Program-made: the position numbers and the translations under genes
Shown: positions 1 to 64,000 of the stretch, piece by piece
Layout: each line of letters begins with the position of its first letter
Position numbering within the stretch: position 1 is the first letter of the stretch
Notes under the pieces: model-generated
Databases searched by the model: none
Seen by the model: only the letters and a program-made list of their open reading frames with translations
Told to the model about the DNA's origin: nothing
Assembly (NCBI GenBank): GCA_944393695.1
Contig: CALYAY010000005.1
Coordinates: 33,717-97,716 of the forward strand
Reading direction: 5' to 3'
From: an uncultured Alphaproteobacteria bacterium
GTDB taxonomy: Bacteria; Pseudomonadota; Alphaproteobacteria; RF32; CAG-239
DNA length: 64,000 nucleotides

Positions 1-768
1 TATTTTGACCAAAATCTGGCGGATCTGGATCCGTCCAAGACCCTTTGGAAAACCCTGTGTCATGAAGGTGATCATGTGTGGGTGCGCGGACAGTATAAAC
101 ATGTAGTGGCTTATCTGAAAGACTTTTTGTTTAAACCGGAACAGGCGCAATGTCCGGTAAGCGCCTTATCGGGCGGGGAAAAACGCCGTTTGATGCTGGC
201 TTTGGCTCTGGCTCAGCCCTCAAACCTGCTGGTACTTGATGAACCGACCAATGATTTGGATATGGATACAATCGACCTGTTGCAGGAAGTTTTGGATGAA
301 TATCAGGGAACAGCCCTGATTGTCAGCCATGACCGAGATTTTCTCGACCGGGTGGTTACCTCCGTGATTTATATGCCGGGAGACGGCAGCGCCACCGAAT
401 ATCCGGGCGGATACAGCGATATGGAAGCAAAATTATCCGGCAGGAACGAAAAGTCCCCCAAGGTTAAGGAAAACAGAGGGAATCCAGCAAAAGACAAAGC
501 TCCGGAGAAAACTCAGGAAACGAGAAAAACGGGCAGATTAAGTTATAATCAACAGCGGCTGCTGGAGGTTTTGCCGGAACAGATTAAACAGCTTGAAAAA
601 GAAATTGCCGAACTGATTGAAACACTCAGCAATCCGGATTTATATACCCGGGATCCGGAAAAATTCGACCAGGCCAGTCAGGAACTGGCTGACAAGCGGC
701 AGAAAGTTGAAGATTGTGAGAATCAGTGGCTGGAAATCCAATTGCTTAAGGAAGATTTGGAAAAATAA
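1..768 (+). CDS. ABC-F family ATPase (Uup-like), C-terminal portion; 5' end outside window
   Basis: Frame is open from base 1. ABC signature LSGGEKRRL, Walker B LLVLDEPTNDLD, H-loop SHDR, and a C-terminal coiled-coil/charged tail typical of ABC-F proteins. Confidence 0.8.
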   Translation, partial: YFDQNLADLDPSKTLWKTLCHEGDHVWVRGQYKHVVAYLKDFLFKPEQAQCPVSALSGGEKRRLMLALALAQPSNLLVLDEPTNDLDMDTIDLLQEVLDEYQGTALIVSHDRDFLDRVVTSVIYMPGDGSATEYPGGYSDMEAKLSGRNEKSPKVKENRGNPAKDKAPEKTQETRKTGRLSYNQQRLLEVLPEQIKQLEKEIAELIETLSNPDLYTRDPEKFDQASQELADKRQKVEDCENQWLEIQLLKEDLEK

Positions 769-802
769 AGCCCGGAAATATCCGGGCTTGGCTGGTATGG
801 GA

Positions 803-2788
803 TTAGAATTCGATGACAGGATGAACTGATGCTGTTATAGTGTTTTTATTGGAATATCGATCAGTGCTATAACTGTAGCATATTCCGTACTTGCATACAG
901 ATGAGGCACCTGCAGTCCAGACAAATGTTCCCGTTTTTTCAGTTGATGTCCATATAGTTTGTCTAATATAATTGGAATTTCCGGCCACTTTGCGGATGAC
1001 TGATTGGATAAGCTCTTCATTTTCTGGATATGCCCGGAATACACCAGCTGCCGGCAGGCACCAATCGCCAGATTTTGTTCCTTCTGTTTTATATTCGTGT
1101 GCAGCCCAGGCTGCCGGGTAATCATTTTTATTACCCATAGAAACAATTATATTTGTGTTTTCGCAACTTTGAAAATCTGTTGAGGCAGCTTCATAGCTAT
1201 CTTTATTGGGTATACTCAAATCAATTTGTTCTGTATTTGCTGAAGACCATGTATAACTTGTTTTAAAACTTTCTACAGATATAGCCTGGGCGCAGTTTCC
1301 GTCATCGCTTTTATAAATGACGACGGCGATGGGGGTTTTACCAGAGACGACAGTGGAAGCACAGGTTCCGTCACTGTAAAGAATATCGCCGATATTGCAG
1401 TTTTTAGCATAACCGTTACACTTTCCCCATTCTGCTTTAGGTTCTTCTTTGCAAATGCCGTCTTTCCATTCATAACCGCTGGCACAATTACAGGATTTGT
1501 ATTTTCCGTCACAGGCTTCACCAGAGCCGCCGGCGTAACCGGTGCCGGTGCAGGTGTATTGGTAGTCGGCTGAGCATTGCTTTGTGCAGGTTTGAGAGCC
1601 TGAGTTCCAGTCGTAGCCGGACTGGCAGCCGGTTTTGCAATATTTACCGGAGCAGTCTTCATAGCGGCAGGTGAAGGGTGAGGGGCAGCTGGTGTAAGTG
1701 CATTCATAGGCGCACTGTTTGGTGCAGGTCTTGGTATTTTCATTCCAGTCGTAGCCGGGTTGGCAGCCGGTTTTATAATAAAGACCGGAACAATCCTCGT
1801 AGGAGCAGGTGAAGGGTGCGGGACAGTAGGTGAGGCTGCCGAGATTGGGGCAGGCTTTGCAGTTATCGTATTTTATCTGATTTCCTGATTGGCAGGATTT
1901 TGCACCGATTTCGGGCCCCATGCTGCCGCAATCCATATATCCGTTGCAAGGATTGGGTTTGATTTTATATTTTGTTTGTCCGTTGCAATCCACACAGGCT
2001 TCGCCGTCTTGAACGTAACCGTCGGGAATGGTGGTGTTGTCATAACCGGCGCAGGTGTTGCAGCAGGTGCCGTAAGTATTGTCGTACGAGCAACGGTCGG
2101 AGCTTAATTGCTGGCCGGTGCCGCAGGTATTTGTATAGTTTGGATTTAATTCTTTGCAGGCGCGTTCGGTATCTTTTTCACAGGAGGCATATTTCCCGTC
2201 ACAGTCTTCACCGACGCCATAGTAGGGGACTTCACAGGTGACGTAATTGCTTGGACAGGAAGAAACACATTTTTCGAAATAATTGCTGTCGTAGGGGCAG
2301 GTGTTGACGGGTTCCTGACCTTCGGGACATGAGGTTTGGGTATAGCCTTCCTGACAGCAGCGCTCGGCATTGTCGAGGTCATAATCATCACCTCCGGGAG
2401 GTACGCCGCCGTCATCCTCATCGGCATTATTCCCCGCAAACTCATTGCCGGAACAGTTGGTTGTGTCGGTCACGAAACAGGCGGCTGCGAGTTTTATTTT
2501 TTCACCCTTTTCTTCCCTCCCTAAAGAGTTAGGGAGGGTAAGGGAGGGTTTGAAACCCTCTCTGTCTCTCCCTGAGTTTTCAGGGAGAGTAAGTTCGGCA
2601 AAATCTTCAGGTGAAGACAAATGTCCGGCCGTGAGGTGTGAAGTGTGTGTGGAAACGTGTGATTTAACTCCGGCGGGAATAAAAGACGGGGAAGTGTCAA
2701 AATGATTAAAGTCAGCGCAACACCAATCAGCTCCGGCAATAAGGGACATGCAGGAAGCCGACAACATGAGAATAGTCTTATTCATCAT
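803..2788 (-). CDS. Cysteine-rich secreted protein with C-terminal DUF1566 (Lcl-C-like) domain
   Basis: N-terminal signal peptide. More than 80 Cys in repeated CxxGYDW / CSG modules. C-terminus (GKTPIAVVIY...YPAAWAAHEYKTEGTKSGDWCLPAAG) matches the DUF1566 pattern and is paralogous to 19299..20123. N-terminal half is paralogous to 20414..21508. Confidence 0.75.
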   Translation of the reverse strand: MMNKTILMLSASCMSLIAGADWCCADFNHFDTSPSFIPAGVKSHVSTHTSHLTAGHLSSPEDFAELTLPENSGRDREGFKPSLTLPNSLGREEKGEKIKLAAACFVTDTTNCSGNEFAGNNADEDDGGVPPGGDDYDLDNAERCCQEGYTQTSCPEGQEPVNTCPYDSNYFEKCVSSCPSNYVTCEVPYYGVGEDCDGKYASCEKDTERACKELNPNYTNTCGTGQQLSSDRCSYDNTYGTCCNTCAGYDNTTIPDGYVQDGEACVDCNGQTKYKIKPNPCNGYMDCGSMGPEIGAKSCQSGNQIKYDNCKACPNLGSLTYCPAPFTCSYEDCSGLYYKTGCQPGYDWNENTKTCTKQCAYECTYTSCPSPFTCRYEDCSGKYCKTGCQSGYDWNSGSQTCTKQCSADYQYTCTGTGYAGGSGEACDGKYKSCNCASGYEWKDGICKEEPKAEWGKCNGYAKNCNIGDILYSDGTCASTVVSGKTPIAVVIYKSDDGNCAQAISVESFKTSYTWSSANTEQIDLSIPNKDSYEAASTDFQSCENTNIIVSMGNKNDYPAAWAAHEYKTEGTKSGDWCLPAAGVFRAYPENEELIQSVIRKVAGNSNYIRQTIWTSTEKTGTFVWTAGASSVCKYGICYSYSTDRYSNKNTITASVHPVIEF

Positions 2789-2915
2789 AATAACACCTCT
2801 TAGTCTTAAATTACATTTGTCTTCACGAATCTAATGATAACAGAAATTGAAATGGTTGTAAATAGATAATTTGGCTATATGACGGGAAATCTGACTAGAA
2901 GAAAATAAGGCTGAC
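2789..2915 (-). promoter_or_regulatory. Conserved 5' leader/promoter region shared by the two Cys-rich paralogs (tgtcttcacgaatctaatgataacag ... atgacgggaaatc)
   Basis: Near-identical blocks at 2790..2910 and 21510..21610, immediately upstream of paralogous start codons. RBS aagaggtg precedes the ATG. Confidence 0.35.
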
Positions 2916-3232
2916 ATTTGACCCCTCCGGCTCCCCTTTCTAAAGGGGAGAGGTCAATAAGGAAGATCCCTTGACGTTCAGGCTGGCGCTGAACGAGGGA
3001 TGACAGTTTTTTGAAAATGAAACCCTCCCCAACCTTCTGGCTCCGTAAGTGTTGCCAAGGGGCAACACTAAGTCGTTGCGGTCACTCGGTTTGTAACGCT
3101 CATTTCGCGTTGCTGCCGCTAGCTTATGAGCTAACAAACTCTCGCCTGTCGTTGAAAATATCTCCACCGGAGATATTTTCTGCCTCCGGCCCTGAGTTTT
3201 CAGGGAGGGGGAAGACAAGAAGGAGGATGGCT
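2916..3232. repeat. Composite REP/RPE-like palindromic mosaic repeat cluster (copy A)
   Basis: Modules include gacccctccggctcccctttctaaaggggagagg, cttgacgttcaggctggcgctgaacgagggatgac, gaaaccctcccc and a 120-bp unit. Full composite recurs at 21812..22200. Partial copies at 20140..20410 (inverted) and 43730..44150. Confidence 0.8.
3066..3187. repeat. About 120-bp structured repeat unit, copy 1 (candidate sRNA/structured element)
   Basis: 117/120 identical to 22039..22160. Contains hairpins tgttgccaaggggcaaca, gtaacgctcatttcgcgttgc and tatctccaccggagata. Confidence 0.5.
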
Positions 3233-3262
3233 AAAAAATAAAGCCCCGTTTCCGGGGCTTGG
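3233..3262 (-). terminator. Rho-independent terminator downstream of pyk
   Basis: Hairpin agccccgtttccggggct followed by a T-run on the minus strand. Confidence 0.6.
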
Positions 3263-3267
3263 AAGTT

Positions 3268-4692
3268 TTAAGGAATATACACCGTATGGAGCATATTGGT
3301 ACGGCCCTTTTTGCCCAAGGGGAAACCGGCGGTAATGATAATATGGTCTCCGGATTTGGCAAAACCATTTTCAACCGCAATTTTTACGGCCGTTTCTTCA
3401 ATTTTATCAAAACTGGCAAAAGTCTGTTTGTTTACAAAACTCTTGGCTCCCCAAACAATACCCAGACGGCGGGCAACCTCAATATTCGGCGTAATGGCCA
3501 AAATCGGCAGATTGGGGCGTTCTCGGGCGGTTAAAAACGTGGTCAGACCGGATGAAGTATAAGTTATTATCGCGGCTACGTTTTTCAACACACCGGCAAT
3601 ATCGCTGGCGGCAAAGGTAATCGAATCGGATTCACCGACACAACAGGGGTGCAGACGCTGGCTGTCCATTAATTTGTAAAACAGAGGATCAGCTTCAACT
3701 TCGGTGATAATATCGCGCATCATGCGCACGGCTTCCACCGGATATTTACCGGCGGCCGACTCTGCAGAAAGCATAACCGTATCGGCTCCGTCATAAACAG
3801 CGGTGGCCACATCAGAGGCTTCCGCACGGGTGGGGCCGGGATTATTAATCATGGATTCAAGCATTTGCGTGGCAATAATGACCGGACGGCCGAGTTTGCG
3901 GCAGGCGGCTACGATTTTTTTCTGCAATACGGGAACCTGCTGTATCGGACATTCGACTCCCAAGTCGCCCCGGGCCACCATGATACCGTCGGAGAGTTTG
4001 ATAATCTCATCAAGCTCGGCAATGGCACTCGGTTTTTCCAGTTTGGAAATAATCCAGGCCTTGTCGCCTATCAGTTCGCGCGCATAGCGGACATCGTCGG
4101 CTTTTTGCACAAAAGATAAAGAAATCCAGTCAAAACCCAGTTTTAAGGCAAATTTCAAATCATTCTTGTCTTTTTCGGTAATGGCGGAAATCGGCAAAGT
4201 GATATTCGGCAGATTAACGCCTTTATGACTGGACAGAGGGCCGCCCACTTCAACCTTGGTCCAGATATGCGAATCATCATGTTTTTCGACCCGGAGACGG
4301 ATGTTTCCGTCATTTAACAGCAAAAGGTCTTTGGGTTTAACGGCCTTGAATATCTCGGGATGAGGCAGCGGAACCCGTTTTTCGTCACCGGGGTCTTTGT
4401 CCATATCCAACAAAAACTTCTGCCCTTCTTTGAGCATAACCTCACCGTCTTTAAATTCACCAACCCGCAGCTTCGGCCCCTGCATATCGGCAATCAGCGT
4501 AATATGCAGCCCTTTTTCTTTGGCCAGTTTGCGAACAATTTCATAACGTTCTTTATGTTCTTCGTGGGTTCCGTGGCTGAAATTAAAGCGGAAAGCATCG
4601 GCGCCGGAATCAATCAGCCGTTCAATCACTTCGCGTGAGGCTGAAGACGGTCCGATGGTTGCCAGAATGTGAGTTTTTGTTTTATGCGGCAT
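3268..4692 (-). CDS. pyk: Pyruvate kinase
   Basis: N-terminal sequence MPHKTKTHILATIGPSS...RFNFSHG and motifs throughout. ATG at 4692 with aaaggg RBS; ORF-track start at 4707 is TTG. Confidence 0.9.
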   Translation of the reverse strand: MPHKTKTHILATIGPSSASREVIERLIDSGADAFRFNFSHGTHEEHKERYEIVRKLAKEKGLHITLIADMQGPKLRVGEFKDGEVMLKEGQKFLLDMDKDPGDEKRVPLPHPEIFKAVKPKDLLLLNDGNIRLRVEKHDDSHIWTKVEVGGPLSSHKGVNLPNITLPISAITEKDKNDLKFALKLGFDWISLSFVQKADDVRYARELIGDKAWIISKLEKPSAIAELDEIIKLSDGIMVARGDLGVECPIQQVPVLQKKIVAACRKLGRPVIIATQMLESMINNPGPTRAEASDVATAVYDGADTVMLSAESAAGKYPVEAVRMMRDIITEVEADPLFYKLMDSQRLHPCCVGESDSITFAASDIAGVLKNVAAIITYTSSGLTTFLTARERPNLPILAITPNIEVARRLGIVWGAKSFVNKQTFASFDKIEETAVKIAVENGFAKSGDHIIITAGFPLGKKGRTNMLHTVYIP

Positions 4693-4856
4693 AATAAACC
4701 CTTTCAATAATTAATCTCTGCCGATATAGTAATCAAAAATAATTTAACAATATATTACATTATCCGATTAATCCCCTAAATTTATTGCTTGTAAAATAAA
4801 TTTGATTTTGTTAGATTGAGGGGCAATGTTAACTTGTTTTTTAAGGAGCTTTAACT

Positions 4857-5099
4857 ATGAGTGACGTTGGGGGAATCGACAGTTCAAGACTGGCATCTCT
4901 GATTGAAAGAATTGAACATCTGGAAGAGGAAAAAGCGGCTATTGCCTCGGATATACGTGATATTTTTGCCGAAGCAAAGTCTGCCGGATTTGACGTTAAA
5001 ATCATGCGGGCGGTTTTGAAACTGCGCAAGATGAACGCTGCCGACCGCGATGAGCAGGAAATTTTGCTGGAGACTTATCGCAAGGCTTTGGATTTGTAG
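4857..5099 (+). CDS. gapR: GapR-like DUF2312 nucleoid-associated protein
   Basis: 80 aa. LIERIEHLEEEK...DIFAEAKSAGFDVKIMRAVLKLRK closely matches Caulobacter GapR/DUF2312. RBS aaggag upstream. Confidence 0.75.
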   Translation: MSDVGGIDSSRLASLIERIEHLEEEKAAIASDIRDIFAEAKSAGFDVKIMRAVLKLRKMNAADRDEQEILLETYRKALDL

Positions 5100-5125
5100 T
5101 CTTTAATATCAAAAAAAAAAATCAA

Positions 5126-5149
5126 CCTCCGCCGGGCGGAGGTTTTTTG
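5126..5149 (+). terminator. Rho-independent terminator after gapR
   Basis: Hairpin cctccgcc-g-ggcggagg followed by tttttt. Confidence 0.7.
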
Positions 5150-5154
5150 TTATA

Positions 5155-5646
5155 TTATAATCCCCAGCGGACATAACGGGGAAGTTTCATATAATTACAG
5201 CCTTCGGCGCCGAATTCAGGACAATCGGGCGAAACATAACTCATTTCAATATCCAACAGGTGATAAACCCCATAGCTATGACGAACGGCCCGCAGATAAA
5301 GCGGCATCATGGAAGTTTGGACGGCAATGTCACTGTAGGTGCTCTCATCGGTTACGGGGTTGGGACTTTTCAAAAACGGCAGACAGAGCCAAATGTCCTT
5401 TTCTCCGGCAGCCGGCGTGCAAGACAATGCATGGTTCAGATGATCGGAAAAAATGGTATTGTATTTATGCTGAGAACCGGCAGCAGCTTTAATTTTTCCA
5501 ACGGTCAAATCACCGTCAAAAACATTTCCCGGGCGGGGGTTGGTGTTTTGCCAGGTGCCATACATATTGCCGCTGCAGAAAAACAAAATCAACATCCCCA
5601 CACCTAATACGCCGGCAAGTGCATAAACTATATATTTGTTTTTCAT
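5155..5646 (-). CDS. Hypothetical secreted/membrane-anchored protein
   Basis: 163-aa ORF. N-terminal hydrophobic segment MKNKYIVYALAGVLGVGMLILFF. No recognisable domain. Confidence 0.5.
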   Translation of the reverse strand: MKNKYIVYALAGVLGVGMLILFFCSGNMYGTWQNTNPRPGNVFDGDLTVGKIKAAAGSQHKYNTIFSDHLNHALSCTPAAGEKDIWLCLPFLKSPNPVTDESTYSDIAVQTSMMPLYLRAVRHSYGVYHLLDIEMSYVSPDCPEFGAEGCNYMKLPRYVRWGL

Positions 5647-5658
5647 AGCCCTCTCCTT

Positions 5659-6177
5659 TTATAATTTTAATACCATTCCGACTCCGGCTGCAATCACGAT
5701 ATAAAGAATCGGACTGAAACGGAATTTGCGAATAATCACAAAAAACAATACAAACAACGCCGCATTTAACCAAGTGGTAAGCGAAAGTTTTCCGACTTCG
5801 GCACCGGCCATCAGAATCAGAGCAAGTACCGCCGGACGAATCCCGGACAAAACGCTGCGAACCCGCTCATCTTTACTATAACGGGACAAAAAACGGGCGA
5901 TTACAATAATGATCACGACCGAAGGAAACGTCAGTCCGGTAACGGCGCAAAAAGCCCCGGCAATTCCGGCGGTTTTGTAGCCAGCATAAACAGCCATGTT
6001 TACGCCCAAAGGCCCGGGCGTGGACTCGGAAACGGCAATCATGTTGCTCAATTCTTCGGTTGTAAACCAGGGGTAAGTTTCCGCCAGATCAAATAAAAAA
6101 GGAATGGTGACCAAACCGCCGCCGATGGCAAAAAGGCCGACCTTAAAAAATTCATAAAACAACAGCCAATAGATCAT
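5659..6177 (-). CDS. chrA: Chromate transporter family protein (short-chain CHR, second half of pair)
   Basis: CHR-family motifs FKVGLFAIGGG...TPGP, multiple TM segments. 4-nt overlap with the upstream partner. Confidence 0.75.
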   Translation of the reverse strand: MIYWLLFYEFFKVGLFAIGGGLVTIPFLFDLAETYPWFTTEELSNMIAVSESTPGPLGVNMAVYAGYKTAGIAGAFCAVTGLTFPSVVIIIVIARFLSRYSKDERVRSVLSGIRPAVLALILMAGAEVGKLSLTTWLNAALFVLFFVIIRKFRFSPILYIVIAAGVGMVLKL

Positions 6178-6710
6178 TTTTGCAGCCTCCGCCGGGTATA
6201 GGCATAAAGGAATCCGGCACAGCCGGCCGCAATCACCGCCCAGATGGCTGAGAGATTAAGACACAACAATCCGCCCAGCGTCAAAGCAAAAACAATATAA
6301 CCGAAGATGCCGTTCACCCCTTTGCGCCACATATCAATCAAGGTGTTGAAAATAAGCGCGGCAACCACGATGCGAATCCCGGCAAAAGCATGTATCAGCC
6401 AGGTGTTGTGCATAAAGCGCAAAAGGATGGAGGCAATCAGGCAGATAATGATGAATGACGGCAGAATGATGGCAACTGTTGCCATAACGCCTCCGAACCA
6501 ACCGTGAAGTTTGTAGCCGATGAAAGTGGCCACGTTTACGGCAATAATGCCCGGCGTGCACTGCCCGACGGAATAATAGTCCATTAGCTCCTCATCACTG
6601 GCCCAGCGGTTGCGGCGGACGATTTCGTCCTGTAAAAGAGGCAGCATGGCATAGCCGCCGCCAAACGTAAAAAGACCGATCTTAAAAAAAGTCAAAAAAA
6701 GCCTGAACAT
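6174..6710 (-). CDS. chrA: Chromate transporter family protein (short-chain CHR, first half of pair)
   Basis: FKIGLFTFGGGYAMLPLLQ...GQCTPGI, the conserved CHR N-terminal motif. Confidence 0.75.
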   Translation of the reverse strand: MFRLFLTFFKIGLFTFGGGYAMLPLLQDEIVRRNRWASDEELMDYYSVGQCTPGIIAVNVATFIGYKLHGWFGGVMATVAIILPSFIIICLIASILLRFMHNTWLIHAFAGIRIVVAALIFNTLIDMWRKGVNGIFGYIVFALTLGGLLCLNLSAIWAVIAAGCAGFLYAYTRRRLQK

Positions 6711-6798
6711 TTTTATTGCTCCGGTGGTTGGTTGACAAACCGATGAGTATTATATTATTCATAAACTACCGAGAGTCAAAATAAATTCAGAGGTTAAA

Positions 6799-7905
6799 AT
6801 GATTATTTGCGTTCCCAAGGAAATCAGAACCGGAGAAACCCGGGTGGCCATCGTTCCCGATACAGTAAAAAAGCTGACCGGGCTGGGAATCGAGGTTCAA
6901 ATTGAAAAATCCGCAGGAAAAGCTGCCGGGTTTGATGATGAGGAATACCGGCAGTCCGGAGCGGTTATCGGCAAGACGGCAGACAAAATTTATGAGGAAG
7001 CAGATATTGTTTTGAAAATCAATGCGCCGGAAGAAAGCGAATTTTCCAGATTAAGACAAGGATGCGTCATTATTGCCAATTTCCGGGGCAAAGACTCTGC
7101 CGAATACCTGAAAAAAGCGGCTCAGAGAAAAGTCAGTTGTCTGGCACTTGACCGGCTGCCACGCTTATCCAAAACGCAAAGTATGGATATTTTATCGTCG
7201 CAAAGCAATCTGGCCGGGTATGAAGCCGTGATTACCGCCGTTAAAGCCCTGAACAAGGCAGTGCCGATGATGATGACCGCTGCCGGAACCATTGCCCCGG
7301 CCAAAGTATTGGTTCTGGGGACGGGAGTTGCCGGGCTGCAGGCCATTGCCACGGCCAAGCGGCTGGGGGCCCAGGTTTTTGCCTCGGATGTGCGCCCGCA
7401 GATGAAAGAACAAGCGGAATCCCTCGGGGCGCGTTTTTTGGAGACCGGCAACAACGAAACATTTGAAACAGACAGCGGTTATGCAAAGGAAACTTCCCGG
7501 GAATATCAGCTGGAACAACAAAGAATCGTGGCCGAACAGCTCAAGAAAACCGATATTGTGATAACAACGGCTCTGCTTCCCGGAAAAAGAGCACCCATTT
7601 TGATTACCAAGAAGATGATAGAAAACATGCCCAAAGGCTCGGTTATTGTGGATCTTGCGGCAGCCGAAGGCGGAAATACGGAAGGGTGCGAAGATCAAAA
7701 GACGAACGAATATGCCGGGGTCAGCATCATCGGCGCGGGAAATCCGGCAACTGGGGTTCCTTATTCGGCCAGTCAGATGTTTTCCCGTAATCTGTTTAAT
7801 TTTCTGCAGCCATTTTACCGGGAGGAAAGCAGAAGTTTTGAATTTGATTATTCGGACGAACTGATACGTGCCGTCTGCCTTTTGAAAAGAGGAGAAATGT
7901 TATGA
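6799..7905 (+). CDS. pntAA: NAD(P) transhydrogenase subunit alpha part 1
   Basis: Alanine-dehydrogenase/PNT fold. GTGVAGLQAIATAKRLGA Rossmann motif. Overlaps pntAB start. Confidence 0.9.
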   Translation: MIICVPKEIRTGETRVAIVPDTVKKLTGLGIEVQIEKSAGKAAGFDDEEYRQSGAVIGKTADKIYEEADIVLKINAPEESEFSRLRQGCVIIANFRGKDSAEYLKKAAQRKVSCLALDRLPRLSKTQSMDILSSQSNLAGYEAVITAVKALNKAVPMMMTAAGTIAPAKVLVLGTGVAGLQAIATAKRLGAQVFASDVRPQMKEQAESLGARFLETGNNETFETDSGYAKETSREYQLEQQRIVAEQLKKTDIVITTALLPGKRAPILITKKMIENMPKGSVIVDLAAAEGGNTEGCEDQKTNEYAGVSIIGAGNPATGVPYSASQMFSRNLFNFLQPFYREESRSFEFDYSDELIRAVCLLKRGEML

Positions 7906-8216
7906 CTGAAATGTGGTTTCTGGCAACAATTTTAATGCTGGCCGGATTTACCGGATATTTTGCGGTGAAAGGGGTTACACCGGCACTGCATTCGCCGTTA
8001 ATGAGCGTAACCAACGCCATTTCGGGCATTGTAATCATCGGAGCCTTAATTACGGCCGGCAGTGCTGAAACGCAGACCGTTTCTTTTCCGGGACTGGCCG
8101 CAATCTTTCTGGCGGCGGTTAATATTTTCGGCGGATTTGCCGTTTCTCAGAGAATGCTGCTGATGTTCAAGAAAAAAGAAAACACCCGTCCGGAACAAAA
8201 AGGGGAAAAACAATGA
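7902..8216 (+). CDS. pntAB: NAD(P) transhydrogenase subunit alpha part 2 (membrane)
   Basis: 104-aa integral membrane protein, translationally coupled between pntAA and pntB. Confidence 0.85.
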   Translation: MTEMWFLATILMLAGFTGYFAVKGVTPALHSPLMSVTNAISGIVIIGALITAGSAETQTVSFPGLAAIFLAAVNIFGGFAVSQRMLLMFKKKENTRPEQKGEKQ

Positions 8217-9574
8217 TTATGCATTTGATTTCCGCGGCATATCTGATTTCTGCCGCTTTGTTTATCCTTGCCATCCGGGGATTAGCCAGTCCGGAAACCG
8301 CCCGGCGGGGTAATGTTTTGGGAATTGCCGGAATGTTTCTGGCGATCGGGGCAACTCTGTTTTTGCCGCAGATACATAATTATGCACTTTTGCTTGCGTT
8401 TTTGGCTGCCGGCGCGGCAGCGGGCCTGATACCGGCATTTAAAGTCAGGATGACTGCCCTGCCCCAGATGATTGCCGCGTTTAACGGACTGGGCGGATTG
8501 GCGGCCGTTTTGATTTCCCTGGCGGATATTATCGCCGGTTCGGAAATGCGAATCGAAAATACTCTCAGTGTCATTATCGGGGCAGTGGCTTTTTCCGGTT
8601 CGGTTATCGCCTTTGCCAAACTGCAGCGTCTGCTTCCGGCCAAACCATTGGTATTTCCGGGACAACGGCTGCTTAATCTGGCATTGTTTCTGGCAGTGGC
8701 AGGATTGGGAATAAAATTTGTTGTCAGTCAGGAGGTGAACGCTTTTTATCTGTTAACCGGCGGCGCAATTGTTTTGGGATTTTTGCTGGTGCTGCCTATC
8801 GGCGGGGCCGATATGCCGGTGGTTATTGCGGTATTAAATGCCTATTCCGGCTGGGCAGCAGCGGGAATCGGATTTTCACTCAACAATGTTCTGCTGATTA
8901 TCGTGGGAACCATCGTGGGAGCCAGCGGCATGATTCTCTCTTATATTATGACCAAGGCTATGAACCGTTCGCTGAGCAGCGTTATGCTGGGCGGCTTCGG
9001 CCTTAATAAGGAGAAAGATGTATCCGCCAACGGGGAAGAAAGAACCGTCCGAACGGGAAATCCGGAAGATGCGGCTTTTATCATGAAAAATGCCAATAAG
9101 GTTATTATCGTTCCCGGTTACGGTATGGCGGCGGCTCAGGCCCAGCATATTTTGCGGACAATGGGTAATGATTTGCAGCAAAAATACGGTGTGGACGTGA
9201 AATATGCCATTCATCCGGTGGCCGGGCGCATGCCGGGGCATATGAACGTGTTGCTGGCCGAAGCCAATGTTCCTTATGAAGAAGTGTTTGAGTTGGAAGA
9301 TATTAACCGTGAATTTGAAACCGCCGATGTGGCTTATGTTATCGGAGCTAATGATGTGACCAATCCCCTGGCCAAAAGCGATACTACCTCCCCTATTTAC
9401 GGTATGCCGGTGTTGGAAGCGGGAAAGGCCAAAACCGTGTTTTTTGTAAAACGCTCACTGGGAACCGGTTATTCCGGCGTGGAGAATCCGCTGTTTTTTG
9501 CCGATAACGTGTTTATGCTGTACGGTGATGCCAAGAAAGTGACGGAAGAGATTGTTTCTGTTCTGGAAAGATGA
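8213..9574 (+). CDS. pntB: NAD(P) transhydrogenase subunit beta
   Basis: N-terminal TM helices. C-terminal NADP-binding domain with VIIVPGYGMAAAQAQH...GANDVTNP. Confidence 0.9.
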   Translation: MIMHLISAAYLISAALFILAIRGLASPETARRGNVLGIAGMFLAIGATLFLPQIHNYALLLAFLAAGAAAGLIPAFKVRMTALPQMIAAFNGLGGLAAVLISLADIIAGSEMRIENTLSVIIGAVAFSGSVIAFAKLQRLLPAKPLVFPGQRLLNLALFLAVAGLGIKFVVSQEVNAFYLLTGGAIVLGFLLVLPIGGADMPVVIAVLNAYSGWAAAGIGFSLNNVLLIIVGTIVGASGMILSYIMTKAMNRSLSSVMLGGFGLNKEKDVSANGEERTVRTGNPEDAAFIMKNANKVIIVPGYGMAAAQAQHILRTMGNDLQQKYGVDVKYAIHPVAGRMPGHMNVLLAEANVPYEEVFELEDINREFETADVAYVIGANDVTNPLAKSDTTSPIYGMPVLEAGKAKTVFFVKRSLGTGYSGVENPLFFADNVFMLYGDAKKVTEEIVSVLER

Positions 9575-9576
9575 AA

Positions 9577-9601
9577 GGGAAGCGTGAAGCTTCCCTTTTT
9601 T
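9577..9601 (+). terminator. Rho-independent terminator after pntB
   Basis: Hairpin gggaagc-gtgaa-gcttccc followed by a T-run. Confidence 0.7.
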
Positions 9602-9845
9602 AGTGGTAGTCCCGAACAGAGTTGAACTGTTTACTCAGCTACGTCAAAGCTACGTGATAACCGTTTCACTACGGGACTAGCGAAAACTTTTATTTATGTA
9701 GCGTATATTTTGGTTAAATGCAAGTCTTTTTTTCATATCCGGATAAATTTAGAGAATAATTTCCGTCTCTCCTTGTTTTTATTTATTGATATTTTATTTA
9801 TTTTTGTATAATATAGAAGAAAACAACCATGAAGGAGGATGAATA

Positions 9846-10619
9846 ATGTCTGATTTTTTTGAACTTGCTTCTAAAGCCAAACGAATTGAATATGCTCCCT
9901 GTTCTAATGATCCACATAACACCGGCGGGAAAAATTCCCGGCAGGCATTAGGTTTTGACGAAAAAGGAAACTGTATTTTTAAGGCTTATTATGATGATGA
10001 CGGTAATTTTAGATTGGAAACCATTAAAGATAAAAACGGGATGAAAGAAAAACGGGACTTTGGCAGTGACGATTTGGAAAATGCTTCCACTTTTTGTCTA
10101 TCAGACAAGCAAATCAAGGAGTTGAAAGAGGCTCAAAATTTTGTTTCCGGACTAAAACAGAAAGAACCGAAATCATCACAACTCCCCCAAAGGAATCCTG
10201 CCGAAATGCTGAAAAACGGCATGAACGTTAAACTTTCAGAAAAATCCCGGCTGCCTTTTGCGCCGGATATAGAAGAACTGACAATCAGCAAAGGCGAAGA
10301 CGGTGTTTTGCGGATGAGAGGCATCAGCAAAGACGGAAAACAAAGCATTGACTTCAGTTACAGGGACGGAATTGCCCAATTTGAACTGACCGACGGCAAA
10401 ACAAAACGCAGTTATAATAACAAAATGGGCGGGAAATGGACATACCGCGACCTGACCAGTTCAAACGGAACCCGGTATTTTGACAGCGATTGCGGAGAAC
10501 TGGTGGCTTCAACCATGGGAAAAACGTTTGATAAGGTTAAACAGAAATATCTAGCACCGCAAAAATCACAAAATATGAATAAGGCTCTGTTCAGTTCCCG
10601 AGGGAAGGGAAAAGAATAA
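9846..10619 (+). CDS. Hypothetical protein (257 aa, hydrophilic, no signal peptide)
   Basis: Strong RBS gaaggagg 8 nt upstream. Long ORF in an AT-rich accessory stretch. No recognisable domain. Confidence 0.6.
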   Translation: MSDFFELASKAKRIEYAPCSNDPHNTGGKNSRQALGFDEKGNCIFKAYYDDDGNFRLETIKDKNGMKEKRDFGSDDLENASTFCLSDKQIKELKEAQNFVSGLKQKEPKSSQLPQRNPAEMLKNGMNVKLSEKSRLPFAPDIEELTISKGEDGVLRMRGISKDGKQSIDFSYRDGIAQFELTDGKTKRSYNNKMGGKWTYRDLTSSNGTRYFDSDCGELVASTMGKTFDKVKQKYLAPQKSQNMNKALFSSRGKGKE

Positions 10620-10706
10620 CTTTCAAAAAAGAAGGGGCGGACGAGGGATTCCTGAAGAAAAAGGATTTTCCGCCCCGTTTCCGGAGAAAGTTATGGTTTT
10701 TAACGA

Positions 10707-10775
10707 TTATAAACTCTGGGCAACGCTTTGAACACAAAACAGCACAAAGTAAATAATGATATTAAGTTTAGTCAT
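10707..10775 (-). CDS. Candidate 22-aa hydrophobic small peptide (MTKLNIIIYFVLFCVQSVAQSL)
   Basis: ATG preceded by aaaggagc at 7-nt spacing. Very short; could be spurious. Confidence 0.2.
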   Translation of the reverse strand: MTKLNIIIYFVLFCVQSVAQSL

Positions 10776-10888
10776 GGCTCGGCTCCTTTTGTTCTTAATT
10801 TGTTCTAAAGTGATTTATACATATCCGAAGACAAAAGTCAAGAGCAAAAGTTCTAACTTTGTTCTTTTTTTTCACTTTAAAACAAAAA

Positions 10889-10929
10889 ATCCCCTATTTT
10901 CCGGTTATTAGGAAAACAAGGGATTTTTC
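10889..10929. terminator. Bidirectional hairpin downstream of lipoprotein gene
   Basis: aaaaatcccctattttcc...ggaaaacaagggattttt imperfect stem flanked by A and T runs. Confidence 0.4.
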
Positions 10930-10930
10930 T

Positions 10931-11425
10931 TCAGCGCATGCTGTAACTTTCGAGCCGGGCATTGCCCCGTTTGAGATAAACGTAAACATTGCCGGGAATG
11001 GTTACAATCTGGACATCAAAATATTCGGCGATTCCCCGTCGGGGATCCCTGGCCTTAATCGTAAAGGGCTCGTAGCTGGCGTGATATCCTTTGGGAATCC
11101 GCTTGAACAGGCGGTATTTTCCGCGGCGCAGCTTATAAATTTCGATATGCCGGCCTTTGTTTTTTATCCAGGTATCTTCCCATTCCAAATCAAGCACAAT
11201 GCTGTGGTTGTAATTGTAATGGATACGGGTTCCGTTTGCTGACCGCTGATAGGGCATTTGAGCCTTAATATAGCGGTATTGGCGTTCATAAGCGTCAGCA
11301 ACCTGCATTCCCAGCTCATAGTTACCAATCGCCCGATCAACATGCCCCATGGCCCGGTCAAACGAAGCGCAGGAGCTTAAACACAACATCAATCCGGCGA
11401 ACAAAAATAATAATATATGTTTCAT
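10931..11425 (-). CDS. Hypothetical lipoprotein
   Basis: Lipobox LCLSSC after hydrophobic signal MKHILLFLFAGLM. 164 aa. Confidence 0.55.
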   Translation of the reverse strand: MKHILLFLFAGLMLCLSSCASFDRAMGHVDRAIGNYELGMQVADAYERQYRYIKAQMPYQRSANGTRIHYNYNHSIVLDLEWEDTWIKNKGRHIEIYKLRRGKYRLFKRIPKGYHASYEPFTIKARDPRRGIAEYFDVQIVTIPGNVYVYLKRGNARLESYSMR

Positions 11426-11523
11426 AAATGGAATAATTTTGATTTAAACAGGATATTAGCACAAAATTAGACAAATTACAAATAAAAAAAGCAGGCGCCG
11501 CAGCACCCGCTTAATTTTTTTTA

Positions 11524-12003
11524 TCAATCCCACAAATAGGTCATGATAATATCTTCGTCCGAGAACACCTCCACAATGTGGTTATGCCAAGGCTCATCCT
11601 CGGTTACAACCACATGAAGCACCCGGGAATAACGAACTTCGCCGTGTTTGTTTTCATGAAAGTCCGTTAACATGGTGAACCGGCAGCCGGCAATAAAATA
11701 GCCGCCATCACAAGGAGCATCTTTCGCATAGGCAAAGTTTTGATCACCTTTGTGAAATGTTGCCAGAGGAACATAACGTTCTTTGCACAACCGGCTGATA
11801 ACAAGTACGCCTTTGTCTTTATCAAGATAAAGCCGGAAGTAACCATTATCAGCGGTGCAAATGACCTGCCCTTTGGAATCGGGAGAAGTAAGCACGCTGT
11901 TGCAGGAATAATCGTATTCCGGAAAATAAAACTGCTGAACAGACTGAGCCTCAACTCCGGACATTGCAAAGAGCATAAATCCACAAAAAAATATTTTTTT
12001 CAT
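11524..12003 (-). CDS. Hypothetical secreted protein
   Basis: Signal peptide MKKIFFCGFMLFAMSGVEAQS. 159 aa. Confidence 0.55.
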   Translation of the reverse strand: MKKIFFCGFMLFAMSGVEAQSVQQFYFPEYDYSCNSVLTSPDSKGQVICTADNGYFRLYLDKDKGVLVISRLCKERYVPLATFHKGDQNFAYAKDAPCDGGYFIAGCRFTMLTDFHENKHGEVRYSRVLHVVVTEDEPWHNHIVEVFSDEDIIMTYLWD

Positions 12004-12124
12004 ATGATAATAAATTAGTTAATAATAAAAAATCGGAGTTGTTTATAGCACCTATTTTTTATTTTGTCCAATATTTTTTTTGTACATTTCAGGAGTGTCA
12101 AAAAAATTTTCAGAATTTCCAATC

Positions 12125-12152
12125 TTGACAAAGTCTTTCTGACGGTTATTAT
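12125..12152 (+). promoter_or_regulatory. Sigma-70-like promoter (TTGACA-N16/17-TATTAT) for the 12336 operon, leaving a ~180-nt leader
   Basis: ttgaca at 12125..12130 and tattat at 12147..12152. Leader contains a perfect hairpin tggcac-tttta-gtgcca at 12239..12256. Confidence 0.4.
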
Positions 12153-12335
12153 GTGGGGTGTTATTCATCATTCCGATGAATTCAGATTGCAGGAAAGTTA
12201 ATGTCTAAAGCTAATGATATATTAGTTTCTGTTTTTTTCTGGTGGCACTTTTAGTGCCATATTTTTCCGTATCTGAATTTTATATATCCGTAAAGTAGTT
12301 TTTAGTTAATTTTTTTATTCTGATGGAGATGAATA

Positions 12336-13949
12336 ATGTCTTTTCAATATGCCATTGAAAATTGTGGTCGTGTCAAAATGGCCGGAGGAACTTTTGCCAC
12401 TTATTATGACCTGGCCGGCGCGTTAGCCGGAGAGGAAAATCCTCATGCCGGACAAATTATTGAGGCTAACAATAATTTTAAGAATATCCGTAAACAGCCT
12501 CCTTTTGACCTGCTGCTGGCCTTTTTTCCCGATGATTATGCCAACATCCAATACCGGCTGCGCGGCGCCGGTGCATACCGTCATCTGAGGATGGATCAGG
12601 GACCGGGCGGAAATTTTACCCGTTTTGATTTGGGCGAGGATAAAAGCTTTCACTACCGGCTGCGGGAAGATGAAGGTTTTGCCCTGCCGGAAGAGCTGAT
12701 ATCAACTCAGCTGCGGGGAGGACGATATCCCCGACTGGCGGCACTGGCAGAAAAAATCCAGCAGCGTTTTGAGAAAAACGATTATAAAACCACGGCTCTG
12801 TTGGTAAATAAATTTAAATATCTTGCCGCAGAAGAAGGTCTGATTATGCATCAGGGAGAACATGTCGGCAGTAAAAGCGGTTTCTTTTTTATCCGACCGA
12901 CAGAAGCCGAACAAAATGTGACTTTTCCAATAAGTGAAATTCCGCAGCTAAGGGCAAAAATCGACGAGGCTCTGAGCAAAAGTTTGTCCCGGGCGGCTTA
13001 TATGCGCGAGGGCCTAAAGCAAAATATGAGCTTTGAACAGGCCGCTGCCTTTGCCGAGAAAAAATATGCCCAGAACGGCCCCGTTGAATATCCGGAAAAC
13101 GGCGCCCTTTATTTTCAACCGGACTGTTTTGTCGACCGCAACGGCAATATTGAAGTTGAAAAAATAAACATGCCGGATGTCGGGATGTTTCTGACCTTGC
13201 TAAACCGGCCATCCAACCTTTATTTGCAACGGGTGGTTAATGCCAATCTGTATTTGAAAGACCGGTTAAAAAAGGTGATGGCCGATTTTTTGCAAAAAGA
13301 TGAGATTGTGCTGGTTACCCGGCCGGAAGTGATAAAGGAATCGTCAGATACTCTGGAAATTATGGAAATCAGAGCCCTGAAAAAAATGCTGGAGAGCATC
13401 GGGAAAAAAGCAATCGTCAAAACGCCGGAAGAATATGAAAGCATCAGCCCCAAACAGGAGGTTTTGCTGTTGAATGTTGACAGCGGAGACAAGTCTTTCG
13501 GGAAATTTGCAGAACATATTGTTAAGCGGGATATTTCCTGTTTCAGCGACCCGCTGGCGTATTATTTCAAAGACAAAGCTTCGACGCTCAAAACCATACA
13601 GATTCCCGGAAAACATATGGAGCATTTTATGCAGCTGATAAAACCCAAAGACATTACTCAGAAAAATGCCGAAAATATTTATAATCGGCTGCAATATATC
13701 ATGAAACGTTTTGATATGACCGATGATATTATTTACGCCAACATCAGCGGTTATAAAATGCCGGTTCCGGTTTTTAAATATTCGCTTCATAGTTTCGGGC
13801 AGATTTATAAGGCCTACGACAAAATCAAAAATCCGCATGCCTCGGTCCAGCTTTCGGCGGTTCCGCTCAATATGCAAAATGCCGCTTTTGAAAAAGACGG
13901 GAATCCCCGGCTGGCCGCTTTTCGTTTTATGTGTACAAAGGAAAGGTAA
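12336..13949 (+). CDS. Hypothetical protein (537 aa), possibly an ATP-grasp-like enzyme
   Basis: Long ORF with RBS ggagatg. No confident domain assignment. 4-nt gap to the next ORF, so likely an operon. Confidence 0.6.
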   Translation: MSFQYAIENCGRVKMAGGTFATYYDLAGALAGEENPHAGQIIEANNNFKNIRKQPPFDLLLAFFPDDYANIQYRLRGAGAYRHLRMDQGPGGNFTRFDLGEDKSFHYRLREDEGFALPEELISTQLRGGRYPRLAALAEKIQQRFEKNDYKTTALLVNKFKYLAAEEGLIMHQGEHVGSKSGFFFIRPTEAEQNVTFPISEIPQLRAKIDEALSKSLSRAAYMREGLKQNMSFEQAAAFAEKKYAQNGPVEYPENGALYFQPDCFVDRNGNIEVEKINMPDVGMFLTLLNRPSNLYLQRVVNANLYLKDRLKKVMADFLQKDEIVLVTRPEVIKESSDTLEIMEIRALKKMLESIGKKAIVKTPEEYESISPKQEVLLLNVDSGDKSFGKFAEHIVKRDISCFSDPLAYYFKDKASTLKTIQIPGKHMEHFMQLIKPKDITQKNAENIYNRLQYIMKRFDMTDDIIYANISGYKMPVPVFKYSLHSFGQIYKAYDKIKNPHASVQLSAVPLNMQNAAFEKDGNPRLAAFRFMCTKER

Positions 13950-13953
13950 AAAT

Positions 13954-14367
13954 ATGCTGTATCAAATTGTAAATAATGACGAGGTTTTGATTAAGGTTAT
14001 CGGATTGGTTTCTTCCGCGCAAAAACAGTTAATCGTGGTTCAGGGGGAAGATGATCTCAGTCCGGTTCAGCCGGATGAAAATTATTTTGGAGCATTACGG
14101 GCTTTTTCAGAAAAAGGCGGACAGATTATCCGCTGCTATTTCGGCGACCGGGAAAATTTTTTGCAAGAGAAAAAAAACAACCCGGGAATCGAATATGTTT
14201 ATTGCGGAAAAATGGAAAACTATCAACGCGCCGTTATCAGTGACGGGCGATATGCCATGGCCAAAATCGGCGGTACATTTGTTTTCAGCACCAACCGGCT
14301 GTGGGTAAATATGCTCACAGCCTATCTGAAGGAATGTTCCCGAAAAAACTTTATGTTTTGCCGGTAA
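13954..14367 (+). CDS. Hypothetical protein (137 aa)
   Basis: ATG at 13954 with aaagg RBS, directly after the 12336 gene stop. Confidence 0.5.
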   Translation: MLYQIVNNDEVLIKVIGLVSSAQKQLIVVQGEDDLSPVQPDENYFGALRAFSEKGGQIIRCYFGDRENFLQEKKNNPGIEYVYCGKMENYQRAVISDGRYAMAKIGGTFVFSTNRLWVNMLTAYLKECSRKNFMFCR

Positions 14368-14381
14368 AAATAAATTCCGTA

Positions 14382-14852
14382 TCAGCTGATTTGTTTACAA
14401 ACATCAACCCAGCCGGCATTCCGGGTGTATTTGTCCAATTCTTCCGGTGTCAGTTCTATAGCGCTGTTGGAGCTTCCGCAAGCGGGAAAAACCGTTGAAA
14501 AGCGCTTTAAGGAAACATCCAGGCAGATTTTTACATTTTCCGGTACGGCAAACGGACAAACACCGCCAACCGCATGTCCGGTAAAGGCAAGGGCTTCTTT
14601 CGGGGTGAGCATTTTGGCTTTGGCATGAAACGTCTGCTTGTATTTGGCATTGTCAATTTTGCAATCACCAGCAGTTACCAAAAGCAAAGTTTCACCGTTG
14701 CAATTGAAAGAAAGCGTTTTGGCAATGCGAGCCGGTATACAGCCCAGGGCCTGAGCGGCCAGTTCAACCGTTGCACTGGATACGGGGAATTCCAGAATCC
14801 GTTCTTTTATACCGAAAGTCTGGAAATATGCGCGGACATTTTCTATTGACAT
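14382..14852 (-). CDS. ybaK: YbaK/ProX-type aminoacyl-tRNA editing (deacylase) domain protein
   Basis: 156 aa. HAVGGVCPFA and KIDNAKYKQ motifs of the YbaK/EbsC family. Confidence 0.7.
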   Translation of the reverse strand: MSIENVRAYFQTFGIKERILEFPVSSATVELAAQALGCIPARIAKTLSFNCNGETLLLVTAGDCKIDNAKYKQTFHAKAKMLTPKEALAFTGHAVGGVCPFAVPENVKICLDVSLKRFSTVFPACGSSNSAIELTPEELDKYTRNAGWVDVCKQIS

Positions 14853-14934
14853 CCTACCTAACCTTAATTGTTTTTTATTGTAATACCGTGACTTTGGTGT
14901 ACAAGCTGAAAAAATTTGTGTTAACAGAAAAATG

Positions 14935-14970
14935 AAAAAACACCCCGGCTAAAAGCACAGGGTGTTTTTT
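14935..14970 (-). terminator. Terminator downstream of autotransporter gene (bidirectional hairpin)
   Basis: aaaaaacaccc...gggtgtttttt stem with a 14-nt loop, flanked by A and T runs. Confidence 0.45.
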
Positions 14971-14982
14971 GCGGGACAAGGT

Positions 14983-17742
14983 TTAAAACTTGTACTTGGC
15001 GTTAATCAAACCGGTGTGGTCTTCATAGTTATCGCGGAATTTGCCTTCATAACCAAGCGAAAGTTCGACGTTATCGTTAACTTCCGCAGTTACACCCGCG
15101 CCAAACTCCATACCGAAACGGTCAAGGGCTTCGCCGTCAACCGCATAAGCTGAACCGTTAGCCAAAGTTACAACCGAGTTAACGTCGTCGTTAAACAAGT
15201 CGTAAGTTGCGGCAATACGGGCTTCCGGTTTAATCGACATACCATTGTCAAGCTCAAAGGTTTTGTTGACTTTTGCGCCGATAACGCCGGTTAAGATATC
15301 GCTGTCGTTGCCGGAGACTTTCTGGTCGGCAGAATCGGTATAAGCGTCCTGTTTAATATGAACATAACGCAATCCAACTTCCGGCGTAAAGCCAAAGCCT
15401 TTAACCTGCATGTCATAACCGGTCATGGCCTGTAAGCCCAAGGTTTCAACATCATAGTCAGCCTTAACGCCAACCCCGGCAACACTCTTGTCTTCGGAAT
15501 AATCAGACCAGCCGTAGGTGGCAATACCGTTGATATACCAGTTGTTCGGCTTGTATTCACCGTAAACAATCGCGGTATGGGTATCAACATCCGTACTTCT
15601 CATAAAGCCGTCAATATCGGTGTTAGTATAAGCATAACCGGCACCGACTTTGACCGTCCGGCCGATAATTTTTTCAATACCCATGGCAACACCGGCAGAA
15701 TCCGCATCAAAACCTTTGGCTTTGGATGTGTCATCCAGTTCGGAATGATTATACATACCCTGAACCCAGACAGCTGCGTCCGGATTAGTATCACCGGAAG
15801 ACATGCCCTGTGAACCGGTCGAAATTGACCCACCGGTTAAACGGGTTGATACGGCACTAAATACCTGGTTGGCGGTTTCGGTCTGGGTTTTCTGAACCAT
15901 CGGCGCAACTTCAGGAGCTACGGCAGTCAAGGCATCTACATAAGCTTTTTGTGAAGCACTGTCCGTACTGTTAGACAATTGTGCCAGTTTTTCAGCAACT
16001 GCCGCGGCAACCGGGCTGCTGTCGGAAGCGCTTACGCTGTCCCAGGCTTCGGCTGTTGAGGCATTTGAAGTTGTGCCTCCGGCATCCGCAACAATATCGG
16101 AAGCTGTCGTGCCGTTGGCCGTTACCGTATATGTGCCATCACCGTTATCGGCAAAATCATAACGGGAGTTTGAAGTTAAATTGGCGAATTTTCCTTCAAT
16201 TTCAACCGGAGTATCTTCGTCATTAAACAATTTAAGCGTCAGAGGATCATCCCCCGCAGATAAAGCAGCGCTGTTTAAGCTCATATCAAGTGTGGTGCCG
16301 TTTTCGCTGATATTGACATAATTGGCATAGATTTTGCCGTAGGTGTCTTTGTCTGTAACGGTAAATTTCAAAGTCGAATTGTCTTTGAAATGAACACCTT
16401 CGCCAGCAACTTCCTTTTCACCGCCAGAGTGCAATTCATTTGCACCGATGTCAAGCGTAGCTCCTTCACCAACCACAACGCTGGAGGCACCACCGTCAAG
16501 TTCCTTATCATAGGCCAGCGTTCCTTTTTGAATTTCAAAAATATCTAAGCCGCCAATGGTACCGGTTACGGCTTCACTTAAAACGTGGCTGTCTTCAAAT
16601 ATCAGGCTGGCACCTTCAACATTACCGTCGATTTTGGCGTTTGAGTTCTGAAGATGAATTTTGCCGCGGTCATCACCATCAATATTGGCGCTTAAGGTGC
16701 CACCAATGTTAAACTTTGTATCATTATCAGCAACTCTGAGTGTGGCTTTCTGCGCCTGGTCCATATCTTCGGCTGAAACTTTGGCATATAAGGTTGAACC
16801 GGAAGCAATATTAATCTCTGCGCCGTTGAATATATTTATATTCCCGGCAGAAGATATTTCCGCCGAAGAGCCGCTGACATTTATCTTCCCGCCGCTTATA
16901 TTTATGTCGCCCTCATTTTTATAAGTGGTAGAGATTCGAGCTCCGTCTTTCAGGTTAATCTCTCCTCCGCTGATATTAATACTTCCGTTTGAGGCATGAT
17001 ATGGCGATAAATCCAATTCATCTGGATTTAATCCGGCGCTGATAAAATCTTCACGTGAAGCTTCATCTGGATATTTACCAGCTTTCTGATGAAATTCTTC
17101 TTCACTCATAACACTGGTACCGTCTTTTTTGTATAACCAGGAGCTATCATAACCACCGCGTTCAACTTTAGCCATTTCTCCGGTTAAATTAATGGTTCCG
17201 CCGGAAATGTTTATATCGCCGTTTTGACCTTCATGCAAAATACCGCCGTTGTGTATATCTTTTCCACTCTGCCAGATAGCATTTTCCGGTGCTTCTTCAT
17301 TCTCAGGTTTTATACCGCTATAATCCATTGTAATATTAGCATTTCCGCCAATGTTCATATCGGCGTTACCGGTTAATGTAATTTCGCCGCCGTCTTTAAC
17401 TGTAATATCGCCGCCTGTAATATTCATTTCTGCGGCTAATGTATTATATTGTTCATCTTTTCCACTCGCATCAATACTGGCACCGTTTGACAAGGTTATG
17501 AAACCCCCGGTTATAGAAATTTCTTTTTGGTTTGTCCCGTCCGATATTTGCTTAATATCGCCGTCTGCAACAACATTACCGCCAGAAATTGATATATTTC
17601 CTGTCGTCTGGTAATCTTTTTGGTTTTCCATAGTTATTTGCGTGTCCTGATTAATGTTTATATCATCAGAAACTTGTGCATAGGCATTATGGCTGCAAGT
17701 CAGCGCCACCAATGCCGTTGTAATTAAAAGTTTATTTTTCAT
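14983..17742 (-). CDS. Autotransporter adhesin (pertactin-like beta-helix passenger plus C-terminal beta-barrel translocator)
   Basis: Signal peptide MKNKLLITTALVALTCSHNAYAQ (ATG at 17742 with RBS agaggaag). Repeated GG.INISGG.I motifs. C-terminal ~270 aa has alternating beta-strand pattern ending ...INAKYKF. Confidence 0.8.
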   Translation of the reverse strand: MKNKLLITTALVALTCSHNAYAQVSDDININQDTQITMENQKDYQTTGNISISGGNVVADGDIKQISDGTNQKEISITGGFITLSNGASIDASGKDEQYNTLAAEMNITGGDITVKDGGEITLTGNADMNIGGNANITMDYSGIKPENEEAPENAIWQSGKDIHNGGILHEGQNGDINISGGTINLTGEMAKVERGGYDSSWLYKKDGTSVMSEEEFHQKAGKYPDEASREDFISAGLNPDELDLSPYHASNGSINISGGEINLKDGARISTTYKNEGDINISGGKINVSGSSAEISSAGNINIFNGAEINIASGSTLYAKVSAEDMDQAQKATLRVADNDTKFNIGGTLSANIDGDDRGKIHLQNSNAKIDGNVEGASLIFEDSHVLSEAVTGTIGGLDIFEIQKGTLAYDKELDGGASSVVVGEGATLDIGANELHSGGEKEVAGEGVHFKDNSTLKFTVTDKDTYGKIYANYVNISENGTTLDMSLNSAALSAGDDPLTLKLFNDEDTPVEIEGKFANLTSNSRYDFADNGDGTYTVTANGTTASDIVADAGGTTSNASTAEAWDSVSASDSSPVAAAVAEKLAQLSNSTDSASQKAYVDALTAVAPEVAPMVQKTQTETANQVFSAVSTRLTGGSISTGSQGMSSGDTNPDAAVWVQGMYNHSELDDTSKAKGFDADSAGVAMGIEKIIGRTVKVGAGYAYTNTDIDGFMRSTDVDTHTAIVYGEYKPNNWYINGIATYGWSDYSEDKSVAGVGVKADYDVETLGLQAMTGYDMQVKGFGFTPEVGLRYVHIKQDAYTDSADQKVSGNDSDILTGVIGAKVNKTFELDNGMSIKPEARIAATYDLFNDDVNSVVTLANGSAYAVDGEALDRFGMEFGAGVTAEVNDNVELSLGYEGKFRDNYEDHTGLINAKYKF

Positions 17743-18129
17743 ATGATTAAACTTCCTCTTCTTTAATTGCAATTAAAACAAAACCACCTGGTAAGAGGTG
17801 GTCGGAGAGTTCATCAATCATATTGTCTTAAATGATTCTCTTAGCCTTTAAAGTCAAAAAAACTTCTGAACATACGCCAAAAGCTCCCCGACCATAGAAA
17901 CTATGAATCGGGGATATATTTATTGCCTGCCATGATGAGTGGCTGACAATATTACGATGTTATATCCTAACACCGAAGACAATAAGAGCCGATGAAAGCT
18001 CCGCACCATAAAAGTGCTAAATACTGAGTATCCTCAATATCTGTTTTGAGAGTATTAGCTGTTGGTTCGCAAGTCAAGATAAAAATAAAATTTATAATAT
18101 TTCTAACCGGCGGATATTTATCCAAGATA

Positions 18130-18165
18130 AAAAAATGGGTTGCAATTTCTTGCAACCCATTGAAA
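18130..18165 (-). terminator. Rho-independent terminator downstream of rpsI
   Basis: Perfect hairpin gggttgcaa-tttc-ttgcaaccc flanked by A/T runs. Confidence 0.7.
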
Positions 18166-18190
18166 ATATTTGATATTTTCCTGACACCAA

Positions 18191-18667
18191 TTAACGTTTG
18201 GAGAACTGGTAAGAACGGCGGGCTTTGGCTTTACCATATTTCTTACGTTCAACAACACGGTCATCACGAGTCAGGAATCCGGCTTTTTTCAGAACAGATC
18301 TGAGTTCCGGTTCATATTCGTTCAGAGCAATGGAAATACCGTGTTTGATGGCACCGGCCTGACCGGATAATCCACCGCCCTTAACCGTGCAGACAACATC
18401 GAATTCGTTTACACGATTGGTGATTTCGAACGGCTGAGCGATAATCATCTTCAAAACCGGACGGGCAAAATATTCATCAATCGATTTGTCGTTAATGGTG
18501 ATATTGCCTTTGCCGGGTTTGATCCATACGCGGGCAACGGCGTCTTTTCTCTTACCGGTAGCATAGGAACGTCCCTGTTTGTCTTTTACAGACTTGCGGA
18601 CTTTTACTTCTGCAGGAGCAGACACTGCGGACTTAATATCCTGTAAAGATTCAATTTTTTCAGCCAT
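18191..18667 (-). CDS. rpsI: 30S ribosomal protein S9
   Basis: Full-length match including C-terminal [17 protein letters not shown]. Confidence 0.95.
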
Positions 18668-19134
18668 TATAAAGCGCTCCTTTTATTCTTGTTGTTCAGG
18701 GAAGCCATATCCAAAACGATCGGGTTCTGAGCAGCATGCGGATTTTCGGATCCGGCATAAACTCTCAGCTTGGTCATCTGCTGACGGCCCAGCGGATTAC
18801 GCGAAATCATGCGTTCAACGGCCTTTTCAATAACTCTTTCAGGAAAACGGCCTGCCAAAATCTTGCCGGCAGTTGTTTCTTTAATTCCGCCGATCCATCC
18901 GGTGTGTTTGAAATATTTCTTGTCGGTCAGTTTTTTGCCGGTCAGTTTGACTTTGTCGGCATTAATAACAACGACATAGTCACCACAATCCAGATTGGGA
19001 ACAAAGCAGGGTTTGTGTTTGCCACGGAGCAGGCTGGCAACTTTGGCGGCCAGACGTCCGAGCACAACGCCTTCAGCGTCAACAACATACCACTTTCTTT
19101 CAATATCTGACGGTTTTGTTGCATATGTGTTCAT
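18667..19134 (-). CDS. rplM: 50S ribosomal protein L13
   Basis: [29 protein letters not shown]... is the L13 N-terminus. Stop/start coupling with rpsI. Confidence 0.95.
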
Positions 19135-19298
19135 AGTAACTCACTTCTTTGGTTAAAGGTTAAATTCGGTGTTAATATACAGAATGTTTTTTGTTTGTCA
19201 ACAATAAAAAACACTATATTTTCAATATTTTATTTTACGGTATTATTTTACCCTTTGTTATCTTGTTGATTTTTCGCGCTTTATGTGTAAGCAGCATC

Positions 19299-20123
19299 TT
19301 AGAATTCAAGGACGGGCCGGACCTCGTAGCGGTTAGGCTTATTGATGGTGTCGCTGCCGTACAACCCGTAGTCGTTGCTTAAATTCGAGTACCACGCGCT
19401 GCCGCCACGGTTCTCGGAAGACGACCAGAGGGAGGAACTTCTTCCTAACTGATCACCACCGGCCAATACAAACCCGGCATTAATCGCCGACATATTGTTT
19501 TTAATACTCGTCATAATACCGGCTGCCGGCAGACACCAATCCCCGGCATTAGTACCCTCTGTCTTATACTCATGTGCCGCCCAGGCAGCCGGATAAGTAC
19601 TCTTATTGCCAGCATTAGTAATAAGAATTGTATTGCTGCAACTCTTAACATCAGTTGCCGCCATCTCTGCACTACTCCAGTTGGTCAAAGTTGTAATATC
19701 CGTGCCGTATCCACTCCACGCATAATCTCCTATTTTTTTCAATGCCATGGCCTGACCACCGCCTGTTCCGTCAACATAAACCACCACACCAATCGGGGTT
19801 TTACCACTGATAACCTTACCATAAGAACAACTTATATCAGAATAAAAAATTGAACCTATGGCGCAATCTTTGGTATTACCACCTCCAATACCACCTTCTT
19901 CAATCACTTTTTTGATTTCCGTGATTTCGGTGGTGATTTCATTAATTTTATCTGCTAAGGTGCAGTTCCAGGCATTGCCGAAGGGACACTTAATCCCGCC
20001 TTCGCAGGATGATGAGCTTTCATAGCCCAAACTAGAACAACTCGGCGTCGGGATACATGCGGCATAAACACTTCCCGCACTTATCACCATTACCCCCACA
20101 CTCGCTAATAATATTTTCTTCAT
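19299..20123 (-). CDS. Secreted DUF1566 (Lcl-C-like) domain protein, paralog of C-terminus of 803..2788
   Basis: Signal peptide MKKILLASVGVMVISAGSVYAA. GKTPIGVVVYVD...YPAAWAAHEYKTEGTNAGDWCLPAAG shared with 803..2788. Nucleotide-level similarity is also visible. Confidence 0.7.
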   Translation of the reverse strand: MKKILLASVGVMVISAGSVYAACIPTPSCSSLGYESSSSCEGGIKCPFGNAWNCTLADKINEITTEITEIKKVIEEGGIGGGNTKDCAIGSIFYSDISCSYGKVISGKTPIGVVVYVDGTGGGQAMALKKIGDYAWSGYGTDITTLTNWSSAEMAATDVKSCSNTILITNAGNKSTYPAAWAAHEYKTEGTNAGDWCLPAAGIMTSIKNNMSAINAGFVLAGGDQLGRSSSLWSSSENRGGSAWYSNLSNDYGLYGSDTINKPNRYEVRPVLEF

Positions 20124-20139
20124 AACCTTTCTCCTTATA

Positions 20140-20410
20140 TTAGTTGTTAATAATATTTACCGTTCCCCTTTTTACCTCGCCCTTGAGGGGAGAGGTCGGA
20201 GCGTAAGCTCCGGGTGAGGGTGACAAAATAAACTGTCATCCCTCGTTCAGCGTCAGTCTGAACGTCAAGGGATCTTCCTTGCTGCTCTCTCCCCTTTTAA
20301 AAGGGGAGCCGGAGGGGTCAAATAGCGCCGCTTTATTCATCAGACTTGCATTCGCCATTCCACCCTCACCCTAACCCTCTCCCCTCAAGGGCGAGGGAAT
20401 AAAGAGCAAT
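20140..20410. repeat. REP/RPE-like palindromic mosaic repeat cluster (inverted orientation)
   Basis: Contains the reverse complement of unit 1 (gtcatccctcgttcagcg...aaaaggggagccggaggggtc) plus gggtgagggtg / ccctctcccctcaagggcgaggg palindromes. Confidence 0.8.
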
Positions 20411-20413
20411 CCC

Positions 20414-21508
20414 CTATCCGCCGCAGAAGTCACAATAATCCGCACAATTCGTCGCACAACCGGTGGCATACCATAAGCCCGAGCATTCTTCATACTGGCA
20501 TATGGTGCAGCTCGGACAGGTGGTGTATTCTCCCAAGTTCGGGCAGGCCTTACAATTGTCATACATGGTGGTTGTTCCCGACAAACAAGTCGAGGCTCCG
20601 GCTTCTCCGCCCATGGAGCCGCAGTCCATATATCCATCACACGGGTTGGGTTTTATCTTGTAATGTTCCTGACCGTCACAACCAAGGCAGCTCTCACCAT
20701 CCTGGACATAGCCGTCGGGAATACTCGTATTGTCGTATCCGGCACAAGTGTTGCAACAGGTGCCGTATAAACTGTCATAAGAACATCTGTCATCGCTTAA
20801 TTGTTGGCCGGTGCCGCATTCATCGACATAACCGGGGTTCAATTCCTGACAGGCGCGCTCAGTGTCTTTTTCACAAGAGGCATATTTCCCGTCGCAGGCC
20901 TCTCCCACGCCGTAATACGGAACTTCACAAGTGACATAATTTGAGGGACAGGAAGAAACACATTTTTCAAAATAAGTGCTGTCATAGGGGCAGGTGTTGG
21001 AAGGTTCCTGACCTTCGGGACAGGAGGTTTGGGTATATCCTTCCTGGCGGCAGCGTTCAGCATTGTCCAAATCATAATCATCGCCGTCTCCGGGACCGCC
21101 GGGAGCCCCGTGTCCGTCATCATCGGCATTATTGCCGCTAAACTCATTTCCCGAACAGGCTGAGGTATCGGTTACAAAACAGGTGGCTGCGAGTTGGGGA
21201 AGAGGGGTGTTGTGAAACCCTCCCCAGCCCCTCCCTAAGTTTTTAGGGAGGGGATAGAATAGATAGTTCCCTAAGTCTTTAGGGAGGGAATAGGATAGAT
21301 AGTTCCCTGAGTTTTCAGGGAGAGGATAAAAGGCAGAAGACAACAACATTTCTTCCGGGTGAGAGGTGTGTGTATAAGGTGTGTGGACAAATGTAACCGC
21401 CCCCGGAGTGTTGAGAGATGTTAGATTATGAATTGAAGCCAAACTGCCGCCGGGCATAAGAAACAGCCCGGAAACCGACAGCATTAATGCTTTGGATAAT
21501 TTCATCAT
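20414..21508 (-). CDS. Cysteine-rich secreted protein, paralog of N-terminal half of 803..2788
   Basis: Signal peptide. Near-identical central block (CFVTDT..CSGNEFSGNNADDD...NAERC.QEGYTQTSCPEGQEP.NTCPYDS.YFEKCVSSCPSNYVTCEVPYYGVGE.CDGKYASCEKDTERAC.ELNP). Lacks the DUF1566 domain. Confidence 0.7.
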   Translation of the reverse strand: MMKLSKALMLSVSGLFLMPGGSLASIHNLTSLNTPGAVTFVHTPYTHTSHPEEMLLSSAFYPLPENSGNYLSYSLPKDLGNYLFYPLPKNLGRGWGGFHNTPLPQLAATCFVTDTSACSGNEFSGNNADDDGHGAPGGPGDGDDYDLDNAERCRQEGYTQTSCPEGQEPSNTCPYDSTYFEKCVSSCPSNYVTCEVPYYGVGEACDGKYASCEKDTERACQELNPGYVDECGTGQQLSDDRCSYDSLYGTCCNTCAGYDNTSIPDGYVQDGESCLGCDGQEHYKIKPNPCDGYMDCGSMGGEAGASTCLSGTTTMYDNCKACPNLGEYTTCPSCTICQYEECSGLWYATGCATNCADYCDFCGG

Positions 21509-21610
21509 AATATCACCTGTCTGTTGTTGTCTTCACGAATCTTATGATAACAGATATTTTACAAATAATCAATGTGTATTTTAAATATAATGACGGGAAA
21601 TCGGACGAGG
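21509..21610 (-). promoter_or_regulatory. Conserved 5' leader/promoter region of Cys-rich paralog (copy 2)
   Basis: tgtcttcacgaatcttatgataacag and atgacgggaaatcgg blocks shared with 2789..2915. Confidence 0.35.
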
Positions 21611-22330
21611 TTTTAAAACCCCCTCTAACTCCCCCTAAAATATTAGGGGGAGGATATAAGGATACTTGATTGTCACCCTCACCCGACACGTTGTGTCGAC
21701 CTCTCCCCTTAAGGGCGAGGTGAAGAAATGGATGACTTTTTTGCCTAGATCCTCGGGTTAAACCCGAGGGTGACAGGGAAAAGGGAGGCTGAGAAAAGAT
21801 AAGGCTGATATTTGACCCCTCCGGCTCCCCTTTCTAAAGGGGAGAGGGCAATAAGGAAGATCCCTTGACGTTCAGACTGGCGCTGAACGAGGGATGACAA
21901 TTTTTATTTGTTTGAATATGAAACCCTCCCCGACCCTCCCTAAGACTTTAGGGAGGGAGATATATGAGTAGAGATTTTAGAGGGATGACATTGCCATACC
22001 CCCTCCAACTTTCTGGCTCCTACTAAGCTCACTACGTTTGCTAAGTCGCTGCGGTCACTCAGTTTGTAACGCTCATTTCGCGTTGCTGCCGCTAGCTTAT
22101 GAGCTAACAAACTCTCGCCTGTCGTTGAAAATATCTCCACAGGAGATATTTTCTGCCTCCAGCCCTATAACTATAGGGGGAGGGTGGGTTTGGGGGCAAA
22201 GGCTTTAGGGGGGGAAAGTATAAGGAAAGTTTTTTTCACCCTCACCCTGACCCTCTCCCCTCAAGGGAGAGGGAAGAATACGGGGAGGTTTTTGGGAGGG
22301 GAATATGGGGTTTAGAAAGGGTGGTAAGGA
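21540..22330. repeat. Large REP/RPE-like palindromic mosaic repeat cluster (includes composite copy B)
   Basis: Stacked palindromes: ccccctaaaatattaggggg, cctcgggttaaacccgagg, tcaccctcaccc...ctctcccc.taagggcgagg, tccctccctaagactttagggaggga. Also contains unit 1 (21816..21903) and the 120-bp unit. Confidence 0.8.
22039..22160. repeat. About 120-bp structured repeat unit, copy 2
   Basis: 3 substitutions relative to 3066..3187. Flanking 30 bp (cttctggctcc...) is also shared. Confidence 0.5.
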
Positions 22331-22475
22331 AAGAGGATGTGGTTGGGGGTGGAATTGTAGCTATTTGTGAAAAAATGGTTGTGAAAAGCTGTGAAGGTTA
22401 CAAAAAAAATTCATTTTTGCCAAAAATAAAGGGGCTTCAAAACGAAGCGCCCTTTTTACACTTTCTAAAAATTTC

Positions 22476-22922
22476 CTATTTCAAATTTTCAACTTTCCGA
22501 AGCAAATCTTCAGGAATTCGCACCGGACGTTTGCGCTTCAGACTTACATAAGCCAATTTAACGTCCAGAGTTGCCAACAATGTTTCGCCCCGGCGGATTT
22601 CCTGTTTCATTTCGGCTCCGGCACCTTTCATTTCCGTTAATTCGCAGGTCACTGTCAGCAAATCATCCAACACTGCCGGCGCTTTATATTCCACACTCAG
22701 GTTGCGTACCATAAATCCGTGCCGGTCATCTTCTTCCAGCGCCGCCTGCTGCTCCATGCCCAGCGCCCGGATAAGCTCCGTCCGCGCCCGCTCGGCAAAT
22801 TTCAGATAATTGGCATAATACACCACTCCGCCGGCATCCGTATCTTCATAATACACCCGGGCCGGAAACACAAAGACCCTGCCTTCAAAACGCCCTGCCG
22901 GCACCGCTACATCATAGTTCAT
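22476..22922 (-). CDS. ybgC: Acyl-CoA thioesterase YbgC (tol-pal-associated 4HBT family)
   Basis: [26 protein letters not shown] motif. ATG at 22922, 5 nt after the ruvB stop. Confidence 0.75.
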
Positions 22923-23997
22923 TTTCTTCTTCCTCAATAACACTCAACAAATCGAACTGCGCCGGTTCCGGGCGGATTCCCCGTTTAATCCGGGGCTTGC
23001 CAAGATATTCGCAGCCCAAATCAGAAATCACGCGTCCCCGCGGCGTCCGCTGTAAAAAACCAAGTTTCAGCAAAAACGGCTCTATCACTTCCTCAATCGT
23101 GTCGCGTTCTTCCGAAAGCGCCGCGGCCAGCGTATCGGCTCCTACCGGCCCGCCGCCATAATTATTCAAGATACAATTCAGATAACGACGGTCAAAAGCA
23201 TCAAGTCCGTAATTATCCACATCCAGACGCCGGAGGGCTTTATCGGCAATCTTGTTATCCACCTCACCGGCTCCGGCCACTGCACCGAAATCGCGTACCC
23301 GACGCAGCAGACGCCCGGCCACACGCGGGGTTCCGCGCGAACGTTTGGCAATTTCCTTTGCTCCGTCCTCCGAAATCGGCATTCCCAGCAGGGAAGCTCC
23401 CCGGATAACTATCTGCATCAATTCTTCCGGAGAATAAAAATCAAGCCGCAACGGAATTCCGAAACGCTCGCGCAAAGGCGTGGACAGCAATCCCGAACGG
23501 GTTGTCGCGCCGACCAGCGTGAACGGCTGCAAATCAATCCGCACCGACCGGGCAGAAGGCCCCTCGCCGATAATCAAATCGAGCTGAAAATCTTCCATTG
23601 CCGAATACAAAACTTCTTCAATTGCCGGATTCAGCCGGTGAATTTCATCAATAAACAGCACATCGTTGCGTTCCAGATTAGTCAGGATGGCGGCCAGGTC
23701 GCCGGATTTGGTAATCATTGGTGCCGAGGTGGCCCGAAAGCCCACACCCAACTCTTTGGAAATAATTGAGGCCAGCGTGGTTTTGCCCAGTCCCGGCGGG
23801 CCGAACAGCAAAACATGATCCAGCGCATCTCCCCGGCTTTTGGCCGCTTCGATAAACACTTTCAGGTTTTCGCACACCTGCCGCTGTCCGACAAACTCAT
23901 CCAGCGAATTCGGACGCAGGCTCACGGGGTTGGCGCTGCCGTTTTCATCTCCGTTTTGTTTTTTGGGGCTTACAATCCGTTCATCATCATTCATCAT
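22912..23997 (-). CDS. ruvB: Holliday junction branch migration ATPase RuvB
   Basis: [13 protein letters not shown]alker A, DEIHRL Walker B, full-length AAA+ RuvB. Confidence 0.95.
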
Positions 23998-24672
23998 TTA
24001 GATTTCTTTCGTCGCAAATTCTTTCAGCGCCAGCCGGATTAATTCCGGGACCCCGACATCGGGATTGTTTTTAAGCGCCAGGTTGACCGCCCGGTAAGCT
24101 TCAATCCGCTGATATCCCAGGTTTACCAAGGCCGAAATCGCATCATCGGTTTTGGAGCTGTCTTCATCGGCCTGCAGCTCGACCACGGCATCTTCATAGG
24201 CTTCTGTTTCTGTTCCGGCAGTCCCTTCAGTCACATTGTTCAGATCTGCTTTCACGCTTGCCTCCATCGGAATGGTTACAATCTTATCTTTTAACTCAGT
24301 CACAATACGCGCGGCCAGTTTCGGCCCCACACCGGCGGCACGGGTAAATGAGGCTTTGTCCTGCGCCGATACGGCCTGGGCCAGCTGATTGGGTGATAAT
24401 ACCGATAAAATAGCCAGACATACTTTGGCGCCCACGCCCTGCACTTTTGTCAGGGTCAGAAACCATTCTTTTTCCCAGGCATCGGAAAAACCAAAAAGCG
24501 AGATGCTGTCTTCCCGGACAATGGTTTCAATCAGCAATACGGCCGTTCCTCCCCGGTTCAGGCGCGATAATGTCTTGGCCGACGCAGAGACCAGATAGCC
24601 GACGCCGTTTACATCCAGAATACAGTAATCTTCGCCTATCGTATCGACAATCCCGCGCAATTTTGCAATCAT
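23998..24672 (-). CDS. ruvA: Holliday junction DNA helicase RuvA
   Basis: MIAKLRGIVD...GVGYLV N-terminal OB fold, HhH region, C-terminal domain. Abuts ruvB. Confidence 0.9.
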   Translation of the reverse strand: MIAKLRGIVDTIGEDYCILDVNGVGYLVSASAKTLSRLNRGGTAVLLIETIVREDSISLFGFSDAWEKEWFLTLTKVQGVGAKVCLAILSVLSPNQLAQAVSAQDKASFTRAAGVGPKLAARIVTELKDKIVTIPMEASVKADLNNVTEGTAGTETEAYEDAVVELQADEDSSKTDDAISALVNLGYQRIEAYRAVNLALKNNPDVGVPELIRLALKEFATKEI

Positions 24673-24835
24673 TTTTCCTACCTTAGTTTTTCTTTTGCCG
24701 GTTTCAGCCTACACAAAACTCCTTCCGACTGCAAGCTCTTTTTGCCTTTAAGAACGAAAAAAGAACAATTAATAAAAAACAAACCCCGTTTGCGGCGCGG
24801 TTTGTCCGGTTTTACATTTTGGAACAATTACTGCT

Positions 24836-25708
24836 TCAGGATAAATCCATGACCGCTTTTTGCAGTTTGCGGATTGAATTGAGCTCAATCTGCCGGACAC
24901 GTTCTTTGGAAATGTTATATACCCGGCTGAGGTCGTCAAGGGTCATGACGTTTTCAGTCAGGCGTCTTTTGCAGAGGATGTCTTTTTCGCGCTCGTTTAA
25001 ACAGCTGAGAGCCTGTTTGAATAATTTTCTGCGGTAACAATATACCTCGCTGCTGGCAAAGATTTCTTCCTGGTTGGGCTTTTTGTCGGCAATAAAATCC
25101 ATCCATTCGCTGCCGGTTTCGGAAGAAGAGTCAATCGTGGCATTGAGAGAGCCGTCATGAGCGGACAAACGACTGTTCATATCCGTGACATCCTGAATGC
25201 TGACATCAAGAGAATCGGCTATCAGGGCCAAAACAGGCGAAGACATTTCCCGGTCTTCGACCAAGTTCAGTTTATTTTTGACTTTACGCAGATTAAAAAA
25301 CAATTTTTTCTGAGCGGCGGTGGTGCCGATTTTTACCAGTGACCAGGAATTGAGAATATACTTTTGAACAGAAGCTTTAATCCACCATAGAGCATAGGTT
25401 GAAAAACGAAAACCTTTGTCCGGATCAAATTTATCTATGGCATAAAGCAAACCGATATTGCCCTCCGATATCATTTCTCCAACCGGAAGGCCGTATCCGC
25501 GATATTTGGAAACAACTTTAACAACAAGACGCAAGTGGGAAGTTATCAGTTTGTAGGCTATTTTTTCATCCCGGGTTTCAATATATGCCTTTGCCAGCAG
25601 AAATTCTTCCTCTTGATCCAGGATGGGGTATTTTCGGATGTTTTGCAAATATCTCGCCAAGTTAAGCTCTGGCGAAAAGTCAAGTCCATTAAGAGTCCAA
25701 GTATTCAT
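24836..25708 (-). CDS. rpoH: RNA polymerase sigma-32 factor RpoH
   Basis: Sigma-70 regions 2-4 plus the RpoH box (QKKLFFNLRK). Confidence 0.9.
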   Translation of the reverse strand: MNTWTLNGLDFSPELNLARYLQNIRKYPILDQEEEFLLAKAYIETRDEKIAYKLITSHLRLVVKVVSKYRGYGLPVGEMISEGNIGLLYAIDKFDPDKGFRFSTYALWWIKASVQKYILNSWSLVKIGTTAAQKKLFFNLRKVKNKLNLVEDREMSSPVLALIADSLDVSIQDVTDMNSRLSAHDGSLNATIDSSSETGSEWMDFIADKKPNQEEIFASSEVYCYRRKLFKQALSCLNEREKDILCKRRLTENVMTLDDLSRVYNISKERVRQIELNSIRKLQKAVMDLS

Positions 25709-25802
25709 TGGCTTAATCTCCCTTAACAGAACCGGATATTATCATATAAGAATAAAATAATTACGCAATATAAACTTTAGTTGTAGCTAATAAAAATTTT
25801 GC

Positions 25803-26786
25803 TTATTTAGATTTCAGCGCGGAAATCAGGGCCTGCATGTCTTGTGGAAAACCGCTTTCAAAATGCAATAAGGCGCCGCTGAGCGGATGGATGAAGCCCA
25901 GAGTGGCGGCATGAAGCGCCTGACGGGGAAAATCATTGACCAGCGTTTTGAGCGCAGAAGGCAGCACGACCGAGCTTTTGCCGCTTTTGGTATAAAGCTG
26001 ATCACCAACAAGGGCATTTCCCCGTGAAGAAAGATGAACCCTTATCTGGTGAGTGCGTCCGGTTTCCAGCCGGCATTGCACCAGAGATACGGCATTGTGA
26101 AAAACTTCCAGCGTCTGATAATTGGTGACGGCTCTTTTTCCGCCGCGCTCAACCACCGCCATTTTTTTGCGGTTAAAGGGACTGCGGCCGATGAGCGTTT
26201 CCATGCGGCCGGATAAAGGCGCAGGAACGCCGTAAACCACGGCAAAGTAAGTGCGTTCGACGGAATGTTCGGCAAACTGGGCGCTGAGGCCGCGATGCGC
26301 CGCATCGTTTTTGGCCACGACGAGAAGACCGCTGGTGTCTTTGTCAATCCGATGGACAATGCCCGGGCGCAAAACGCCGCCAATGCCGGACAGACTGTCG
26401 CGGCAATGGTACAACAAAGCATTAACCAAAGTTCCGTCCCAGGCTCCGGCCGCGGGATGAACCGTCATGCCGGCCGGTTTATCGACAACCAGGATATCCG
26501 CATCTTCGTAAACAATGTTTAAGGGAATGTTTTCCGGACGGGGGACGGCCTCAACCGCCGGCGGAATCTCCAGAGTAAAAGAATCTCCAGGCCGAATCCG
26601 GAAAGAATTATCCAGAGCAAGGTCATCATCGGCAGAAACACAGCCGGATTTGACAAGCTGCTGAATCCGGGAACGGGAAAATTCAGGAAAACAGCCGGAC
26701 AAAAAACGATCAAGCCGCATTCCCCGGTCGGAATCGGCTGCCGGCGGACTGATTAAGATGTTGTTTTTGAGGTTATCCATTGGCAA
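25803..26786 (-). CDS. rluD: 23S rRNA pseudouridine synthase RluD
   Basis: S4 domain (RLDRFL), catalytic HRIDKDTSGLLVVAK motif. rluD-rpoH synteny. Confidence 0.85.
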   Translation of the reverse strand: MPMDNLKNNILISPPAADSDRGMRLDRFLSGCFPEFSRSRIQQLVKSGCVSADDDLALDNSFRIRPGDSFTLEIPPAVEAVPRPENIPLNIVYEDADILVVDKPAGMTVHPAAGAWDGTLVNALLYHCRDSLSGIGGVLRPGIVHRIDKDTSGLLVVAKNDAAHRGLSAQFAEHSVERTYFAVVYGVPAPLSGRMETLIGRSPFNRKKMAVVERGGKRAVTNYQTLEVFHNAVSLVQCRLETGRTHQIRVHLSSRGNALVGDQLYTKSGKSSVVLPSALKTLVNDFPRQALHAATLGFIHPLSGALLHFESGFPQDMQALISALKSK

Positions 26787-26860
26787 AACCGAAAATTTGT
26801 TATAAAATTAACTTTAATTCAGTAAATACATGTTATTGATTTTTTTGCAAGGGAAATGAT

Positions 26861-27148
26861 ATGAACAAGCTGAAATTGATAAAAACCATTGTGGTGGTGC
26901 TGACTTTTTTGCTGGTGTTCGGCAGCCTTATGGCACTGACCGCGATTTACCGTCAGATTAAAAGCAGCAAACAACCGGAACCAACAGGAATATCCGACCT
27001 GAACGAACCGCAGGGAAGCCGCATTAACTCTATGTTAGAATATAAGGGCTATTTATATATTCTGGTAAAAGACGGCGGGGAAAGCGACCGGATTGTGGTG
27101 TTTGACACGCAAAAGGGACAGCCGGTCTCAAAAATCAAACTCAACTGA
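26861..27148 (+). CDS. Small membrane-anchored protein (95 aa)
   Basis: Single N-terminal TM segment (IVVVLTFLLVFGSLMALTAIY). Precedes the 27163 operon by 14 nt. Confidence 0.5.
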   Translation: MNKLKLIKTIVVVLTFLLVFGSLMALTAIYRQIKSSKQPEPTGISDLNEPQGSRINSMLEYKGYLYILVKDGGESDRIVVFDTQKGQPVSKIKLN

Positions 27149-27162
27149 AGAGGAAAACACTC

Positions 27163-28086
27163 ATGGCAGAAGAATTGGAAACAAAAGAAAATGACGACGA
27201 AGTTTTTGAAAAACTGCTGAATGAGTTTATTACAACGCAGCTGAAAGATGTGGACGACGTTGAAAAGAGTCAGCCGGAACCCCAACCACGGCAAGAAGAA
27301 GACGTGAGCATTTTTGCCAATCATGACGAGCAAAAAGCCGCCGATGACGAATGGGAAGGGGATGAGGAAGAGGAGGAAGAAGACAATCCGGAACTGGCCA
27401 TGCTGAAAAGCAATGAAAAAGCTTTATATAAAGCTTATGCCAATTTTCAGGAAGCTATCGACATGCTGGCAGAGGAAATCAAGGCCAAACCGGTAAAATT
27501 CAAAATTGTTCCGCAGTCTTTGTATCCGAACTATAAGCCCAGCACCGGTAAAATGATTGCCGAAGATATTTCGTCCGGCTGGGAGCTGCTGATTAAGGCC
27601 GAACCGGAAATGGTGGGAAGAATCTCGCCCAACGGCAGCGACGAAGAACTGCTGGCTTTTGCCGAAGAAAGCGAAAATGACGCCGTGCAATTTGCCTTAA
27701 TCTCATATGTGGAAATCCTGATTGAAATGGAAGGCTGCGAAATCGTTTATAAAGAGCGCCTGCTGAAATATGAGCAAAAACGCCTGGAAAGAGAAATTTA
27801 TGAAGAACATGAAAAAAGAATCAGGCGCATTAACCGCTATATTGAAGCCATCAAAGCCAAAAAATTTCCGGTGGATGCGGAAAAACTGGTGAAAAATTAT
27901 TTCAAAACCGCGGCCAAAGACGCCGAAGGGGCGTTTCAGGTGCTGACGCATAATCCGGCCATATTCTCACCGATAGAATTCAGCAAAATCAAGCCCCGGC
28001 TGTTCGGACTGCTGAAAGTCAAGCCCAGCGACGGCATTCGTATTAATCATTCCCTGGGAGAATTTTTGCGGAAATTAAAGGTTTAG
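27163..28086 (+). CDS. Acidic hypothetical protein (307 aa, Glu/Asp-rich, poly-E tract)
   Basis: EDVSIFANHDEQKAADDEWEGDEEEEEEDNPE. Predicted coiled-coil C-terminal half. RBS gaggaaaacactcATG. Confidence 0.6.
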   Translation: MAEELETKENDDEVFEKLLNEFITTQLKDVDDVEKSQPEPQPRQEEDVSIFANHDEQKAADDEWEGDEEEEEEDNPELAMLKSNEKALYKAYANFQEAIDMLAEEIKAKPVKFKIVPQSLYPNYKPSTGKMIAEDISSGWELLIKAEPEMVGRISPNGSDEELLAFAEESENDAVQFALISYVEILIEMEGCEIVYKERLLKYEQKRLEREIYEEHEKRIRRINRYIEAIKAKKFPVDAEKLVKNYFKTAAKDAEGAFQVLTHNPAIFSPIEFSKIKPRLFGLLKVKPSDGIRINHSLGEFLRKLKV

Positions 28087-28165
28087 ATATTTTTAGAAAA
28101 ATATGGACAAAATATGTTTTTAATGATAGAATGAGTTAAACAGCAAAAAACCGGCAGGTGGAAAG

Positions 28166-29620
28166 ATGAATGAAAATAACGACGAAATGGTAATTGACGA
28201 AAACAGCAACCAGGATACACGGGAAAAAGAAGTGACTGTTGACGAGGCGCTGAAGGAAACAACCGTCAATGAAGAAATGAAGGAAACGACCGTCAACGAA
28301 GAGGCGAAAGAAACAACCTTTAATGAAAACGCCAAAGAGACAACTTTTAACGAACATCCGGCAGAAAACCGCGTTCCGGAAAATTCCGACGAGCAAGATA
28401 ATCTTGATGATGAAAAACAAGGCGATATCGAAAATCTGGAAGACGACAGGATTAATCCTCCGGACGAGGAAGGAAAAGGGCCGTTTGAAGAAGGCGATAT
28501 TATTGCTTATATGTATAAGAACTGGCTGATTGCCGGGATGAATTATGCCTGGGTATCAGCGGCAAAACGTATTAAAGCGGAGTCATATAAAAGGAAATAT
28601 CAAAAAAACCGCCGAAAAGCCGAGAAAAACAAGGATAAAGAAGTTAAACGCTATGATACGTATAAAATGCGGGATACTTATGAGAAAAAAGCAAATACCG
28701 AAATGGAGAAGAAGGAAGCTCAGATTATCGGGAACCGCAGCCTGATTAACCTGGCGGAAAAGGTGCGCGAGGGCAAATATGAAGAGGCCGGGCTGAGTCC
28801 GGAAATGCAGGATGTTGTCAAAAATATGCCCAAGAAGCAATTTGATGAAATGTTTGCCGAGAAAAACGTGAAAAAATATCAGAAAAACATTAATGACACC
28901 CTGATTTCGGCGAACCAGTTTGCTCATATGTACGCCCAGTTGTCCATGCTGGAAACCAAAGCCAAAGACGCCAATGACCCGATGTTTCAAAACGGAAACG
29001 ACCCGGCTTATCAGGCTCAGGTGAAGGAAGGCCTGATTCTTTATGCCAAAGCCATGGGCAGAGAAGCCGAGCAAGGCGGCGATACAAGAAAATTCAGCGG
29101 CAAGTTATTAGATCAGGCAAAGAATGCTCTGGATGTTACCCGTAAAAATATAGAAAAAGGGAATTTTAACGGTTATCACAAAAAACGCCGTTTCAGAAAA
29201 GACATTATCGGCGAACGCAAGGAAAACAAAGAGTTTGACAAACTGCTCAAAACGCTCAACGGGATTGATACCAACGAGCCTGCGGCCAATATGTTTGAAG
29301 CAATTATCCGCAGCCAGGCTTTTGACAAAGAAAAAGCGGCCCAATTGGTTGAAAATCAAAATCAGGAGCGAATTCTGGCGGCCAGACGCCAACGCAACGA
29401 CGACAGACGGCGGCGGCTGCAGGAAGCTAAAGACAGGATGGATCCGACCCGCAGGGCTCAGCGGGAAGCCAAAAACGCCGAAAGAGAGGCCAAGCGCCAG
29501 AAAAGAATTAAGAATCTGGAAAATCCGGATTATGTCATGACAGATTCCAAAGGCAATAAGAATCAAGAAGAGACCAATAAGTGGCGCCAGTTTTACAGAG
29601 ACCGGGGAATGATGAGGTAA
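28166..29620 (+). CDS. Highly charged hypothetical protein with tandem 11-aa repeats (KETTVNEEM x4)
   Basis: 484 aa, K/E/R-rich, C-terminal RRQR..RRRRLQEAKDR basic stretch. Translationally coupled (1-nt gap) to 29622. Confidence 0.6.
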   Translation: MNENNDEMVIDENSNQDTREKEVTVDEALKETTVNEEMKETTVNEEAKETTFNENAKETTFNEHPAENRVPENSDEQDNLDDEKQGDIENLEDDRINPPDEEGKGPFEEGDIIAYMYKNWLIAGMNYAWVSAAKRIKAESYKRKYQKNRRKAEKNKDKEVKRYDTYKMRDTYEKKANTEMEKKEAQIIGNRSLINLAEKVREGKYEEAGLSPEMQDVVKNMPKKQFDEMFAEKNVKKYQKNINDTLISANQFAHMYAQLSMLETKAKDANDPMFQNGNDPAYQAQVKEGLILYAKAMGREAEQGGDTRKFSGKLLDQAKNALDVTRKNIEKGNFNGYHKKRRFRKDIIGERKENKEFDKLLKTLNGIDTNEPAANMFEAIIRSQAFDKEKAAQLVENQNQERILAARRQRNDDRRRRLQEAKDRMDPTRRAQREAKNAEREAKRQKRIKNLENPDYVMTDSKGNKNQEETNKWRQFYRDRGMMR

Positions 29621-29621
29621 G

Positions 29622-30113
29622 ATGGCGAAATTCGGCAAAATTCTGAAGGCAATTATCGTGGGTTCGTTATGGACCTGCGTTTTGCTGTTTGCCGGCAACA
29701 AAATTACCCTGTTTTTCTGGAAATTTAATCTGCTCAGTGCTGCCGACTGGCAATTGATTGCCGGCTTTTGGAATCGGGGCGGCGTGATTAAAACCGCATC
29801 CGATTATCTGTTTGTATCCACCCTGTTTCTGATTCCGATTATATGGATTGGTGGCTGGAAAAGGCTGATGAAGGTGAAAATCGGGGCTTTGCTGCTGCGG
29901 CCTTTTGAGGCATACAGCGACTGGCAGGCAAAAAAATATGAAAACAATTCGCGAATCGTGTTGAAAAATATGGGAACAACTTCGGTAAAAGAAACACCGA
30001 AAGAAAAAATCAAATCCGACCTCAAAAAAATAGAAAAACAGATTGATAACAATAAAGAAACCGCTAAAATAAGAGAAAATATCGGCGAAAAAATCTCCCG
30101 TCTGAAAAAATAA
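29622..30113 (+). CDS. Two-TM membrane protein (163 aa), paralogous to N-terminus of 30172..31497
   Basis: TM1 - FWKFNLLSAADWQLIAGFW - TM2 (LFLIPIIWIGGW). Aligns with NWHFDIFQSAHWHHAWTLW - TM - LTFIPLWLSGW of the next protein. Confidence 0.6.
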   Translation: MAKFGKILKAIIVGSLWTCVLLFAGNKITLFFWKFNLLSAADWQLIAGFWNRGGVIKTASDYLFVSTLFLIPIIWIGGWKRLMKVKIGALLLRPFEAYSDWQAKKYENNSRIVLKNMGTTSVKETPKEKIKSDLKKIEKQIDNNKETAKIRENIGEKISRLKK

Positions 30114-30171
30114 ACAGTTATTAACCATATTTGTGTTATTATCGGAAAAAATTTATTAAGGATTAAATGAT

Positions 30172-31497
30172 TTGAAACCCTTGATTGTGTTAACCAGAAT
30201 TATGACCGTCGGTCTGATATGGAGTGTTTTCTTCATTGAAAGCATCAGGGTTATCATGCTTAAAAACTGGCATTTTGACATTTTTCAGTCGGCACACTGG
30301 CATCATGCCTGGACATTGTGGTTGTCGGGATGGGTTATCAATACCCCGAAGGAATGGGCGTTTGTTCTGATTATCCTGACTTTTATCCCGCTGTGGCTGT
30401 CGGGATGGGCGGGGCTGAGCCTGATTAAATGGGAAAGACTGCTCGCCAGAATTATGCGCTGGCCGCTGGAAATGCTGCGGCAATTTTTTTTCCGTCCGGT
30501 AAAAATTATTGCAAAGTCAACGACAAGCGGCCCGGTTAAAAAGAAAAAATCTTATAAAGAAGTGCGGCCGAGAAGCCTGCGGCTGCCTCTTGACGACAGA
30601 CCGGAACCGGTCAACCAGTCAAAGCTCATCAGTGCCAATTCGCGCACGGTTCCCCTGACACCGGCAGTGGCGGCGGCCGAAACACCCAGTCCGAGCGCCA
30701 TGGCGGCGGCTTCGACACTTAAGCCTCAGGCCGAACCCAAGAGTTTTGAACATTCGCTGTTTAAAATAGACAGCAGTGAGGATGAGGATTTTGATTTTAA
30801 CTTTGACGAATTTGATTTGGAGAAAGATTCCCAAGAGACAAAAAAAGCCGCTCCCGAGCCCGAGCCAAAACGTTCGCTGACGGCCGGAAACCGGCCCCCT
30901 GCCCCGGCAGCACGTAAAGAAAACAATTCACGCGAGGCCGTTAAAGGCAAAAAGAACGGGAACACGCCGAAAAACAATAGTCAACCGCGGGCAAACAGCG
31001 GAAATTCCATTCTGGATGTCATCCGGCAGCATAAATACGAAACAATCAACGGAGCCACTATCCGCAACACTCTGATTGATTTTATCGGCGTGGCCAAAAA
31101 TCAGATTATCCTCTGTCTGATTGACAGGGAACCGGGCGACTGGCTGGCAGACGAAGAGCGTTTTAACGATGAAGAGCCTTTATGGTTTTCAGAGAGCAGC
31201 CACCGGATTTCGCCGGTGCGGAAGGTGGATATTGCCCGAAAGGTTTTGGAAGAAAAAATTGCCGAAGCCGGTTTGAACTTTACGGTCAAGCCTTATGTTA
31301 TTATATCCATCGGCAATATCATCAATGCCGAGGATATGTTTGAAATATGGGACGGGCTGGGGGTTAACGTGGCCCGCATCGACCGGGGAACGCCCAAAGA
31401 AATAAAATTGTTTGCCAAGGCACTGGACGATGCCGAAGCCCCGATCAGCCGCGATGATTTTGAAAAAGTCAAAAAACTTATCAGAAACAATGCTTAA
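30172..31497 (+). CDS. Membrane protein (441 aa): N-terminal 2-TM module, Pro/Ala-rich acidic linker, C-terminal ~190-aa globular domain
   Basis: TTG start with aagga RBS. Architecture is reminiscent of T4CP-partner proteins such as DotM/IcmP, but this is unproven. Confidence 0.55.
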   Translation: MKPLIVLTRIMTVGLIWSVFFIESIRVIMLKNWHFDIFQSAHWHHAWTLWLSGWVINTPKEWAFVLIILTFIPLWLSGWAGLSLIKWERLLARIMRWPLEMLRQFFFRPVKIIAKSTTSGPVKKKKSYKEVRPRSLRLPLDDRPEPVNQSKLISANSRTVPLTPAVAAAETPSPSAMAAASTLKPQAEPKSFEHSLFKIDSSEDEDFDFNFDEFDLEKDSQETKKAAPEPEPKRSLTAGNRPPAPAARKENNSREAVKGKKNGNTPKNNSQPRANSGNSILDVIRQHKYETINGATIRNTLIDFIGVAKNQIILCLIDREPGDWLADEERFNDEEPLWFSESSHRISPVRKVDIARKVLEEKIAEAGLNFTVKPYVIISIGNIINAEDMFEIWDGLGVNVARIDRGTPKEIKLFAKALDDAEAPISRDDFEKVKKLIRNNA

Positions 31498-31518
31498 GCC
31501 AGGTGAGAGGAAATTACG

Positions 31519-33726
31519 ATGAGCGAGAAAAGAGGCGAAGAATGGGAAGAATATGACAAGGCCGTGCAATGGATGGTGATTACGGTCATTATCTCGCTGG
31601 TTTTGACAATCTTTCTGGCGGTGATGGCTCTGCCGCTGGGATATCTGGTGGGCAGCGGCATATCAAAAGACAGCATCAGCACCGTATCGCGCTTTGTGCA
31701 GGCGGTGTTTGAAAATCCGTCATATCTGACCTCACGCTACTGGCACTGGTTTAATCAGCTGTCCAATTATATCGGTCCGTTTTCGTTCAGTCTGTGGCTG
31801 CCGATTTTGCCATTCATCACCCTGCCGCTCGGGCTGATTTTGGGAATGCTGACCAATCCGTATCGGTTTCAGTCAAATATTCACGGTTCGGCACGACTGG
31901 CCACGGAAAAAGACATCAAGAAAATGCCTTTGCTGGGTTTTGACGGATTTTGCCAGGTGGTGGGAAAATTTAACGGCAAACTGCTAATGCTCAAGGAAAC
32001 GCTGGCAACCCTGTGCTGCGCGCCTCCGGGAACCGGTAAAACGGCGGGGGTGGTTATTCCGACGATTTTTAACTCCCGCGGACTGAGTATTATCGTAAAC
32101 GACCCCAAGCCCGAATTGTGTTACAGCACGACGGGCGCCCGGGCAAAGGAAGGCCCGGTGTTTGTCATTAACTGGGGGGCGGAAGACAACCCGGCGGAGG
32201 GAATCTATTATCCCAGCTGGAACCCGCTGTCGCCGAATGCATTGCCCATGCCGGGGCCGGACCGGGACATGTATGTTGATTCCATGTGCAATATTCTGGT
32301 GGAAGATCCGAAAGGCGGCGCCGACCCGCACTGGTCAAAAACCGGCCGTTCGGCTTTGACCGGATTTATTCACTTTGTTTCGTTCAAATGCGAAAAAGCC
32401 CGGGCCAATGATTATTTTATCGGCCGTATTTATGAGGGAAAGCTTGATGACGAAGACAAGCGCGTGCTGGAAAGCTATTATCTGGAAATGCACGACCCGA
32501 TGGCGGCCAGAGCCATTCAGGATTTGCGCAACGGGACGCTGACCATTGATAATTATCTGCCAATCGGCAGCTGGGCTCTGCTTCCGGAAAAATGGATCGG
32601 GCATGAACCTTGTCTGGCAATGATTTTGGAGTGGATTACCGAAGCGCAGATTAAACAATCGGAAGAAATCAAACGCCGGCTGGACGAAGGCGACCAGATG
32701 GCGGCAATGGCCGACCCGATGCGCAATATGCTGGAAGAGGCTATCGAGGAAGCCCGAAAATTCGGCTATTCGCAACGCTGCATCGTGGAATTGAGCCAGT
32801 TGAGCGCCATGCCGGACAAAGAAAGAGGTTCGGTTCTGTCAACCGGTTTGTCGGGTATCGGTATTTTCAAAAACTCGGCGGTGGTTTCCCGAACCAGTTT
32901 TTCTGATTTGCAGTTTAAGGATTTGCGCGGCATGAAAGACCCGGTGACGGGAGAATGGAAACCGATTTCGGTTTATCTGTCGGTTAACCAGGTTGATGCC
33001 CGCGCCCTGGGTATCATCAGCGGAACATTTATTGAGCTGATGTCTTCTTACCTGATTGCCAATCCGCCCAAGTTTAAAAATAAAACCGACGGGGTGATGG
33101 GACCTTTTCCGGCATTGTTCGTGCTGGACGAGTTTCCGCAGATGCCTAAGCTGAAAGCCATTATCGACGGACCGGCGGTGGGCCGCGGACAAAAGGTTTC
33201 ATACCTGCTTATCGGACAAGATCTGGGGCAAATCTCGGGAAAATACGGAAAAGATGATTTGGAAACCGTGATTTCAACGACGGCCTGTAAGGTTATTTTG
33301 TCGCAGAACAACGAAGTGACCGCCCAGCGCTTTTCCAAAATGATCGGCAATAAGACCGTGCAGACAACCTCTTTTTCAAAACAAGAGGGACTGAGCAAAG
33401 GAAGCAATCCTTTTTCGAAAAACGTTTCTTATCAGCTGCAGGGGACTTCGGTTATCAGTACGACCCAGCTGCTGAGCCTGCCGATGCTGAAGCAGGTTGT
33501 ACTGATGCAGGGCTCAATCGACCGACCGATTATGGCAGACTCGCCCCGGTGGTATCTGGATAAAAAGATGAAGGCCCTGGCTGCGCTGCCGCCGGCACCC
33601 AATGTTCCCGACTGGATTGTGGCACAGCGTGAGGATATTAACGAGGATATGCTCTCCAAGCTGGGAATCGAGTATTCGCCCGATGAAGACGATTTTGAAC
33701 CGGACGAAGACGAAAACGATGCCTAA
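31519..33726 (+). CDS. Type IV secretion coupling protein (VirD4/TraG/DotL family ATPase)
   Basis: Two N-terminal TM helices. Walker A CAPPGTGKTAGVVIPTIF (compare VirD4 APTRSGKGVGLVIP). Walker B region FVLDEFPQMPKL...LLIGQDLGQI. Acidic C-terminal tail EDDFEPDEDENDA. Confidence 0.8.
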   Translation: MSEKRGEEWEEYDKAVQWMVITVIISLVLTIFLAVMALPLGYLVGSGISKDSISTVSRFVQAVFENPSYLTSRYWHWFNQLSNYIGPFSFSLWLPILPFITLPLGLILGMLTNPYRFQSNIHGSARLATEKDIKKMPLLGFDGFCQVVGKFNGKLLMLKETLATLCCAPPGTGKTAGVVIPTIFNSRGLSIIVNDPKPELCYSTTGARAKEGPVFVINWGAEDNPAEGIYYPSWNPLSPNALPMPGPDRDMYVDSMCNILVEDPKGGADPHWSKTGRSALTGFIHFVSFKCEKARANDYFIGRIYEGKLDDEDKRVLESYYLEMHDPMAARAIQDLRNGTLTIDNYLPIGSWALLPEKWIGHEPCLAMILEWITEAQIKQSEEIKRRLDEGDQMAAMADPMRNMLEEAIEEARKFGYSQRCIVELSQLSAMPDKERGSVLSTGLSGIGIFKNSAVVSRTSFSDLQFKDLRGMKDPVTGEWKPISVYLSVNQVDARALGIISGTFIELMSSYLIANPPKFKNKTDGVMGPFPALFVLDEFPQMPKLKAIIDGPAVGRGQKVSYLLIGQDLGQISGKYGKDDLETVISTTACKVILSQNNEVTAQRFSKMIGNKTVQTTSFSKQEGLSKGSNPFSKNVSYQLQGTSVISTTQLLSLPMLKQVVLMQGSIDRPIMADSPRWYLDKKMKALAALPPAPNVPDWIVAQREDINEDMLSKLGIEYSPDEDDFEPDEDENDA

Positions 33727-33733
33727 AAGGACA

Positions 33734-33765
33734 AAGGCCTGTTTCATGAAAGCAGGCCTTTTGTT
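33734..33765 (+). terminator. Rho-independent terminator after T4CP gene
   Basis: aaaggcctg-tttcatgaaag-caggccttt followed by tgtt. Confidence 0.6.
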
Positions 33766-33837
33766 ATCCGTAAAATTTTAGATGTTTTTTAATTTTATAT
33801 CCGTTATAATCATTCATTAATAAAATAAGGGAAAGAC

Positions 33838-33993
33838 ATGGAAAAACAAGAAACATCCAATAAACAAAAAAAACGCAGCCAGATCCGTATTGAAAAAGAA
33901 GCGGCCGCCCTGCAGCGCAACCTGATTAAACGCAAAAAACAGGTGGCGGAACGGGCCAGACTGAAAGCGGAAAAGCAAAAAGAATCGAACTAA
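33838..33993 (+). CDS. Candidate small basic protein (51 aa, K/R-rich, helical)
   Basis: aaggga RBS 7 nt upstream of ATG. Below the ORF-track length cutoff. Sits between the T4CP terminator and murA. Confidence 0.3.
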   Translation: MEKQETSNKQKKRSQIRIEKEAAALQRNLIKRKKQVAERARLKAEKQKESN

Positions 33994-34007
33994 GACAGGA
34001 TTTTAAC

Positions 34008-35300
34008 ATGGATAAAATAAAAATTACCGGCGGAAAGGTACTTAACGGGGAAATTTATATCAGCGGGGCCAAAAATGCCGCCCTGCCGCTTATTTGCGCC
34101 AGCCTGCTGACCGATGAAACAGTAACGCTGACCAATATGCCGATTTTATCAGACATCCGGGCTATGAACGCCTTGCTGGTGTCTATCGGAACGCAGATTG
34201 ACGAGTTTGACGACTTTGTTGACGGGCATCCGACCAAAACTTATTCTTACCGGACAAAGGAATTCAGCAGCCTGATTGCCCCGTATGATTATGTCCGGAA
34301 AATGCGGGCATCCTATTACGTCTTAGGGCCGATTTTGGCGCGGGAAGGACATGTTGAGCTTTCATTGCCGGGAGGGTGTGCCATCGGCGCCCGGCCAATG
34401 GATATTCATCTGGCGGCATTGGAACAGATGGGAGCCAGAATCGAGATTAAAAACGGCTATGTGCATGCCGATGTCGACGGGCGGCTGAAAGGTGCACATA
34501 TTATCTTTCGTTTTGCCTCAGTCGGGGCTACCTGCAACATCTTAATGGCGGCAGCTTTGGCAGAAGGAACCACAATTATTGAAAACGCTGCCAAAGAACC
34601 TGAAATCGGCGATCTGGTGGATTTGCTCAATGACATGGGGGCCAAAATCAGCGGTAAAGATACATCCGTTTTGACGATTGAAGGAGTAGACAAGCTGCAC
34701 GGCGCCCGGCACAAGGTGATTGCCGACCGTATTGAGGCCGGTTCGTATGCAGTGGCAGCGGCCATTACCCGGGGAAGAATCGAGCTAATCAACGCGCGGG
34801 CGGCGAATCTGCAAACGCCTCTGAATATTTTGCGCAATGCCGGTGTTTTGATTCAGGAAAAGGAAAACAGCATTGTGGTTGACGCCGTGGGGCGGACACT
34901 GACCGGACAAGATATTATGACCGACGTATATCCCGGTTTTCCGACTGATTTGCAGGCGCAATTCCTGGCACTGATGTTAACTGCAGAAGGCGCGGCCATG
35001 GTGACGGAAACAATTTTTGAAAACCGCTTTATGCATATTCCGGAACTGCTGCGCATGGGGGCAAATATTAACGTGCACGGACATGCTTCGGCTATTGTCC
35101 GGGGAGTCAGCAAACTTTACGGCGCACCGGTGATGGCTACGGATTTGAGAGCATCATTTGCCTTGATTTTGGCAGGTCTGGCGGCTGAAGGCGAAACCAT
35201 CGTCTCACGTGTTTATCACCTTGACCGCGGTTATGAGCGTCTGGAAGAAAAACTGCGCGGCGTGGGTGCAGATATTGAACGAATTAAAGAAACAGATTAA
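34008..35300 (+). CDS. murA: UDP-N-acetylglucosamine 1-carboxyvinyltransferase
   Basis: Full-length MurA. Active-site Cys in the LPGGCAIGARP motif. Confidence 0.95.
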   Translation: MDKIKITGGKVLNGEIYISGAKNAALPLICASLLTDETVTLTNMPILSDIRAMNALLVSIGTQIDEFDDFVDGHPTKTYSYRTKEFSSLIAPYDYVRKMRASYYVLGPILAREGHVELSLPGGCAIGARPMDIHLAALEQMGARIEIKNGYVHADVDGRLKGAHIIFRFASVGATCNILMAAALAEGTTIIENAAKEPEIGDLVDLLNDMGAKISGKDTSVLTIEGVDKLHGARHKVIADRIEAGSYAVAAAITRGRIELINARAANLQTPLNILRNAGVLIQEKENSIVVDAVGRTLTGQDIMTDVYPGFPTDLQAQFLALMLTAEGAAMVTETIFENRFMHIPELLRMGANINVHGHASAIVRGVSKLYGAPVMATDLRASFALILAGLAAEGETIVSRVYHLDRGYERLEEKLRGVGADIERIKETD

Positions 35301-35318
35301 AAGATACGGGAAAAATTT

Positions 35319-35747
35319 ATGGCCGATAAAAAAGAAATTGAAGAAACGGAACAGCTTTTGATGCAGGCACTGGCCATGCAGTCACCCGAACCGGCAGAAG
35401 AATTTGCGGTGCATGCGGGGAAAGAAAAGCCGGCTGATGAGAAAAATGCCTCAAAAGAAGATATTATTGAGGCGTTGAAAACGGTTTGCGATCCGGAAAT
35501 TATGATTAACGTTTATGACATGGGGTTGATTTATGACATCCGCCAGCAGGAAAACGGAGATGTGGACATAGACATGACGCTGACCGCACCGGGATGCCCG
35601 GTGGCCGGAATTCTGCCCCAGCAGGTTGCCGACGCGGCTGCATTAGTCGAAGGGGTCGGAAGAGTTGAGGTCAGAGTGGTGTGGGAGCCGGCCTGGAGCC
35701 TGGAGAGACTGAGCGATGACGCGCGGGCGATGATGGATATGTTTTAG
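35319..35747 (+). CDS. DUF59 (MIP18/SufT-like) Fe-S cluster assembly protein
   Basis: DPEI..NVYDMGLIYDI...TLTAPGCPVAG motif. Confidence 0.75.
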   Translation: MADKKEIEETEQLLMQALAMQSPEPAEEFAVHAGKEKPADEKNASKEDIIEALKTVCDPEIMINVYDMGLIYDIRQQENGDVDIDMTLTAPGCPVAGILPQQVADAAALVEGVGRVEVRVVWEPAWSLERLSDDARAMMDMF

Positions 35748-35756
35748 GAGATAAAA

Positions 35757-36653
35757 ATGACAGGTGACGGCGAAATTGTTTATATGGAATGTCAAAGTCT
35801 TCCCCATGCCAGCTGCCGGACTTTTATGGTCGCAGACAAGCTGGTGCAGCCGCTGCTGGACGAGGGGGAAAAAGTCTGTATAACAATTAAGCCCGAAGAA
35901 ATATTCCGGCTGCGCGGGCCTGTCAAGCCGGCAATCAGTGCGCCGCTGATTGCCATTCTGCTGGCCCGGGAAGCTGAAAATTATTCAATTGACGAGCCTT
36001 ATGTGCAGGCGGTTTTGATGACCGGGGCAAATGTTAAGTTTATTCATTATCAAAATCCGGCCGAACAAGCCGCGGATGCAGACGGGCTTTTGCTGCCCGG
36101 CGGTTTTTTTCCCACGCCCGTAGAATGGTATGCAAATCCCGATGAAGACGACGGTACGCCCCCTTCCCCGCGCACCCTGGCTTATATGGAACTGATAAAA
36201 TTTGCCGAAGAAAAAAAATTGCCGATGCTGGGGATTTGCGGCGGCATGCAGATGATGGCCGGAATGCGCGGAGCCAAGCTCAGCCGGGTTATTCAGCCGA
36301 TGGTAAAGACTTCTGTTGAGCATCGCGCCATTTGTGCCAACGAATATGCCCATGAGGTGGCATTGGCGGAAAACAGCCTGCTGCGGGAGATGGCCGGAAC
36401 GGCAAACATCCGGGTTAATTCCCGTCATTCGGAAGCAGTGACGGCGGTTCCCGGCGACAGGCTGAGGGTGACGGCGGCGGCTCCGGACGGAATTGCCGAA
36501 GCTATTGAGTTCCGGAATTATGACGGGTATGCACTCGGCGTGCAGTGGCATCCGGAACGCATGGCGGTGCAACAGGAAAAATTTTCCATGAGAATTTATC
36601 AATCACTGACTGATGCGGCCGGGGCTTACAAAAAACATAAAGCACAAAATTGA
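35757..36653 (+). CDS. Class I glutamine amidotransferase-like protein (peptidase C26 / gamma-glutamyl hydrolase family)
   Basis: GICGGMQMM nucleophile elbow. VQWHPE motif. Confidence 0.65.
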   Translation: MTGDGEIVYMECQSLPHASCRTFMVADKLVQPLLDEGEKVCITIKPEEIFRLRGPVKPAISAPLIAILLAREAENYSIDEPYVQAVLMTGANVKFIHYQNPAEQAADADGLLLPGGFFPTPVEWYANPDEDDGTPPSPRTLAYMELIKFAEEKKLPMLGICGGMQMMAGMRGAKLSRVIQPMVKTSVEHRAICANEYAHEVALAENSLLREMAGTANIRVNSRHSEAVTAVPGDRLRVTAAAPDGIAEAIEFRNYDGYALGVQWHPERMAVQQEKFSMRIYQSLTDAAGAYKKHKAQN

Positions 36654-36700
36654 CAAGCGGCTTTTTCGGAATATAATATTGCCGAAACGGGGATGAAAAA

Positions 36701-37114
36701 ATGGAAATCGAAGAGCTTGAAGAAAATTTCGAACTGTTGGAAGACTGGGAAGACAAGTATCGCTACCTGATTGATTTAGGCGAAAAAAATACAGATTTTC
36801 CGACAGAACTGCATCTGGACAAATGGAAGATAAACGGCTGTCAGTCACAGGTGTGGATTGTTCCGGAAGTGAAGGAAGTCAGCGGCGAAAAAAGACTGTT
36901 TTTTATCGGAGACAGCGATGCGGCCATTGTCAAGGGAATCGTGACCATCGTAACCGGACTGTGTTCCGGACGCAGCGGCAAAGAAATTTGTTCGCTTGAC
37001 ATCGACGGGGTGTTTGAAAAAATCGGACTGCATGAACATCTCAGTCCCAGCCGACGCAACGGACTGGGCGCAATGATTGAAAAAATCAAATCTTACGGAC
37101 AGGCGTTGGGATAA
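36701..37114 (+). CDS. sufE: Cysteine desulfuration protein SufE
   Basis: CQSQVWI active-site motif. Length 137 aa. Confidence 0.85.
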   Translation: MEIEELEENFELLEDWEDKYRYLIDLGEKNTDFPTELHLDKWKINGCQSQVWIVPEVKEVSGEKRLFFIGDSDAAIVKGIVTIVTGLCSGRSGKEICSLDIDGVFEKIGLHEHLSPSRRNGLGAMIEKIKSYGQALG

Positions 37115-37118
37115 AAAA

Positions 37119-38330
37119 ATGAACATTCACGAGTATCAGGCCAAAAAAATTTTAAACCGTTACGGAATTTATATTCCGCGCGGAAAAATAGCCTATACTC
37201 CCAACGAAGCAAAAAAATCAGCCATTCATGTTTCCATGCGCGGCCCGTGGATGTTGAAAGCACAAATTCAGTCAGGAGCCCGGGCCAAAGGACATTTTCT
37301 GGAAGCCAAGGCCGGCAGTAAAGGCGGAATCAGGCAGGTTAAACGCCGCCGGGACATTGCCGTCGAAGCCGAAAAAATGCTGGGGGCAACGTTGTGTACG
37401 CCGCAGACGGGGCCGAAAGGAAAATTTGTCAGCCGGATTTATGTTGAGGCTTTTCAAAAAGTTGAAAAAAAATTTTATATCGGGTTGGTTATCAACCGCC
37501 TGGAGGCAAAGATTACGCTGCTGGTTGCAAAAATTGAAGACAAAGGGAAAGATATTGCCGTTATTGCGGTGGAAAATCCGGAAAAAATACTTAAACTTCC
37601 CCTGGATTTGGAACAGGGCGCCAGCAAGGAACAAATTGCGCAGGTCAGGCAATTTCTGAATCTGGAGGAATTCAGCATCAGGCATTTGAGCCGGATGATT
37701 AACGGTATGCACCGCGCTTTTGTGGAAAATGACGCAACCATGATTGAGATTAATCCGGCAGGCGTGACCCGGCGCGGGCAGATTCTGGCGCTGGACGCCA
37801 AGATGTCTTTTGATGACAAGGCATTGTTCCGGCATCCGGAAATCAAACAGCTGCAAGATGAATATGAACAGGACGACCGTACACTCCGGGCCGGAAAATT
37901 CGGTTTTCAATATCAGGAATTTGACGGCGGAAACATCGGCTGTATTGTCAACGGTGACGGTATTGCCCTGACCGCCATGGACTTAATCAGCAGCAAAGGC
38001 CAGGGAACAACATGTTTTCTAAATGTTAAAGGCGGTGTGGACAAAGACAAGATTGCCGCCGGAATCAAGATTATTATGACCAACCCCAAGGTGGAAGGCA
38101 TTTTGATTAATATTCTGGGCGGATTTCTGCGCTGCAACCTGATTGCCGACGGAATTGTGGCCGCGGCCTCGGAAGTGGGGCTGAACGTGCCGCTGGTGGT
38201 CAGGTTTGAGGGAACGAACAAAGACGAAGCCCGGGAAATTTTGCAATCATCAAAATTGCCGCTGATTATTACCGACAACATGGAAGATTCCGTTGACAAG
38301 CTGATTCAGGCCATTGAGGAGAGTGAGTAG
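37119..38330 (+). CDS. sucC: Succinyl-CoA synthetase beta subunit
   Basis: MNIHEYQAKKIL N-terminus and ATP-grasp domain. ATG at 37119 after the sufE stop. Confidence 0.95.
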   Translation: MNIHEYQAKKILNRYGIYIPRGKIAYTPNEAKKSAIHVSMRGPWMLKAQIQSGARAKGHFLEAKAGSKGGIRQVKRRRDIAVEAEKMLGATLCTPQTGPKGKFVSRIYVEAFQKVEKKFYIGLVINRLEAKITLLVAKIEDKGKDIAVIAVENPEKILKLPLDLEQGASKEQIAQVRQFLNLEEFSIRHLSRMINGMHRAFVENDATMIEINPAGVTRRGQILALDAKMSFDDKALFRHPEIKQLQDEYEQDDRTLRAGKFGFQYQEFDGGNIGCIVNGDGIALTAMDLISSKGQGTTCFLNVKGGVDKDKIAAGIKIIMTNPKVEGILINILGGFLRCNLIADGIVAAASEVGLNVPLVVRFEGTNKDEAREILQSSKLPLIITDNMEDSVDKLIQAIEESE

Positions 38331-39212
38331 ATGTCGATTTTGGCTAATAAAAACACCAGGGTTTTGATTCAGGGGATTACCGGAACGCAGGCGTCGTTTC
38401 ATGTGCGGCGTTCGCTTGATTACGGAACGAATATTGTCGGCGGCGTTACTCCCGGCAAAGGCGGGCAGGAACATCTGGGGCTGCCGGTGTTTAATACGGT
38501 GAAAGAAGCCATTGAGGCGACGGGGGCCAACGCTTCGGTGTTGTTTGTGCCGGCAACGGCAGTAAAAAGCGCGGTCAGAGAAGATGCCGAGGCCGGGCTG
38601 GAGCTGGCAGTGTGTATTTCGGACAACGTACCGGTGCGGGATATGCTGGAAATAAAAAATATTCTGAGGGGCGGAAAAACCATTTTCGTGGGGCCGAATA
38701 CGCCGGGGATTATTACTCCGGGAGAGGCGCGACTGGGGATTTTTCCGGAAAATATCCACCGCAAAGGAAAGGTGGGGATTGTTTCGCGCTCGTCGACACT
38801 GACTTATGAGGCGGTTTTGGAGACCAACCGCGCCGGACTGGGACAATCAACGGTTATCGGTCTGGGCGACGATATGCTTATCGGCATGGATTATATTGAG
38901 GCATTGGAGCGTTTCAGCGCCGATGACGAGACGGAGGCGGTTATTCTTATCGGGCAGCTGGGCGGACGGTTTGAGGAAATGGCGGCAGAGCATTATAAAA
39001 ACATGACCCGGAAGAAGCCGGTTTTGGCCTTTGTGGCGGGAAATGCCATGCCTTTCGGACATAAAATGGGGTATGCCGGGGATATTATGTCGGGCGGTAA
39101 GGTTTCGGCTCTGGACAAGCAAAACTGTATGCGCGAGGCGGGGATGACGGTGGTGGAAAAAATTAATCAGATCCATGAAGAACTGCAAAAAATTCAAAGA
39201 CTTTATGCCTAA
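38331..39212 (+). CDS. sucD: Succinyl-CoA synthetase alpha subunit
   Basis: VLIQGITGTQASFH...; CoA-binding and phospho-His loop motifs. Confidence 0.95.
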   Translation: MSILANKNTRVLIQGITGTQASFHVRRSLDYGTNIVGGVTPGKGGQEHLGLPVFNTVKEAIEATGANASVLFVPATAVKSAVREDAEAGLELAVCISDNVPVRDMLEIKNILRGGKTIFVGPNTPGIITPGEARLGIFPENIHRKGKVGIVSRSSTLTYEAVLETNRAGLGQSTVIGLGDDMLIGMDYIEALERFSADDETEAVILIGQLGGRFEEMAAEHYKNMTRKKPVLAFVAGNAMPFGHKMGYAGDIMSGGKVSALDKQNCMREAGMTVVEKINQIHEELQKIQRLYA

Positions 39213-39939
39213 AATCCTTTCAAAACTGCTGAATCTTATTTTGCCGCCGCGCTGTAAAAAATGCGGCAAAATTGTCAGCGACGACAACAGCCTGTGCGAA
39301 GAATGTTTTAATTCCATCAATTTTATCAGTGCGCCTTATTGTTCCAAATGCGGACGGCCTTTTGAGCAAACCGGTTTTGCCGAAAATAAGCATAAAATGA
39401 TATGTGCGGTCTGTGCCAGAGAAAAGCATCCGTGGTTCAGGCTGTGCCGCTCTGCGGTTAAATATGACGACAACAGCAAGCCGCTGATTATTGCTTTTAA
39501 ATTTCATGACTGTACCGATGACGCGGCGCTAATGGCAAAATGGCTGAAAAACGCCGGGCGGGATATCTGGGCAGCCGGCGCGGAAGTGATTGTACCGGTG
39601 CCGCTGCATTATACCCGGCTGATTAAGCGCCGTTACAACCAATCGTCGTTGATTGCTAAAGAATTATCAAAGCTGACGGGGCTTCCGGTGGATTACAGTT
39701 CGCTCATCCGTCACCGGAAAACCCGGCCGCAGGTGGAATTTTCGGGAAAAATCAGAATACGCAACGTGAAAGACGCGTTCAGCGTGAGAAAGCCGGAACG
39801 CATTAAAGGCCGGCGGGTGGTTTTGATTGATGACGTGATGACAACCGGTTCCACGCTCAAAGAATGTGCCAAAGCCCTGCGCCGGGCAAGGGCTTTGTCG
39901 GTAGACGCCCTAACAGTGGCCCGGGTTTGTAAATATTAA
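39205..39939 (+). CDS. comF: ComF family phosphoribosyltransferase-domain protein
   Basis: N-terminal Cys4 zinc ribbon (CKKCGK...CEEC...CSKCG). C-terminal PRTase motif VVLIDDVMTTGST. Confidence 0.8.
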   Translation: MPKILSKLLNLILPPRCKKCGKIVSDDNSLCEECFNSINFISAPYCSKCGRPFEQTGFAENKHKMICAVCAREKHPWFRLCRSAVKYDDNSKPLIIAFKFHDCTDDAALMAKWLKNAGRDIWAAGAEVIVPVPLHYTRLIKRRYNQSSLIAKELSKLTGLPVDYSSLIRHRKTRPQVEFSGKIRIRNVKDAFSVRKPERIKGRRVVLIDDVMTTGSTLKECAKALRRARALSVDALTVARVCKY

Positions 39940-39963
39940 AAAAGCCCGGAGCAACCGGGCCTT
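39940..39963 (-). terminator. Terminator downstream of fliC (hairpin gcccgg-agcaa-ccgggc, T-run on minus strand)
   Basis: Lies between convergent comF and fliC. Confidence 0.55.
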
Positions 39964-39984
39964 ACATGTCAGATGAAATCTCAA

Positions 39985-41118
39985 TCAGCCAAAGAGCTGC
40001 AAGACACTCTGGGCAGCCTGAGAAGCCAGGCTCAGAGAGTTAATGGCCAGCTGCTGTCTGGTCTGAAGGGCCAGCATGTTGGCGGATTCTTCGTTCATAT
40101 CGGCCAGAATCAGGTTGTCGGAACCTTCTTCCAGAACGTTAATCAGATTTTCGGTAAAGTCCTGGCGGGTCTGGACGATAGAATAATTGTTACCAAAGAC
40201 AGAAGCCATATCGCGCAGTTCGTTGATCGCGCCTTCAATGTCTTCAATTACGGCGTCAACGGCTTCATTGGTGTTCCAGTCGGTGGCCGGACTTAATCCC
40301 AGACCATTGGAAGACGCGTCATCGCCTTTGATTTCAAGATAAGATGAACGGTCTTCGTTAAAGACAACTTTCAGGTCGTCATTACGCAACAGGTTGACAC
40401 CTTTATAGGAAGCATCGGAAGCCAGCTGGTCTATCTGTACCAAGATGTCGTTATACTGCTGCATGGAGCTGTCGCGCAGGGTGTTGTCCAGCTTTCCGGA
40501 AAGGCTGATGCCCAGTTGTCCGGCGCCTTCCAGACTGATGGCCTGGTCAGCCAGCTTGGTGTCTTCCTTCACATTTATGATAAGTTTACCTTCATCCGCA
40601 CCGGTTCCGGCTTCGATGGTGAAACCAGAATCGTCATAAGCGGTCTGGTTTGCCCCGGTTGTCAGAGCCGTTACCAAATCATCCAAATCAGAAGTATCGG
40701 CAAAACCTGTGGCAGTCAGTGTTACATCACCAATCGTTAAAGTGACATCGGTGGTTTTTCCCGCATCCAATTTGTTTTCAAAAGTTCCGTTGCTTTTGGC
40801 AACAGCTTTGGCCGAGGTATCACGGGCGGTGTTGGCAACGGCTTTGGCCTGTTGCACAAAAGCGGTGATTGACTCAATGCCTTCATTGGCGGCTTTGATG
40901 GTCTGGATGCCCTGCCCCATGCTGTCAAGCAAATCTTCCAAATCACCGGCACGGTTGGTCAGGCTCTGGGAAGTGTAATAAGACATCGGGTTGTCAATGG
41001 CCGAGTTTACCTTTTTGCCGGTGGACAGGCGATCCTGCGTTCTGTCCATTAAAGACTGCGTACTCTGTAGAGAAAGCAGATTTGAACGCATGCTGGCGGT
41101 TAATGAAATGTCTGACAT
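39985..41118 (-). CDS. fliC: Flagellin
   Basis: Conserved flagellin N-terminus (MSDISLTASMRSNLLSLQSTQ...) and C-terminus (LALQTRQQLAINSLSLASQAAQSVLQLF). ATG at 41118 with ggaga RBS. Confidence 0.85.
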   Translation of the reverse strand: MSDISLTASMRSNLLSLQSTQSLMDRTQDRLSTGKKVNSAIDNPMSYYTSQSLTNRAGDLEDLLDSMGQGIQTIKAANEGIESITAFVQQAKAVANTARDTSAKAVAKSNGTFENKLDAGKTTDVTLTIGDVTLTATGFADTSDLDDLVTALTTGANQTAYDDSGFTIEAGTGADEGKLIINVKEDTKLADQAISLEGAGQLGISLSGKLDNTLRDSSMQQYNDILVQIDQLASDASYKGVNLLRNDDLKVVFNEDRSSYLEIKGDDASSNGLGLSPATDWNTNEAVDAVIEDIEGAINELRDMASVFGNNYSIVQTRQDFTENLINVLEEGSDNLILADMNEESANMLALQTRQQLAINSLSLASQAAQSVLQLFG

Positions 41119-41369
41119 GGTTAATCTCCAAATTAACGATATTTTTTCAGCCATCAGGGCTTTATGGTTTAATATTAGTAATTTATTAACTTTTAGCAAG
41201 CGGTGATTGTTCCTTGTGCATAACTATGTTTTTTTTCTGAGGGAAAGGCCGCATTTTGAATATTGACGAACGCGCCGATTGCGGTTAAATTAAATAGGTT
41301 GGCGGCCCGGTTTGTTTCCGGCGGTCATTTGCATGATGAATAAAAAAAGTTATTACAGGGGAGAGAACC

Positions 41370-42056
41370 TTGGCTGATTTTTGCAAGAAAAATATTATCT
41401 GGGATCTGGACAACACATTATACCGCATTACGCCGGAATTTGCCGATATGCTGGACGAGGCGACGGCGCTGGCCGCCATTCACGACCTGGGGATCAAGCT
41501 GAGTTTTGACGAGGCCAAGGCCAAGGTGAAGCAGTCTTATATGACTTATCGCGACGGCGGCGAAATCTTTGTCAGGGAATACGGCATTTCACCCAAAGAT
41601 ATGTTTTTTGCTTATCACAAACGCAAACCGATTGCCCCGATTGTGCCTTATGAGGGGATTTTGGAAAAGCTGGAAAAGCTTCCCTGCCGGCAATATATTT
41701 TTTCAACCAGCACCCGCGATGTATGCGAAAAAATTTTGAAGCATATCGGATTGTATGACTTTTTTAAGGGAAAATTCTTTTCGGTGGAAGATTTCGGAAC
41801 TTATAAGAAAAACGAAAACGCTGACGTTTACATCAAACTCTGCCAGAAGATTAACGTTGACCCGAAAGACTGTATTTTTGTGGATGACAGTTATTCAAAT
41901 CTGGAATTTGCCAAGCAAATCGGCATGACAACGGTGCGGATTTATTATAACCAAAACTCGGCCAAAGACAAAACTTATATTGACGCGGCTTATAAGGGTG
42001 TGCAGAGCTTTTTGGATGATTTTCCGCGGCAGCTGCAAAAATGCGCCAATATATAA
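41370..42056 (+). CDS. HAD-superfamily hydrolase
   Basis: IIWDLDNTLY (DxDxT motif I). Later VDDS motif. Confidence 0.7.
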   Translation: MADFCKKNIIWDLDNTLYRITPEFADMLDEATALAAIHDLGIKLSFDEAKAKVKQSYMTYRDGGEIFVREYGISPKDMFFAYHKRKPIAPIVPYEGILEKLEKLPCRQYIFSTSTRDVCEKILKHIGLYDFFKGKFFSVEDFGTYKKNENADVYIKLCQKINVDPKDCIFVDDSYSNLEFAKQIGMTTVRIYYNQNSAKDKTYIDAAYKGVQSFLDDFPRQLQKCANI

Positions 42057-42752
42057 TCAGCGCCGGTGGTTCTGATTGTAATAACGGCAGAGGCTGCCCT
42101 CCAGCTGATAGTTTTCGTGATTGTCAAGTTTGCTTTGTTCACGCAGAAGTTCGGCCTTGAAAAAATTTATCAGGGGCTCAAGCTGAGCCGAATAAGTGTG
42201 AACAAACTGCCGGGTGGCGGCGTCAATCTGTCCGGAATTATCAATCCGCTGCGGCGGGACATTGTTTAGGACGGAAAGGGCGGCGCTTTTTAACCGGGGA
42301 ATAAAATATTCCAGCGCGGCCGTGTTTATCTGCTGGTGGGTTTGTTCATGACGCAAAACCACATTATATTCGCAGGAACCTTCCTCCAGTTCTTTGGATA
42401 TGTAGATTATCGGATTTTGATAGCCGATGAACAGCTCAACACGGACGGGAATGACGCAGATGCCGCCGTCGGCGGCCACGCGGCTAGCGGTGTTGACCGA
42501 AACATGATAATTGACGCCGACCAGCGCCAGACCGGAAGCAAAAAGCCCCTGCTCGACTATTCCGAACTGTTTGCCGATGTCTGTCAGCTGCTGTTGATTG
42601 CGGCTCCGGTCATAGACCAATTTGCCGTAAGAAGTGGAAAAAACAAGCTCTGGCATCGTTTTGTAGCGCAGGCAGACATCATCTTTGCCGGCGGCAAAAG
42701 TCAAAGACGGGAAGAAAATCAAAAATATTAATATAAAAAAAAGCTTTTTCAT
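42057..42752 (-). CDS. Secreted protein with HExxH motif (putative Zn-metallopeptidase-like, DUF922-like)
   Basis: Signal peptide MKKLFFILIFLIFFPSLTFAAG. HEQTH motif. Confidence 0.45.
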   Translation of the reverse strand: MKKLFFILIFLIFFPSLTFAAGKDDVCLRYKTMPELVFSTSYGKLVYDRSRNQQQLTDIGKQFGIVEQGLFASGLALVGVNYHVSVNTASRVAADGGICVIPVRVELFIGYQNPIIYISKELEEGSCEYNVVLRHEQTHQQINTAALEYFIPRLKSAALSVLNNVPPQRIDNSGQIDAATRQFVHTYSAQLEPLINFFKAELLREQSKLDNHENYQLEGSLCRYYNQNHRR

Positions 42753-42795
42753 GGATTATAACTTAAAGAAGATTTGTTAATTTTGGGTTACGGAA

Positions 42796-43251
42796 ATGTT
42801 TTTGAGGAAGCTCATTATTCTGGCGGGACTGGCGGTGATTGCGGGAAGCAGCGCGGCAGAGGCTCAGTATCAGCGCAAACAGCTGCAGCCTGATTTTTTT
42901 GTTCCGGCCGGTGAAATAAATCCGCAGGAAAAACTGCCGCCGTTTAAGCAGACGGGTGGAAGCCTGCCTGCGGCTGAGACAGTAAAGAAAGTGAGCATAA
43001 AAGATGAAACACCGGAAATCAGGGACAGTGAGGCCCTGACCTTGAGCGCAGATAATCCGGTGGAACAATATGATATGGAAAAGCATATCACTAATCACAA
43101 ATTTGATGCTTCGCCGGATTATAAGCAAAAATACGATGCCTATGTTAATGATCTGAAAATTATTGCCGAGACGGGAAAGGCTCCGGAAAACAAGCAATTG
43201 CAACAGGATTTGGCCAAGATGAATTCGAATGAGCGCTTTGTGGTGAAATAG
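42796..43251 (+). CDS. Hypothetical secreted protein (151 aa)
   Basis: Signal peptide MFLRKLIILAGLAVIAGSSAAEA. Confidence 0.5.
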   Translation: MFLRKLIILAGLAVIAGSSAAEAQYQRKQLQPDFFVPAGEINPQEKLPPFKQTGGSLPAAETVKKVSIKDETPEIRDSEALTLSADNPVEQYDMEKHITNHKFDASPDYKQKYDAYVNDLKIIAETGKAPENKQLQQDLAKMNSNERFVVK

Positions 43252-43483
43252 GGCGTTTTGTATTTTCTTTCTTGCAATATTAATTTCTTTCTTTTATCAT
43301 TGGTTTTGCCGGTGAGAGGTCACCGGTGGTGTCTACAAAATACCTTTTACAAGATTGTATCTCCGCTTTGGGCGGGGTGCTGGTAATATATTGAATAACA
43401 GCGACTGACTTGTAACAGTTTTGTAGCTCCGCCTGCTTTGCATTTTGTGAGGCAGGTTTTGTTTTAGGTAACAGATTAAAGGA

Positions 43484-43726
43484 GTGAGAATTATGGTTTC
43501 CAAAAAGAAAATTAAATATCGGATTTTTTGTATCAAACGGGATATGGGTGTTCGTTTGAAGTTTTTGCGTAATAAGAAAGAGTTGAGTTTGCCCGAGGTG
43601 TCGGAGGCCTGCGGAATTTCAGTCTGTCATATTGAGATGATAGAAAACGGGCGTTCGTTTTCGCTGAAGCATCTTCTTATGTTGGCGTCGGTGTACGGGG
43701 TTCGGGTGAAGATTTTGATTAAGTGA
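43484..43726 (+). CDS. XRE-family helix-turn-helix protein (80 aa)
   Basis: LRNKKELSLPEVSEACGISVCHIEMIENGR HTH_3-like. RBS aaaggag. Confidence 0.6.
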   Translation: MRIMVSKKKIKYRIFCIKRDMGVRLKFLRNKKELSLPEVSEACGISVCHIEMIENGRSFSLKHLLMLASVYGVRVKILIK

Positions 43727-43729
43727 GGG

Positions 43730-44150
43730 GGATTTTAAAACCCCCTCTAACTCCCCCTAATATTTTAGGGGGAGAGATATTAGGCTGGATTTGTTACCTG
43801 GGTCCTCGGGTTAAACCCGAGGATGACAGAGGGAGAAGGATGACAGTGTCTCTTTCCCACCTCTCCCTTGAGGGGAGAGGTCGCAGAACGGAGTGACGCG
43901 GGTGAGGGTGAGAGGGGTAAGGCAGGTATTTGCTCTCCCCGGCCCTCTCATCTATGAAAGGGTGACAAATTTGAAGATCCCCTGACGTTCAGGCTGGCGC
44001 TGAACGAGGGATGACAGTTTTTATTTGGATATGAAACCCTCCTACTCCCCCTAAATTTTTAGGGGGAGGGTGATTTGGAGGACTAAGACTTTAGGGGAGA
44101 GATATAGGGGAAACAAAAAAATCCCCTCGAGGGGAGGGGAAATTTTGTTA
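43730..44150. repeat. REP/RPE-like palindromic mosaic repeat cluster
   Basis: Shares ccccctaatattttaggggg, cctcgggttaaacccgagg, cctctcccttgaggggagagg, gggtgagggtgag, and the 3' half of unit 1 (gaagatcccctgacgttcaggctggcgctgaacgagggatgacag) with the other clusters. Confidence 0.8.
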
Positions 44151-44798
44151 TTCAGAAGCTTTTTTCTTTTTGGCTTTGGCCGCGGCAGGCTTCTTTTTGG
44201 CTTTAGCGGCCTCTTTTTTGGCTTTTTTGCGGGCAACGGCTTCCGCAATCCTGGCTTCTTTTGCGGCTAAGGCCTCAGCTTTGGCCCGGGCCGAATTGAT
44301 AGCGGCTTCCAAATCGCGTTCCGAACAAAGGCCGATGGCAACCGGATTTTTGGGACGAATAACAGCTGCATCGCGGTGGGTGCCGTCACGAACCGACTGA
44401 ATCGTCGGTTTGGTGGTGCCGACGAGCTTGCAAATCTGCGTATCGCTGATTTCGGGACAATTTTTCAAAATCCAGGCAATGGCGTTGGGTTTGTCATTGC
44501 GTTGCGACGGGGACAAAACCTTTTTGGCCTTGGCATTCTGCTCACGGACGTTCAGCTCCATTTTGCTGGCCTGCAGGCGAGCCGAAGAATCCTGCTCGCA
44601 ACGGTGAATTTCATCCCAGGTGAGCTGGTTGGTGTCAACCGGGCTGATGCCCATGATATTAAAAGCGATATCACCATCGGCAATGGCCTGAACCTCGAGC
44701 TCGTGGAGTTCGCAAAATTCGGCAATCTGAATAAAACTCAGGGTCGTGTTGTCAACAAGCCAAACAGCCGTTGCTTTTGGCATTAAAGGCGCTGTCAT
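44148..44798 (-). CDS. DUF1013 domain protein with C-terminal K/A-rich histone H1-like tail
   Basis: KATAVWLVDNTTLSFIQIAEFCELHELEVQAIADGD matches alphaproteobacterial DUF1013. C-terminal ~45 aa is AK-rich. Confidence 0.7.
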   Translation of the reverse strand: MTAPLMPKATAVWLVDNTTLSFIQIAEFCELHELEVQAIADGDIAFNIMGISPVDTNQLTWDEIHRCEQDSSARLQASKMELNVREQNAKAKKVLSPSQRNDKPNAIAWILKNCPEISDTQICKLVGTTKPTIQSVRDGTHRDAAVIRPKNPVAIGLCSERDLEAAINSARAKAEALAAKEARIAEAVARKKAKKEAAKAKKKPAAAKAKKKKASE

Positions 44799-44895
44799 TT
44801 TTCTTATTTCCTTTCAGCAATCTAAAAAAACATTCTTTATTGCTGAGAATAAAGAATGTTTGCGTATTATACAAGTTATTTTTTAAGATTTAGGC

Positions 44896-45729
44896 CTAAT
44901 TTTTACGAGAATTGTAAATATTGGCCATGTTCAGATAACCGACTTCCAGCATCTGGGCGGTGGCCTGATAGCGCTGAGCCTGAATTTGCAAAGCATTGAC
45001 CGAAGACAGCGTTCCCGACGCACTTGTCTGGGTCAACGGAACATTGGTGTTGCGCTTGTTTTTGGTATCTTCGGAAGAGGCTTCCTTGGTCATATAGTCA
45101 TGTTTGTAGTTGCTGCCCTGTTTAATTTGCAACAGATAGGGAACTTCCTCGCGGGAATCAAAGTCTTCCGAGCGGCTGATGCGAATATAGTAATCACCTT
45201 TTTTGGCGCGGTATTCACCATTGAGAATTTTTTCCATATTGGCATATTCGTCACTGTCTTTGTCTGCCGTTGAATCGCCGACCAAAACCTCTTTGCCGTT
45301 TTTGACCATGTAGACCTGAATCTGCAGGCCTTCACCGGCTTCGCCCAGCAAACCGTAAGCTTCGGCTTTTTTGGCTTTTTCTTCCTGCTCTTTGGCGTAA
45401 CCTTCCGGGTCATTTTGTTTTTTCAGCTCATCAAGTTTGGCCTGGTATTCCGACAAATTCAATACGCTGGCATCTTCGTCTTCGGTGCCGCTGCGCAGGG
45501 CTATGCTCAGCTTGCCGTTGGACTGAACCTGAATTTTGTAATAATCCTCGGCATCATATTCCGCCAGCTGGCCGATGGTATTTATACGCGCGTAATTAAG
45601 CCGCATGTATCCCAAATCGCGGGCATTGGAAAATTTTTCATCAATATCATTAACATCCGTAACGGTCTTTTCCCAGTGGCTGACACCGTTATCATCTACG
45701 TTGGTGGCACTTGAAATGCTGTTAACCAT
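44896..45729 (-). CDS. Hypothetical protein (277 aa)
   Basis: Long ORF with coding-like composition. No recognisable domain. Confidence 0.5.
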   Translation of the reverse strand: MVNSISSATNVDDNGVSHWEKTVTDVNDIDEKFSNARDLGYMRLNYARINTIGQLAEYDAEDYYKIQVQSNGKLSIALRSGTEDEDASVLNLSEYQAKLDELKKQNDPEGYAKEQEEKAKKAEAYGLLGEAGEGLQIQVYMVKNGKEVLVGDSTADKDSDEYANMEKILNGEYRAKKGDYYIRISRSEDFDSREEVPYLLQIKQGSNYKHDYMTKEASSEDTKNKRNTNVPLTQTSASGTLSSVNALQIQAQRYQATAQMLEVGYLNMANIYNSRKN

Positions 45730-45806
45730 GATAAAGCCCTCTCTTCTTTCCTTAACCTTTGATTATTTTAACATAAAAAAAGCCTGAAAACAATATTTTT
45801 TCAATG

Positions 45807-47432
45807 TTATACATTCCGCAGACGATAAAGCCCGGCTTTATTGTTTGTTCTTTCAAGTTTTTTTTCGCCCAGGAATTCGAATTTCGGCGCATTGTCGCCA
45901 AGTTTTTCATAAATGCCGCCGTCGGTAAGGATTTCTCCGTCATAGGTATGGTCAAATAAATCCTGAATATAGTTTTTTTTGTCAGGCAATTCATTTCCCT
46001 GCCCTTCAACCAGGCAAAGACGTTCGGCAACAATCAGGTTTTCGTCGGAAAGTTCATCGATGTAGGTGTCGGCATCTTTCAAAAATTCCTGTCCGAAAAT
46101 CAATGCCTTCCCTACATCGGAAAACTGAATGCCGATAAATTCGGGCAAAGAGGTTTCTTGGGGAATGCCGCTGTATTTTCCGGTGAGGTTTTGAATTATA
46201 TTATTCATGGATGAACGGATTTCCTGCTCGTATTCTTCACTATTTTTGGCGGTTCCGTTGTAAAGGACGCGGATTAAGATATTTAACAATACGCTGATAT
46301 GCACCGGGGCGGTATTTTTTTCTTCTTTTTCGGGAAGAACTGCCGCTTTCGGACTTTCGTAGCGGTGAGAAATGTTATTCAGCACGCTCCAACGGTAAAA
46401 GGCCAGACGGACAAAGTTTTTATCCAGCGTTTTTTCGGAAAGCAGCTGAGACATGGCGGAAGCTCCTACACCCACCAAGAACACGGCTTCCTTAGTGTCT
46501 TTATAGGTGCGTTTGGCATCATAAAATGCAGCAACATCAACATGATCGGAGCCGTCGATTATGGAAAAAGCTTCATATAAAAGCGAATTGGCCTGGGCAA
46601 TGTTCAGACGACTGTGCAAAGCCAGCTGCATGCAGCCGCCGTATACCAACAGGCGTAACCCCAGACGGTTAAAATCATCCGACAAGGACAGAGTGCTGTC
46701 CAAACAGGCAATCAGGTTGCTTAAATAGTTAACGATATAACGTTTATATTCCAATGAGGCTTCGGGAAAAGACGGAACCACCCCTTCCTGATAATCATCA
46801 TTAAGATTATAGAGGTTAATCAGTTTTTCAGCTTTATTAAAATAACGACGTTCGGCCTGAGGCGTAATCTTCGGCCGGCGGCGGAAACCGAAAACCTGCC
46901 ACGGAATTTTTTTCAAAATCAACGGGGTGGAGACGATGATGAACAAACTGAAGAAAAACAGAAACAATAAGGTTTTGGTGGCTTCTTCATTGAAAAAGTC
47001 TTCAAAAAGCGGGGCGCTCAGATTTACGATAATATTGGCAAACAAAAGGCTGAACAAAATAATCAGTATCAATTTGGCCAAGGCTATTGCGATGTTGTGC
47101 GGGGAATTGTAGCTTTCGTCAATCGCATTAAAAATATTATTGCCGCCGGCAGAAAAATTTTCACCGCTGGTGAAAAAATTGTTATCTTTTTCAGAATGCT
47201 GTCTGGCGGCTTCCTTTTTTTTGTTGGGCAGGCTGACGTATTCTATTGTTTCCTGATAATTGTTGTCCAGGACATCAAATTTTTCGCGGATGAGTTTGAC
47301 GGCAATATTGTCGTGTTCTTTTTCCCGGGTATATTTTATGGCTGCATCCCGCTGATCCGCAGGAAAGCGCTCTTCCAGCTTCCAGCCCGTGCCTCTGTCG
47401 GTATAAACTTCATAGTGTGTGATATCAACCAT
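45807..47432 (-). CDS. Hypothetical membrane protein (541 aa)
   Basis: Central cluster of TM helices (IIILFSLLFANIIVNL..., LFLFFFSLFIIVSTPLIL). Confidence 0.5.
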   Translation of the reverse strand: MVDITHYEVYTDRGTGWKLEERFPADQRDAAIKYTREKEHDNIAVKLIREKFDVLDNNYQETIEYVSLPNKKKEAARQHSEKDNNFFTSGENFSAGGNNIFNAIDESYNSPHNIAIALAKLILIILFSLLFANIIVNLSAPLFEDFFNEEATKTLLFLFFFSLFIIVSTPLILKKIPWQVFGFRRRPKITPQAERRYFNKAEKLINLYNLNDDYQEGVVPSFPEASLEYKRYIVNYLSNLIACLDSTLSLSDDFNRLGLRLLVYGGCMQLALHSRLNIAQANSLLYEAFSIIDGSDHVDVAAFYDAKRTYKDTKEAVFLVGVGASAMSQLLSEKTLDKNFVRLAFYRWSVLNNISHRYESPKAAVLPEKEEKNTAPVHISVLLNILIRVLYNGTAKNSEEYEQEIRSSMNNIIQNLTGKYSGIPQETSLPEFIGIQFSDVGKALIFGQEFLKDADTYIDELSDENLIVAERLCLVEGQGNELPDKKNYIQDLFDHTYDGEILTDGGIYEKLGDNAPKFEFLGEKKLERTNNKAGLYRLRNV

Positions 47433-47512
47433 AATTCCTGTCTTTCCTGCATAAAAAACCGGTTTTAGTTCAGCATACTAAAACCGGGTTAATAAAAATT
47501 AAAATTTTCTGA

Positions 47513-47755
47513 TTATTTGGAAACAGAAGTATCGGTTTTGATTCCGAAAGCAGCAAATTTGCTGTTAAATTTGGAAACCTGGCCGCCGGTATCAACCATG
47601 CGGTGTACACCCGTCCATGCCGGATGAGACTTCGGATCAATTTCCAAATTCATTTTGTCACCGGCTTTGCCCCAGGTGCTTTTTGTCTTACATTCCGTTC
47701 CGTCCGTCATTACATAAGTAATTTCATGATAATCGGGATGAATACCTTTTTTCAT
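47513..47755 (-). CDS. rpmE: 50S ribosomal protein L31
   Basis: [19 protein letters not shown]...; ggaga RBS before the ATG at 47755. Confidence 0.85.
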
Positions 47756-47868
47756 TGTTATTTCTCCAAAACTTTTTTTCTGTTGAATCGTCAATTTAGT
47801 GTCCTTATACATTAGAGTCTAAAATAACGCAAGCATAATTTTACATTTTTTTAATTTTTTTCGAAAAA

Positions 47869-48855
47869 TCAGAATAATTCTTTAATTTCTACCGTATCTG
47901 CCCGTTCATCGTTTTCCGGAACATTGACAATTTTGATGCTGTAGTTTTTGTATCCCTGATTCAGAAGATAAGTCCGGACATTAACCGCGCGGTTAAGACT
48001 GGTGCGTTTGCGGCGGAAGGCATTGGCCCCGCCATCAACATTATAGGCCGTAACGGCAATTTTATTGTCATGAGGATTTTGAAAACCGGCAATAACGGCA
48101 TCAATCTGCTTTTTATCGGCGTCCGTCAATTCGCTTTCATCTCCGTCAAAGTGAACCGAGGCACTGACGTCCGGAGAGGTTTCGGCCGGAGCAGGCTGAT
48201 TATCAGCAGAAGAAACGGCATTTTCCGGCATAGCGGCGACATCGGAAGAAGAAGGAACTTCCGGAGCATAGACCTGATTTTTGGCCGGCGTAATCAGTTC
48301 CGATTTCAGTCCCAGACCGGTTTCGACTTCATCAGTCTGCTGCGCGGAGGCTTTAACCGGAGCTTCCGGCTTTAACGGCTGCGAAGCTGCCGGCTGAGGC
48401 AAGATTTCGGAAGCAACGGCCGGCTGTTCGGTTGCCGGAGCCGGGGATGTTTCAGGCTTTTGGTCTGCCTGAGGAACATAAACTTCCGCCGTATTTTCAG
48501 TTTTTTTCTCAACCGGGGAAACAGTCTTGCTTTCAGCGGCAGGAGCCGGAGATTTTACGGCATCTGTTTTAACAACAGTTTTTTCCGGTGTTTTCAAGGC
48601 GGCTTCAGGTTGTTCTTTTTTGACTTCATCTTTGACTGTCCGGGGACGGGAGGCCGGTTTGGTCTTAACCGCCGGGGCTTTTTTGTGAACGACGGGGAAA
48701 AGCGGCTGAGGAGCGCTCATGGCCGGAGAAGCAGACTGCTGCAGCCCGTTCAGCACGGACAAATCAACATAAACATCATCTTCAGCCCGGGCCGGAACCA
48801 CGGCCATCAACAGACCGAAACTCAATATCGAAATATATTCCAAATGACGGCGCAT
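47869..48855 (-). CDS. OmpA-like domain protein with Pro/Ala-rich linker
   Basis: Signal peptide, low-complexity PA-rich middle, C-terminal OmpA-like block (FDGDESELTDADKKQIDAV...NRAVNVRTYLLNQG). Confidence 0.65.
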   Translation of the reverse strand: MRRHLEYISILSFGLLMAVVPARAEDDVYVDLSVLNGLQQSASPAMSAPQPLFPVVHKKAPAVKTKPASRPRTVKDEVKKEQPEAALKTPEKTVVKTDAVKSPAPAAESKTVSPVEKKTENTAEVYVPQADQKPETSPAPATEQPAVASEILPQPAASQPLKPEAPVKASAQQTDEVETGLGLKSELITPAKNQVYAPEVPSSSDVAAMPENAVSSADNQPAPAETSPDVSASVHFDGDESELTDADKKQIDAVIAGFQNPHDNKIAVTAYNVDGGANAFRRKRTSLNRAVNVRTYLLNQGYKNYSIKIVNVPENDERADTVEIKELF

Positions 48856-48882
48856 TTTCTTTTCCTTGTCGTTCAGTTAAAC

Positions 48883-49689
48883 CTACTTATTAAGTAAGTC
48901 ATAAAGCCTGTTGTTTAAATTAGCATTAACAGCCCAGATATTTCCGCCGTTCAGCACTGCAGACAAATCTTCCGTGCGGATGTCTTTCTGGCCGAGTTCA
49001 TAGATATAGCCGCCGGCTTCCTTAACCAGCAGCATACCGGCAGCAATCCGGGAAGGCAACAAAGACATGCCGACAAAAATATCCGCCTTGCCGGAAGCCA
49101 GCGCGGCTAATTCGAGAGCAGAATCGCCCCAGAGGCGGGTTGCCGAAACATTGCTTTCAATGCAGCTGCGCAGGCGGATGTTATCGGCATTTTCTTCTTT
49201 TGCATCTTCCGAATCGATGAAAGCAACGGCTTCGGCCAGTTCCTTGCGGGCAGAAACACGCAGGCGTTCATGGCTGCGGAAACCTTCTTTGTAAGCTCCC
49301 ATGCCTTTTTCGGCAAAGTAAAGCTCATCAAGCACCGGATTATAGATGACCGAGCTGACGACCGTGCCGTTTTCGCAAATGGCAACGGATACCGAAAAAT
49401 AAGGAATGCCGCGGACAAAGTTGGTCAGACCGTTTAAGGGAGAAACGATAAAGCTCCAGCCTTCCGGCAGGGGTTTGTTATCTTCGGCAAAAGCATAGCC
49501 CGGACGGAAACGGGACAATTCGGTTTTCAGCGTCCGTTCAACCTTGTTGTAAGCGTTGATTACGAAATTGCGGTAATCGCGAACCGAAGACTGAAGTTTT
49601 TCAATTTCGCTGAAATCACGCCCGAGCGAGGCGGCCGATTTTTTTACCGCTGCAATCAGGTTGGTCAGAGAGGGGGAAATGTATGACAT
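48883..49689 (-). CDS. suhB: Inositol monophosphatase family protein
   Basis: IMPase motifs (WSFIVSPLNGLTNFVRGIPYFSVSVA; WGDSALELAALASGKAD). Confidence 0.85.
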   Translation of the reverse strand: MSYISPSLTNLIAAVKKSAASLGRDFSEIEKLQSSVRDYRNFVINAYNKVERTLKTELSRFRPGYAFAEDNKPLPEGWSFIVSPLNGLTNFVRGIPYFSVSVAICENGTVVSSVIYNPVLDELYFAEKGMGAYKEGFRSHERLRVSARKELAEAVAFIDSEDAKEENADNIRLRSCIESNVSATRLWGDSALELAALASGKADIFVGMSLLPSRIAAGMLLVKEAGGYIYELGQKDIRTEDLSAVLNGGNIWAVNANLNNRLYDLLNK

Positions 49690-50264
49690 TACTTGGCTCT
49701 TTCTACATAATTGGCTTCGGCCGTTCCGACAACGATTTTATCTCCGGCACTGATAAACGGCGGAACCATAACACGGACACCGTTGTCCAGAATGGCCGGT
49801 TTATATGACGAGGCGGCAGTCTGCCCTTTGACGACAGGTTCGGTTTCGGCAACGGTACAGGTTACCTGCAGCGGCAGTTCGACCGAAATGGGTTTGCCGT
49901 CAATAAAGCTGATGACAACGGTCATGCCGTCGGTCATAAACGGACGAGAATCGCCCAAGATGTCGCCGGGCAGGGTAAACTGGTCAAAAGTTTCGCTGTC
50001 CATAAAGGTGAGGCCGGTTCCGTCTTCAAACAAAAACTGGCAGTCTTTTTCTTCTACCATCAGCTTTTCGACCGTGTCTTCGGTTCTGAAACGTTCGTTG
50101 GTTTTGGTGCCTTCTTCAACGGCTTTCATCTCAACCTGCATAAACGCGCCGCCCTTGCCGGGTTTGATGTGCATGGCCTTAACCACCGTCCAGGGTTTTC
50201 CTTTGTATTCAATTACCCAACCAATTCTGATTGAACCTGCTAACTGTTTCATGTGTGTCTCCAT
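49689..50264 (-). CDS. efp: Elongation factor P
   Basis: GKGGAFMQVEMK loop and three OB-like domains. efp-suhB synteny. Confidence 0.9.
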   Translation of the reverse strand: METHMKQLAGSIRIGWVIEYKGKPWTVVKAMHIKPGKGGAFMQVEMKAVEEGTKTNERFRTEDTVEKLMVEEKDCQFLFEDGTGLTFMDSETFDQFTLPGDILGDSRPFMTDGMTVVISFIDGKPISVELPLQVTCTVAETEPVVKGQTAASSYKPAILDNGVRVMVPPFISAGDKIVVGTAEANYVERAK

Positions 50265-50297
50265 ATTTACAATGTTAAAAGTGATTTTTTTAGCAAA

Positions 50298-50840
50298 TTA
50301 ATCTAAACTTTTATTTTTCGCAACTAAAATCGTATAATCCGTATCATTTATTATAAAAATATCGGCAGGATAAGACAAAACCTCCGCCGAAAAAGTCTGC
50401 GGCATAACCGCCGACTGGATTAAAAACAGGCTGCCGTACCAGGCGATAAGCTCACGGTTTGCCGCCGTATCATCCGACCAGACCCGGAATATCAGGAAAT
50501 CAGGCTCGGCCTCGCTGAGAAGCATGGCTTCATGCCGGCGGTTACGGCTGATGAGACCGAGAACCAGGTCTTTGGTTTCGCGCCGCAGCGCTGCCGCTGC
50601 CCGGCCGGGATCTTCTTCCGCGCTTAAATCGGCCACAATGCCGTCCAGATGATGTTTCCGACAACAGGCCAAAGCCCCCTCGCCTTCGGCCAAAACAATT
50701 TTTCCGGCTGCCGCCGCGCGGCGGGCAAACCCGGCAATAAAAGAATCGGGTAAATCTGCCGGCAGCAAAAAGCATTCAAGCTCTTCTTTTTCAAGAAGAG
50801 AAAAATCGGCGGCGGTTTGTCTGATAATAAATTTCGGCAT
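50298..50840 (-). CDS. Hypothetical protein, weakly ThiE/TenI-like
   Basis: 180-aa ORF between efp and zapA. Assignment uncertain. Confidence 0.35.
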   Translation of the reverse strand: MPKFIIRQTAADFSLLEKEELECFLLPADLPDSFIAGFARRAAAAGKIVLAEGEGALACCRKHHLDGIVADLSAEEDPGRAAAALRRETKDLVLGLISRNRRHEAMLLSEAEPDFLIFRVWSDDTAANRELIAWYGSLFLIQSAVMPQTFSAEVLSYPADIFIINDTDYTILVAKNKSLD

Positions 50841-50941
50841 ATCTTTGTTTGCTGCTTGAAAAATTCGGTTATTATATTATGATTGTTTCAGTCGGGTTTA
50901 ATAATAGGCCTAAAATCTTTGAAAAGAAAGAAAAATTTGTC

Positions 50942-51211
50942 ATGGAAACAAAAAAAATTACGCCGGAAGACATTGCCGATGCCGCAGCCAGGCTGAATAA
51001 TGCCCTGACGGGGCTGGAAGAAGCCATTGAGATAAAAAACCGGGAAATCAAGGACCGGGAACAAACGAATCTGCAAGCTGCCGTCGAAAAAGACAAACAA
51101 AACCAAACTCTGAAGGCCGCTTCGGAAAAAGCCCTGCGTAATATGGAATCGATTATTAACAAACTTAACAGCGTGTTGGAAACAGATGGCTCAGGTAACA
51201 ATAACAATTAA
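50942..51211 (+). CDS. Small coiled-coil protein upstream of zapA (possible ZauP/ZapB-like partner)
   Basis: 89 aa, heptad-rich. Overlaps the zapA start by 26 nt. Confidence 0.45.
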   Translation: METKKITPEDIADAAARLNNALTGLEEAIEIKNREIKDREQTNLQAAVEKDKQNQTLKAASEKALRNMESIINKLNSVLETDGSGNNNN

Positions 51212-51530
51212 TGCCCGGGAATATGCCGTGGCCTGCGAAGACGGACAGGAATTGCGCATCATGCAGCTGGCCCGTATTCTTGACGACAAAGCAAAAATGC
51301 TGACCCAGGGCGGGCAGCAGGTTAACGAAAATATGCTGCTGGCCATGGTGGGGTTGCTGGTGGCCGACGAACTCAGCGAGTTGAAAAAAAATAATCCCGA
51401 GGCGGCAAAAGCTTCGGCAGCAGCAGCCGAAGAAGAAAAAAATGCCAAACTTTACGAGCAGACGCTCAAACTGCTGCAAAATGCCGAAGAGCAAATAAAA
51501 ACTATTGCAAATAAAATCGAATCATTGTAG
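51186..51530 (+). CDS. zapA: Cell division protein ZapA
   Basis: MAQVTITINAREYAVACEDGQE...LARILDDKAKML matches the ZapA N-terminus. C-terminal coiled coil. Confidence 0.8.
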   Translation: MAQVTITINAREYAVACEDGQELRIMQLARILDDKAKMLTQGGQQVNENMLLAMVGLLVADELSELKKNNPEAAKASAAAAEEEKNAKLYEQTLKLLQNAEEQIKTIANKIESL

Positions 51531-51537
51531 AGTATAG

Positions 51538-51758
51538 GGCATAGAGAAGAGCTGTCCGGTGCGTAGTTCCCGCAAGTCTTCCGAGCCAACATTATCTTTA
51601 AGGGAACTGTCACTGAGCAAATCGTGGTTTGTTTATATGGTGCCCACCTATTTGACAGCGGTTCGTGTGGAATGCACTAGATACGGCTGTGACGGCCCTT
51701 CTCGCCAGTTTTTAATTTTAACATGACGAAAATCCCCGGTTCGGGATTTTCGTGTTTT
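51538..51758 (+). ncRNA. ssrS: Candidate 6S RNA (SsrS) with intrinsic terminator
   Basis: Immediately downstream of zapA (conserved zapA-ssrS synteny). 5' gagaagagc pairs with 3' gcccttctc (closing stem). Terminator hairpin aaaatccc-cggttc-gggatttt plus T-run at 51729..51758. Confidence 0.5.
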
Positions 51759-51776
51759 AAATACGGGATTGTTCTT

Positions 51777-52559
51777 TTGAGATTTATTTATTGCGGAGAT
51801 GTTGTCGGACGGCCGGGACGGGAAGCCGTCCTGAACAATATTGATTTCATCCGGAAAAAATATGTCCCGGACGCGGTTATCGTCAATGTGGAAAATGCAG
51901 CACACGGTTTCGGCGTTACTCCGGGAATCTGTCGTGATTTTCTGGATAAGGGAATCGACGGGCTGGTGACCGGAAATCATGTGTGGCAGCAGCGGGATAT
52001 TTTAAGCTTTTTAAACGAAAACAAGCGGATTATCCGCCCGCTGAATTATCCGGAAGATTTGCCCGGCAGAGGCTGTATGGAAATTAATCTGCCGGACGGG
52101 CGGAAAATCGTGGTGGTACAGGTGCTCGGCCGGCTATATATGGAAGCGGTCGACTGTCCGGTGCAGGCGATTAACAAGGTTTTGAAAAATTATGTTCTGG
52201 GGAAAAACGCAGCGGCCATCCTGGTGGATATTCATGCCGAGGCAACTTCGGAAAAACTGGCTTTCGGCTATTATCTGGACGGCAAGGTTTCGGCCGTGGC
52301 CGGAACGCATACCCATGTGCCGACGGCTGATGCGCGCATTCTGCCGCAGGGAACCGCTTATATTACCGATGTCGGCATGTGCGGTAATTATGATTCCGTA
52401 CTGGGGTTTGACATTCAGGAGCCGATAAACCGGCTGGCCAGGCGTTATACCGGAATGCGGCTAAGTCCGGCAACCGGCAAGGGAACTTTATGGGGAATCG
52501 TTGTCGATACCGATGACAACAGCGGACTGGCCACGGCCATTGAACAAATAAGCATTTAA
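51777..52559 (+). CDS. YmdB-like metallophosphoesterase (TIGR00282 family)
   Basis: CGDVVGRPGR, GNH and GTHTHV metal-binding motifs. Start must lie after the 6S terminator (TTG 51777 proposed). Confidence 0.7.
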   Translation: MRFIYCGDVVGRPGREAVLNNIDFIRKKYVPDAVIVNVENAAHGFGVTPGICRDFLDKGIDGLVTGNHVWQQRDILSFLNENKRIIRPLNYPEDLPGRGCMEINLPDGRKIVVVQVLGRLYMEAVDCPVQAINKVLKNYVLGKNAAAILVDIHAEATSEKLAFGYYLDGKVSAVAGTHTHVPTADARILPQGTAYITDVGMCGNYDSVLGFDIQEPINRLARRYTGMRLSPATGKGTLWGIVVDTDDNSGLATAIEQISI

Positions 52560-52562
52560 GAT

Positions 52563-53831
52563 TTACAAAAGCGGGCGGGAACCGGTCGGAGCCGGGGCCG
52601 GAGCGGCAGGTGCAGATTGCGGAACGTTTTGCACGGCGGGCTGCGGGGTCTGAGGCATCAGGTCATCAATATAATGATAAATATCATAGCCAAAGGTTTT
52701 GCGAATATACGTTGTCAGTTCCTTGGGTTGATCTTTAAATTTTTCGGCCTCGGCCTGAGCCTGTAAAATGTTTTCGATTTTCAGAACCTTTTCCAGCTCG
52801 TCACGTTTGGCCGCCGCTTCGGCAACGCCGCGGTTAGAGGCTATATTATACATGATATAAGCCTGATAAACGTTTTGGGGATAAACCGTGCCTTCGGCAA
52901 AAATATCGGCCAGCCGGACCATGGCATTGATATTGCCCTGCATAAAAGCATTGCCCAGATATTTGACCGCATTGCCATAGTTTTTGGTAATGCCGTTGCC
53001 GTCCAGATACATCAAGCCCATAAAATACTGGGCATCGTCATATCCGGCCTTGGCGGCATCACGCATAAGCTCAAAAGCTTTCTGATAATTTTGCGGCACC
53101 ATGAATCCCCGGTAGTAAGCATAACCCAACATGTATTGCGCGGTGTAATTTCCTTCGTTTGAGGCCTTGGCCAGGTAGTTCATGGCCCGGGCGCCGTCCT
53201 GTGCGACACCGCTGCCGCTGAGATAAAGAAAGGCCAGATTGACCGAAGCCTCGACATTGCCCATATCGGAAGCTTTTTTGAATAATTCAGCAGCTTTATA
53301 AGGATTTTTCTTGGTGCCGATACCGCTGTAATAAAGACTGCCGAGATTATTGACGGCAACATTATCATTCTGGGCCGCGGCCATGGAATAATAATTCAGG
53401 GCCTGTTTATAATCCTGAGTTACATTGTTTTCTTTATCGCCGTACAAATACATATATCCCAGCGAAACCTGAGCGTCGACATTGCCTTCTTCGGCCTTGC
53501 GGGTCAGAGTCTGTAAAAAGGTCTCATGATTTGCTTCGGCTTCTTTGGCTACATCAGGGTGTTTTTTCTTAAAAAACGAAAAATCAAAAATAGAAAACAA
53601 ACCGCCGGAATCGCCGTCTTTGCCTTCCGGCTGGGAAATGGCGGCCTGTGCCGCGGCCGAAGAGGCTGCCGTCGGAGCATTATGTTCCAAGTCACGGATG
53701 GGGGCCAGATTTTCGACTTTAGGCTCCGCCTCCACGCCCAAATCAATAACCGGCTGCGCTTTGGCGGCAAAAGCACAAAACAAACCGGCAGTCGTCAGCA
53801 TCAAAAATTTGCGCATAAAAAACTTCCTCAT
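52563..53831 (-). CDS. Sel1-repeat (TPR-like) secreted protein
   Basis: Signal peptide. At least 7 Sel1 repeats (...A..YY..AA.QG...A...LG..Y..G.GV..D). Confidence 0.75.
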   Translation of the reverse strand: MRKFFMRKFLMLTTAGLFCAFAAKAQPVIDLGVEAEPKVENLAPIRDLEHNAPTAASSAAAQAAISQPEGKDGDSGGLFSIFDFSFFKKKHPDVAKEAEANHETFLQTLTRKAEEGNVDAQVSLGYMYLYGDKENNVTQDYKQALNYYSMAAAQNDNVAVNNLGSLYYSGIGTKKNPYKAAELFKKASDMGNVEASVNLAFLYLSGSGVAQDGARAMNYLAKASNEGNYTAQYMLGYAYYRGFMVPQNYQKAFELMRDAAKAGYDDAQYFMGLMYLDGNGITKNYGNAVKYLGNAFMQGNINAMVRLADIFAEGTVYPQNVYQAYIMYNIASNRGVAEAAAKRDELEKVLKIENILQAQAEAEKFKDQPKELTTYIRKTFGYDIYHYIDDLMPQTPQPAVQNVPQSAPAAPAPAPTGSRPLL

Positions 53832-53970
53832 CCGTTTACAAATGAATTTTATTTATTTTAACAACTTATCCGCAATTGGCAAGTAAATAAAATCTGACAA
53901 ATTGCTTTTGTATTGTCCGTTATTAAACAGCCAGGAATTCCGGGATCATATAAAAATTATCGTTATAACT

Positions 53971-54849
53971 TCAGGCTTCAGCGTTCAAAAATCCGGCCGA
54001 ATTTTTCTTCAACCAATCAAGAAGCGGCCGGAGTTTCCGGGTATTGCCCGGCAGGTAAGAGAGCCAGTAAACCGCCGTTATTCCGGAATCGGTCAGCGGA
54101 ACGATAATGCGATTGTCGCCGTCATGGCGGTACTGACGAACCAGACGGGTGGTAAAAGTGGCTATCGGCTTTTGCTCCAGCAGCTGGCGAAAGACAAAAT
54201 AATCATCGTAAATTTTTACCGCATGCCTGTCTGCCAGCCAGTCAAGCAAAGGTTTAAGCTGGCGGACATAAGCGCCGGAACCGCAATAGACCGCCAGCTC
54301 GACGTCTTTTTCAGCATGCAGGCAAATTTCTTTTTTCTGCGCCCAGGGATGATTTTCCGGAACGGAAAGCATTAATGTTTCCCGTGCAAAAGGAATCGTT
54401 TTTAAAGCGGGATTTTCTGATTTTTGCAAGGAAATCACGGCATCATATTTACGGGACAACAATAAATCGGCAAGACTGTTCTCATCAGCAAAAATTTCCG
54501 AAGTTACATTTATATCAGGATTATCCCGCTGGAAAAGAGGAACCGAAAAGCGCATTGGTCCGGGATCGCAAAAACCGAGCGAAAGCAAAAGATTTTCGGC
54601 ATTGAAAGCGTTTTTCATTTCAGCCGCGGCGGACAAAACCGTTTCCGCGAGTTTAAGAGCCCGGCGGCCGGCCTCATTCAACAACACTTTATTTTTGCGG
54701 CGTTCAAACAACTGTACGCCGAGCTCTTCTTCAAGCTTTTTGACGGCCACACTCAGCGCCGGTTGGGAAACATGCAGTTCTTCCGCCGCCTGTGACAAAT
54801 TATTGCACAGGGCAACGGTTTTAAAATAATGCAATTGCACCAGCTCCAT
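53971..54849 (-). CDS. LysR-family transcriptional regulator
   Basis: N-terminal HTH (MELVQLHYFKTVA...LHVSQPALS). C-terminal substrate-binding domain. Confidence 0.8.
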   Translation of the reverse strand: MELVQLHYFKTVALCNNLSQAAEELHVSQPALSVAVKKLEEELGVQLFERRKNKVLLNEAGRRALKLAETVLSAAAEMKNAFNAENLLLSLGFCDPGPMRFSVPLFQRDNPDINVTSEIFADENSLADLLLSRKYDAVISLQKSENPALKTIPFARETLMLSVPENHPWAQKKEICLHAEKDVELAVYCGSGAYVRQLKPLLDWLADRHAVKIYDDYFVFRQLLEQKPIATFTTRLVRQYRHDGDNRIIVPLTDSGITAVYWLSYLPGNTRKLRPLLDWLKKNSAGFLNAEA

Positions 54850-54966
54850 TTTTCTCTCACTATAAATTTTAGTTATAGTCATATAAAAAAACGATATTAG
54901 ACTTTTGGCTCCGTGTCAAATATTATAAAAATACAGGGAGAGAAAATAATTAAAGGAGCAATATTT

Positions 54967-55830
54967 ATGAAACTGTCAACATTTATCCTGGCGTTCGGCT
55001 TATTTTTTCCGCTGACGCTCCAGGCTCAGGAAAAGGAGGAACCGGTTATGACCCGTATTCAGCTTGCCGATGAAAAATATGAAGACTTATTTGCGGCCCG
55101 GCGCACGCCCGGCCAGACGGATCCGGAATTTATGAATATTTTGCAAAATTTTATTTTCGGCGAAGTTTTTTATGTCGGGAATCTGGATGATAAAACCCGG
55201 GAACTTATTACGGTCGTGTCACTGACCACCATACAGACATTGCCGCAGCTTAAGGCTCATATCAACGCCGCGCTCAATGTCGGCAATACGCCGGCGGAAA
55301 TCCGCGAAGCCATTTACCAATGCGCGCCGTTTATCGGCTTTCCCCGGACGCTGAACGCCATCGGCACGTTCAATGAAGTTATGAATGAAAGAGGCATCAA
55401 ACTGCCGCTTGAAGAAGCCGGAACAATTACGGAAGAAAACCGGCATGACAAAGGTGCGGAAATTCAAAACCTGTTATACGGCGACGAAGTCAAACGGGCG
55501 ATGAAAACCCTGCCCGGCGAATATAAAAATGCGGTTCCCGATATTCTGACTAATTTCTGTTTTGGGGATTTTTATACCAGAAAGGGACTGACGCTCAAGC
55601 AAAAAGAACTTCTGTCGTTCGTAACGCTAACCGCCTTGGGGGCAGAAAAACAATTAAAAGCGCATATCGTCGGCAATATAAAAGCCGGTAATAATAAAGA
55701 AACCCTGCTGGCGGCAATGGTGCAGACAATTCCGTATATCGGCTTGCCCAACGCCCTGACCGCCATCAACCTGATTAAAGAAACAGAGGTTGACAATTAC
55801 AAACCGATTTATGAGGAGCAGTCCTTATGA
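54967..55830 (+). CDS. Secreted carboxymuconolactone decarboxylase (CMD/AhpD-like) family protein, tandem CMD domains
   Basis: Signal peptide MKLSTFILAFGLFFPLTLQA. Two CMD-like halves. aaggag RBS. Confidence 0.65.
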   Translation: MKLSTFILAFGLFFPLTLQAQEKEEPVMTRIQLADEKYEDLFAARRTPGQTDPEFMNILQNFIFGEVFYVGNLDDKTRELITVVSLTTIQTLPQLKAHINAALNVGNTPAEIREAIYQCAPFIGFPRTLNAIGTFNEVMNERGIKLPLEEAGTITEENRHDKGAEIQNLLYGDEVKRAMKTLPGEYKNAVPDILTNFCFGDFYTRKGLTLKQKELLSFVTLTALGAEKQLKAHIVGNIKAGNNKETLLAAMVQTIPYIGLPNALTAINLIKETEVDNYKPIYEEQSL

Positions 55831-56276
55831 AAAAAAGTTTAATCATTCCGGCCCTGGTGTTGTGGGCCGGCCTGGCCAACAGTCAGAATATACAGAAAGA
55901 GAGCGACATGAAAATCAAAATGAAATTTGAGGACAAGGAAGTTATTGTCCGGATGTATGACAATCCGGCAGTCAGACAAATTGTCGGGCTGCTGCCGGCC
56001 GAGTTTGAATTTATTGATTTTGCCGGCGAAGAAAAAATTACCAATTTTGCCAAGCCGTTGTCCTTAAAAGATGCGCCCCGGGGAATGGTGGCCTCAGCGG
56101 GGACGATGTTTATTTATGCCCCGTGGGGAAATATGGGCTTTTTCTATAAAGATCACGGAACAAAAACAGACAACAGTTTGATTCCGCTTGGAAAAATTGA
56201 GAGCGGGTTGGAATATCTGACGGAACAAAAAGGCGGATTTACGGCGGAAATGTCGGTTATAACAGGGAAAGAATAA
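55827..56276 (+). CDS. Secreted cyclophilin-like fold protein
   Basis: Signal peptide MKKSLIIPALVLWAGLANS. 4-nt overlap with the upstream gene. Confidence 0.5.
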   Translation: MKKSLIIPALVLWAGLANSQNIQKESDMKIKMKFEDKEVIVRMYDNPAVRQIVGLLPAEFEFIDFAGEEKITNFAKPLSLKDAPRGMVASAGTMFIYAPWGNMGFFYKDHGTKTDNSLIPLGKIESGLEYLTEQKGGFTAEMSVITGKE

Positions 56277-56278
56277 TT

Positions 56279-56905
56279 ATGAAGCGACGGGATTTTATTA
56301 AAACGACTCTGGCAGCGGCCGCATTGTCCGCCCTGCCCGGATTTGCAACAGCAACAACAAAGGAGAGCAAAATGAAAATACTGGTTTTGACGGGAAGTCC
56401 GCGCAAAGGCGGCAACTCCAACACTTTGGCGGATAATTTCATCAGAGGGGCGGAAGAAGCCGGACATCAGGTTTTTCGTTTTGACGCGGCGTTTAAAGAG
56501 GTTCATCCCTGTATCGGCTGCAATAAATGCGGGATGAACGGCCCGTGTATTTTTAAAGACGATTTTGAATTTGTACGGCAGCATATTGTTGACGCGGATA
56601 TGGTGGTTTTTGCCACGCCGATGTATTATTTTGGCATTTCGGCGCAGTTAAAAGCCGTTATTGACCGTTTTTATGCCATAAACGGACAAATCCACCGTCC
56701 GAAAAAATCGGCACTGATTATGACTTATGCCGACAATTCTCTGGAAAAAGAAAATGTTATCATTAACCATTATAAGGTTTTGCTGAATTATCTCGGCTGG
56801 CAGGATGCCGGGCAGATTATTGCCGCCGGGGTCTGGCCGGTTGGAGCGGTTAATAATACCGATTATCCCCGCAGGGCTTGTGAATTGGGAAAATCTTTGG
56901 GATAA
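56279..56905 (+). CDS. Tat-secreted flavodoxin-like NAD(P)H-dependent FMN reductase
   Basis: Twin-arginine signal MKRRDFIKTTLAAAALSALPGFA. LVLTGSPRKGGNS flavodoxin-like motif. Confidence 0.7.
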   Translation: MKRRDFIKTTLAAAALSALPGFATATTKESKMKILVLTGSPRKGGNSNTLADNFIRGAEEAGHQVFRFDAAFKEVHPCIGCNKCGMNGPCIFKDDFEFVRQHIVDADMVVFATPMYYFGISAQLKAVIDRFYAINGQIHRPKKSALIMTYADNSLEKENVIINHYKVLLNYLGWQDAGQIIAAGVWPVGAVNNTDYPRRACELGKSLG

Positions 56906-57031
56906 GTGAACTTTATATTAAAATATTTTGAGCCTGCGTTTTGCGGGCTTTTTTGTGGATAATAGTCTTAATATTATTTTTTTGTCCCATATTGTTGCTA
57001 TCCTTGGTCATTATTAACAAGGGAGAGCGGC

Positions 57032-57967
57032 ATGGTTGAAATTTCGGTAATCGTTCCGGCATATAATGCGGAAAAATATTTAAGCGTTATGATAAAAAGC
57101 ATTTTGGAACAAACCTTTAGAGATTTTGAACTGATTTTGGTTAATGACGGCAGTATCGACAGGACACCGGAAATTATGGCCGAATTTGCCGCCAAAGATT
57201 CCCGGATAAAAATTATTAATCAAAAAAACAAAAAACTTCCCGGAGCGAGGAATGCCGGAATGAAAATTGCTGCGGGAAAATATCTTTATTTTGCCGATGC
57301 CGATGACATTCTTCATCCGCAGCTGCTGGAGCAATTGTATCAGGCTGCCGAAAAAGAAAATGCCGATTTTGCCTGCTGTGATTTTATAACCATACGAGAG
57401 GGCGAAGTTCCGGATATGCCGGTTTATAAAGAGGCGCCGGCGCTTTGTGCTTTTGACAATCCGTTGGAATATATGTGTTTTCACCGGAAAATGGTAAGCA
57501 ATAATGTTTGGACAAAGCTTTATAAAGCAAAAGCGTTAAAAGGTTTGATTTTTGCCGATAATCAGGGAGTTGAGGATTTATATTTTAACCTTTGGGCTAT
57601 GCGTCATTTTTCTAAAGGAGTTTATGTTCCGCTAGCTTTATATTACTATGTTTTGTCTTCGGGGTCAATTTCCCGCAGCGATTTAAAATATGAACATCTC
57701 CAGACTTATATGAATTTTTTTCTGCAAATACAAAAAGAATTTTCCGATATGCCCCAGATGAAGAACATAATAAAAGAAAATATTCTTAACCGTACTTTTT
57801 ACAGGCTGGTTCAAACCGTTTCAAGGCTCAAAAATAAAGAAAACAAACAAAAAATGAAAGCGGAATGGCTGCCGCAGGTGAAAAAGTTTATGCAGGCCGG
57901 GATTATCGGAACAGAGGGATTGTCTTTACGCAAGAAATTGAAATTGTTTTTATTTTTGCATTTTTAA
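57032..57967 (+). CDS. Glycosyltransferase family 2
   Basis: ISVIVPAYNAEKYL, DGSID and DADD motifs. Confidence 0.8.
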   Translation: MVEISVIVPAYNAEKYLSVMIKSILEQTFRDFELILVNDGSIDRTPEIMAEFAAKDSRIKIINQKNKKLPGARNAGMKIAAGKYLYFADADDILHPQLLEQLYQAAEKENADFACCDFITIREGEVPDMPVYKEAPALCAFDNPLEYMCFHRKMVSNNVWTKLYKAKALKGLIFADNQGVEDLYFNLWAMRHFSKGVYVPLALYYYVLSSGSISRSDLKYEHLQTYMNFFLQIQKEFSDMPQMKNIIKENILNRTFYRLVQTVSRLKNKENKQKMKAEWLPQVKKFMQAGIIGTEGLSLRKKLKLFLFLHF

Positions 57968-58058
57968 CTGTCCGAAGATGTGTTGAAAACACAAGAAGTA
58001 TTTGACGCTATATTAAAAATGGCTTATTCTTTTTGCCAAGAAAAGAGAGGAAAAGGCT

Positions 58059-58940
58059 ATGAAAAAAGTTTGGGCTTTCGGCAAATATGTACGCTTGTTG
58101 TTGAATAATCTCATCATCCGGCTTCTGCCTGCCCGGAAAATGCTTCCGAAGAAATATTATCTTTCGTTATGCTCGATATTTAAAAACGAGGGAAAATATT
58201 TGAAGGAATGGCTTGATTTTCATTTGATTGTCGGGTTTGAGCATTTTTATCTTTATAACAATTTTTCATCGGACAATTACAAAAAAGTTTTGAAGCCTTA
58301 TATTGAAAAAGGGTTGGTGACCCTGACCGAATGGCCGCATCAGCACGGGCAGATGGGAGCTTACAACGACTGCGTCCGCCGTTTTAAGGATGAGAGCAAC
58401 TGGATTGCGTTTATGGATCTGGACGAATTTGCCGTGCCGCTTAAATATGACAATGTGCCGGCCTGGCTGAAAAATTATGAAAAATTTCCCTGCGTTCTGG
58501 GGTTTTATAAAAATTTTTCGTCTTCCGGGCGGATGAAAGAAGATGAAGATAAACCAATAATCGAGCAGTTTGTGGTTTGTTCGGATTTTATCTCGCCATC
58601 CATGTTTTTAAACACTTCCTGGGCGGGGCGGATTAAAAAATTTACCATAACACATTTTTGCCGTTTTAAGTTTTTTAACAAGGTTTGTCCGGAAAATCCG
58701 GGGTTCTTCTGTCATTGGCACAAGCAGCCGCGAAAAATTGATTTTCAGTTTAACCATTATCACAGCAAAAGTTTTGACTATTATGCCCGCAAAAAAATTC
58801 CGGGCGGGGATGCTTTCAGCGCAGAGCTTCGCTATTCCCTGGACGGGTTTTATCAAAATGAGCAAAAATGCGGGCAGACGGATTATAATGCTTATCGCTA
58901 TCTGATTAAGCTGAAAAATTTTAAGCTGGACGATTATTGA
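58059..58940 (+). CDS. Glycosyltransferase family 92 (DUF23)-like
   Basis: EWLDFHLIVGFEHFYLYNNFSSD...WIAFMDLDEF pattern characteristic of GT92. Confidence 0.6.
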   Translation: MKKVWAFGKYVRLLLNNLIIRLLPARKMLPKKYYLSLCSIFKNEGKYLKEWLDFHLIVGFEHFYLYNNFSSDNYKKVLKPYIEKGLVTLTEWPHQHGQMGAYNDCVRRFKDESNWIAFMDLDEFAVPLKYDNVPAWLKNYEKFPCVLGFYKNFSSSGRMKEDEDKPIIEQFVVCSDFISPSMFLNTSWAGRIKKFTITHFCRFKFFNKVCPENPGFFCHWHKQPRKIDFQFNHYHSKSFDYYARKKIPGGDAFSAELRYSLDGFYQNEQKCGQTDYNAYRYLIKLKNFKLDDY

Positions 58941-59053
58941 GTTTTGCCGCCGGGAGCGGCTTTTTTTATTGACCGAAAGCGGGAAATAACTTATAAAAGG
59001 CATAGTTTTTTTAGATTTATGTTAATATTGTGTCACATAAAAAATTATTACGT

Positions 59054-59557
59054 ATGAAAAATTTTTCATTGCTCCGGTTTGATAAAAGCTGCGGGATTTT
59101 CGGCTGTTTTTATCGGGATTGTTATGACTATCCCATTGCGTATGAAGACGGGCTGGTCAGTCGCTTCAAATCAGTGGCGGCCGGACGAAAAGTCTGGGGT
59201 TTTGTTTTGAAAGGCTATGTTATTTCCGTCTATCCGATCCTTGACAAGACGCCGGCCGAGGCTGCAGACTACTGTCAGGATAAAACTTTTGCGGGGAGGT
59301 CTTATTGCCTGGTTCCGCTGTCAGTGATGAACAAAGTCGTGCGGGATATTGCCGGGTTTAACATACTGATTGAACATTTGGGCGGAAAACCGCTGGAAAG
59401 CAGATGGTATATGGCCCAAAATGATAAATGGCTTACGCCTGAGTGGCGGCTGGATGAGCGGGTTTACGGCGTCAACCCTGCTTTTTTTGATGAAGGAACG
59501 GCGTCTTTTATCGACAAAGATATGACAGCGGCGTTTTATCCGGCAGTTAAAATTTGA
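59054..59557 (+). CDS. Hypothetical protein
   Basis: ORF in the glycosyltransferase cluster. No domain recognised. Confidence 0.4.
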   Translation: MKNFSLLRFDKSCGIFGCFYRDCYDYPIAYEDGLVSRFKSVAAGRKVWGFVLKGYVISVYPILDKTPAEAADYCQDKTFAGRSYCLVPLSVMNKVVRDIAGFNILIEHLGGKPLESRWYMAQNDKWLTPEWRLDERVYGVNPAFFDEGTASFIDKDMTAAFYPAVKI

Positions 59558-59683
59558 ACCGAAAGCGGCAGGAATTTTTATTCTGCCGCTTTTTTGCGGA
59601 ATCAGGTTAAATCATTCTTGCTTTTGCCCCGAGAATCAATAAACTGTAGGCAGTTTTCAATTTTTATATGAAGGAGTATTTTG

Positions 59684-60211
59684 TTGGTATATGGTCAGGA
59701 TATTATCTGCATCCGTCAGGAGACCCCGGCTGATTATGATATTGTTTACCAAGTTGTAACAAAGGCTTTTGAAAATGCCGAACATTCCGACGGACAGGAA
59801 CAAAACCTGGTTGTCAGACTGAGGAAAAGCAGGAATTTTATTCCGCAATTATCTTTGGTGGCCGAAGTTGAAAATAAAATCGCCGGCTATATTCTGTTTA
59901 CAAAATTAAAAGCAGGCTCCACAATCCAGCTGGCTCTGGCGCCCCTGGCCGTTTTGCCCGAGTGGCAGAAGCAAGGTATCGGCGGCCGACTGATTGCAGA
60001 AGGGCATCGTATTGCCAGAGAACTTGGCTATGAATTTTCCATATTAATAGGATATCCCTCTTATTATTCCCGCTTTGGCTATGTTGCTGCCGCCGAGTTC
60101 GGATTTTCAACAGACTGGGATTTGCCGTCAGGGGTTTTTATGGCCTGTGATCTGCAAAACAGCGGCCGAAAGATTAATGCCAAAGTTGAATATTCCGAAG
60201 AATTTTTTTGA
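59684..60211 (+). CDS. GNAT-family N-acetyltransferase
   Basis: QKQGIGGRLI acetyl-CoA-binding motif. aaggag RBS. Confidence 0.75.
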   Translation: MVYGQDIICIRQETPADYDIVYQVVTKAFENAEHSDGQEQNLVVRLRKSRNFIPQLSLVAEVENKIAGYILFTKLKAGSTIQLALAPLAVLPEWQKQGIGGRLIAEGHRIARELGYEFSILIGYPSYYSRFGYVAAAEFGFSTDWDLPSGVFMACDLQNSGRKINAKVEYSEEFF

Positions 60212-60233
60212 ACAATGATTTTCGGAGAGATAT

Positions 60234-60749
60234 ATGACCGAAAAAGAAACCGGAAACCAGAAACGGCAAATGTTAAAGGCCATTATCATTTTACCCGGCA
60301 ATGTTCTGATTACTATCCCGGGGCTCATCGTTTATTTTAGCAAATTTGCTTTGATAACGCCCGGACAGACGGCTGCTTTTATCCTGATGCTATTGTGTTT
60401 TGCAGGCGGGCTGTTTTTAACCGTGTGGAGCCTAAAGCTGTTTGCCGATGCTGGAAACGGCTCTCCGGCGCCTTGGAATCCGGTCGGGAAATTAATCATC
60501 ACCGGGCCGTATGCTTATATGCGCAACCCCATGCTCACCGGGGTATTTTTGATTTTGCTCGGAGAGGCGCTTTTGTTTCAAAGTCGGGCATTGGGATGGT
60601 ATTGGCTTATTTTTGTTATGATTAACGCTTTTTATTTTCCGCTGTCGGAAGAAAAAGGATTGTTAAAGCGCTTCGGGAAAGAATATGAAACTTATAAAAA
60701 CAACGTTCCCCGCTTTATTCCCCGGTTGTCTCCTTATAAGAAAAAATAA
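60234..60749 (+). CDS. Isoprenylcysteine carboxyl methyltransferase (ICMT/PEMT)-family membrane methyltransferase
   Basis: Multi-TM protein. GPYAYMRNPMLTG motif typical of the ICMT/NnrU family. Confidence 0.65.
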   Translation: MTEKETGNQKRQMLKAIIILPGNVLITIPGLIVYFSKFALITPGQTAAFILMLLCFAGGLFLTVWSLKLFADAGNGSPAPWNPVGKLIITGPYAYMRNPMLTGVFLILLGEALLFQSRALGWYWLIFVMINAFYFPLSEEKGLLKRFGKEYETYKNNVPRFIPRLSPYKKK

Positions 60750-60839
60750 AGTTAGTTTTCATACTAACCTTATTTTAATCCGGTTTATATTATAAATTTT
60801 AACAATATCCGATTTAACTTAAATCTACCGGTAAAACAA

Positions 60840-61283
60840 ATGAAACTGATTGAAATAAAAACTCGAGATTCTGCATTAATTGAAAAGCTGTTACAGGTGT
60901 GGGAGAGTTCTGTCAGAGCAACACATCTTTTTTTATCAGACGAAGAGATAAACAATATTAAACAGTATGTCCCGCAGGCTTTGAAGGATATTCCGGTTTT
61001 GGTGGTTGCGGAAAATGAAGACGGAAATCCGGCAGGCTTTATGGGTATCGCGGAACAAATGCTTGAAATGCTGTTTATTTCTGCGGATTACCGGGGACAA
61101 GGGACCGGAAAACAACTGCTGCAATACGGTATTGAAAATTATTCCGTAAACAAATTGGCCGTAAATGAACAGAATCCCCTTGCCAAAGGATTTTACGAAC
61201 ATATGGGGTTTACCGTTTATAAAAGAACGGAGTCAGACGAACAGGGAAACCCGTATCCGTTGTTGTATATGAAAAGGAATTGA
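60840..61283 (+). CDS. GNAT-family N-acetyltransferase
   Basis: RGQGTGKQLL motif. Confidence 0.75.
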   Translation: MKLIEIKTRDSALIEKLLQVWESSVRATHLFLSDEEINNIKQYVPQALKDIPVLVVAENEDGNPAGFMGIAEQMLEMLFISADYRGQGTGKQLLQYGIENYSVNKLAVNEQNPLAKGFYEHMGFTVYKRTESDEQGNPYPLLYMKRN

Positions 61284-61411
61284 GCGGGGAAATGAGATGT
61301 TTGAGGGCATACAGAAAACCTGAATTATTGGTAATCTGATTTTATTATGTAAATTTTAGCAATTTTATACTAAACTATTAGTTAATAAGATTCTATGGAG
61401 CTTTCGTATAT

Positions 61412-62257
61412 ATGCAAAACGATATTAAACTTTTTGAACAGAAGAAAATTCGGTCTGTTTATGATGAAGAAAAAGATATTTGGTATTTTTCTGTTGTTGA
61501 TGTTATCTCCATTTTAATTGAAAAAGATTATCAAAGTGCCCGTAAATATTGGAATAAATTATCTGAACGCTTGAGAAATGAAGGTGCCGCTGAGTCGGTG
61601 ACAAATTGTCACCAACTGAAATTGAAAGCAGCGGATGGTAAAAAATATTTAACCGCTGTTGCTGATGCTGAAACCATGTTACGTATTGTGCAATCTGTTC
61701 CTAGTCCCAAAGCTGAACCCATTAAACAATGGCTGGCTAGGGTTGGTTATGAACGGATGAAAGAAACGGCAGATCCGTCATTAAGTATCGACCGGGCTCG
61801 TGAAAACTGGCAAAAACTCGGTCATTCCGAAAAATGGATTCAGCAACGCATGATGGGGCAAGAAACCCGCAATAAATTAACTGATTATTGGAAAGAGCAT
61901 GAAATTACCAAAGATGAAGAATATGCAATTCTGACAAATATTATTCATCAAGAATGGTCTGGATTATCCGTTAAAGAACATAAACAGTTAAAAGGTTTAA
62001 AATCTCAAAATTTACGTGACCACATGAGCGAAGCAGAGTTAATCTTTACTGCTTTTAGCAGAGTTATCAACTCGTCAGGTAGCTGAAAATACCAATGCAA
62101 CCGGAATGAAAGAAAATAAACAAGCGGCCAAAATCGGCGGTAATATCTCCAAACGCGCCCGAGAAGATTTTGAAGAACGTACAGGCCAAAAAGTTGTAAC
62201 CGATGAAAACTATTTACCTGAAAATAAAAAGCAAAAAAGACTGCACACAAAAATCTA
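61412..62257 (+). pseudogene. DinD-like Bro-N domain protein (phage antirepressor family), disrupted by a frameshift near 62066..62086
   Basis: Bro-N N-terminus (IRSVYDEEKDIWYFSVVDVISIL). C-terminal 50 aa continue in another frame (ELSTRQVAENTNATGMKENKQAAKIGGNISKRARED...). Frames overlap 62043..62086. Confidence 0.55.
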
Positions 62258-62693
62258 AGAATGTATATTCCCATTGGCTGAGCCAACGGGCCCCTTTCGC
62301 GCCGTAAGCCTCAAGCTTCGTATTTCGCTAAGCTAAAAGCTAAAGCTCAACACTCGCTTTCGACAACTATCCGCTCCGGACGTTACTTCGTAAGTCCGCT
62401 TCTAACGGCCTCAGGCATTTATCAAAAAAGCCCCCTTGCGGAGGCTTTTCTGATAAATGGTGCGCGATACTGTGCAATTATCGGACTAATGAGTATGATG
62501 ATTTTAAGGAATTAATAAGAAAAATTGAGCTGTTTGAAGATAGTGTCTTAAAATAAAATTATGCAAAAATTTCTGTATGAAGTTGCATTTTAGAAGAATC
62601 TTAGTAGAATTGACTAACAATATAAATCGGCAAATGAAGAATTTTTGATTACGACAGGTTTACCATTGGATACGGCTATGAAGGAGGTATAAA

Positions 62694-63671
62694 ATGTATC
62701 AACCACCATTTGAAATTACCCCAAAAATAATTGAGCTGATTTCCAATATTTCAGAAAAGGTTGGTGAGATAAATTCACTTCAAAATAGTCCTTACCAAAT
62801 TAAATTAAGAAAAGAAAACAGAATAAAAACTATTCATTCTTCTCTGGCTATTGAAAATAACAGCTTAAGTTTAGAACAAATAACCGCAATAATTGATGGA
62901 AAGCGAGTTTTAGGAAATCCTAATGAAATAACAGAAGTAAAAAACTCTATTCAAGCATACGACTTACTTTTATCGCTTAAACCATATCAAGAAAAAGATT
63001 TGCTTAAAGCACATAAACTAATGATGCAGGGCTTGGTAGATAAAAGCGGAGAGTACAGAACAGATGATGTTGGCGTATTTAACGGAAAAGAAGTTGTCCA
63101 TCTTGCTCCTCCGGCTAGTCGTGTTCCTTTGCTTATGCTAGATTTGTTTAAATGGTTAAAAAATAGTGACATTCATCCACTCATAAAAAGTTGCGTGTTC
63201 CATTATGAATTTGAGTTTATTCATCCTTTTCAAGACGGTAATGGTCGAATGGGGCGTTTATGGCAAACTGTCATCTTAAAAGAATGGAAGGAAGTTTTCG
63301 CTTGGCTTCCTGTTGAAACTTTGGTAAAAGAAAATCAGAAAGAATATTATAATGCTTTGGGTAAGAGTGATGCTGCCGGTGATAGTACTCGCTTTATTGA
63401 ATTTATGCTTACATTAATTTTTACTACGATAGAAGAAATTATTAGATCAGAAAAAAAGGTTACTGTAAAGGTTAGTGCAAAGGTTACTGTAAATCAGCAA
63501 AAAATTATGGATGCGATAAAAGTTAATCCTTTTATAACACAAGAGGAATTGGTTGATATTGTTGGAATTGCTAAAAAAAATATCATTGCAAATATGAAAA
63601 AGTTACAGACAAACGGCTTAATAAAGCGTATTGGGGCTGATAAAAATGGTCATTGGCAGATTGAAGAATAA
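62694..63671 (+). CDS. Fic-family protein (class II with intramolecular inhibitory helix; C-terminal winged-helix domain)
   Basis: Fic motif HPFQDGNGRMGRLW. Inhibitory SxxxEN motif (SLAIEN) at residues ~50. Confidence 0.85.
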   Translation: MYQPPFEITPKIIELISNISEKVGEINSLQNSPYQIKLRKENRIKTIHSSLAIENNSLSLEQITAIIDGKRVLGNPNEITEVKNSIQAYDLLLSLKPYQEKDLLKAHKLMMQGLVDKSGEYRTDDVGVFNGKEVVHLAPPASRVPLLMLDLFKWLKNSDIHPLIKSCVFHYEFEFIHPFQDGNGRMGRLWQTVILKEWKEVFAWLPVETLVKENQKEYYNALGKSDAAGDSTRFIEFMLTLIFTTIEEIIRSEKKVTVKVSAKVTVNQQKIMDAIKVNPFITQEELVDIVGIAKKNIIANMKKLQTNGLIKRIGADKNGHWQIEE

Positions 63672-63692
63672 AAATAGCAAATAATTTTTTGT

Positions 63693-64000
63693 TTATGGTA
63701 ACATTCTTTCAATAAACCGTCTTAAAGTGCTGCGTTGGACGCCGAGGATTTTAGCGATTTGGGATTTGGAGATGCCTTTGGCGAGTAGATTCCGCACTTT
63801 TTTAGCATTTTTTGAGAGTTTGAGCTTTTTTGACTCTGCGGAGAATGGACGGCCAAGCTTTTTGCCGGATGCTTTAAGATTAGCCAAAGATGATTTTGTG
63901 CGTTGAGAAATTAAGTTTCTTTCAATTTCAGCTGCCAGACTGAAAGCAAATGCCAGAACTTTACTTTGTATGTCATTGCCGAGGCGGTAGTTTTCTTTCA
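63693..64000 (-). CDS. Serine recombinase/resolvase (C-terminal part; N-terminus beyond window end)
   Basis: Frame open to the window end. ...FAFSLAAEIERNLISQRTKSSLANLKASGKKLGRP plus C-terminal HTH (ISKSQIAKILGVQRSTLRRF). Confidence 0.7.
   Translation of the reverse strand, partial: KENYRLGNDIQSKVLAFAFSLAAEIERNLISQRTKSSLANLKASGKKLGRPFSAESKKLKLSKNAKKVRNLLAKGISKSQIAKILGVQRSTLRRFIERMLP

Follow-up and report, generated by a model that had tools for sequence, protein, structure and literature searches.

The window analysed here is the whole stretch of 64,000 nucleotides (64 kb), and on its minus strand lies a gene with an open reading frame (ORF) of 364 amino acids (20414..21508) that comprises a signal peptide, a pre-linker, a repeat-derived linker, and a cysteine-rich (Cys-rich) body. 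The start codon of this target gene is an ATG preceded by the Shine-Dalgarno sequence AGGTGA. Codons 1-24 (21437..21508, minus strand) specify MMKLSKALMLSVSGLFLMPGGSLA, a signal-peptide-like N-terminus that is conserved across homologues and in which a lysine-rich start, a hydrophobic core, and an S-L-A end can be read directly. It is followed by a conserved His/Thr-rich stretch with LLSS at its end (residues 25-58), by the linker AFYPLPENSGNYLSYSLPKDLGNYLFYPLPKNLGRGWGGFHNTPLPQ (codons 59-105; 21194..21334, minus strand), and by the conserved Cys-rich body, which begins at residue 106 (LAATCFVTDTSACSGNEF...). A downstream partner gene encoding 274 amino acids occupies 19299..20123 on the same strand and is homologous to the C-terminal domain of a long paralog of 661 amino acids, also located on the minus strand (803..2788), which carries hairpins at 2515-2538, 2544-2560, and 2566-2589. 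Scanned against Pfam, neither the target nor the paralog nor the downstream gene gave a match above threshold, and an Rfam scan of the whole 64-kb window detected only 6S RNA and one tRNA, with no family at the repeats.

The linker segment is probably permissive and unstructured, and it would be functionally neutral. The AlphaFold2 model of the target, built on a 43-sequence alignment, reached a mean pLDDT of 36.8, a value too poor to judge the disorder of the linker specifically. The conserved motif LAA(T/A)C behind the linker was considered as a lipobox displaced by the insertions, a reading that was rejected since T is the usual residue at its position -1. In addition, repeat-free homologues carry this motif at a distance of approximately 45 residues from the signal peptide, and the signal peptide upstream ends in an S-L-A of its own.

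Hairpin Modules of the Linker

A tandem array of three 36-nt units extends over 21232..21339, each unit being composed of a hairpin and an 18-nt tail and corresponding to 12 amino acids. Tandem Repeats Finder described the array as 2.7 copies of a 36-nt unit with 86% matches (21232-21328), and a separate repeat search as three 36-nt copies (21232-21339). The hairpins inside the units measure 18-26 nt each: TCCCTGAGTTTTCAGGGA (21304..21321) and TCCCTAAGTCTTTAGGGA (21268..21285), both with a perfect stem of 7 bp, encode LPENSG and LPKDLG, respectively, and CCCCTCCCTAAGTTTTTAGGGAGGGG (21228..21253), with a perfect stem of 11 bp, encodes LPKNLG. Next to the last of these lies a degenerate copy of the GGGAGGGTTTCA..ACCCTCCC palindrome (21194..21227), which encodes RGWGGFHNTPLPQ and aligns with the GAAACCCTCCCC half of intergenic elements.

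The initial annotation of this DNA had quoted three minus-strand modules in the gene, and these are indeed the reverse complements of 21268-21289, 21304-21321, and 21200-21219, with translations that match the 364-aa ORF exactly. As for their description as palindromes, two of the modules are perfect-stem hairpins, whereas the one at 21200-21219 is no more than a degenerate palindrome; in the paralog, the corresponding module (2544-2560) forms a perfect stem of 7 bp. Ten matches to the pattern CCCTRANNNNTYAGGG were counted in the window, compared with 0.01 expected from shuffles, and three of these matches fall in the target gene and two in the paralog. A CRISPR-like array was also considered and rejected, since the 18-nt "spacers" that separate the hairpins are repeats as well.

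The further proposal that the repeated peptides are created by DNA palindromes is borne out by the frames of the hairpin. By direct reading, TCCCT(A/G)A-NNNN-T(T/C)AGGGA contains TAA and TAG in two of its three frames on either strand. The one frame left open specifies (L/S)P(K/E)x(L/S)G whichever way the element is oriented, because the sequence is palindromic, and every surviving copy consequently encodes this peptide. The K/E and L/S residues, which are encoded by bases that pair in the stem, co-vary, with 75 K..L, 48 E..S, and 12 non-complementary combinations in the linkers of 120 homologue clusters.

Contents of the Linker Slot in Paralogs and Homologues

The long paralog is 64% identical to the target overall by tblastn and 67% identical in a MAFFT alignment, the body being much more similar than the N-terminal part. 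Comparison of the two genes, as the initial annotation had advised, revealed that the slot is filled differently, the paralog carrying a hairpin, a GAGGGTTTGAAACCCTC hairpin, and another hairpin in succession. A homology search identified 295 homologues, drawn almost entirely from metagenome assemblies in ENA, with bodies 62-93% identical to that of the target, among which the segment from LLSS to (K)IKLAAT is extremely variable. Across 120 clusters of these homologues, the distance from Met to the first conserved Cys takes 41 values (85-207 aa), and at least 7 slot architectures are represented.

A difference in copy number, which had been noted between the two paralogs, is evident throughout the family. 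The hairpin unit is present once in P0081, P0099, and P0108, twice in P0005, P0009, and many others, three times in the window and in P0001-P0004, and four times in P0070 and P0117. Four of the genes in this copy-number series differ by clean 36-nt steps in an alignment at the DNA level, and a syntenic rplM-rpsI locus in a related lineage (L004) contains one unit. Ongoing expansion had been suggested on the basis of such differences; as to the direction of unit change, expansion and contraction are alike possible.

Alternative contents of the slot include LPENSGRVREGFKPTLSLPKSLGR..., the type of the window paralog, TLTRSLRSDLSPQGRG...SSSDLIRGSRWNEEANLSDLDTPIKLEYD...SPLRGEVG..., and a 50-aa block, ATLSRCGHSVCNAHFASLPLAYELTNSRLSLKISPPEIFSASSP. 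These peptides match translated intergenic repeats of the window with E values of 1e-25 to 1e-5, the matched sites including 22041-22178 (E = 1e-23), 3020-3223 (E = 1e-25), and 20171-20227. The presence of entirely different repeat families in the same slot of other copies had been missed in the initial annotation. Compared with locus L010, L011 has exactly 153 nt extra, inserted in the left arm of a hairpin, and a diverged copy of the same 153-nt element is found in the opposite orientation in L012; the ORF is open in both loci with the element, which is always flanked by small hairpin modules.

Three distant relatives (39-58% identity) were recovered from uncultured Alphaproteobacteria/Pseudomonadota MAGs by a contig search of reference genomes. 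In two of them (L001 and L002, 49-58% identity), the signal peptide is followed by ...LHTHL.SP...(L/P)SSDEIKLAAVCF, with a short repeat-free join, LSSSDEIKLAAVCF or LPSSDEIKLAAVCF, which indicates that the signal peptide and the body are one ancestral coding region and that the repeats were inserted into it between LSS and (E)IKLAA. Another far relative, L003 (39% protein identity), contains a hairpin and the 153-nt element in-frame in its linker with 74% nucleotide identity, so that the gene might itself be the source of some of the "elements" and not their recipient.

A Dispersed Two-Gene Cassette Family

The Cys-rich gene and its partner constitute a dispersed two-gene cassette family. A gene of approximately 270-310 aa, related to the C-terminal domain of the long forms (580-660 aa), is located 3' of the Cys-rich gene in 7 of 9 fetched loci (L004, L005, L007, L008, L009, L012, and the window), and the loci of L006, L010, and L011 extend no farther than the Cys-rich gene or its immediate vicinity. 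On the fetched contigs, at least 10 different neighbourhoods of the Cys-rich gene were found, namely rplM-rpsI; a Mur ligase and a peptidase S66; LptF/G; PFK; a TPR protein; glycogen phosphorylase; GPDH, NUDIX, and CSD; FlaF; TGT; and the 803..2788 site of the window. A conserved 5' leader, ATAAGATTCGTGAAGACAACAACAGACAGGTGATATTATGATG, precedes every copy for which upstream sequence is available, namely all but L004, whose contig covers only 58 nt upstream. The variation of the slot mixes paralogs, lineages, and possibly alleles. Exchange among copies is suggested by single 90%-identity clusters in which 352-aa and 364-aa members occur together and by a chimeric signal-peptide allele, P0128. 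The order of genes in L004 is the Cys-rich gene, a gene of approximately 300 aa, rplM, and rpsI; an interpretation of the slot differences as strain-level polymorphism was not supportable, as this syntenic locus is only 88.5% identical to the window in its rplM-rpsI flank.

Dispersed Elements and Repeat Islands

The linker block at 21190-21270 aligns over approximately 60 nt with at least four intergenic sites of the window, located at 21598..21672 (alignment A4; GAAACCC..CTCCCCCTAA..TTAGGGGGAG GATATAAGGA), 21905..21978, 43718-43795, and 44018-44090. The consensus of this ~60-nt element is ..TGAAACCCTCCCC.ACCCTCCCTAAGTTTTTAGGGAGGGGATATAAGGA..., and it also aligns with intergenic sequences of L007 and L012, with the linker of L004, and with the upstream region of L008. 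The first reading of the sequence had overlooked this relation of the modules to dispersed elements between genes, of which they are copies.

Several hairpin types are combined in mosaic islands at approximately 2900-3260, 20150-20400, 21600-22350, and 43720-44140. The last of these (43718..44140) contains two copies of the ~60-nt element, other hairpin modules, and part of a 100-nt element, and it follows a small unrelated ORF, with no gene of the family nearby. The 100-nt element occurs downstream of the target (20225..20324) and, inverted with respect to that copy, upstream of it (21809..21908), with a third copy at 2916-3012 and a partial one at 43973-44020; it is also found directly downstream of the gene in L005, L007, L009, and L012. 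The ~153-nt element is intergenic at 22031..22185 and, as a second copy, at 3058-3200, and stands in-frame in linkers elsewhere, the intergenic copies being stop-free only in the two frames that are used inside genes. A scan of JGI metagenomes for CCCTCCCTRANNNNTYAGGGAGGG returned 88 loci with similar hairpins in other organisms, mostly outside long ORFs, and the Cys-rich gene family was present at 0 of the 88; these matches are uninformative about the source lineage.

Translation of the Repeat Block

Judged from sequence comparison, translation through the block is strongly supported, and a start downstream of the repeats is not. This assessment is based on the repeat-free relatives, the intact ORFs, the preserved frame, the pN/pS ratio, and the lack of an alternative start in the target. 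A single ORF from the signal peptide to the body is found in 105 of the 120 clusters listed, a proportion that overstates independence because predicted proteins are biased to long ORFs, the sequences are related, and paralogs and orthologues are mixed. Nine intact linkers measured between fixed DNA anchors have lengths of 82, 94, 118, 127, 133, 154, 190, 280, and 340 nt, all of which are 1 modulo 3. Two N-truncated calls (P0069/L008 and P0086/L009) have linkers of 62 and 278 nt, both 2 modulo 3, one having lost 20 nt within a hairpin and the other carrying a 10-nt duplication, and frame-broken copies amount to approximately 10%.

It could be argued instead that the true start lies downstream, with the repeats in a 5' leader and the long ORF as an accident of gene calling, since the same elements are otherwise intergenic and some gene calls from other assemblies, such as P0076, P0085, P0086, P0088, and P0101, begin inside or after the linker. 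This reading is, however, very hard to sustain and its probability is slight. The frame is preserved in linkers that range from 82 to 340 nt, and upstream of the block, codons 1-58 have a pN/pS of 0.33 among seven copies. Between codons 57 and 146 of the target there is no in-frame ATG, GTG, or TTG, and the first in-frame start after this gap, TTG at codon 147, would delete conserved cysteines together with the signal peptide, which is continuous with the body in distant homologues. Moreover, the calls P0069/L008 and P0086/L009 represent the full-length arrangement with a frameshift. The initial annotation, which had regarded a start downstream of the repeats as fatal to its proposal, is thus upheld on this point, and the repeat-derived peptide would actually be made.

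Origin of the Modules and Alternative Explanations

The modules are likely to be dispersed REP/MITE-like selfish repeats that a permissive linker tolerates, with amplification through slippage or recombination. Small repeats of this kind would have entered the segment between the signal peptide and the Cys-rich body, after which one kind of unit, that of 36 nt, would have been tandemly amplified, with units gained or lost through slippage or unequal recombination. Further repeat families may then have been nested into the segment, in one case in the arm of a hairpin, the elements possibly being copied from the adjacent repeat island or from other paralogous cassettes. The modules are presumably transcribed with the gene and translated within its product. 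Selection for the export of the Cys-rich domain would remove variants that break the frame or carry stops, so that intact copies would all keep the frame. No transposase for these repeats was identified in the 64-kb window and short flanks; the elements also have no clear terminal inverted repeats or target-site duplication, the ends of the 153-nt element showing internal hairpins and, by eye only, a possible 4-5 nt CCTC(C) duplication. For these reasons, insertion by transposition is a step that we only infer, and recombination or gene conversion from the repeat island 100-700 nt upstream could have produced a similar appearance.

A role at the RNA level, in which the hairpins pause ribosomes approximately 35-80 codons after the signal peptide for targeting or stabilise the transcript while the peptide is incidental, is distinctly improbable. 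The mRNA of the repeat segment does fold strongly (161 nt, -59 kcal/mol; z = -5.6 relative to 200 shuffles), the complementarity of the stem positions is preserved (K..L or E..S in 123/135 motifs), one pair of the window and L005 has changed synonymously on both sides of the stem together, and REPs are thought to be RNA elements downstream of genes (PMC3733652). Intergenic copies, however, are equally complementary, which implies that the complementarity was inherited from the element and not selected in place; the contents of the slot also differ completely, with no hairpin in L001 and L002 and one in some copies, and yet the genes are intact. Unlikely as well, but less so, is adaptive hypervariability, in which a mutable repeat slot, through changes in length and sequence and through frame-breaking indels, diversifies or switches a surface-exposed or secreted family, for example against host immunity or phages, and the repeats would be retained for the mutability that they confer. 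In its favour are the 41 lengths of the spacer and no fewer than 7 arrangements of the slot among the 120 clusters, the copies at a minimum of 10 genomic locations with a common conserved 5' leader, chimeric signal-peptide alleles such as P0128, the approximately 10% of copies that are frame-broken by indels inside the repeats, and the similar filling of the slot in the distant lineage L003. The variants nevertheless mix paralogs and lineages, even the L004 flank being no closer to the window than stated above, and the conserved domain does not include the variable part. The frameshifts, a 20-nt deletion and a 10-nt duplication, are irregular rather than reversible unit slippage, and neutral turnover of selfish DNA predicts the same pattern equally.

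A bolder reading, to which we assign a low probability, considers the slot as a dedicated landing pad in which hairpin repeats are captured and shuffled in-frame, thereby diversifying or switching an N-terminal stalk across lineages. Were this the case, selfish palindromic DNA would be a co-opted generator of protein variation instead of tolerated junk.

Relation to Known Repeat Systems

REP/BIME sequences are G+C-rich imperfect palindromes of 20-40 nt that occur in many copies and in mosaic clusters, and RAYT is an IS200/IS605-type tyrosine transposase associated with REP. The repeats described here resemble them as short G+C-rich imperfect palindromes present in many copies, and both the census of hairpins and the mosaic intergenic islands agree with this description. 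Unlike REPs, they have no GTAG/CGTC tag, GTAG/CTAC being found near 3 of 22 hairpins at inconsistent, and hence incidental, positions, and copies at this locus are tandemly amplified and, in all likelihood, translated; no RAYT transposase was identified in the 64-kb window and its short flanks. In-frame VNTRs, in turn, are tandem units of a multiple of 3 nt that vary in copy number in bacterial surface and secreted proteins. The 36-nt unit, a multiple of 3, matches this pattern with 1, 2, 3, or 4 copies among related genes, a series in which paralogs and lineages are mixed; the difference is that the unit itself copies a dispersed palindromic intergenic element and that unrelated elements share the slot.

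Delihas is said to have described, in 2007 and 2011, bacterial MITEs with ORFs fused to host genes, among them Nezha, Correia, BOX, and RUP. The 153-nt element is comparable to a MITE in its non-coding size, its internal hairpins, its empty (L010) and filled (L011) sites, and its in-frame position within the host gene, but differs in the absence of clear terminal inverted repeats or target duplication (at most 4-5 nt, CCTC(C)) and in its constant flanking by hairpins. Fusions of MITE reading frames to host genes are known (PMC3733652, PMC3184786), and intragenic REPs have been described from several species (PMC3733652).

The Rickettsia palindromic element (RPE; Ogata et al. 2000, as cited in PMC3733652 and PMC3184786), which measures approximately 105-146 nt and bears CGTC as a tag at one of its ends, is located both between genes and in-frame in intact protein genes of Rickettsia (PMC3733652, PMC3184786). 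The present case shares with it the dispersal of palindromes between genes and in-frame in intact genes, both of which are found here, with tolerance of the inserted peptide, and both hosts are alphaproteobacterial. By contrast, the commonest unit here is a hairpin of 18-26 nt in an element of 36-60 nt without a GTAG/CGTC tag, neither CGTC nor GACG is found within 12 nt of any of 22 hairpins, and only the 153-nt element is in the size range of the RPE. Furthermore, a single slot of a multigene family is refilled here by several repeat families in both orientations, with tandem amplification. The case works like the known in-frame palindromes but departs from RPE and REP in size and end-tag features, and its unusual features are the very small size of the units, the single peptide encoded in either orientation, the tandem amplification, and the repeated filling of one slot in a multigene family by several repeat families and across lineages.

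In-frame palindromic elements are known chiefly from Rickettsia, and their origin and persistence are a matter of debate. From an uncultured and unrelated lineage of alphaproteobacteria, the family adds a natural series with contrasts between empty slots, 1-4 tandem units, a larger nested element in both orientations, and frame-broken copies. The series reveals what selection allows, in that only one frame survives and the same peptide is read in either orientation, and it marks a permissive insertion site behind the signal peptide. At a practical level, the repeats break assemblies and mislead gene callers, as seen in the truncated and extended calls within the Cys-rich family.

Organization of the two-gene cassette and its flanking elements

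The Cys-rich gene forms a cassette with a second gene, about 270-310 aa long, that lies downstream of it (window positions 19299-21908 and 803-3268; homologous loci L004-L012), and the two genes are fused in the long forms of 580-660 aa. Copies of the cassette are found in at least 10 distinct genomic neighbourhoods (the window and L004-L012), and all of them share a near-identical 5' leader, ATAAGATTCGTGAAGACAACAACAGACAGGTGATATT-ATG.

A hairpin-containing repeat element of 100 nt occurs in the window at 20225-20324, 21809-21908, 2916-3012 and 43973-44020, with an inverted pair, 91% complementary, on both sides of the target gene. In L005, L007, L009 and L012 it is also present in the interval that separates the two cassette genes. 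In the homologue cluster P0010, the stop codon has been lost and the ORF continues beyond ..CDFCGG as a 36-aa tail (..EGKKLLLSCHPRACPKDPG...), which, judged by its peptide alone, looks like the 100-nt element.

An element of about 153 nt (window 22031-22185 and 3058-3200; L011 2726-2915; L012; L003 1197-1326) is intergenic in the window and lies in frame, in either orientation, within the linker of other gene copies, the linker being the hairpin-repeat segment between the signal peptide and the Cys-rich body. The intergenic window copies are stop-free only in two frames, namely those used inside genes. The element is also carried in frame by a distant homologue, L003, at 74% nucleotide identity (39% protein identity for the homologue).

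Variation around the repeat slot

Ahead of the linker lies a conserved segment, HTPYTHTSHPEE (codons about 37-56, window 21340-21400), whose coding DNA is rich in CA and of low complexity (cacacaccttatacacacacctctcac); the segment varies among homologues (THFTHTSH, NTHFTHTSH). The P0035 and P0069 proteins start out of frame, in sequence that spans this segment or lies just upstream of it (MRLHLST...); the frameshift, mapped for P0069 only, is located downstream of the segment, in a hairpin. At the other end of the protein, P0011, P0014, P0017, P0022, P0030 and P0034 terminate in ...NYCNPPTTDCQALGYKRDTCSGRALKCPYDSAYVLCL instead of ...DYCDFCGG.

In two members of the family the reading frame is broken within the repeat slot, at L008 2560-2580 and L009 2420-2445, in one by a 20-nt deletion that takes out half a hairpin and in the other by a 10-nt duplication (TTGATCACC). 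They may be pseudogenes or copies that have been switched off, or may reflect errors of assembly.

Similar hairpins in unrelated contigs

Unrelated JGI metagenome contigs commonly contain hairpins with this form (CCCTCCCTAATGATTTAGGGAGGG), most of them outside long ORFs. Two of them are located within open frames, of 931 codons (L021 2714-2737) and 864 codons (L025 2511-2534), and may therefore represent in-frame insertions in other organisms.

Other features of the window

The ORF 28166..29620(+) contains a 27-nt tandem repeat (28251-28327; 2.9 copies, 80% matches) that is in-frame and non-palindromic. Rfam models identified a 6S RNA at 51546-51702 on the forward strand (69 bits) and one tRNA at 9607-9678 on the reverse strand. 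Adjoining rpsI-rplM, a 929-aa ORF, 14983-17772(-), combines repetitive passenger-like sequence with a beta-barrel-like C-terminal end (...NAKYKF) and is probably an autotransporter.

Follow-up and report, generated by a model that had tools for sequence, protein, structure and literature searches.

The window analysed here, a 64,000-nucleotide stretch from an uncultured alphaproteobacterium, carries on its plus strand a row of six genes that is flanked on one side by ruvB, ruvA, rpoH and rluD and on the other by murA and Fe-S assembly genes. At the head of the row, and first on its strand, is the gene for a small membrane protein of the DUF6476 family (26861-27148; PF20082, E = 1.6e-7), and its stop codon lies 14 nt ahead of the start of p307 (27163-28086), which specifies a conserved, clade-specific protein. 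There follow p484 (28166-29620), an ORF for a fast-evolving, charged and clade-specific protein, and, 1 nt beyond its stop codon, a gene with an ATG start (29622-30113) for a protein of 163 aa, here called the short protein. The adjoining gene (30172-31497; TTG start) encodes the long protein of 441 aa, whose start at MKP is backed by 80 aligned orthologues, and 21 nt after its stop begins the gene for a VirD4/TraG-type coupling ATPase, or T4CP, of 735 aa (31519-33726). The order short-long-T4CP, with the short gene directly upstream of the long one, recurs in 80/80 loci of related species; the chromosomal position beside rluD-rpoH-ruvAB is fixed across 80 species, and the upstream synteny is retained in about 70. 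No integrase or repeat boundary was observed at the locus, which belongs to the vertically inherited core chromosome. Scans for promoters and terminators returned counts equal to those of the shuffled background. Cell-wall and division genes occur near the module, both in the window (murA) and in more distant lineages: murI, a Mur ligase and ftsA (L094), AnmK (L091) and ZapA (L098).

The T4CP has an N-terminal 2-TM domain and matches the Pfam families T4SS-DNA_transf (PF02534, 1.5e-57, 195.9 bits against a cut-off of 20.1), TraG-D_C (PF12696, 3.4e-23, 82.4 bits) and TrwB_AAD_bind (PF10412, 2.3e-16, 60.1 bits). Its Walker A (G171-T-G-K-T175) and Walker B (D537-E538) motifs are invariant in 18 sequences, outgroups included. 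All NCBIfam equivalog models score far under their cut-offs, and the clade is therefore a divergent one. It is strongly conserved within itself: the median identity across species is 82%, versus 74% for RpoH and 61% for RluD, and the T4CP was conserved above RpoH in 69/69 genomes. The outgroup T4CPs, which also stand next to a long gene, are 57-61% identical to that of the window and have different flanking genes; the nearest plasmid VirD4s are 33-37% identical. Among annotated relatives the closest are the VirD4 proteins of the virB/virD4 operons on Erythrobacter and Sphingosinicella megaplasmids (33-36% identity over 78-89% of the length), where virD4 comes after virB8-virB9-virB10-virB11 with no 2-TM/NERD-like gene, whereas the T4CP of the window is not joined to any VirB gene and has the short and long genes in front of it. 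By tblastn, no homologue of VirB4, B8, B9, B10 or B11 turned up in the 64-kb window, nor did any in the loci of the clade (83) or the outgroups (12); these 95 related loci, from at least six lineages, were covered for about 8 kb to either side where the contigs allow, or some 1% of each genome. In the gene lists of the sampled loci the T4CP is the sole T4SS family. Solved-structure searches with the T4CP, both as a single sequence and as a profile, gave no match, and the literature on secretion systems in this lineage (RF32, CAG-495) yielded nothing relevant. The long protein is the constant upstream neighbour of a distinct and highly conserved clade of VirD4-type ATPases that uncultured gut Alphaproteobacteria carry in their chromosomal core.

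The initial annotation had proposed that the 163-aa and 441-aa proteins are tandem paralogues upstream of the T4CP, alike at their N-termini, and the homology tests, the positions of the ORFs and the Pfam assignment of the T4CP bear this out. BLASTP aligns the two over 87 residues, ungapped, at 28% identity (E = 1e-9), with residue 7 of one paired with residue 7 of the other. In the permutation test that the annotation had named as its refuter the similarity is beyond random: the Smith-Waterman score is 114, against 36 ± 7.3 in shuffles that preserve the TM/loop/TM layout (z = 10.7), and 0/2000 shuffles reach it. Profile-profile comparison of the two families by hhalign gives a probability of 98.9% (E = 1.9e-17, 103 columns), and that of their N-modules on their own 99.0% (E = 2.8e-18). 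Generic TM composition is not the cause of this match, because either 2-TM module compared in the same way, as a negative control, with the two-TM N-terminus of the T4CP attains a probability of 0.2%; this value also rules out that the module is a homologue of the T4CP's TM domain. No additional paralogy was found among the DUF6476, p307, p484, short and long proteins.

The correspondence extends to individual residues and to predicted structure. W17, W33, F35, W43, W50, G53, W75 and G78 are invariant or nearly so in both families, residue for residue, and the conservation profiles of the two copies correlate solely in register (rho = 0.27, p = 0.006), eight shifted registers giving rho ≤ 0.02. 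AlphaFold2 (AF2) predicts helices at residues 2-33, 40-51, 59-84, 87-108 and 126-162 of the short protein (pLDDT about 95 at residues 11-80) and at 2-33, 40-51, 59-83 and 87-114 in the N-terminal portion of the long one, so that the boundaries of the first three agree within one residue. Judged from sequence, each protein would be an N-in/C-in two-TM protein with positively charged segments after TM2, and both genes are under purifying selection. The short protein is therefore a paralogue of the approximately 107 N-terminal residues of the long protein. Two details of the original proposal need amendment. The homologous stretch, put there at about 130 residues, is present but runs from residue 1 to about 107; and the shared "IP..GW" ending of TM2 can be matched as quoted only with a shift of one residue, while the supported alignment is ungapped. 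The shift arises because the short protein of the window has P72, where most members of its family have P73.

Within the short protein, the shared module (aa 1-108; 29622-29945) comprises TM1, a periplasmic aromatic loop helix, TM2 and an amphipathic helix, all as predicted. It is followed by a family-specific cytoplasmic tail (aa 109-163; 29946-30110), bearing the motif (R)IVLKN(M)G as well as a predicted C-terminal helix; in this tail N116 and R151 are invariant and K115, G118, I150 and K157 nearly so. The family profile alignment shows no counterpart of this tail in the long protein, and a Foldseek search of the PDB with the AF2 model of the short protein gave no match (E > 2). The short family consists of 49 clusters, all of 89-190 aa, all unnamed and alphaproteobacterial only.

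The long protein is a previously undescribed membrane protein. Its family holds more than 900 homologues, none of them named and none with a Pfam domain, and relatives are encoded in 232 GTDB species genomes. No relatives were found among 72,556 plasmids (tblastn, E ≤ 0.01) or 50,697 phages, and a solved-structure sequence search with the family gave no match. Outside the gut clade, five lineages (L090, L091/92, L095, L096/97 and L098) have the long form, with 2-TM module, linker and C-terminal domain, immediately ahead of a T4CP gene; L088 and the L086/87 and L093 loci also have it, but with no neighbouring T4CP. The 2-TM module and its juxtamembrane helix (aa 1-114; 30172-30513) have a median identity of 61% across species. 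What had been described as a large cytoplasmic domain does exist, but AF2, Foldseek and Pfam divide it in two: a linker of about 165 residues, predicted to be disordered (aa 115-278; 30514-31005; pLDDT below 50 throughout), and a domain of about 160 residues that is predicted to have a degenerate NERD/PD-(D/E)xK fold (aa 279-441; 31006-31494). Outside its motifs the linker is 36% identical across species. The motifs are a basic one, KKKKSYKE(I/V)RPR (aa ~123-133), with S127, Y128, K129, R132 and P133 invariant, and an acidic-aromatic one, FxHSLF..D...DFDF.FD.FD (aa ~192-214; nt 30745-30813), with F192, H194, L196, F197 and F209 invariant.

For the C-terminal domain AF2 predicts the topology a-b-b-b-[loop]-a-b-a-b (helix 280-286, strands 290-297, 300-308 and 311-318, helix 348-365, strand 371-378; core pLDDT 78-94), and the model thus appears to share the a-b-b-b-a-b core of NERD (PF08378) and PD-(D/E)xK proteins. 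The top Foldseek matches are nearly all PD-(D/E)xK nucleases, with probabilities up to 1.00 and weak E values of at least 3e-3; these neighbours include restriction and nicking endonucleases, CARF nucleases, the R2 RLE domain and cap-snatching endonucleases. The Pfam NERD model reaches 13.8 bits (E = 0.089) on the long protein of the window, below its gathering score of 22.1, and across the family a sub-threshold match (E ≤ 1) recurs over residues 286-379 in 34/57 members, with a best E of 0.002. The domain also differs from NERD in that the catalytic (D/E)xK is missing from strand b3, which reads (I/L)xLCLxD(K/R)E, and in that the upstream Asp is not universal, D303 on strand b2 being conserved only in the TM-linked proteins. 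A further difference is an invariant acidic and aromatic loop of about 30 residues, GDWLADEERFNDEEPLWFSESSHRISPVRK (aa 322-351; nt 31135-31224), to our knowledge not a described NERD feature; the domain also carries the motif IINAEDM. An active site remodelled around this acidic loop is conceivable. The domain, with the same invariant loop, is found also in AAA+ and TPR-Roc-COR-TIR proteins, which favours a generic ligand over lineage-specific secretion signals.

The p484 slot is filled in 71/71 loci by an ORF of 432-728 aa that ends between -3 and +12 nt from the start of the short gene, and its product has no family match in Pfam, NCBIfam, PADLOC or PHROGs. The p307 protein, present at 72 loci with a median identity of 46%, has no relatives in Pfam, NCBIfam or the PDB and is absent from the outgroup loci. 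The DUF6476 gene is syntenic in 71 loci and absent from the outgroup loci; its membership of the functional unit is uncertain. PADLOC, PHROGs and NCBIfam gave nothing for the accessory proteins, and no PADLOC anti-phage model had a match (E ≤ 0.1) among the six operon proteins. Mirror-tree partial correlations, which measure the co-variation of rates beyond the RpoH+RluD distance, are highest for p307 with the T4CP (0.65), the short tail with p307 (0.63) and the long N-module with the T4CP membrane domain (0.57) and lowest for DUF6476, but they separate partners weakly because all pairs are positive and significant. Directly downstream lies a patchy X-Y cassette. Y is SUKH-like; in X the pattern D-V-H-x-K-x-P...G...N...H, seen by eye only and with no Pfam or PDB support, is a lead towards an HNH nuclease, and a solved-structure search with X gave no match. 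A C-terminal "GR" signal common to the p484-slot proteins and X was considered and dropped: the X proteins of the clade end in ...GKIYHD, and "GR" is enriched in the p484 family only (31/71, against a background of 4%).

Type IV coupling proteins generally assemble with auxiliary "D4Aux" proteins (PMC12857230), and we consider it somewhat probable that the long and short proteins are inner-membrane auxiliary subunits of a T4CP coupling complex, similar in function to DotM and not homologous to it. Both would be inserted N-in/C-in in the inner membrane, where the conserved stripe of aromatic and glycine residues on TM1 and TM2, which includes W17, F21, F64, W75 and G78, may let the short and long proteins pack against one another and against the hexameric T4CP's membrane domain, to give a membrane-embedded coupling complex. 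The long protein would hold its degenerate NERD-fold domain beside the ATPase ring on a flexible tether of about 165 residues, the invariant acidic loop serving as a putative binding site for a substrate or cofactor rather than as a canonical nuclease. The short protein, a plausible partner in the same membrane complex, would take equivalent membrane positions without such a domain, and its tail might link the clade-specific p307 and p484 proteins to the assembly. The linkage of short, long and T4CP genes, the adjacency of long and T4CP in the five outside lineages, the abutment of the p484 stop on the short gene start, and the intact T4CP with its very strong constraint all speak for such a complex. 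Against it stand the lack of VirB homologues in the window and the 95 related loci searched, the use of the same C-terminal domain and loop in AAA+ and TPR-Roc-COR-TIR proteins, and the long homologues without an adjacent T4CP (L086/87, L093 and L088), which indicate that the function of the long protein may not strictly depend on the T4CP.

The closest functional parallel is DotM (IcmP) of the Legionella Dot/Icm system. This inner-membrane protein combines a TM region at its N-terminus with a cytoplasmic domain, and its gene lies directly upstream of dotL; the protein is thought to stabilise DotL and to offer a charged surface for the recruitment of substrates (PMC5802825, PMC12857230). The long protein resembles it in being anchored in the membrane and in having its gene just upstream of that for a T4CP, in the clade as well as in the five outgroup lineages. 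Pfam and NCBIfam gave no match that would indicate sequence similarity, and the partner is of the VirD4/TraG rather than the DotL type. A DotM-like fold is ruled out by the AF2 model and by Foldseek: the cytoplasmic domain of DotM is all-alpha with basic patches, whereas that of the long protein is predicted to be alpha/beta and PD-(D/E)xK-like, with an acidic invariant loop. In the loci searched, the long gene has no Dot/Icm or VirB genes near it, and we know of no truncated tandem paralogue of DotM. By its description, SmdA of Staphylococcus aureus is a second parallel, since it combines an N-terminal membrane anchor with a cytoplasmic NERD-like domain that has lost several conserved NERD residues; it interacts with other proteins and with itself through its TM segment and has an essential, non-nuclease role (PMC9040797). 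It differs from the long protein in its single TM helix, its occurrence in Firmicutes, its function in cell division and its lack of a T4CP link.

SmdA is also the precedent for a different reading, in which no secretion channel is fed and the VirD4-type ATPase and the long protein, perhaps with the short one, have been co-opted as a self-contained inner-membrane machine for a core process, for example one in the envelope or one in which DNA is handled at the membrane or as cells divide. We regard this T4SS-independent housekeeping motor as unlikely, but in its favour are the conservation of the T4CP above RpoH in every genome compared and far above RluD, the fixed place beside rluD-rpoH-ruvAB, the lack of a nearby VirB homologue in the approximately 95 loci searched, and the distance to the nearest plasmid VirD4s. 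That an essential division factor can be a TM-anchored protein with a degenerate NERD domain is known from SmdA (PMC9040797), and murA, murI with a Mur ligase and ftsA, AnmK and ZapA stand near the module in otherwise differing contexts, although such envelope-gene neighbours could be coincidence. On the other side, all characterised VirD4-family T4CPs act with a T4SS channel (PMC12857230); some genomes have their T4SS genes dispersed, and the loci inspected amount to about 1% of each genome; and the patchy downstream X-Y cassette resembles an effector/immunity pair more than a housekeeping part. In its fullest form, which we hold to be equally unlikely, this reading would make the ATPase and its 2-TM/degenerate-NERD partner, joined here by a truncated paralogue, a vertically inherited machine in the core biology of an order-level clade of gut Alphaproteobacteria, with an acidic loop that binds a universal ligand.

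The coupling complex leaves a separate question, namely how the two paralogues arose. The initial annotation had one copy acquiring a large cytoplasmic domain, and the direction was probably the reverse. Because the long form stands upstream of a T4CP in five outside lineages, all of which are devoid of a short gene, the latter is probably a clade-specific partial duplicate of the long gene and not its ancestor. Six-frame scans of the outgroup loci revealed no separate short gene, the short-family HMM matching only the N-terminus of the long gene, and the short gene, p307 and p484 are all restricted to the gut clade. From this distribution we infer that the short gene would have come from a duplication, in tandem, of the long gene's 5' part in the ancestor of the clade; it may then have shed the linker and nuclease-fold domain and gained a cytoplasmic tail of its own. 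The argument for the direction is one of parsimony, since the module's distances are saturated (above 2, some undefined), and in the neighbour-joining tree built from them the short clade does not come out as monophyletic. That the short 2-TM form is ancestral, the long protein a copy that captured a cytoplasmic domain, and the short protein now a decoy at, or a competitor for, that same place in the membrane seems to us decidedly unlikely. Some fusion did happen at some point, since the C-terminal domain is mobile and occurs in unrelated architectures, and the short protein has kept every conserved residue of the module. But at least seven contexts outside the clade have the long form and no short gene, and the alphaproteobacterial short family, limited to 89-190 aa, is always beside a long gene in the loci examined. 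A pure decoy would moreover have no need of the invariant tail residues, and with its own conserved cytoplasmic tail (N116, R151) the short protein would fit such a role poorly.

The predicted nuclease fold of the long C-terminal domain invites the thought that the module is a domesticated DNA-mobilisation (Dtr) unit, in which the long protein, tethered to the membrane, would act together with the T4CP as a relaxase or nickase resembling MOBC, an RHH accessory would lie upstream in some lineages, and the short protein would be a by-product of local duplication. The MOBC relaxases (pAD1 TraX, CloDF13 MobC) do belong to the PD-(D/E)xK superfamily and act with T4CPs, their genes often adjacent, and relaxosome accessories are usually RHH proteins (PMC12857230); the outgroups L091/92 and L095 have the order RHH_4-long-T4CP. 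We nevertheless find this highly improbable. Relaxases of the MOBC type are soluble, plasmid- or ICE-borne and have a functional restriction-endonuclease active site, whereas the long protein is an integral membrane protein of the chromosomal core, vertically inherited with no integrase or repeat boundary in sight, lacks the ExK on b3, has in D303 a residue that is not universal, and finds no tblastn match in the plasmid or phage collections. The conservation of the short paralogue itself also argues against a mere by-product. We know of no relaxase that is an integral membrane protein. Finally, that two hydrophobic, Trp-rich membrane segments resemble each other by chance, with no shared ancestry, has a next to negligible probability: the identity is only 28% and both regions are compositionally biased, but neither the layout-preserving shuffles, nor the contrast between hhalign probabilities of 99% and 0.2% for the control, nor the invariant positions in register with matching predicted helix boundaries can be reconciled with it.

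In type IV secretion and conjugation it is the coupling proteins that act as gatekeepers for substrates, and the auxiliary proteins that tune them are known in detail for few systems, of which Dot/Icm is the best studied. The long family, with its more than 900 proteins, adds a new, large and unannotated family of probable T4CP membrane partners, with a truncated paralogue in one clade. Its ADEERFNDE-PLWFSES loop marks a mobile domain that is used also by AAA+ and Roc-COR-TIR conflict-type proteins, and the T4CP beside it is chromosomal, syntenic and conserved above sigma-32 across hundreds of uncultured gut alphaproteobacterial species. If these genomes contain a T4SS, the module would offer a natural system for the study of how membrane auxiliaries, and a nuclease fold that is tethered and inactivated, select substrates; should they lack one, this would be the first case of a VirD4-family motor that operates outside type IV secretion.

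The two-TM modules of the short protein (163 aa; 29622-30113) and of the long one (441 aa from a TTG start; 30172-31497) are solidly paralogous. Their alignment is ungapped between residues 7 and 93 (28% identity, E=1e-9), and an hhalign comparison of 40 short with 57 long sequences gave a probability of 98.9% (E=1.9e-17, 103 columns), or 99.0% (E=2.8e-18) for the N-modules alone; in a control, either module gave 0.2% against the two-TM N-terminus of the type IV coupling protein (T4CP) family. These family-level profiles settle the homology. Both families share the invariant positions W17, W33, F35, W43, W50, G53, W75 and G78, their per-position conservation correlates in register (rho=0.27, p=0.006) and not in eight shifted registers (rho <= 0.02), and AF2 places helices at 2-33, 40-51, 59-84 and 87-108 in the short protein (pLDDT about 95) and at 2-33, 40-51, 59-83 and 87-114 in the long N-module. 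The initial annotation had matched the short protein to the first ~130 residues of the long one; the homology stands, over a span of about 107 residues. The duplication is, however, less interesting than its wider context.

The locus belongs to the chromosomal core: ruvB, ruvA, rpoH and rluD are found upstream, on the other strand, and murA (34008-35300), Fe-S assembly genes and succinyl-CoA ligase downstream. Across GTDB species, each represented by a single genome, 232 genomes carry a gene for a relative of the long protein; the best 80 of the 232 all belong to uncultured Alphaproteobacteria or Proteobacteria of the gut (e.g., CAG:495, Ca. Scatocola, assigned to the Rhodospirillales by NCBI, and 'Azospirillum sp.' UMGS), a gut clade that we take to be the GTDB order RF32. 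Where the contig reaches, the gene order is rluD(-) / DUF6476 - p307 - variable p484 slot - short - long - T4CP, DUF6476 being a small membrane protein and p307 and p484 unnamed proteins specific to the clade. The p484 slot (28166-29620, with an equivalent in 71 loci) is never empty: it holds an ORF of 432-728 aa whose end lies at -3 to +12 nt relative to the start of short. These fast-evolving proteins carry G-R followed by 0-2 residues at the C-terminus in 31 of 71 cases (other ORFs, about 4%); the window's member ends in RDRGMMR, not G-R. The p307...short segment occurs twice in one SIG57 MAG (L040:2548-8483), with two p307-like ORFs of 282 aa each and identical N-termini in the two short copies, the result either of recent tandem duplication or of an artefact in the assembly. 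Peptidoglycan or division genes are close neighbours of the long/T4CP module in several settings that have nothing else in common (murA in the window; ftsA/Mur ligase/murI, L094:200-4577; AnmK, L091:13447-14580; ZapA, L098:13283-13588), which could be coincidence.

Elsewhere in the window are a 6S RNA (51546-51702, +; Rfam RF00013, 69.2 bits), a tRNA-Val(GAC) (9604-9678, -), a 929-aa autotransporter (14983-17772, -; PF03797, E 5.7e-53) and a flagellin gene (39985-41199, -; Flagellin_N/C in the equivalent gene of the related locus L081), the latter two pointing to a motile Gram-negative with surface-exposed proteins. Four large ORFs, of 661 aa (803-2788, -), 537 aa (12336-13949, +), 541 aa (45807-47432, -) and 364 aa (20414-21508, -), have no Pfam match at E <= 1e-5.

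The T4CP (31519-33726; 735 aa) is of the VirD4/TraG type (PF02534, E=1.5e-57; PF12696, E=3.4e-23; PF10412, E=2.3e-16), and its ATPase is intact and highly constrained, with invariant Walker A (G171-T175) and Walker B (D537-E538) motifs. Across gut-clade species (T4CP genes of L001-L080), the median identity to the window is 82% for the whole T4CP and 85% for its cytoplasmic part, compared with 74% for RpoH and 61% for RluD; the corresponding medians are 69%, 61% and 36% for the C-domain, N-module and linker of the long protein, 46% for p307, 40% for the short N-module and 28% for p484. T4CP identity exceeded that of RpoH in all 69 genomes with both; this chromosomal T4CP clade evolves more slowly than sigma-32, which is unusual among VirD4-family proteins. 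The annotated proteins closest to it are VirD4s, at 33-37% identity; the two megaplasmids inspected (Erythrobacter and Sphingosinicella) carry virD4 within a canonical virB8-9-10-11-virD4 operon, with no 2-TM gene ahead of it. Homologues of VirB4, B8, B9, B10 and B11 were found neither in the window nor in 83 clade and 12 outgroup loci. This conservation, the synteny and the lack of VirB genes nearby would all suit a housekeeping motor, formed by the T4CP and its partners and independent of any T4SS; we nevertheless consider that reading unlikely.

The genes that follow the T4CP bear on the same question. Outside the gut clade it is followed by X (204-340 aa, with a conserved C-terminal domain that has no Pfam or PDB relative; an HNH-like pattern can be made out only by eye) and then by Y (125-154 aa, SUKH/SMI1-like below threshold in 3/3 members, best E=2.4e-4), for example at L091:11992-13073, L096:3826-5110 and L098:11557-13026. 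In the gut clade the pair follows the T4CP in 31 of 77 loci (L014-L072; directly after it at L025:12059-13112), X and Y never occurring apart, and it is missing from the window and its closest relatives, L001-L013. A patchy pair with a SUKH-type member is the pattern expected of an effector/immunity cassette, which X-Y may be; this leans toward the T4CP as a secretion component, which is not proof. A 51-aa Lys/Arg-rich ORF (33838-33993, +) between T4CP and murA, called as a gene in three near-identical contigs (L081-L083), sits at the X-Y position of other species.

Distant homologues of the long protein, with the same 2-TM module, linker and C-domain, occur in other lineages that are GC-poorer and have different flanking genes. 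Long lies directly upstream of the T4CP gene in five of these outgroup lineages (L090, L091/92, L095, L096/97 and L098), a linkage that is strict across lineages, and in the four with complete T4CP sequences that protein is 57-61% identical to the window's. No T4CP adjoins long in the L086/87, L088 and L093 loci, and the L094 contig ends at this point. Ahead of the T4CP-less homologue in L086 (2624-7523) and L093 (3180-8329) are an HTH_3 regulator, which alone of this conserved set has a Pfam match, two small proteins and a ~420-aa lipoprotein with a C-terminus that looks secretin-like by eye.

Six-frame HMM scans found no separate short gene, p307, p484 or DUF6476 in any outgroup locus, where the short-family profile matches only the N-terminus of long; a search with that profile recovered only proteins of 89-190 aa, the few that are named being hypothetical proteins of Alphaproteobacteria MAGs. 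Since long and T4CP occur in outgroups that lack a short gene, parsimony makes them the ancestral pair and short a later partial duplicate, born in the gut clade from the 5' part of long, with p307 and p484 added upstream at about the same time; short, p307 and p484 co-occur specifically in this clade. The initial annotation had it the other way, with long as the copy that acquired a large domain, and suggested short as a partner or decoy. The distance tree is saturated for these modules and does not confirm a direction. We find an ancestral short, or short as a decoy, rather improbable. Nor is short a degenerating relic: both the module and the tail peculiar to it, where N116 and R151 are invariant, are conserved across 48 divergent sequences.

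The AF2 model of long, built with a 57-sequence alignment, has three regions: the 2-TM module, a linker (aa 115-278) that is disordered and holds two conserved motifs, KKKKSYKE(I/V)RPR and the acidic-aromatic FxHSLF...DFDF.FD.FD, and a C-terminal a-b-b-b-[loop]-a-b-a-b domain (core pLDDT 78-94), a degenerate nuclease fold that the linker tethers flexibly. Foldseek matches to the PDB are each weak (best E=3.4e-3), and almost all are PD-(D/E)xK enzymes (Cdn1, BstEII, the R2 restriction-like endonuclease domain, Nt.BspD6I, Bax1, Card1 and arenavirus cap-snatching endonucleases); BFVD gave an equally weak signal of this kind. Pfam NERD gives a sub-threshold match to residues 286-379 (13.8 bits vs 22.1), which recurs in 34 of the 57 family members, with E=0.002 at best. 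Strand b3 lacks the canonical catalytic ExK, the b2 Asp (D303) is kept only in membrane-linked proteins, and the domain contains an IINAEDM motif and an invariant acidic/aromatic loop 30 residues long (GDWLADEERFNDEEPLWFSESSHRISPVRK). In an exhaustive HMMER search (421 matches at E <= 1e-3) the domain, loop included, turned up N-terminally in AAA+ ATPases (P0263, which adjoins a WYL regulator, and P0269) and inside TPR-[domain]-Roc-COR-TIR giants (P0208, P0223); it appears from these matches to be an undescribed mobile domain. With its loop ADEERF(N/A)DE-PL(W/Y)F-ES, the domain also occurs in 800-1800 aa proteins without a Pfam domain; further examples are P0251, P0264 and locus L089:3616-5205. 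Because the canonical residues are absent, the loop is invariant and the domain is reused in other architectures, we read it as a degenerate nuclease fold, either a binding module or a remodelled catalytic module. A standard nuclease was rejected, ExK being missing and D303 not universal.

The same evidence weighs on a domesticated RHH-relaxase-T4CP mobilisation module with a MOBC-like nuclease: the RHH_4 - long - T4CP order in L091/92 and L095 and the fold of the C-domain would fit, but ExK is missing, long is membrane-anchored, and the location is core chromosome with no plasmid relatives, so that we find this origin very unlikely. Chance similarity of the two 2-TM segments is refuted, the local alignment score of 114 lying far above full shuffles (33 +/- 6) and above shuffles that keep the TM1/loop/TM2/tail layout (36 +/- 7.3; z=10.7; reached in 0/2000).

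In the membrane complex that we propose, long and short would insert N-in/C-in, with basic segments after TM2 and the aromatic loop toward the periplasmic interface; through a conserved stripe on TM1/TM2 both would pack with each other and with the T4CP membrane domain, and long would present its acidic-loop domain beside the ATPase ring. Short would make equivalent membrane contacts without a nuclease-fold domain, its tail connecting p307 and p484 with the complex. Rate co-variation, with housekeeping distance removed, agrees weakly with such a complex (p307/T4CP 0.65; short tail/p307 0.63; long N-module/T4CP membrane domain 0.57; DUF6476 lowest, 0.24-0.38), every pair being significant and discrimination therefore poor. 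The closest functional analogue of long is DotM, which has a membrane anchor, has its gene upstream of dotL, keeps DotL stable and uses a charged surface to recruit substrates (PMC5802825); a DotM-like fold was rejected, the C-domain resembling NERD/PD-(D/E)xK. SmdA shows that a degenerate NERD protein with a TM anchor can work through protein contacts made by its TM segment (PMC9040797), and long and short fit the broader notion of auxiliary subunits for T4CPs (PMC12857230). The long proteins are an unannotated family of T4CP membrane partners with a tethered degenerate NERD-like domain and, if no T4SS exists in these genomes, there would be a minority chance of something categorically new.
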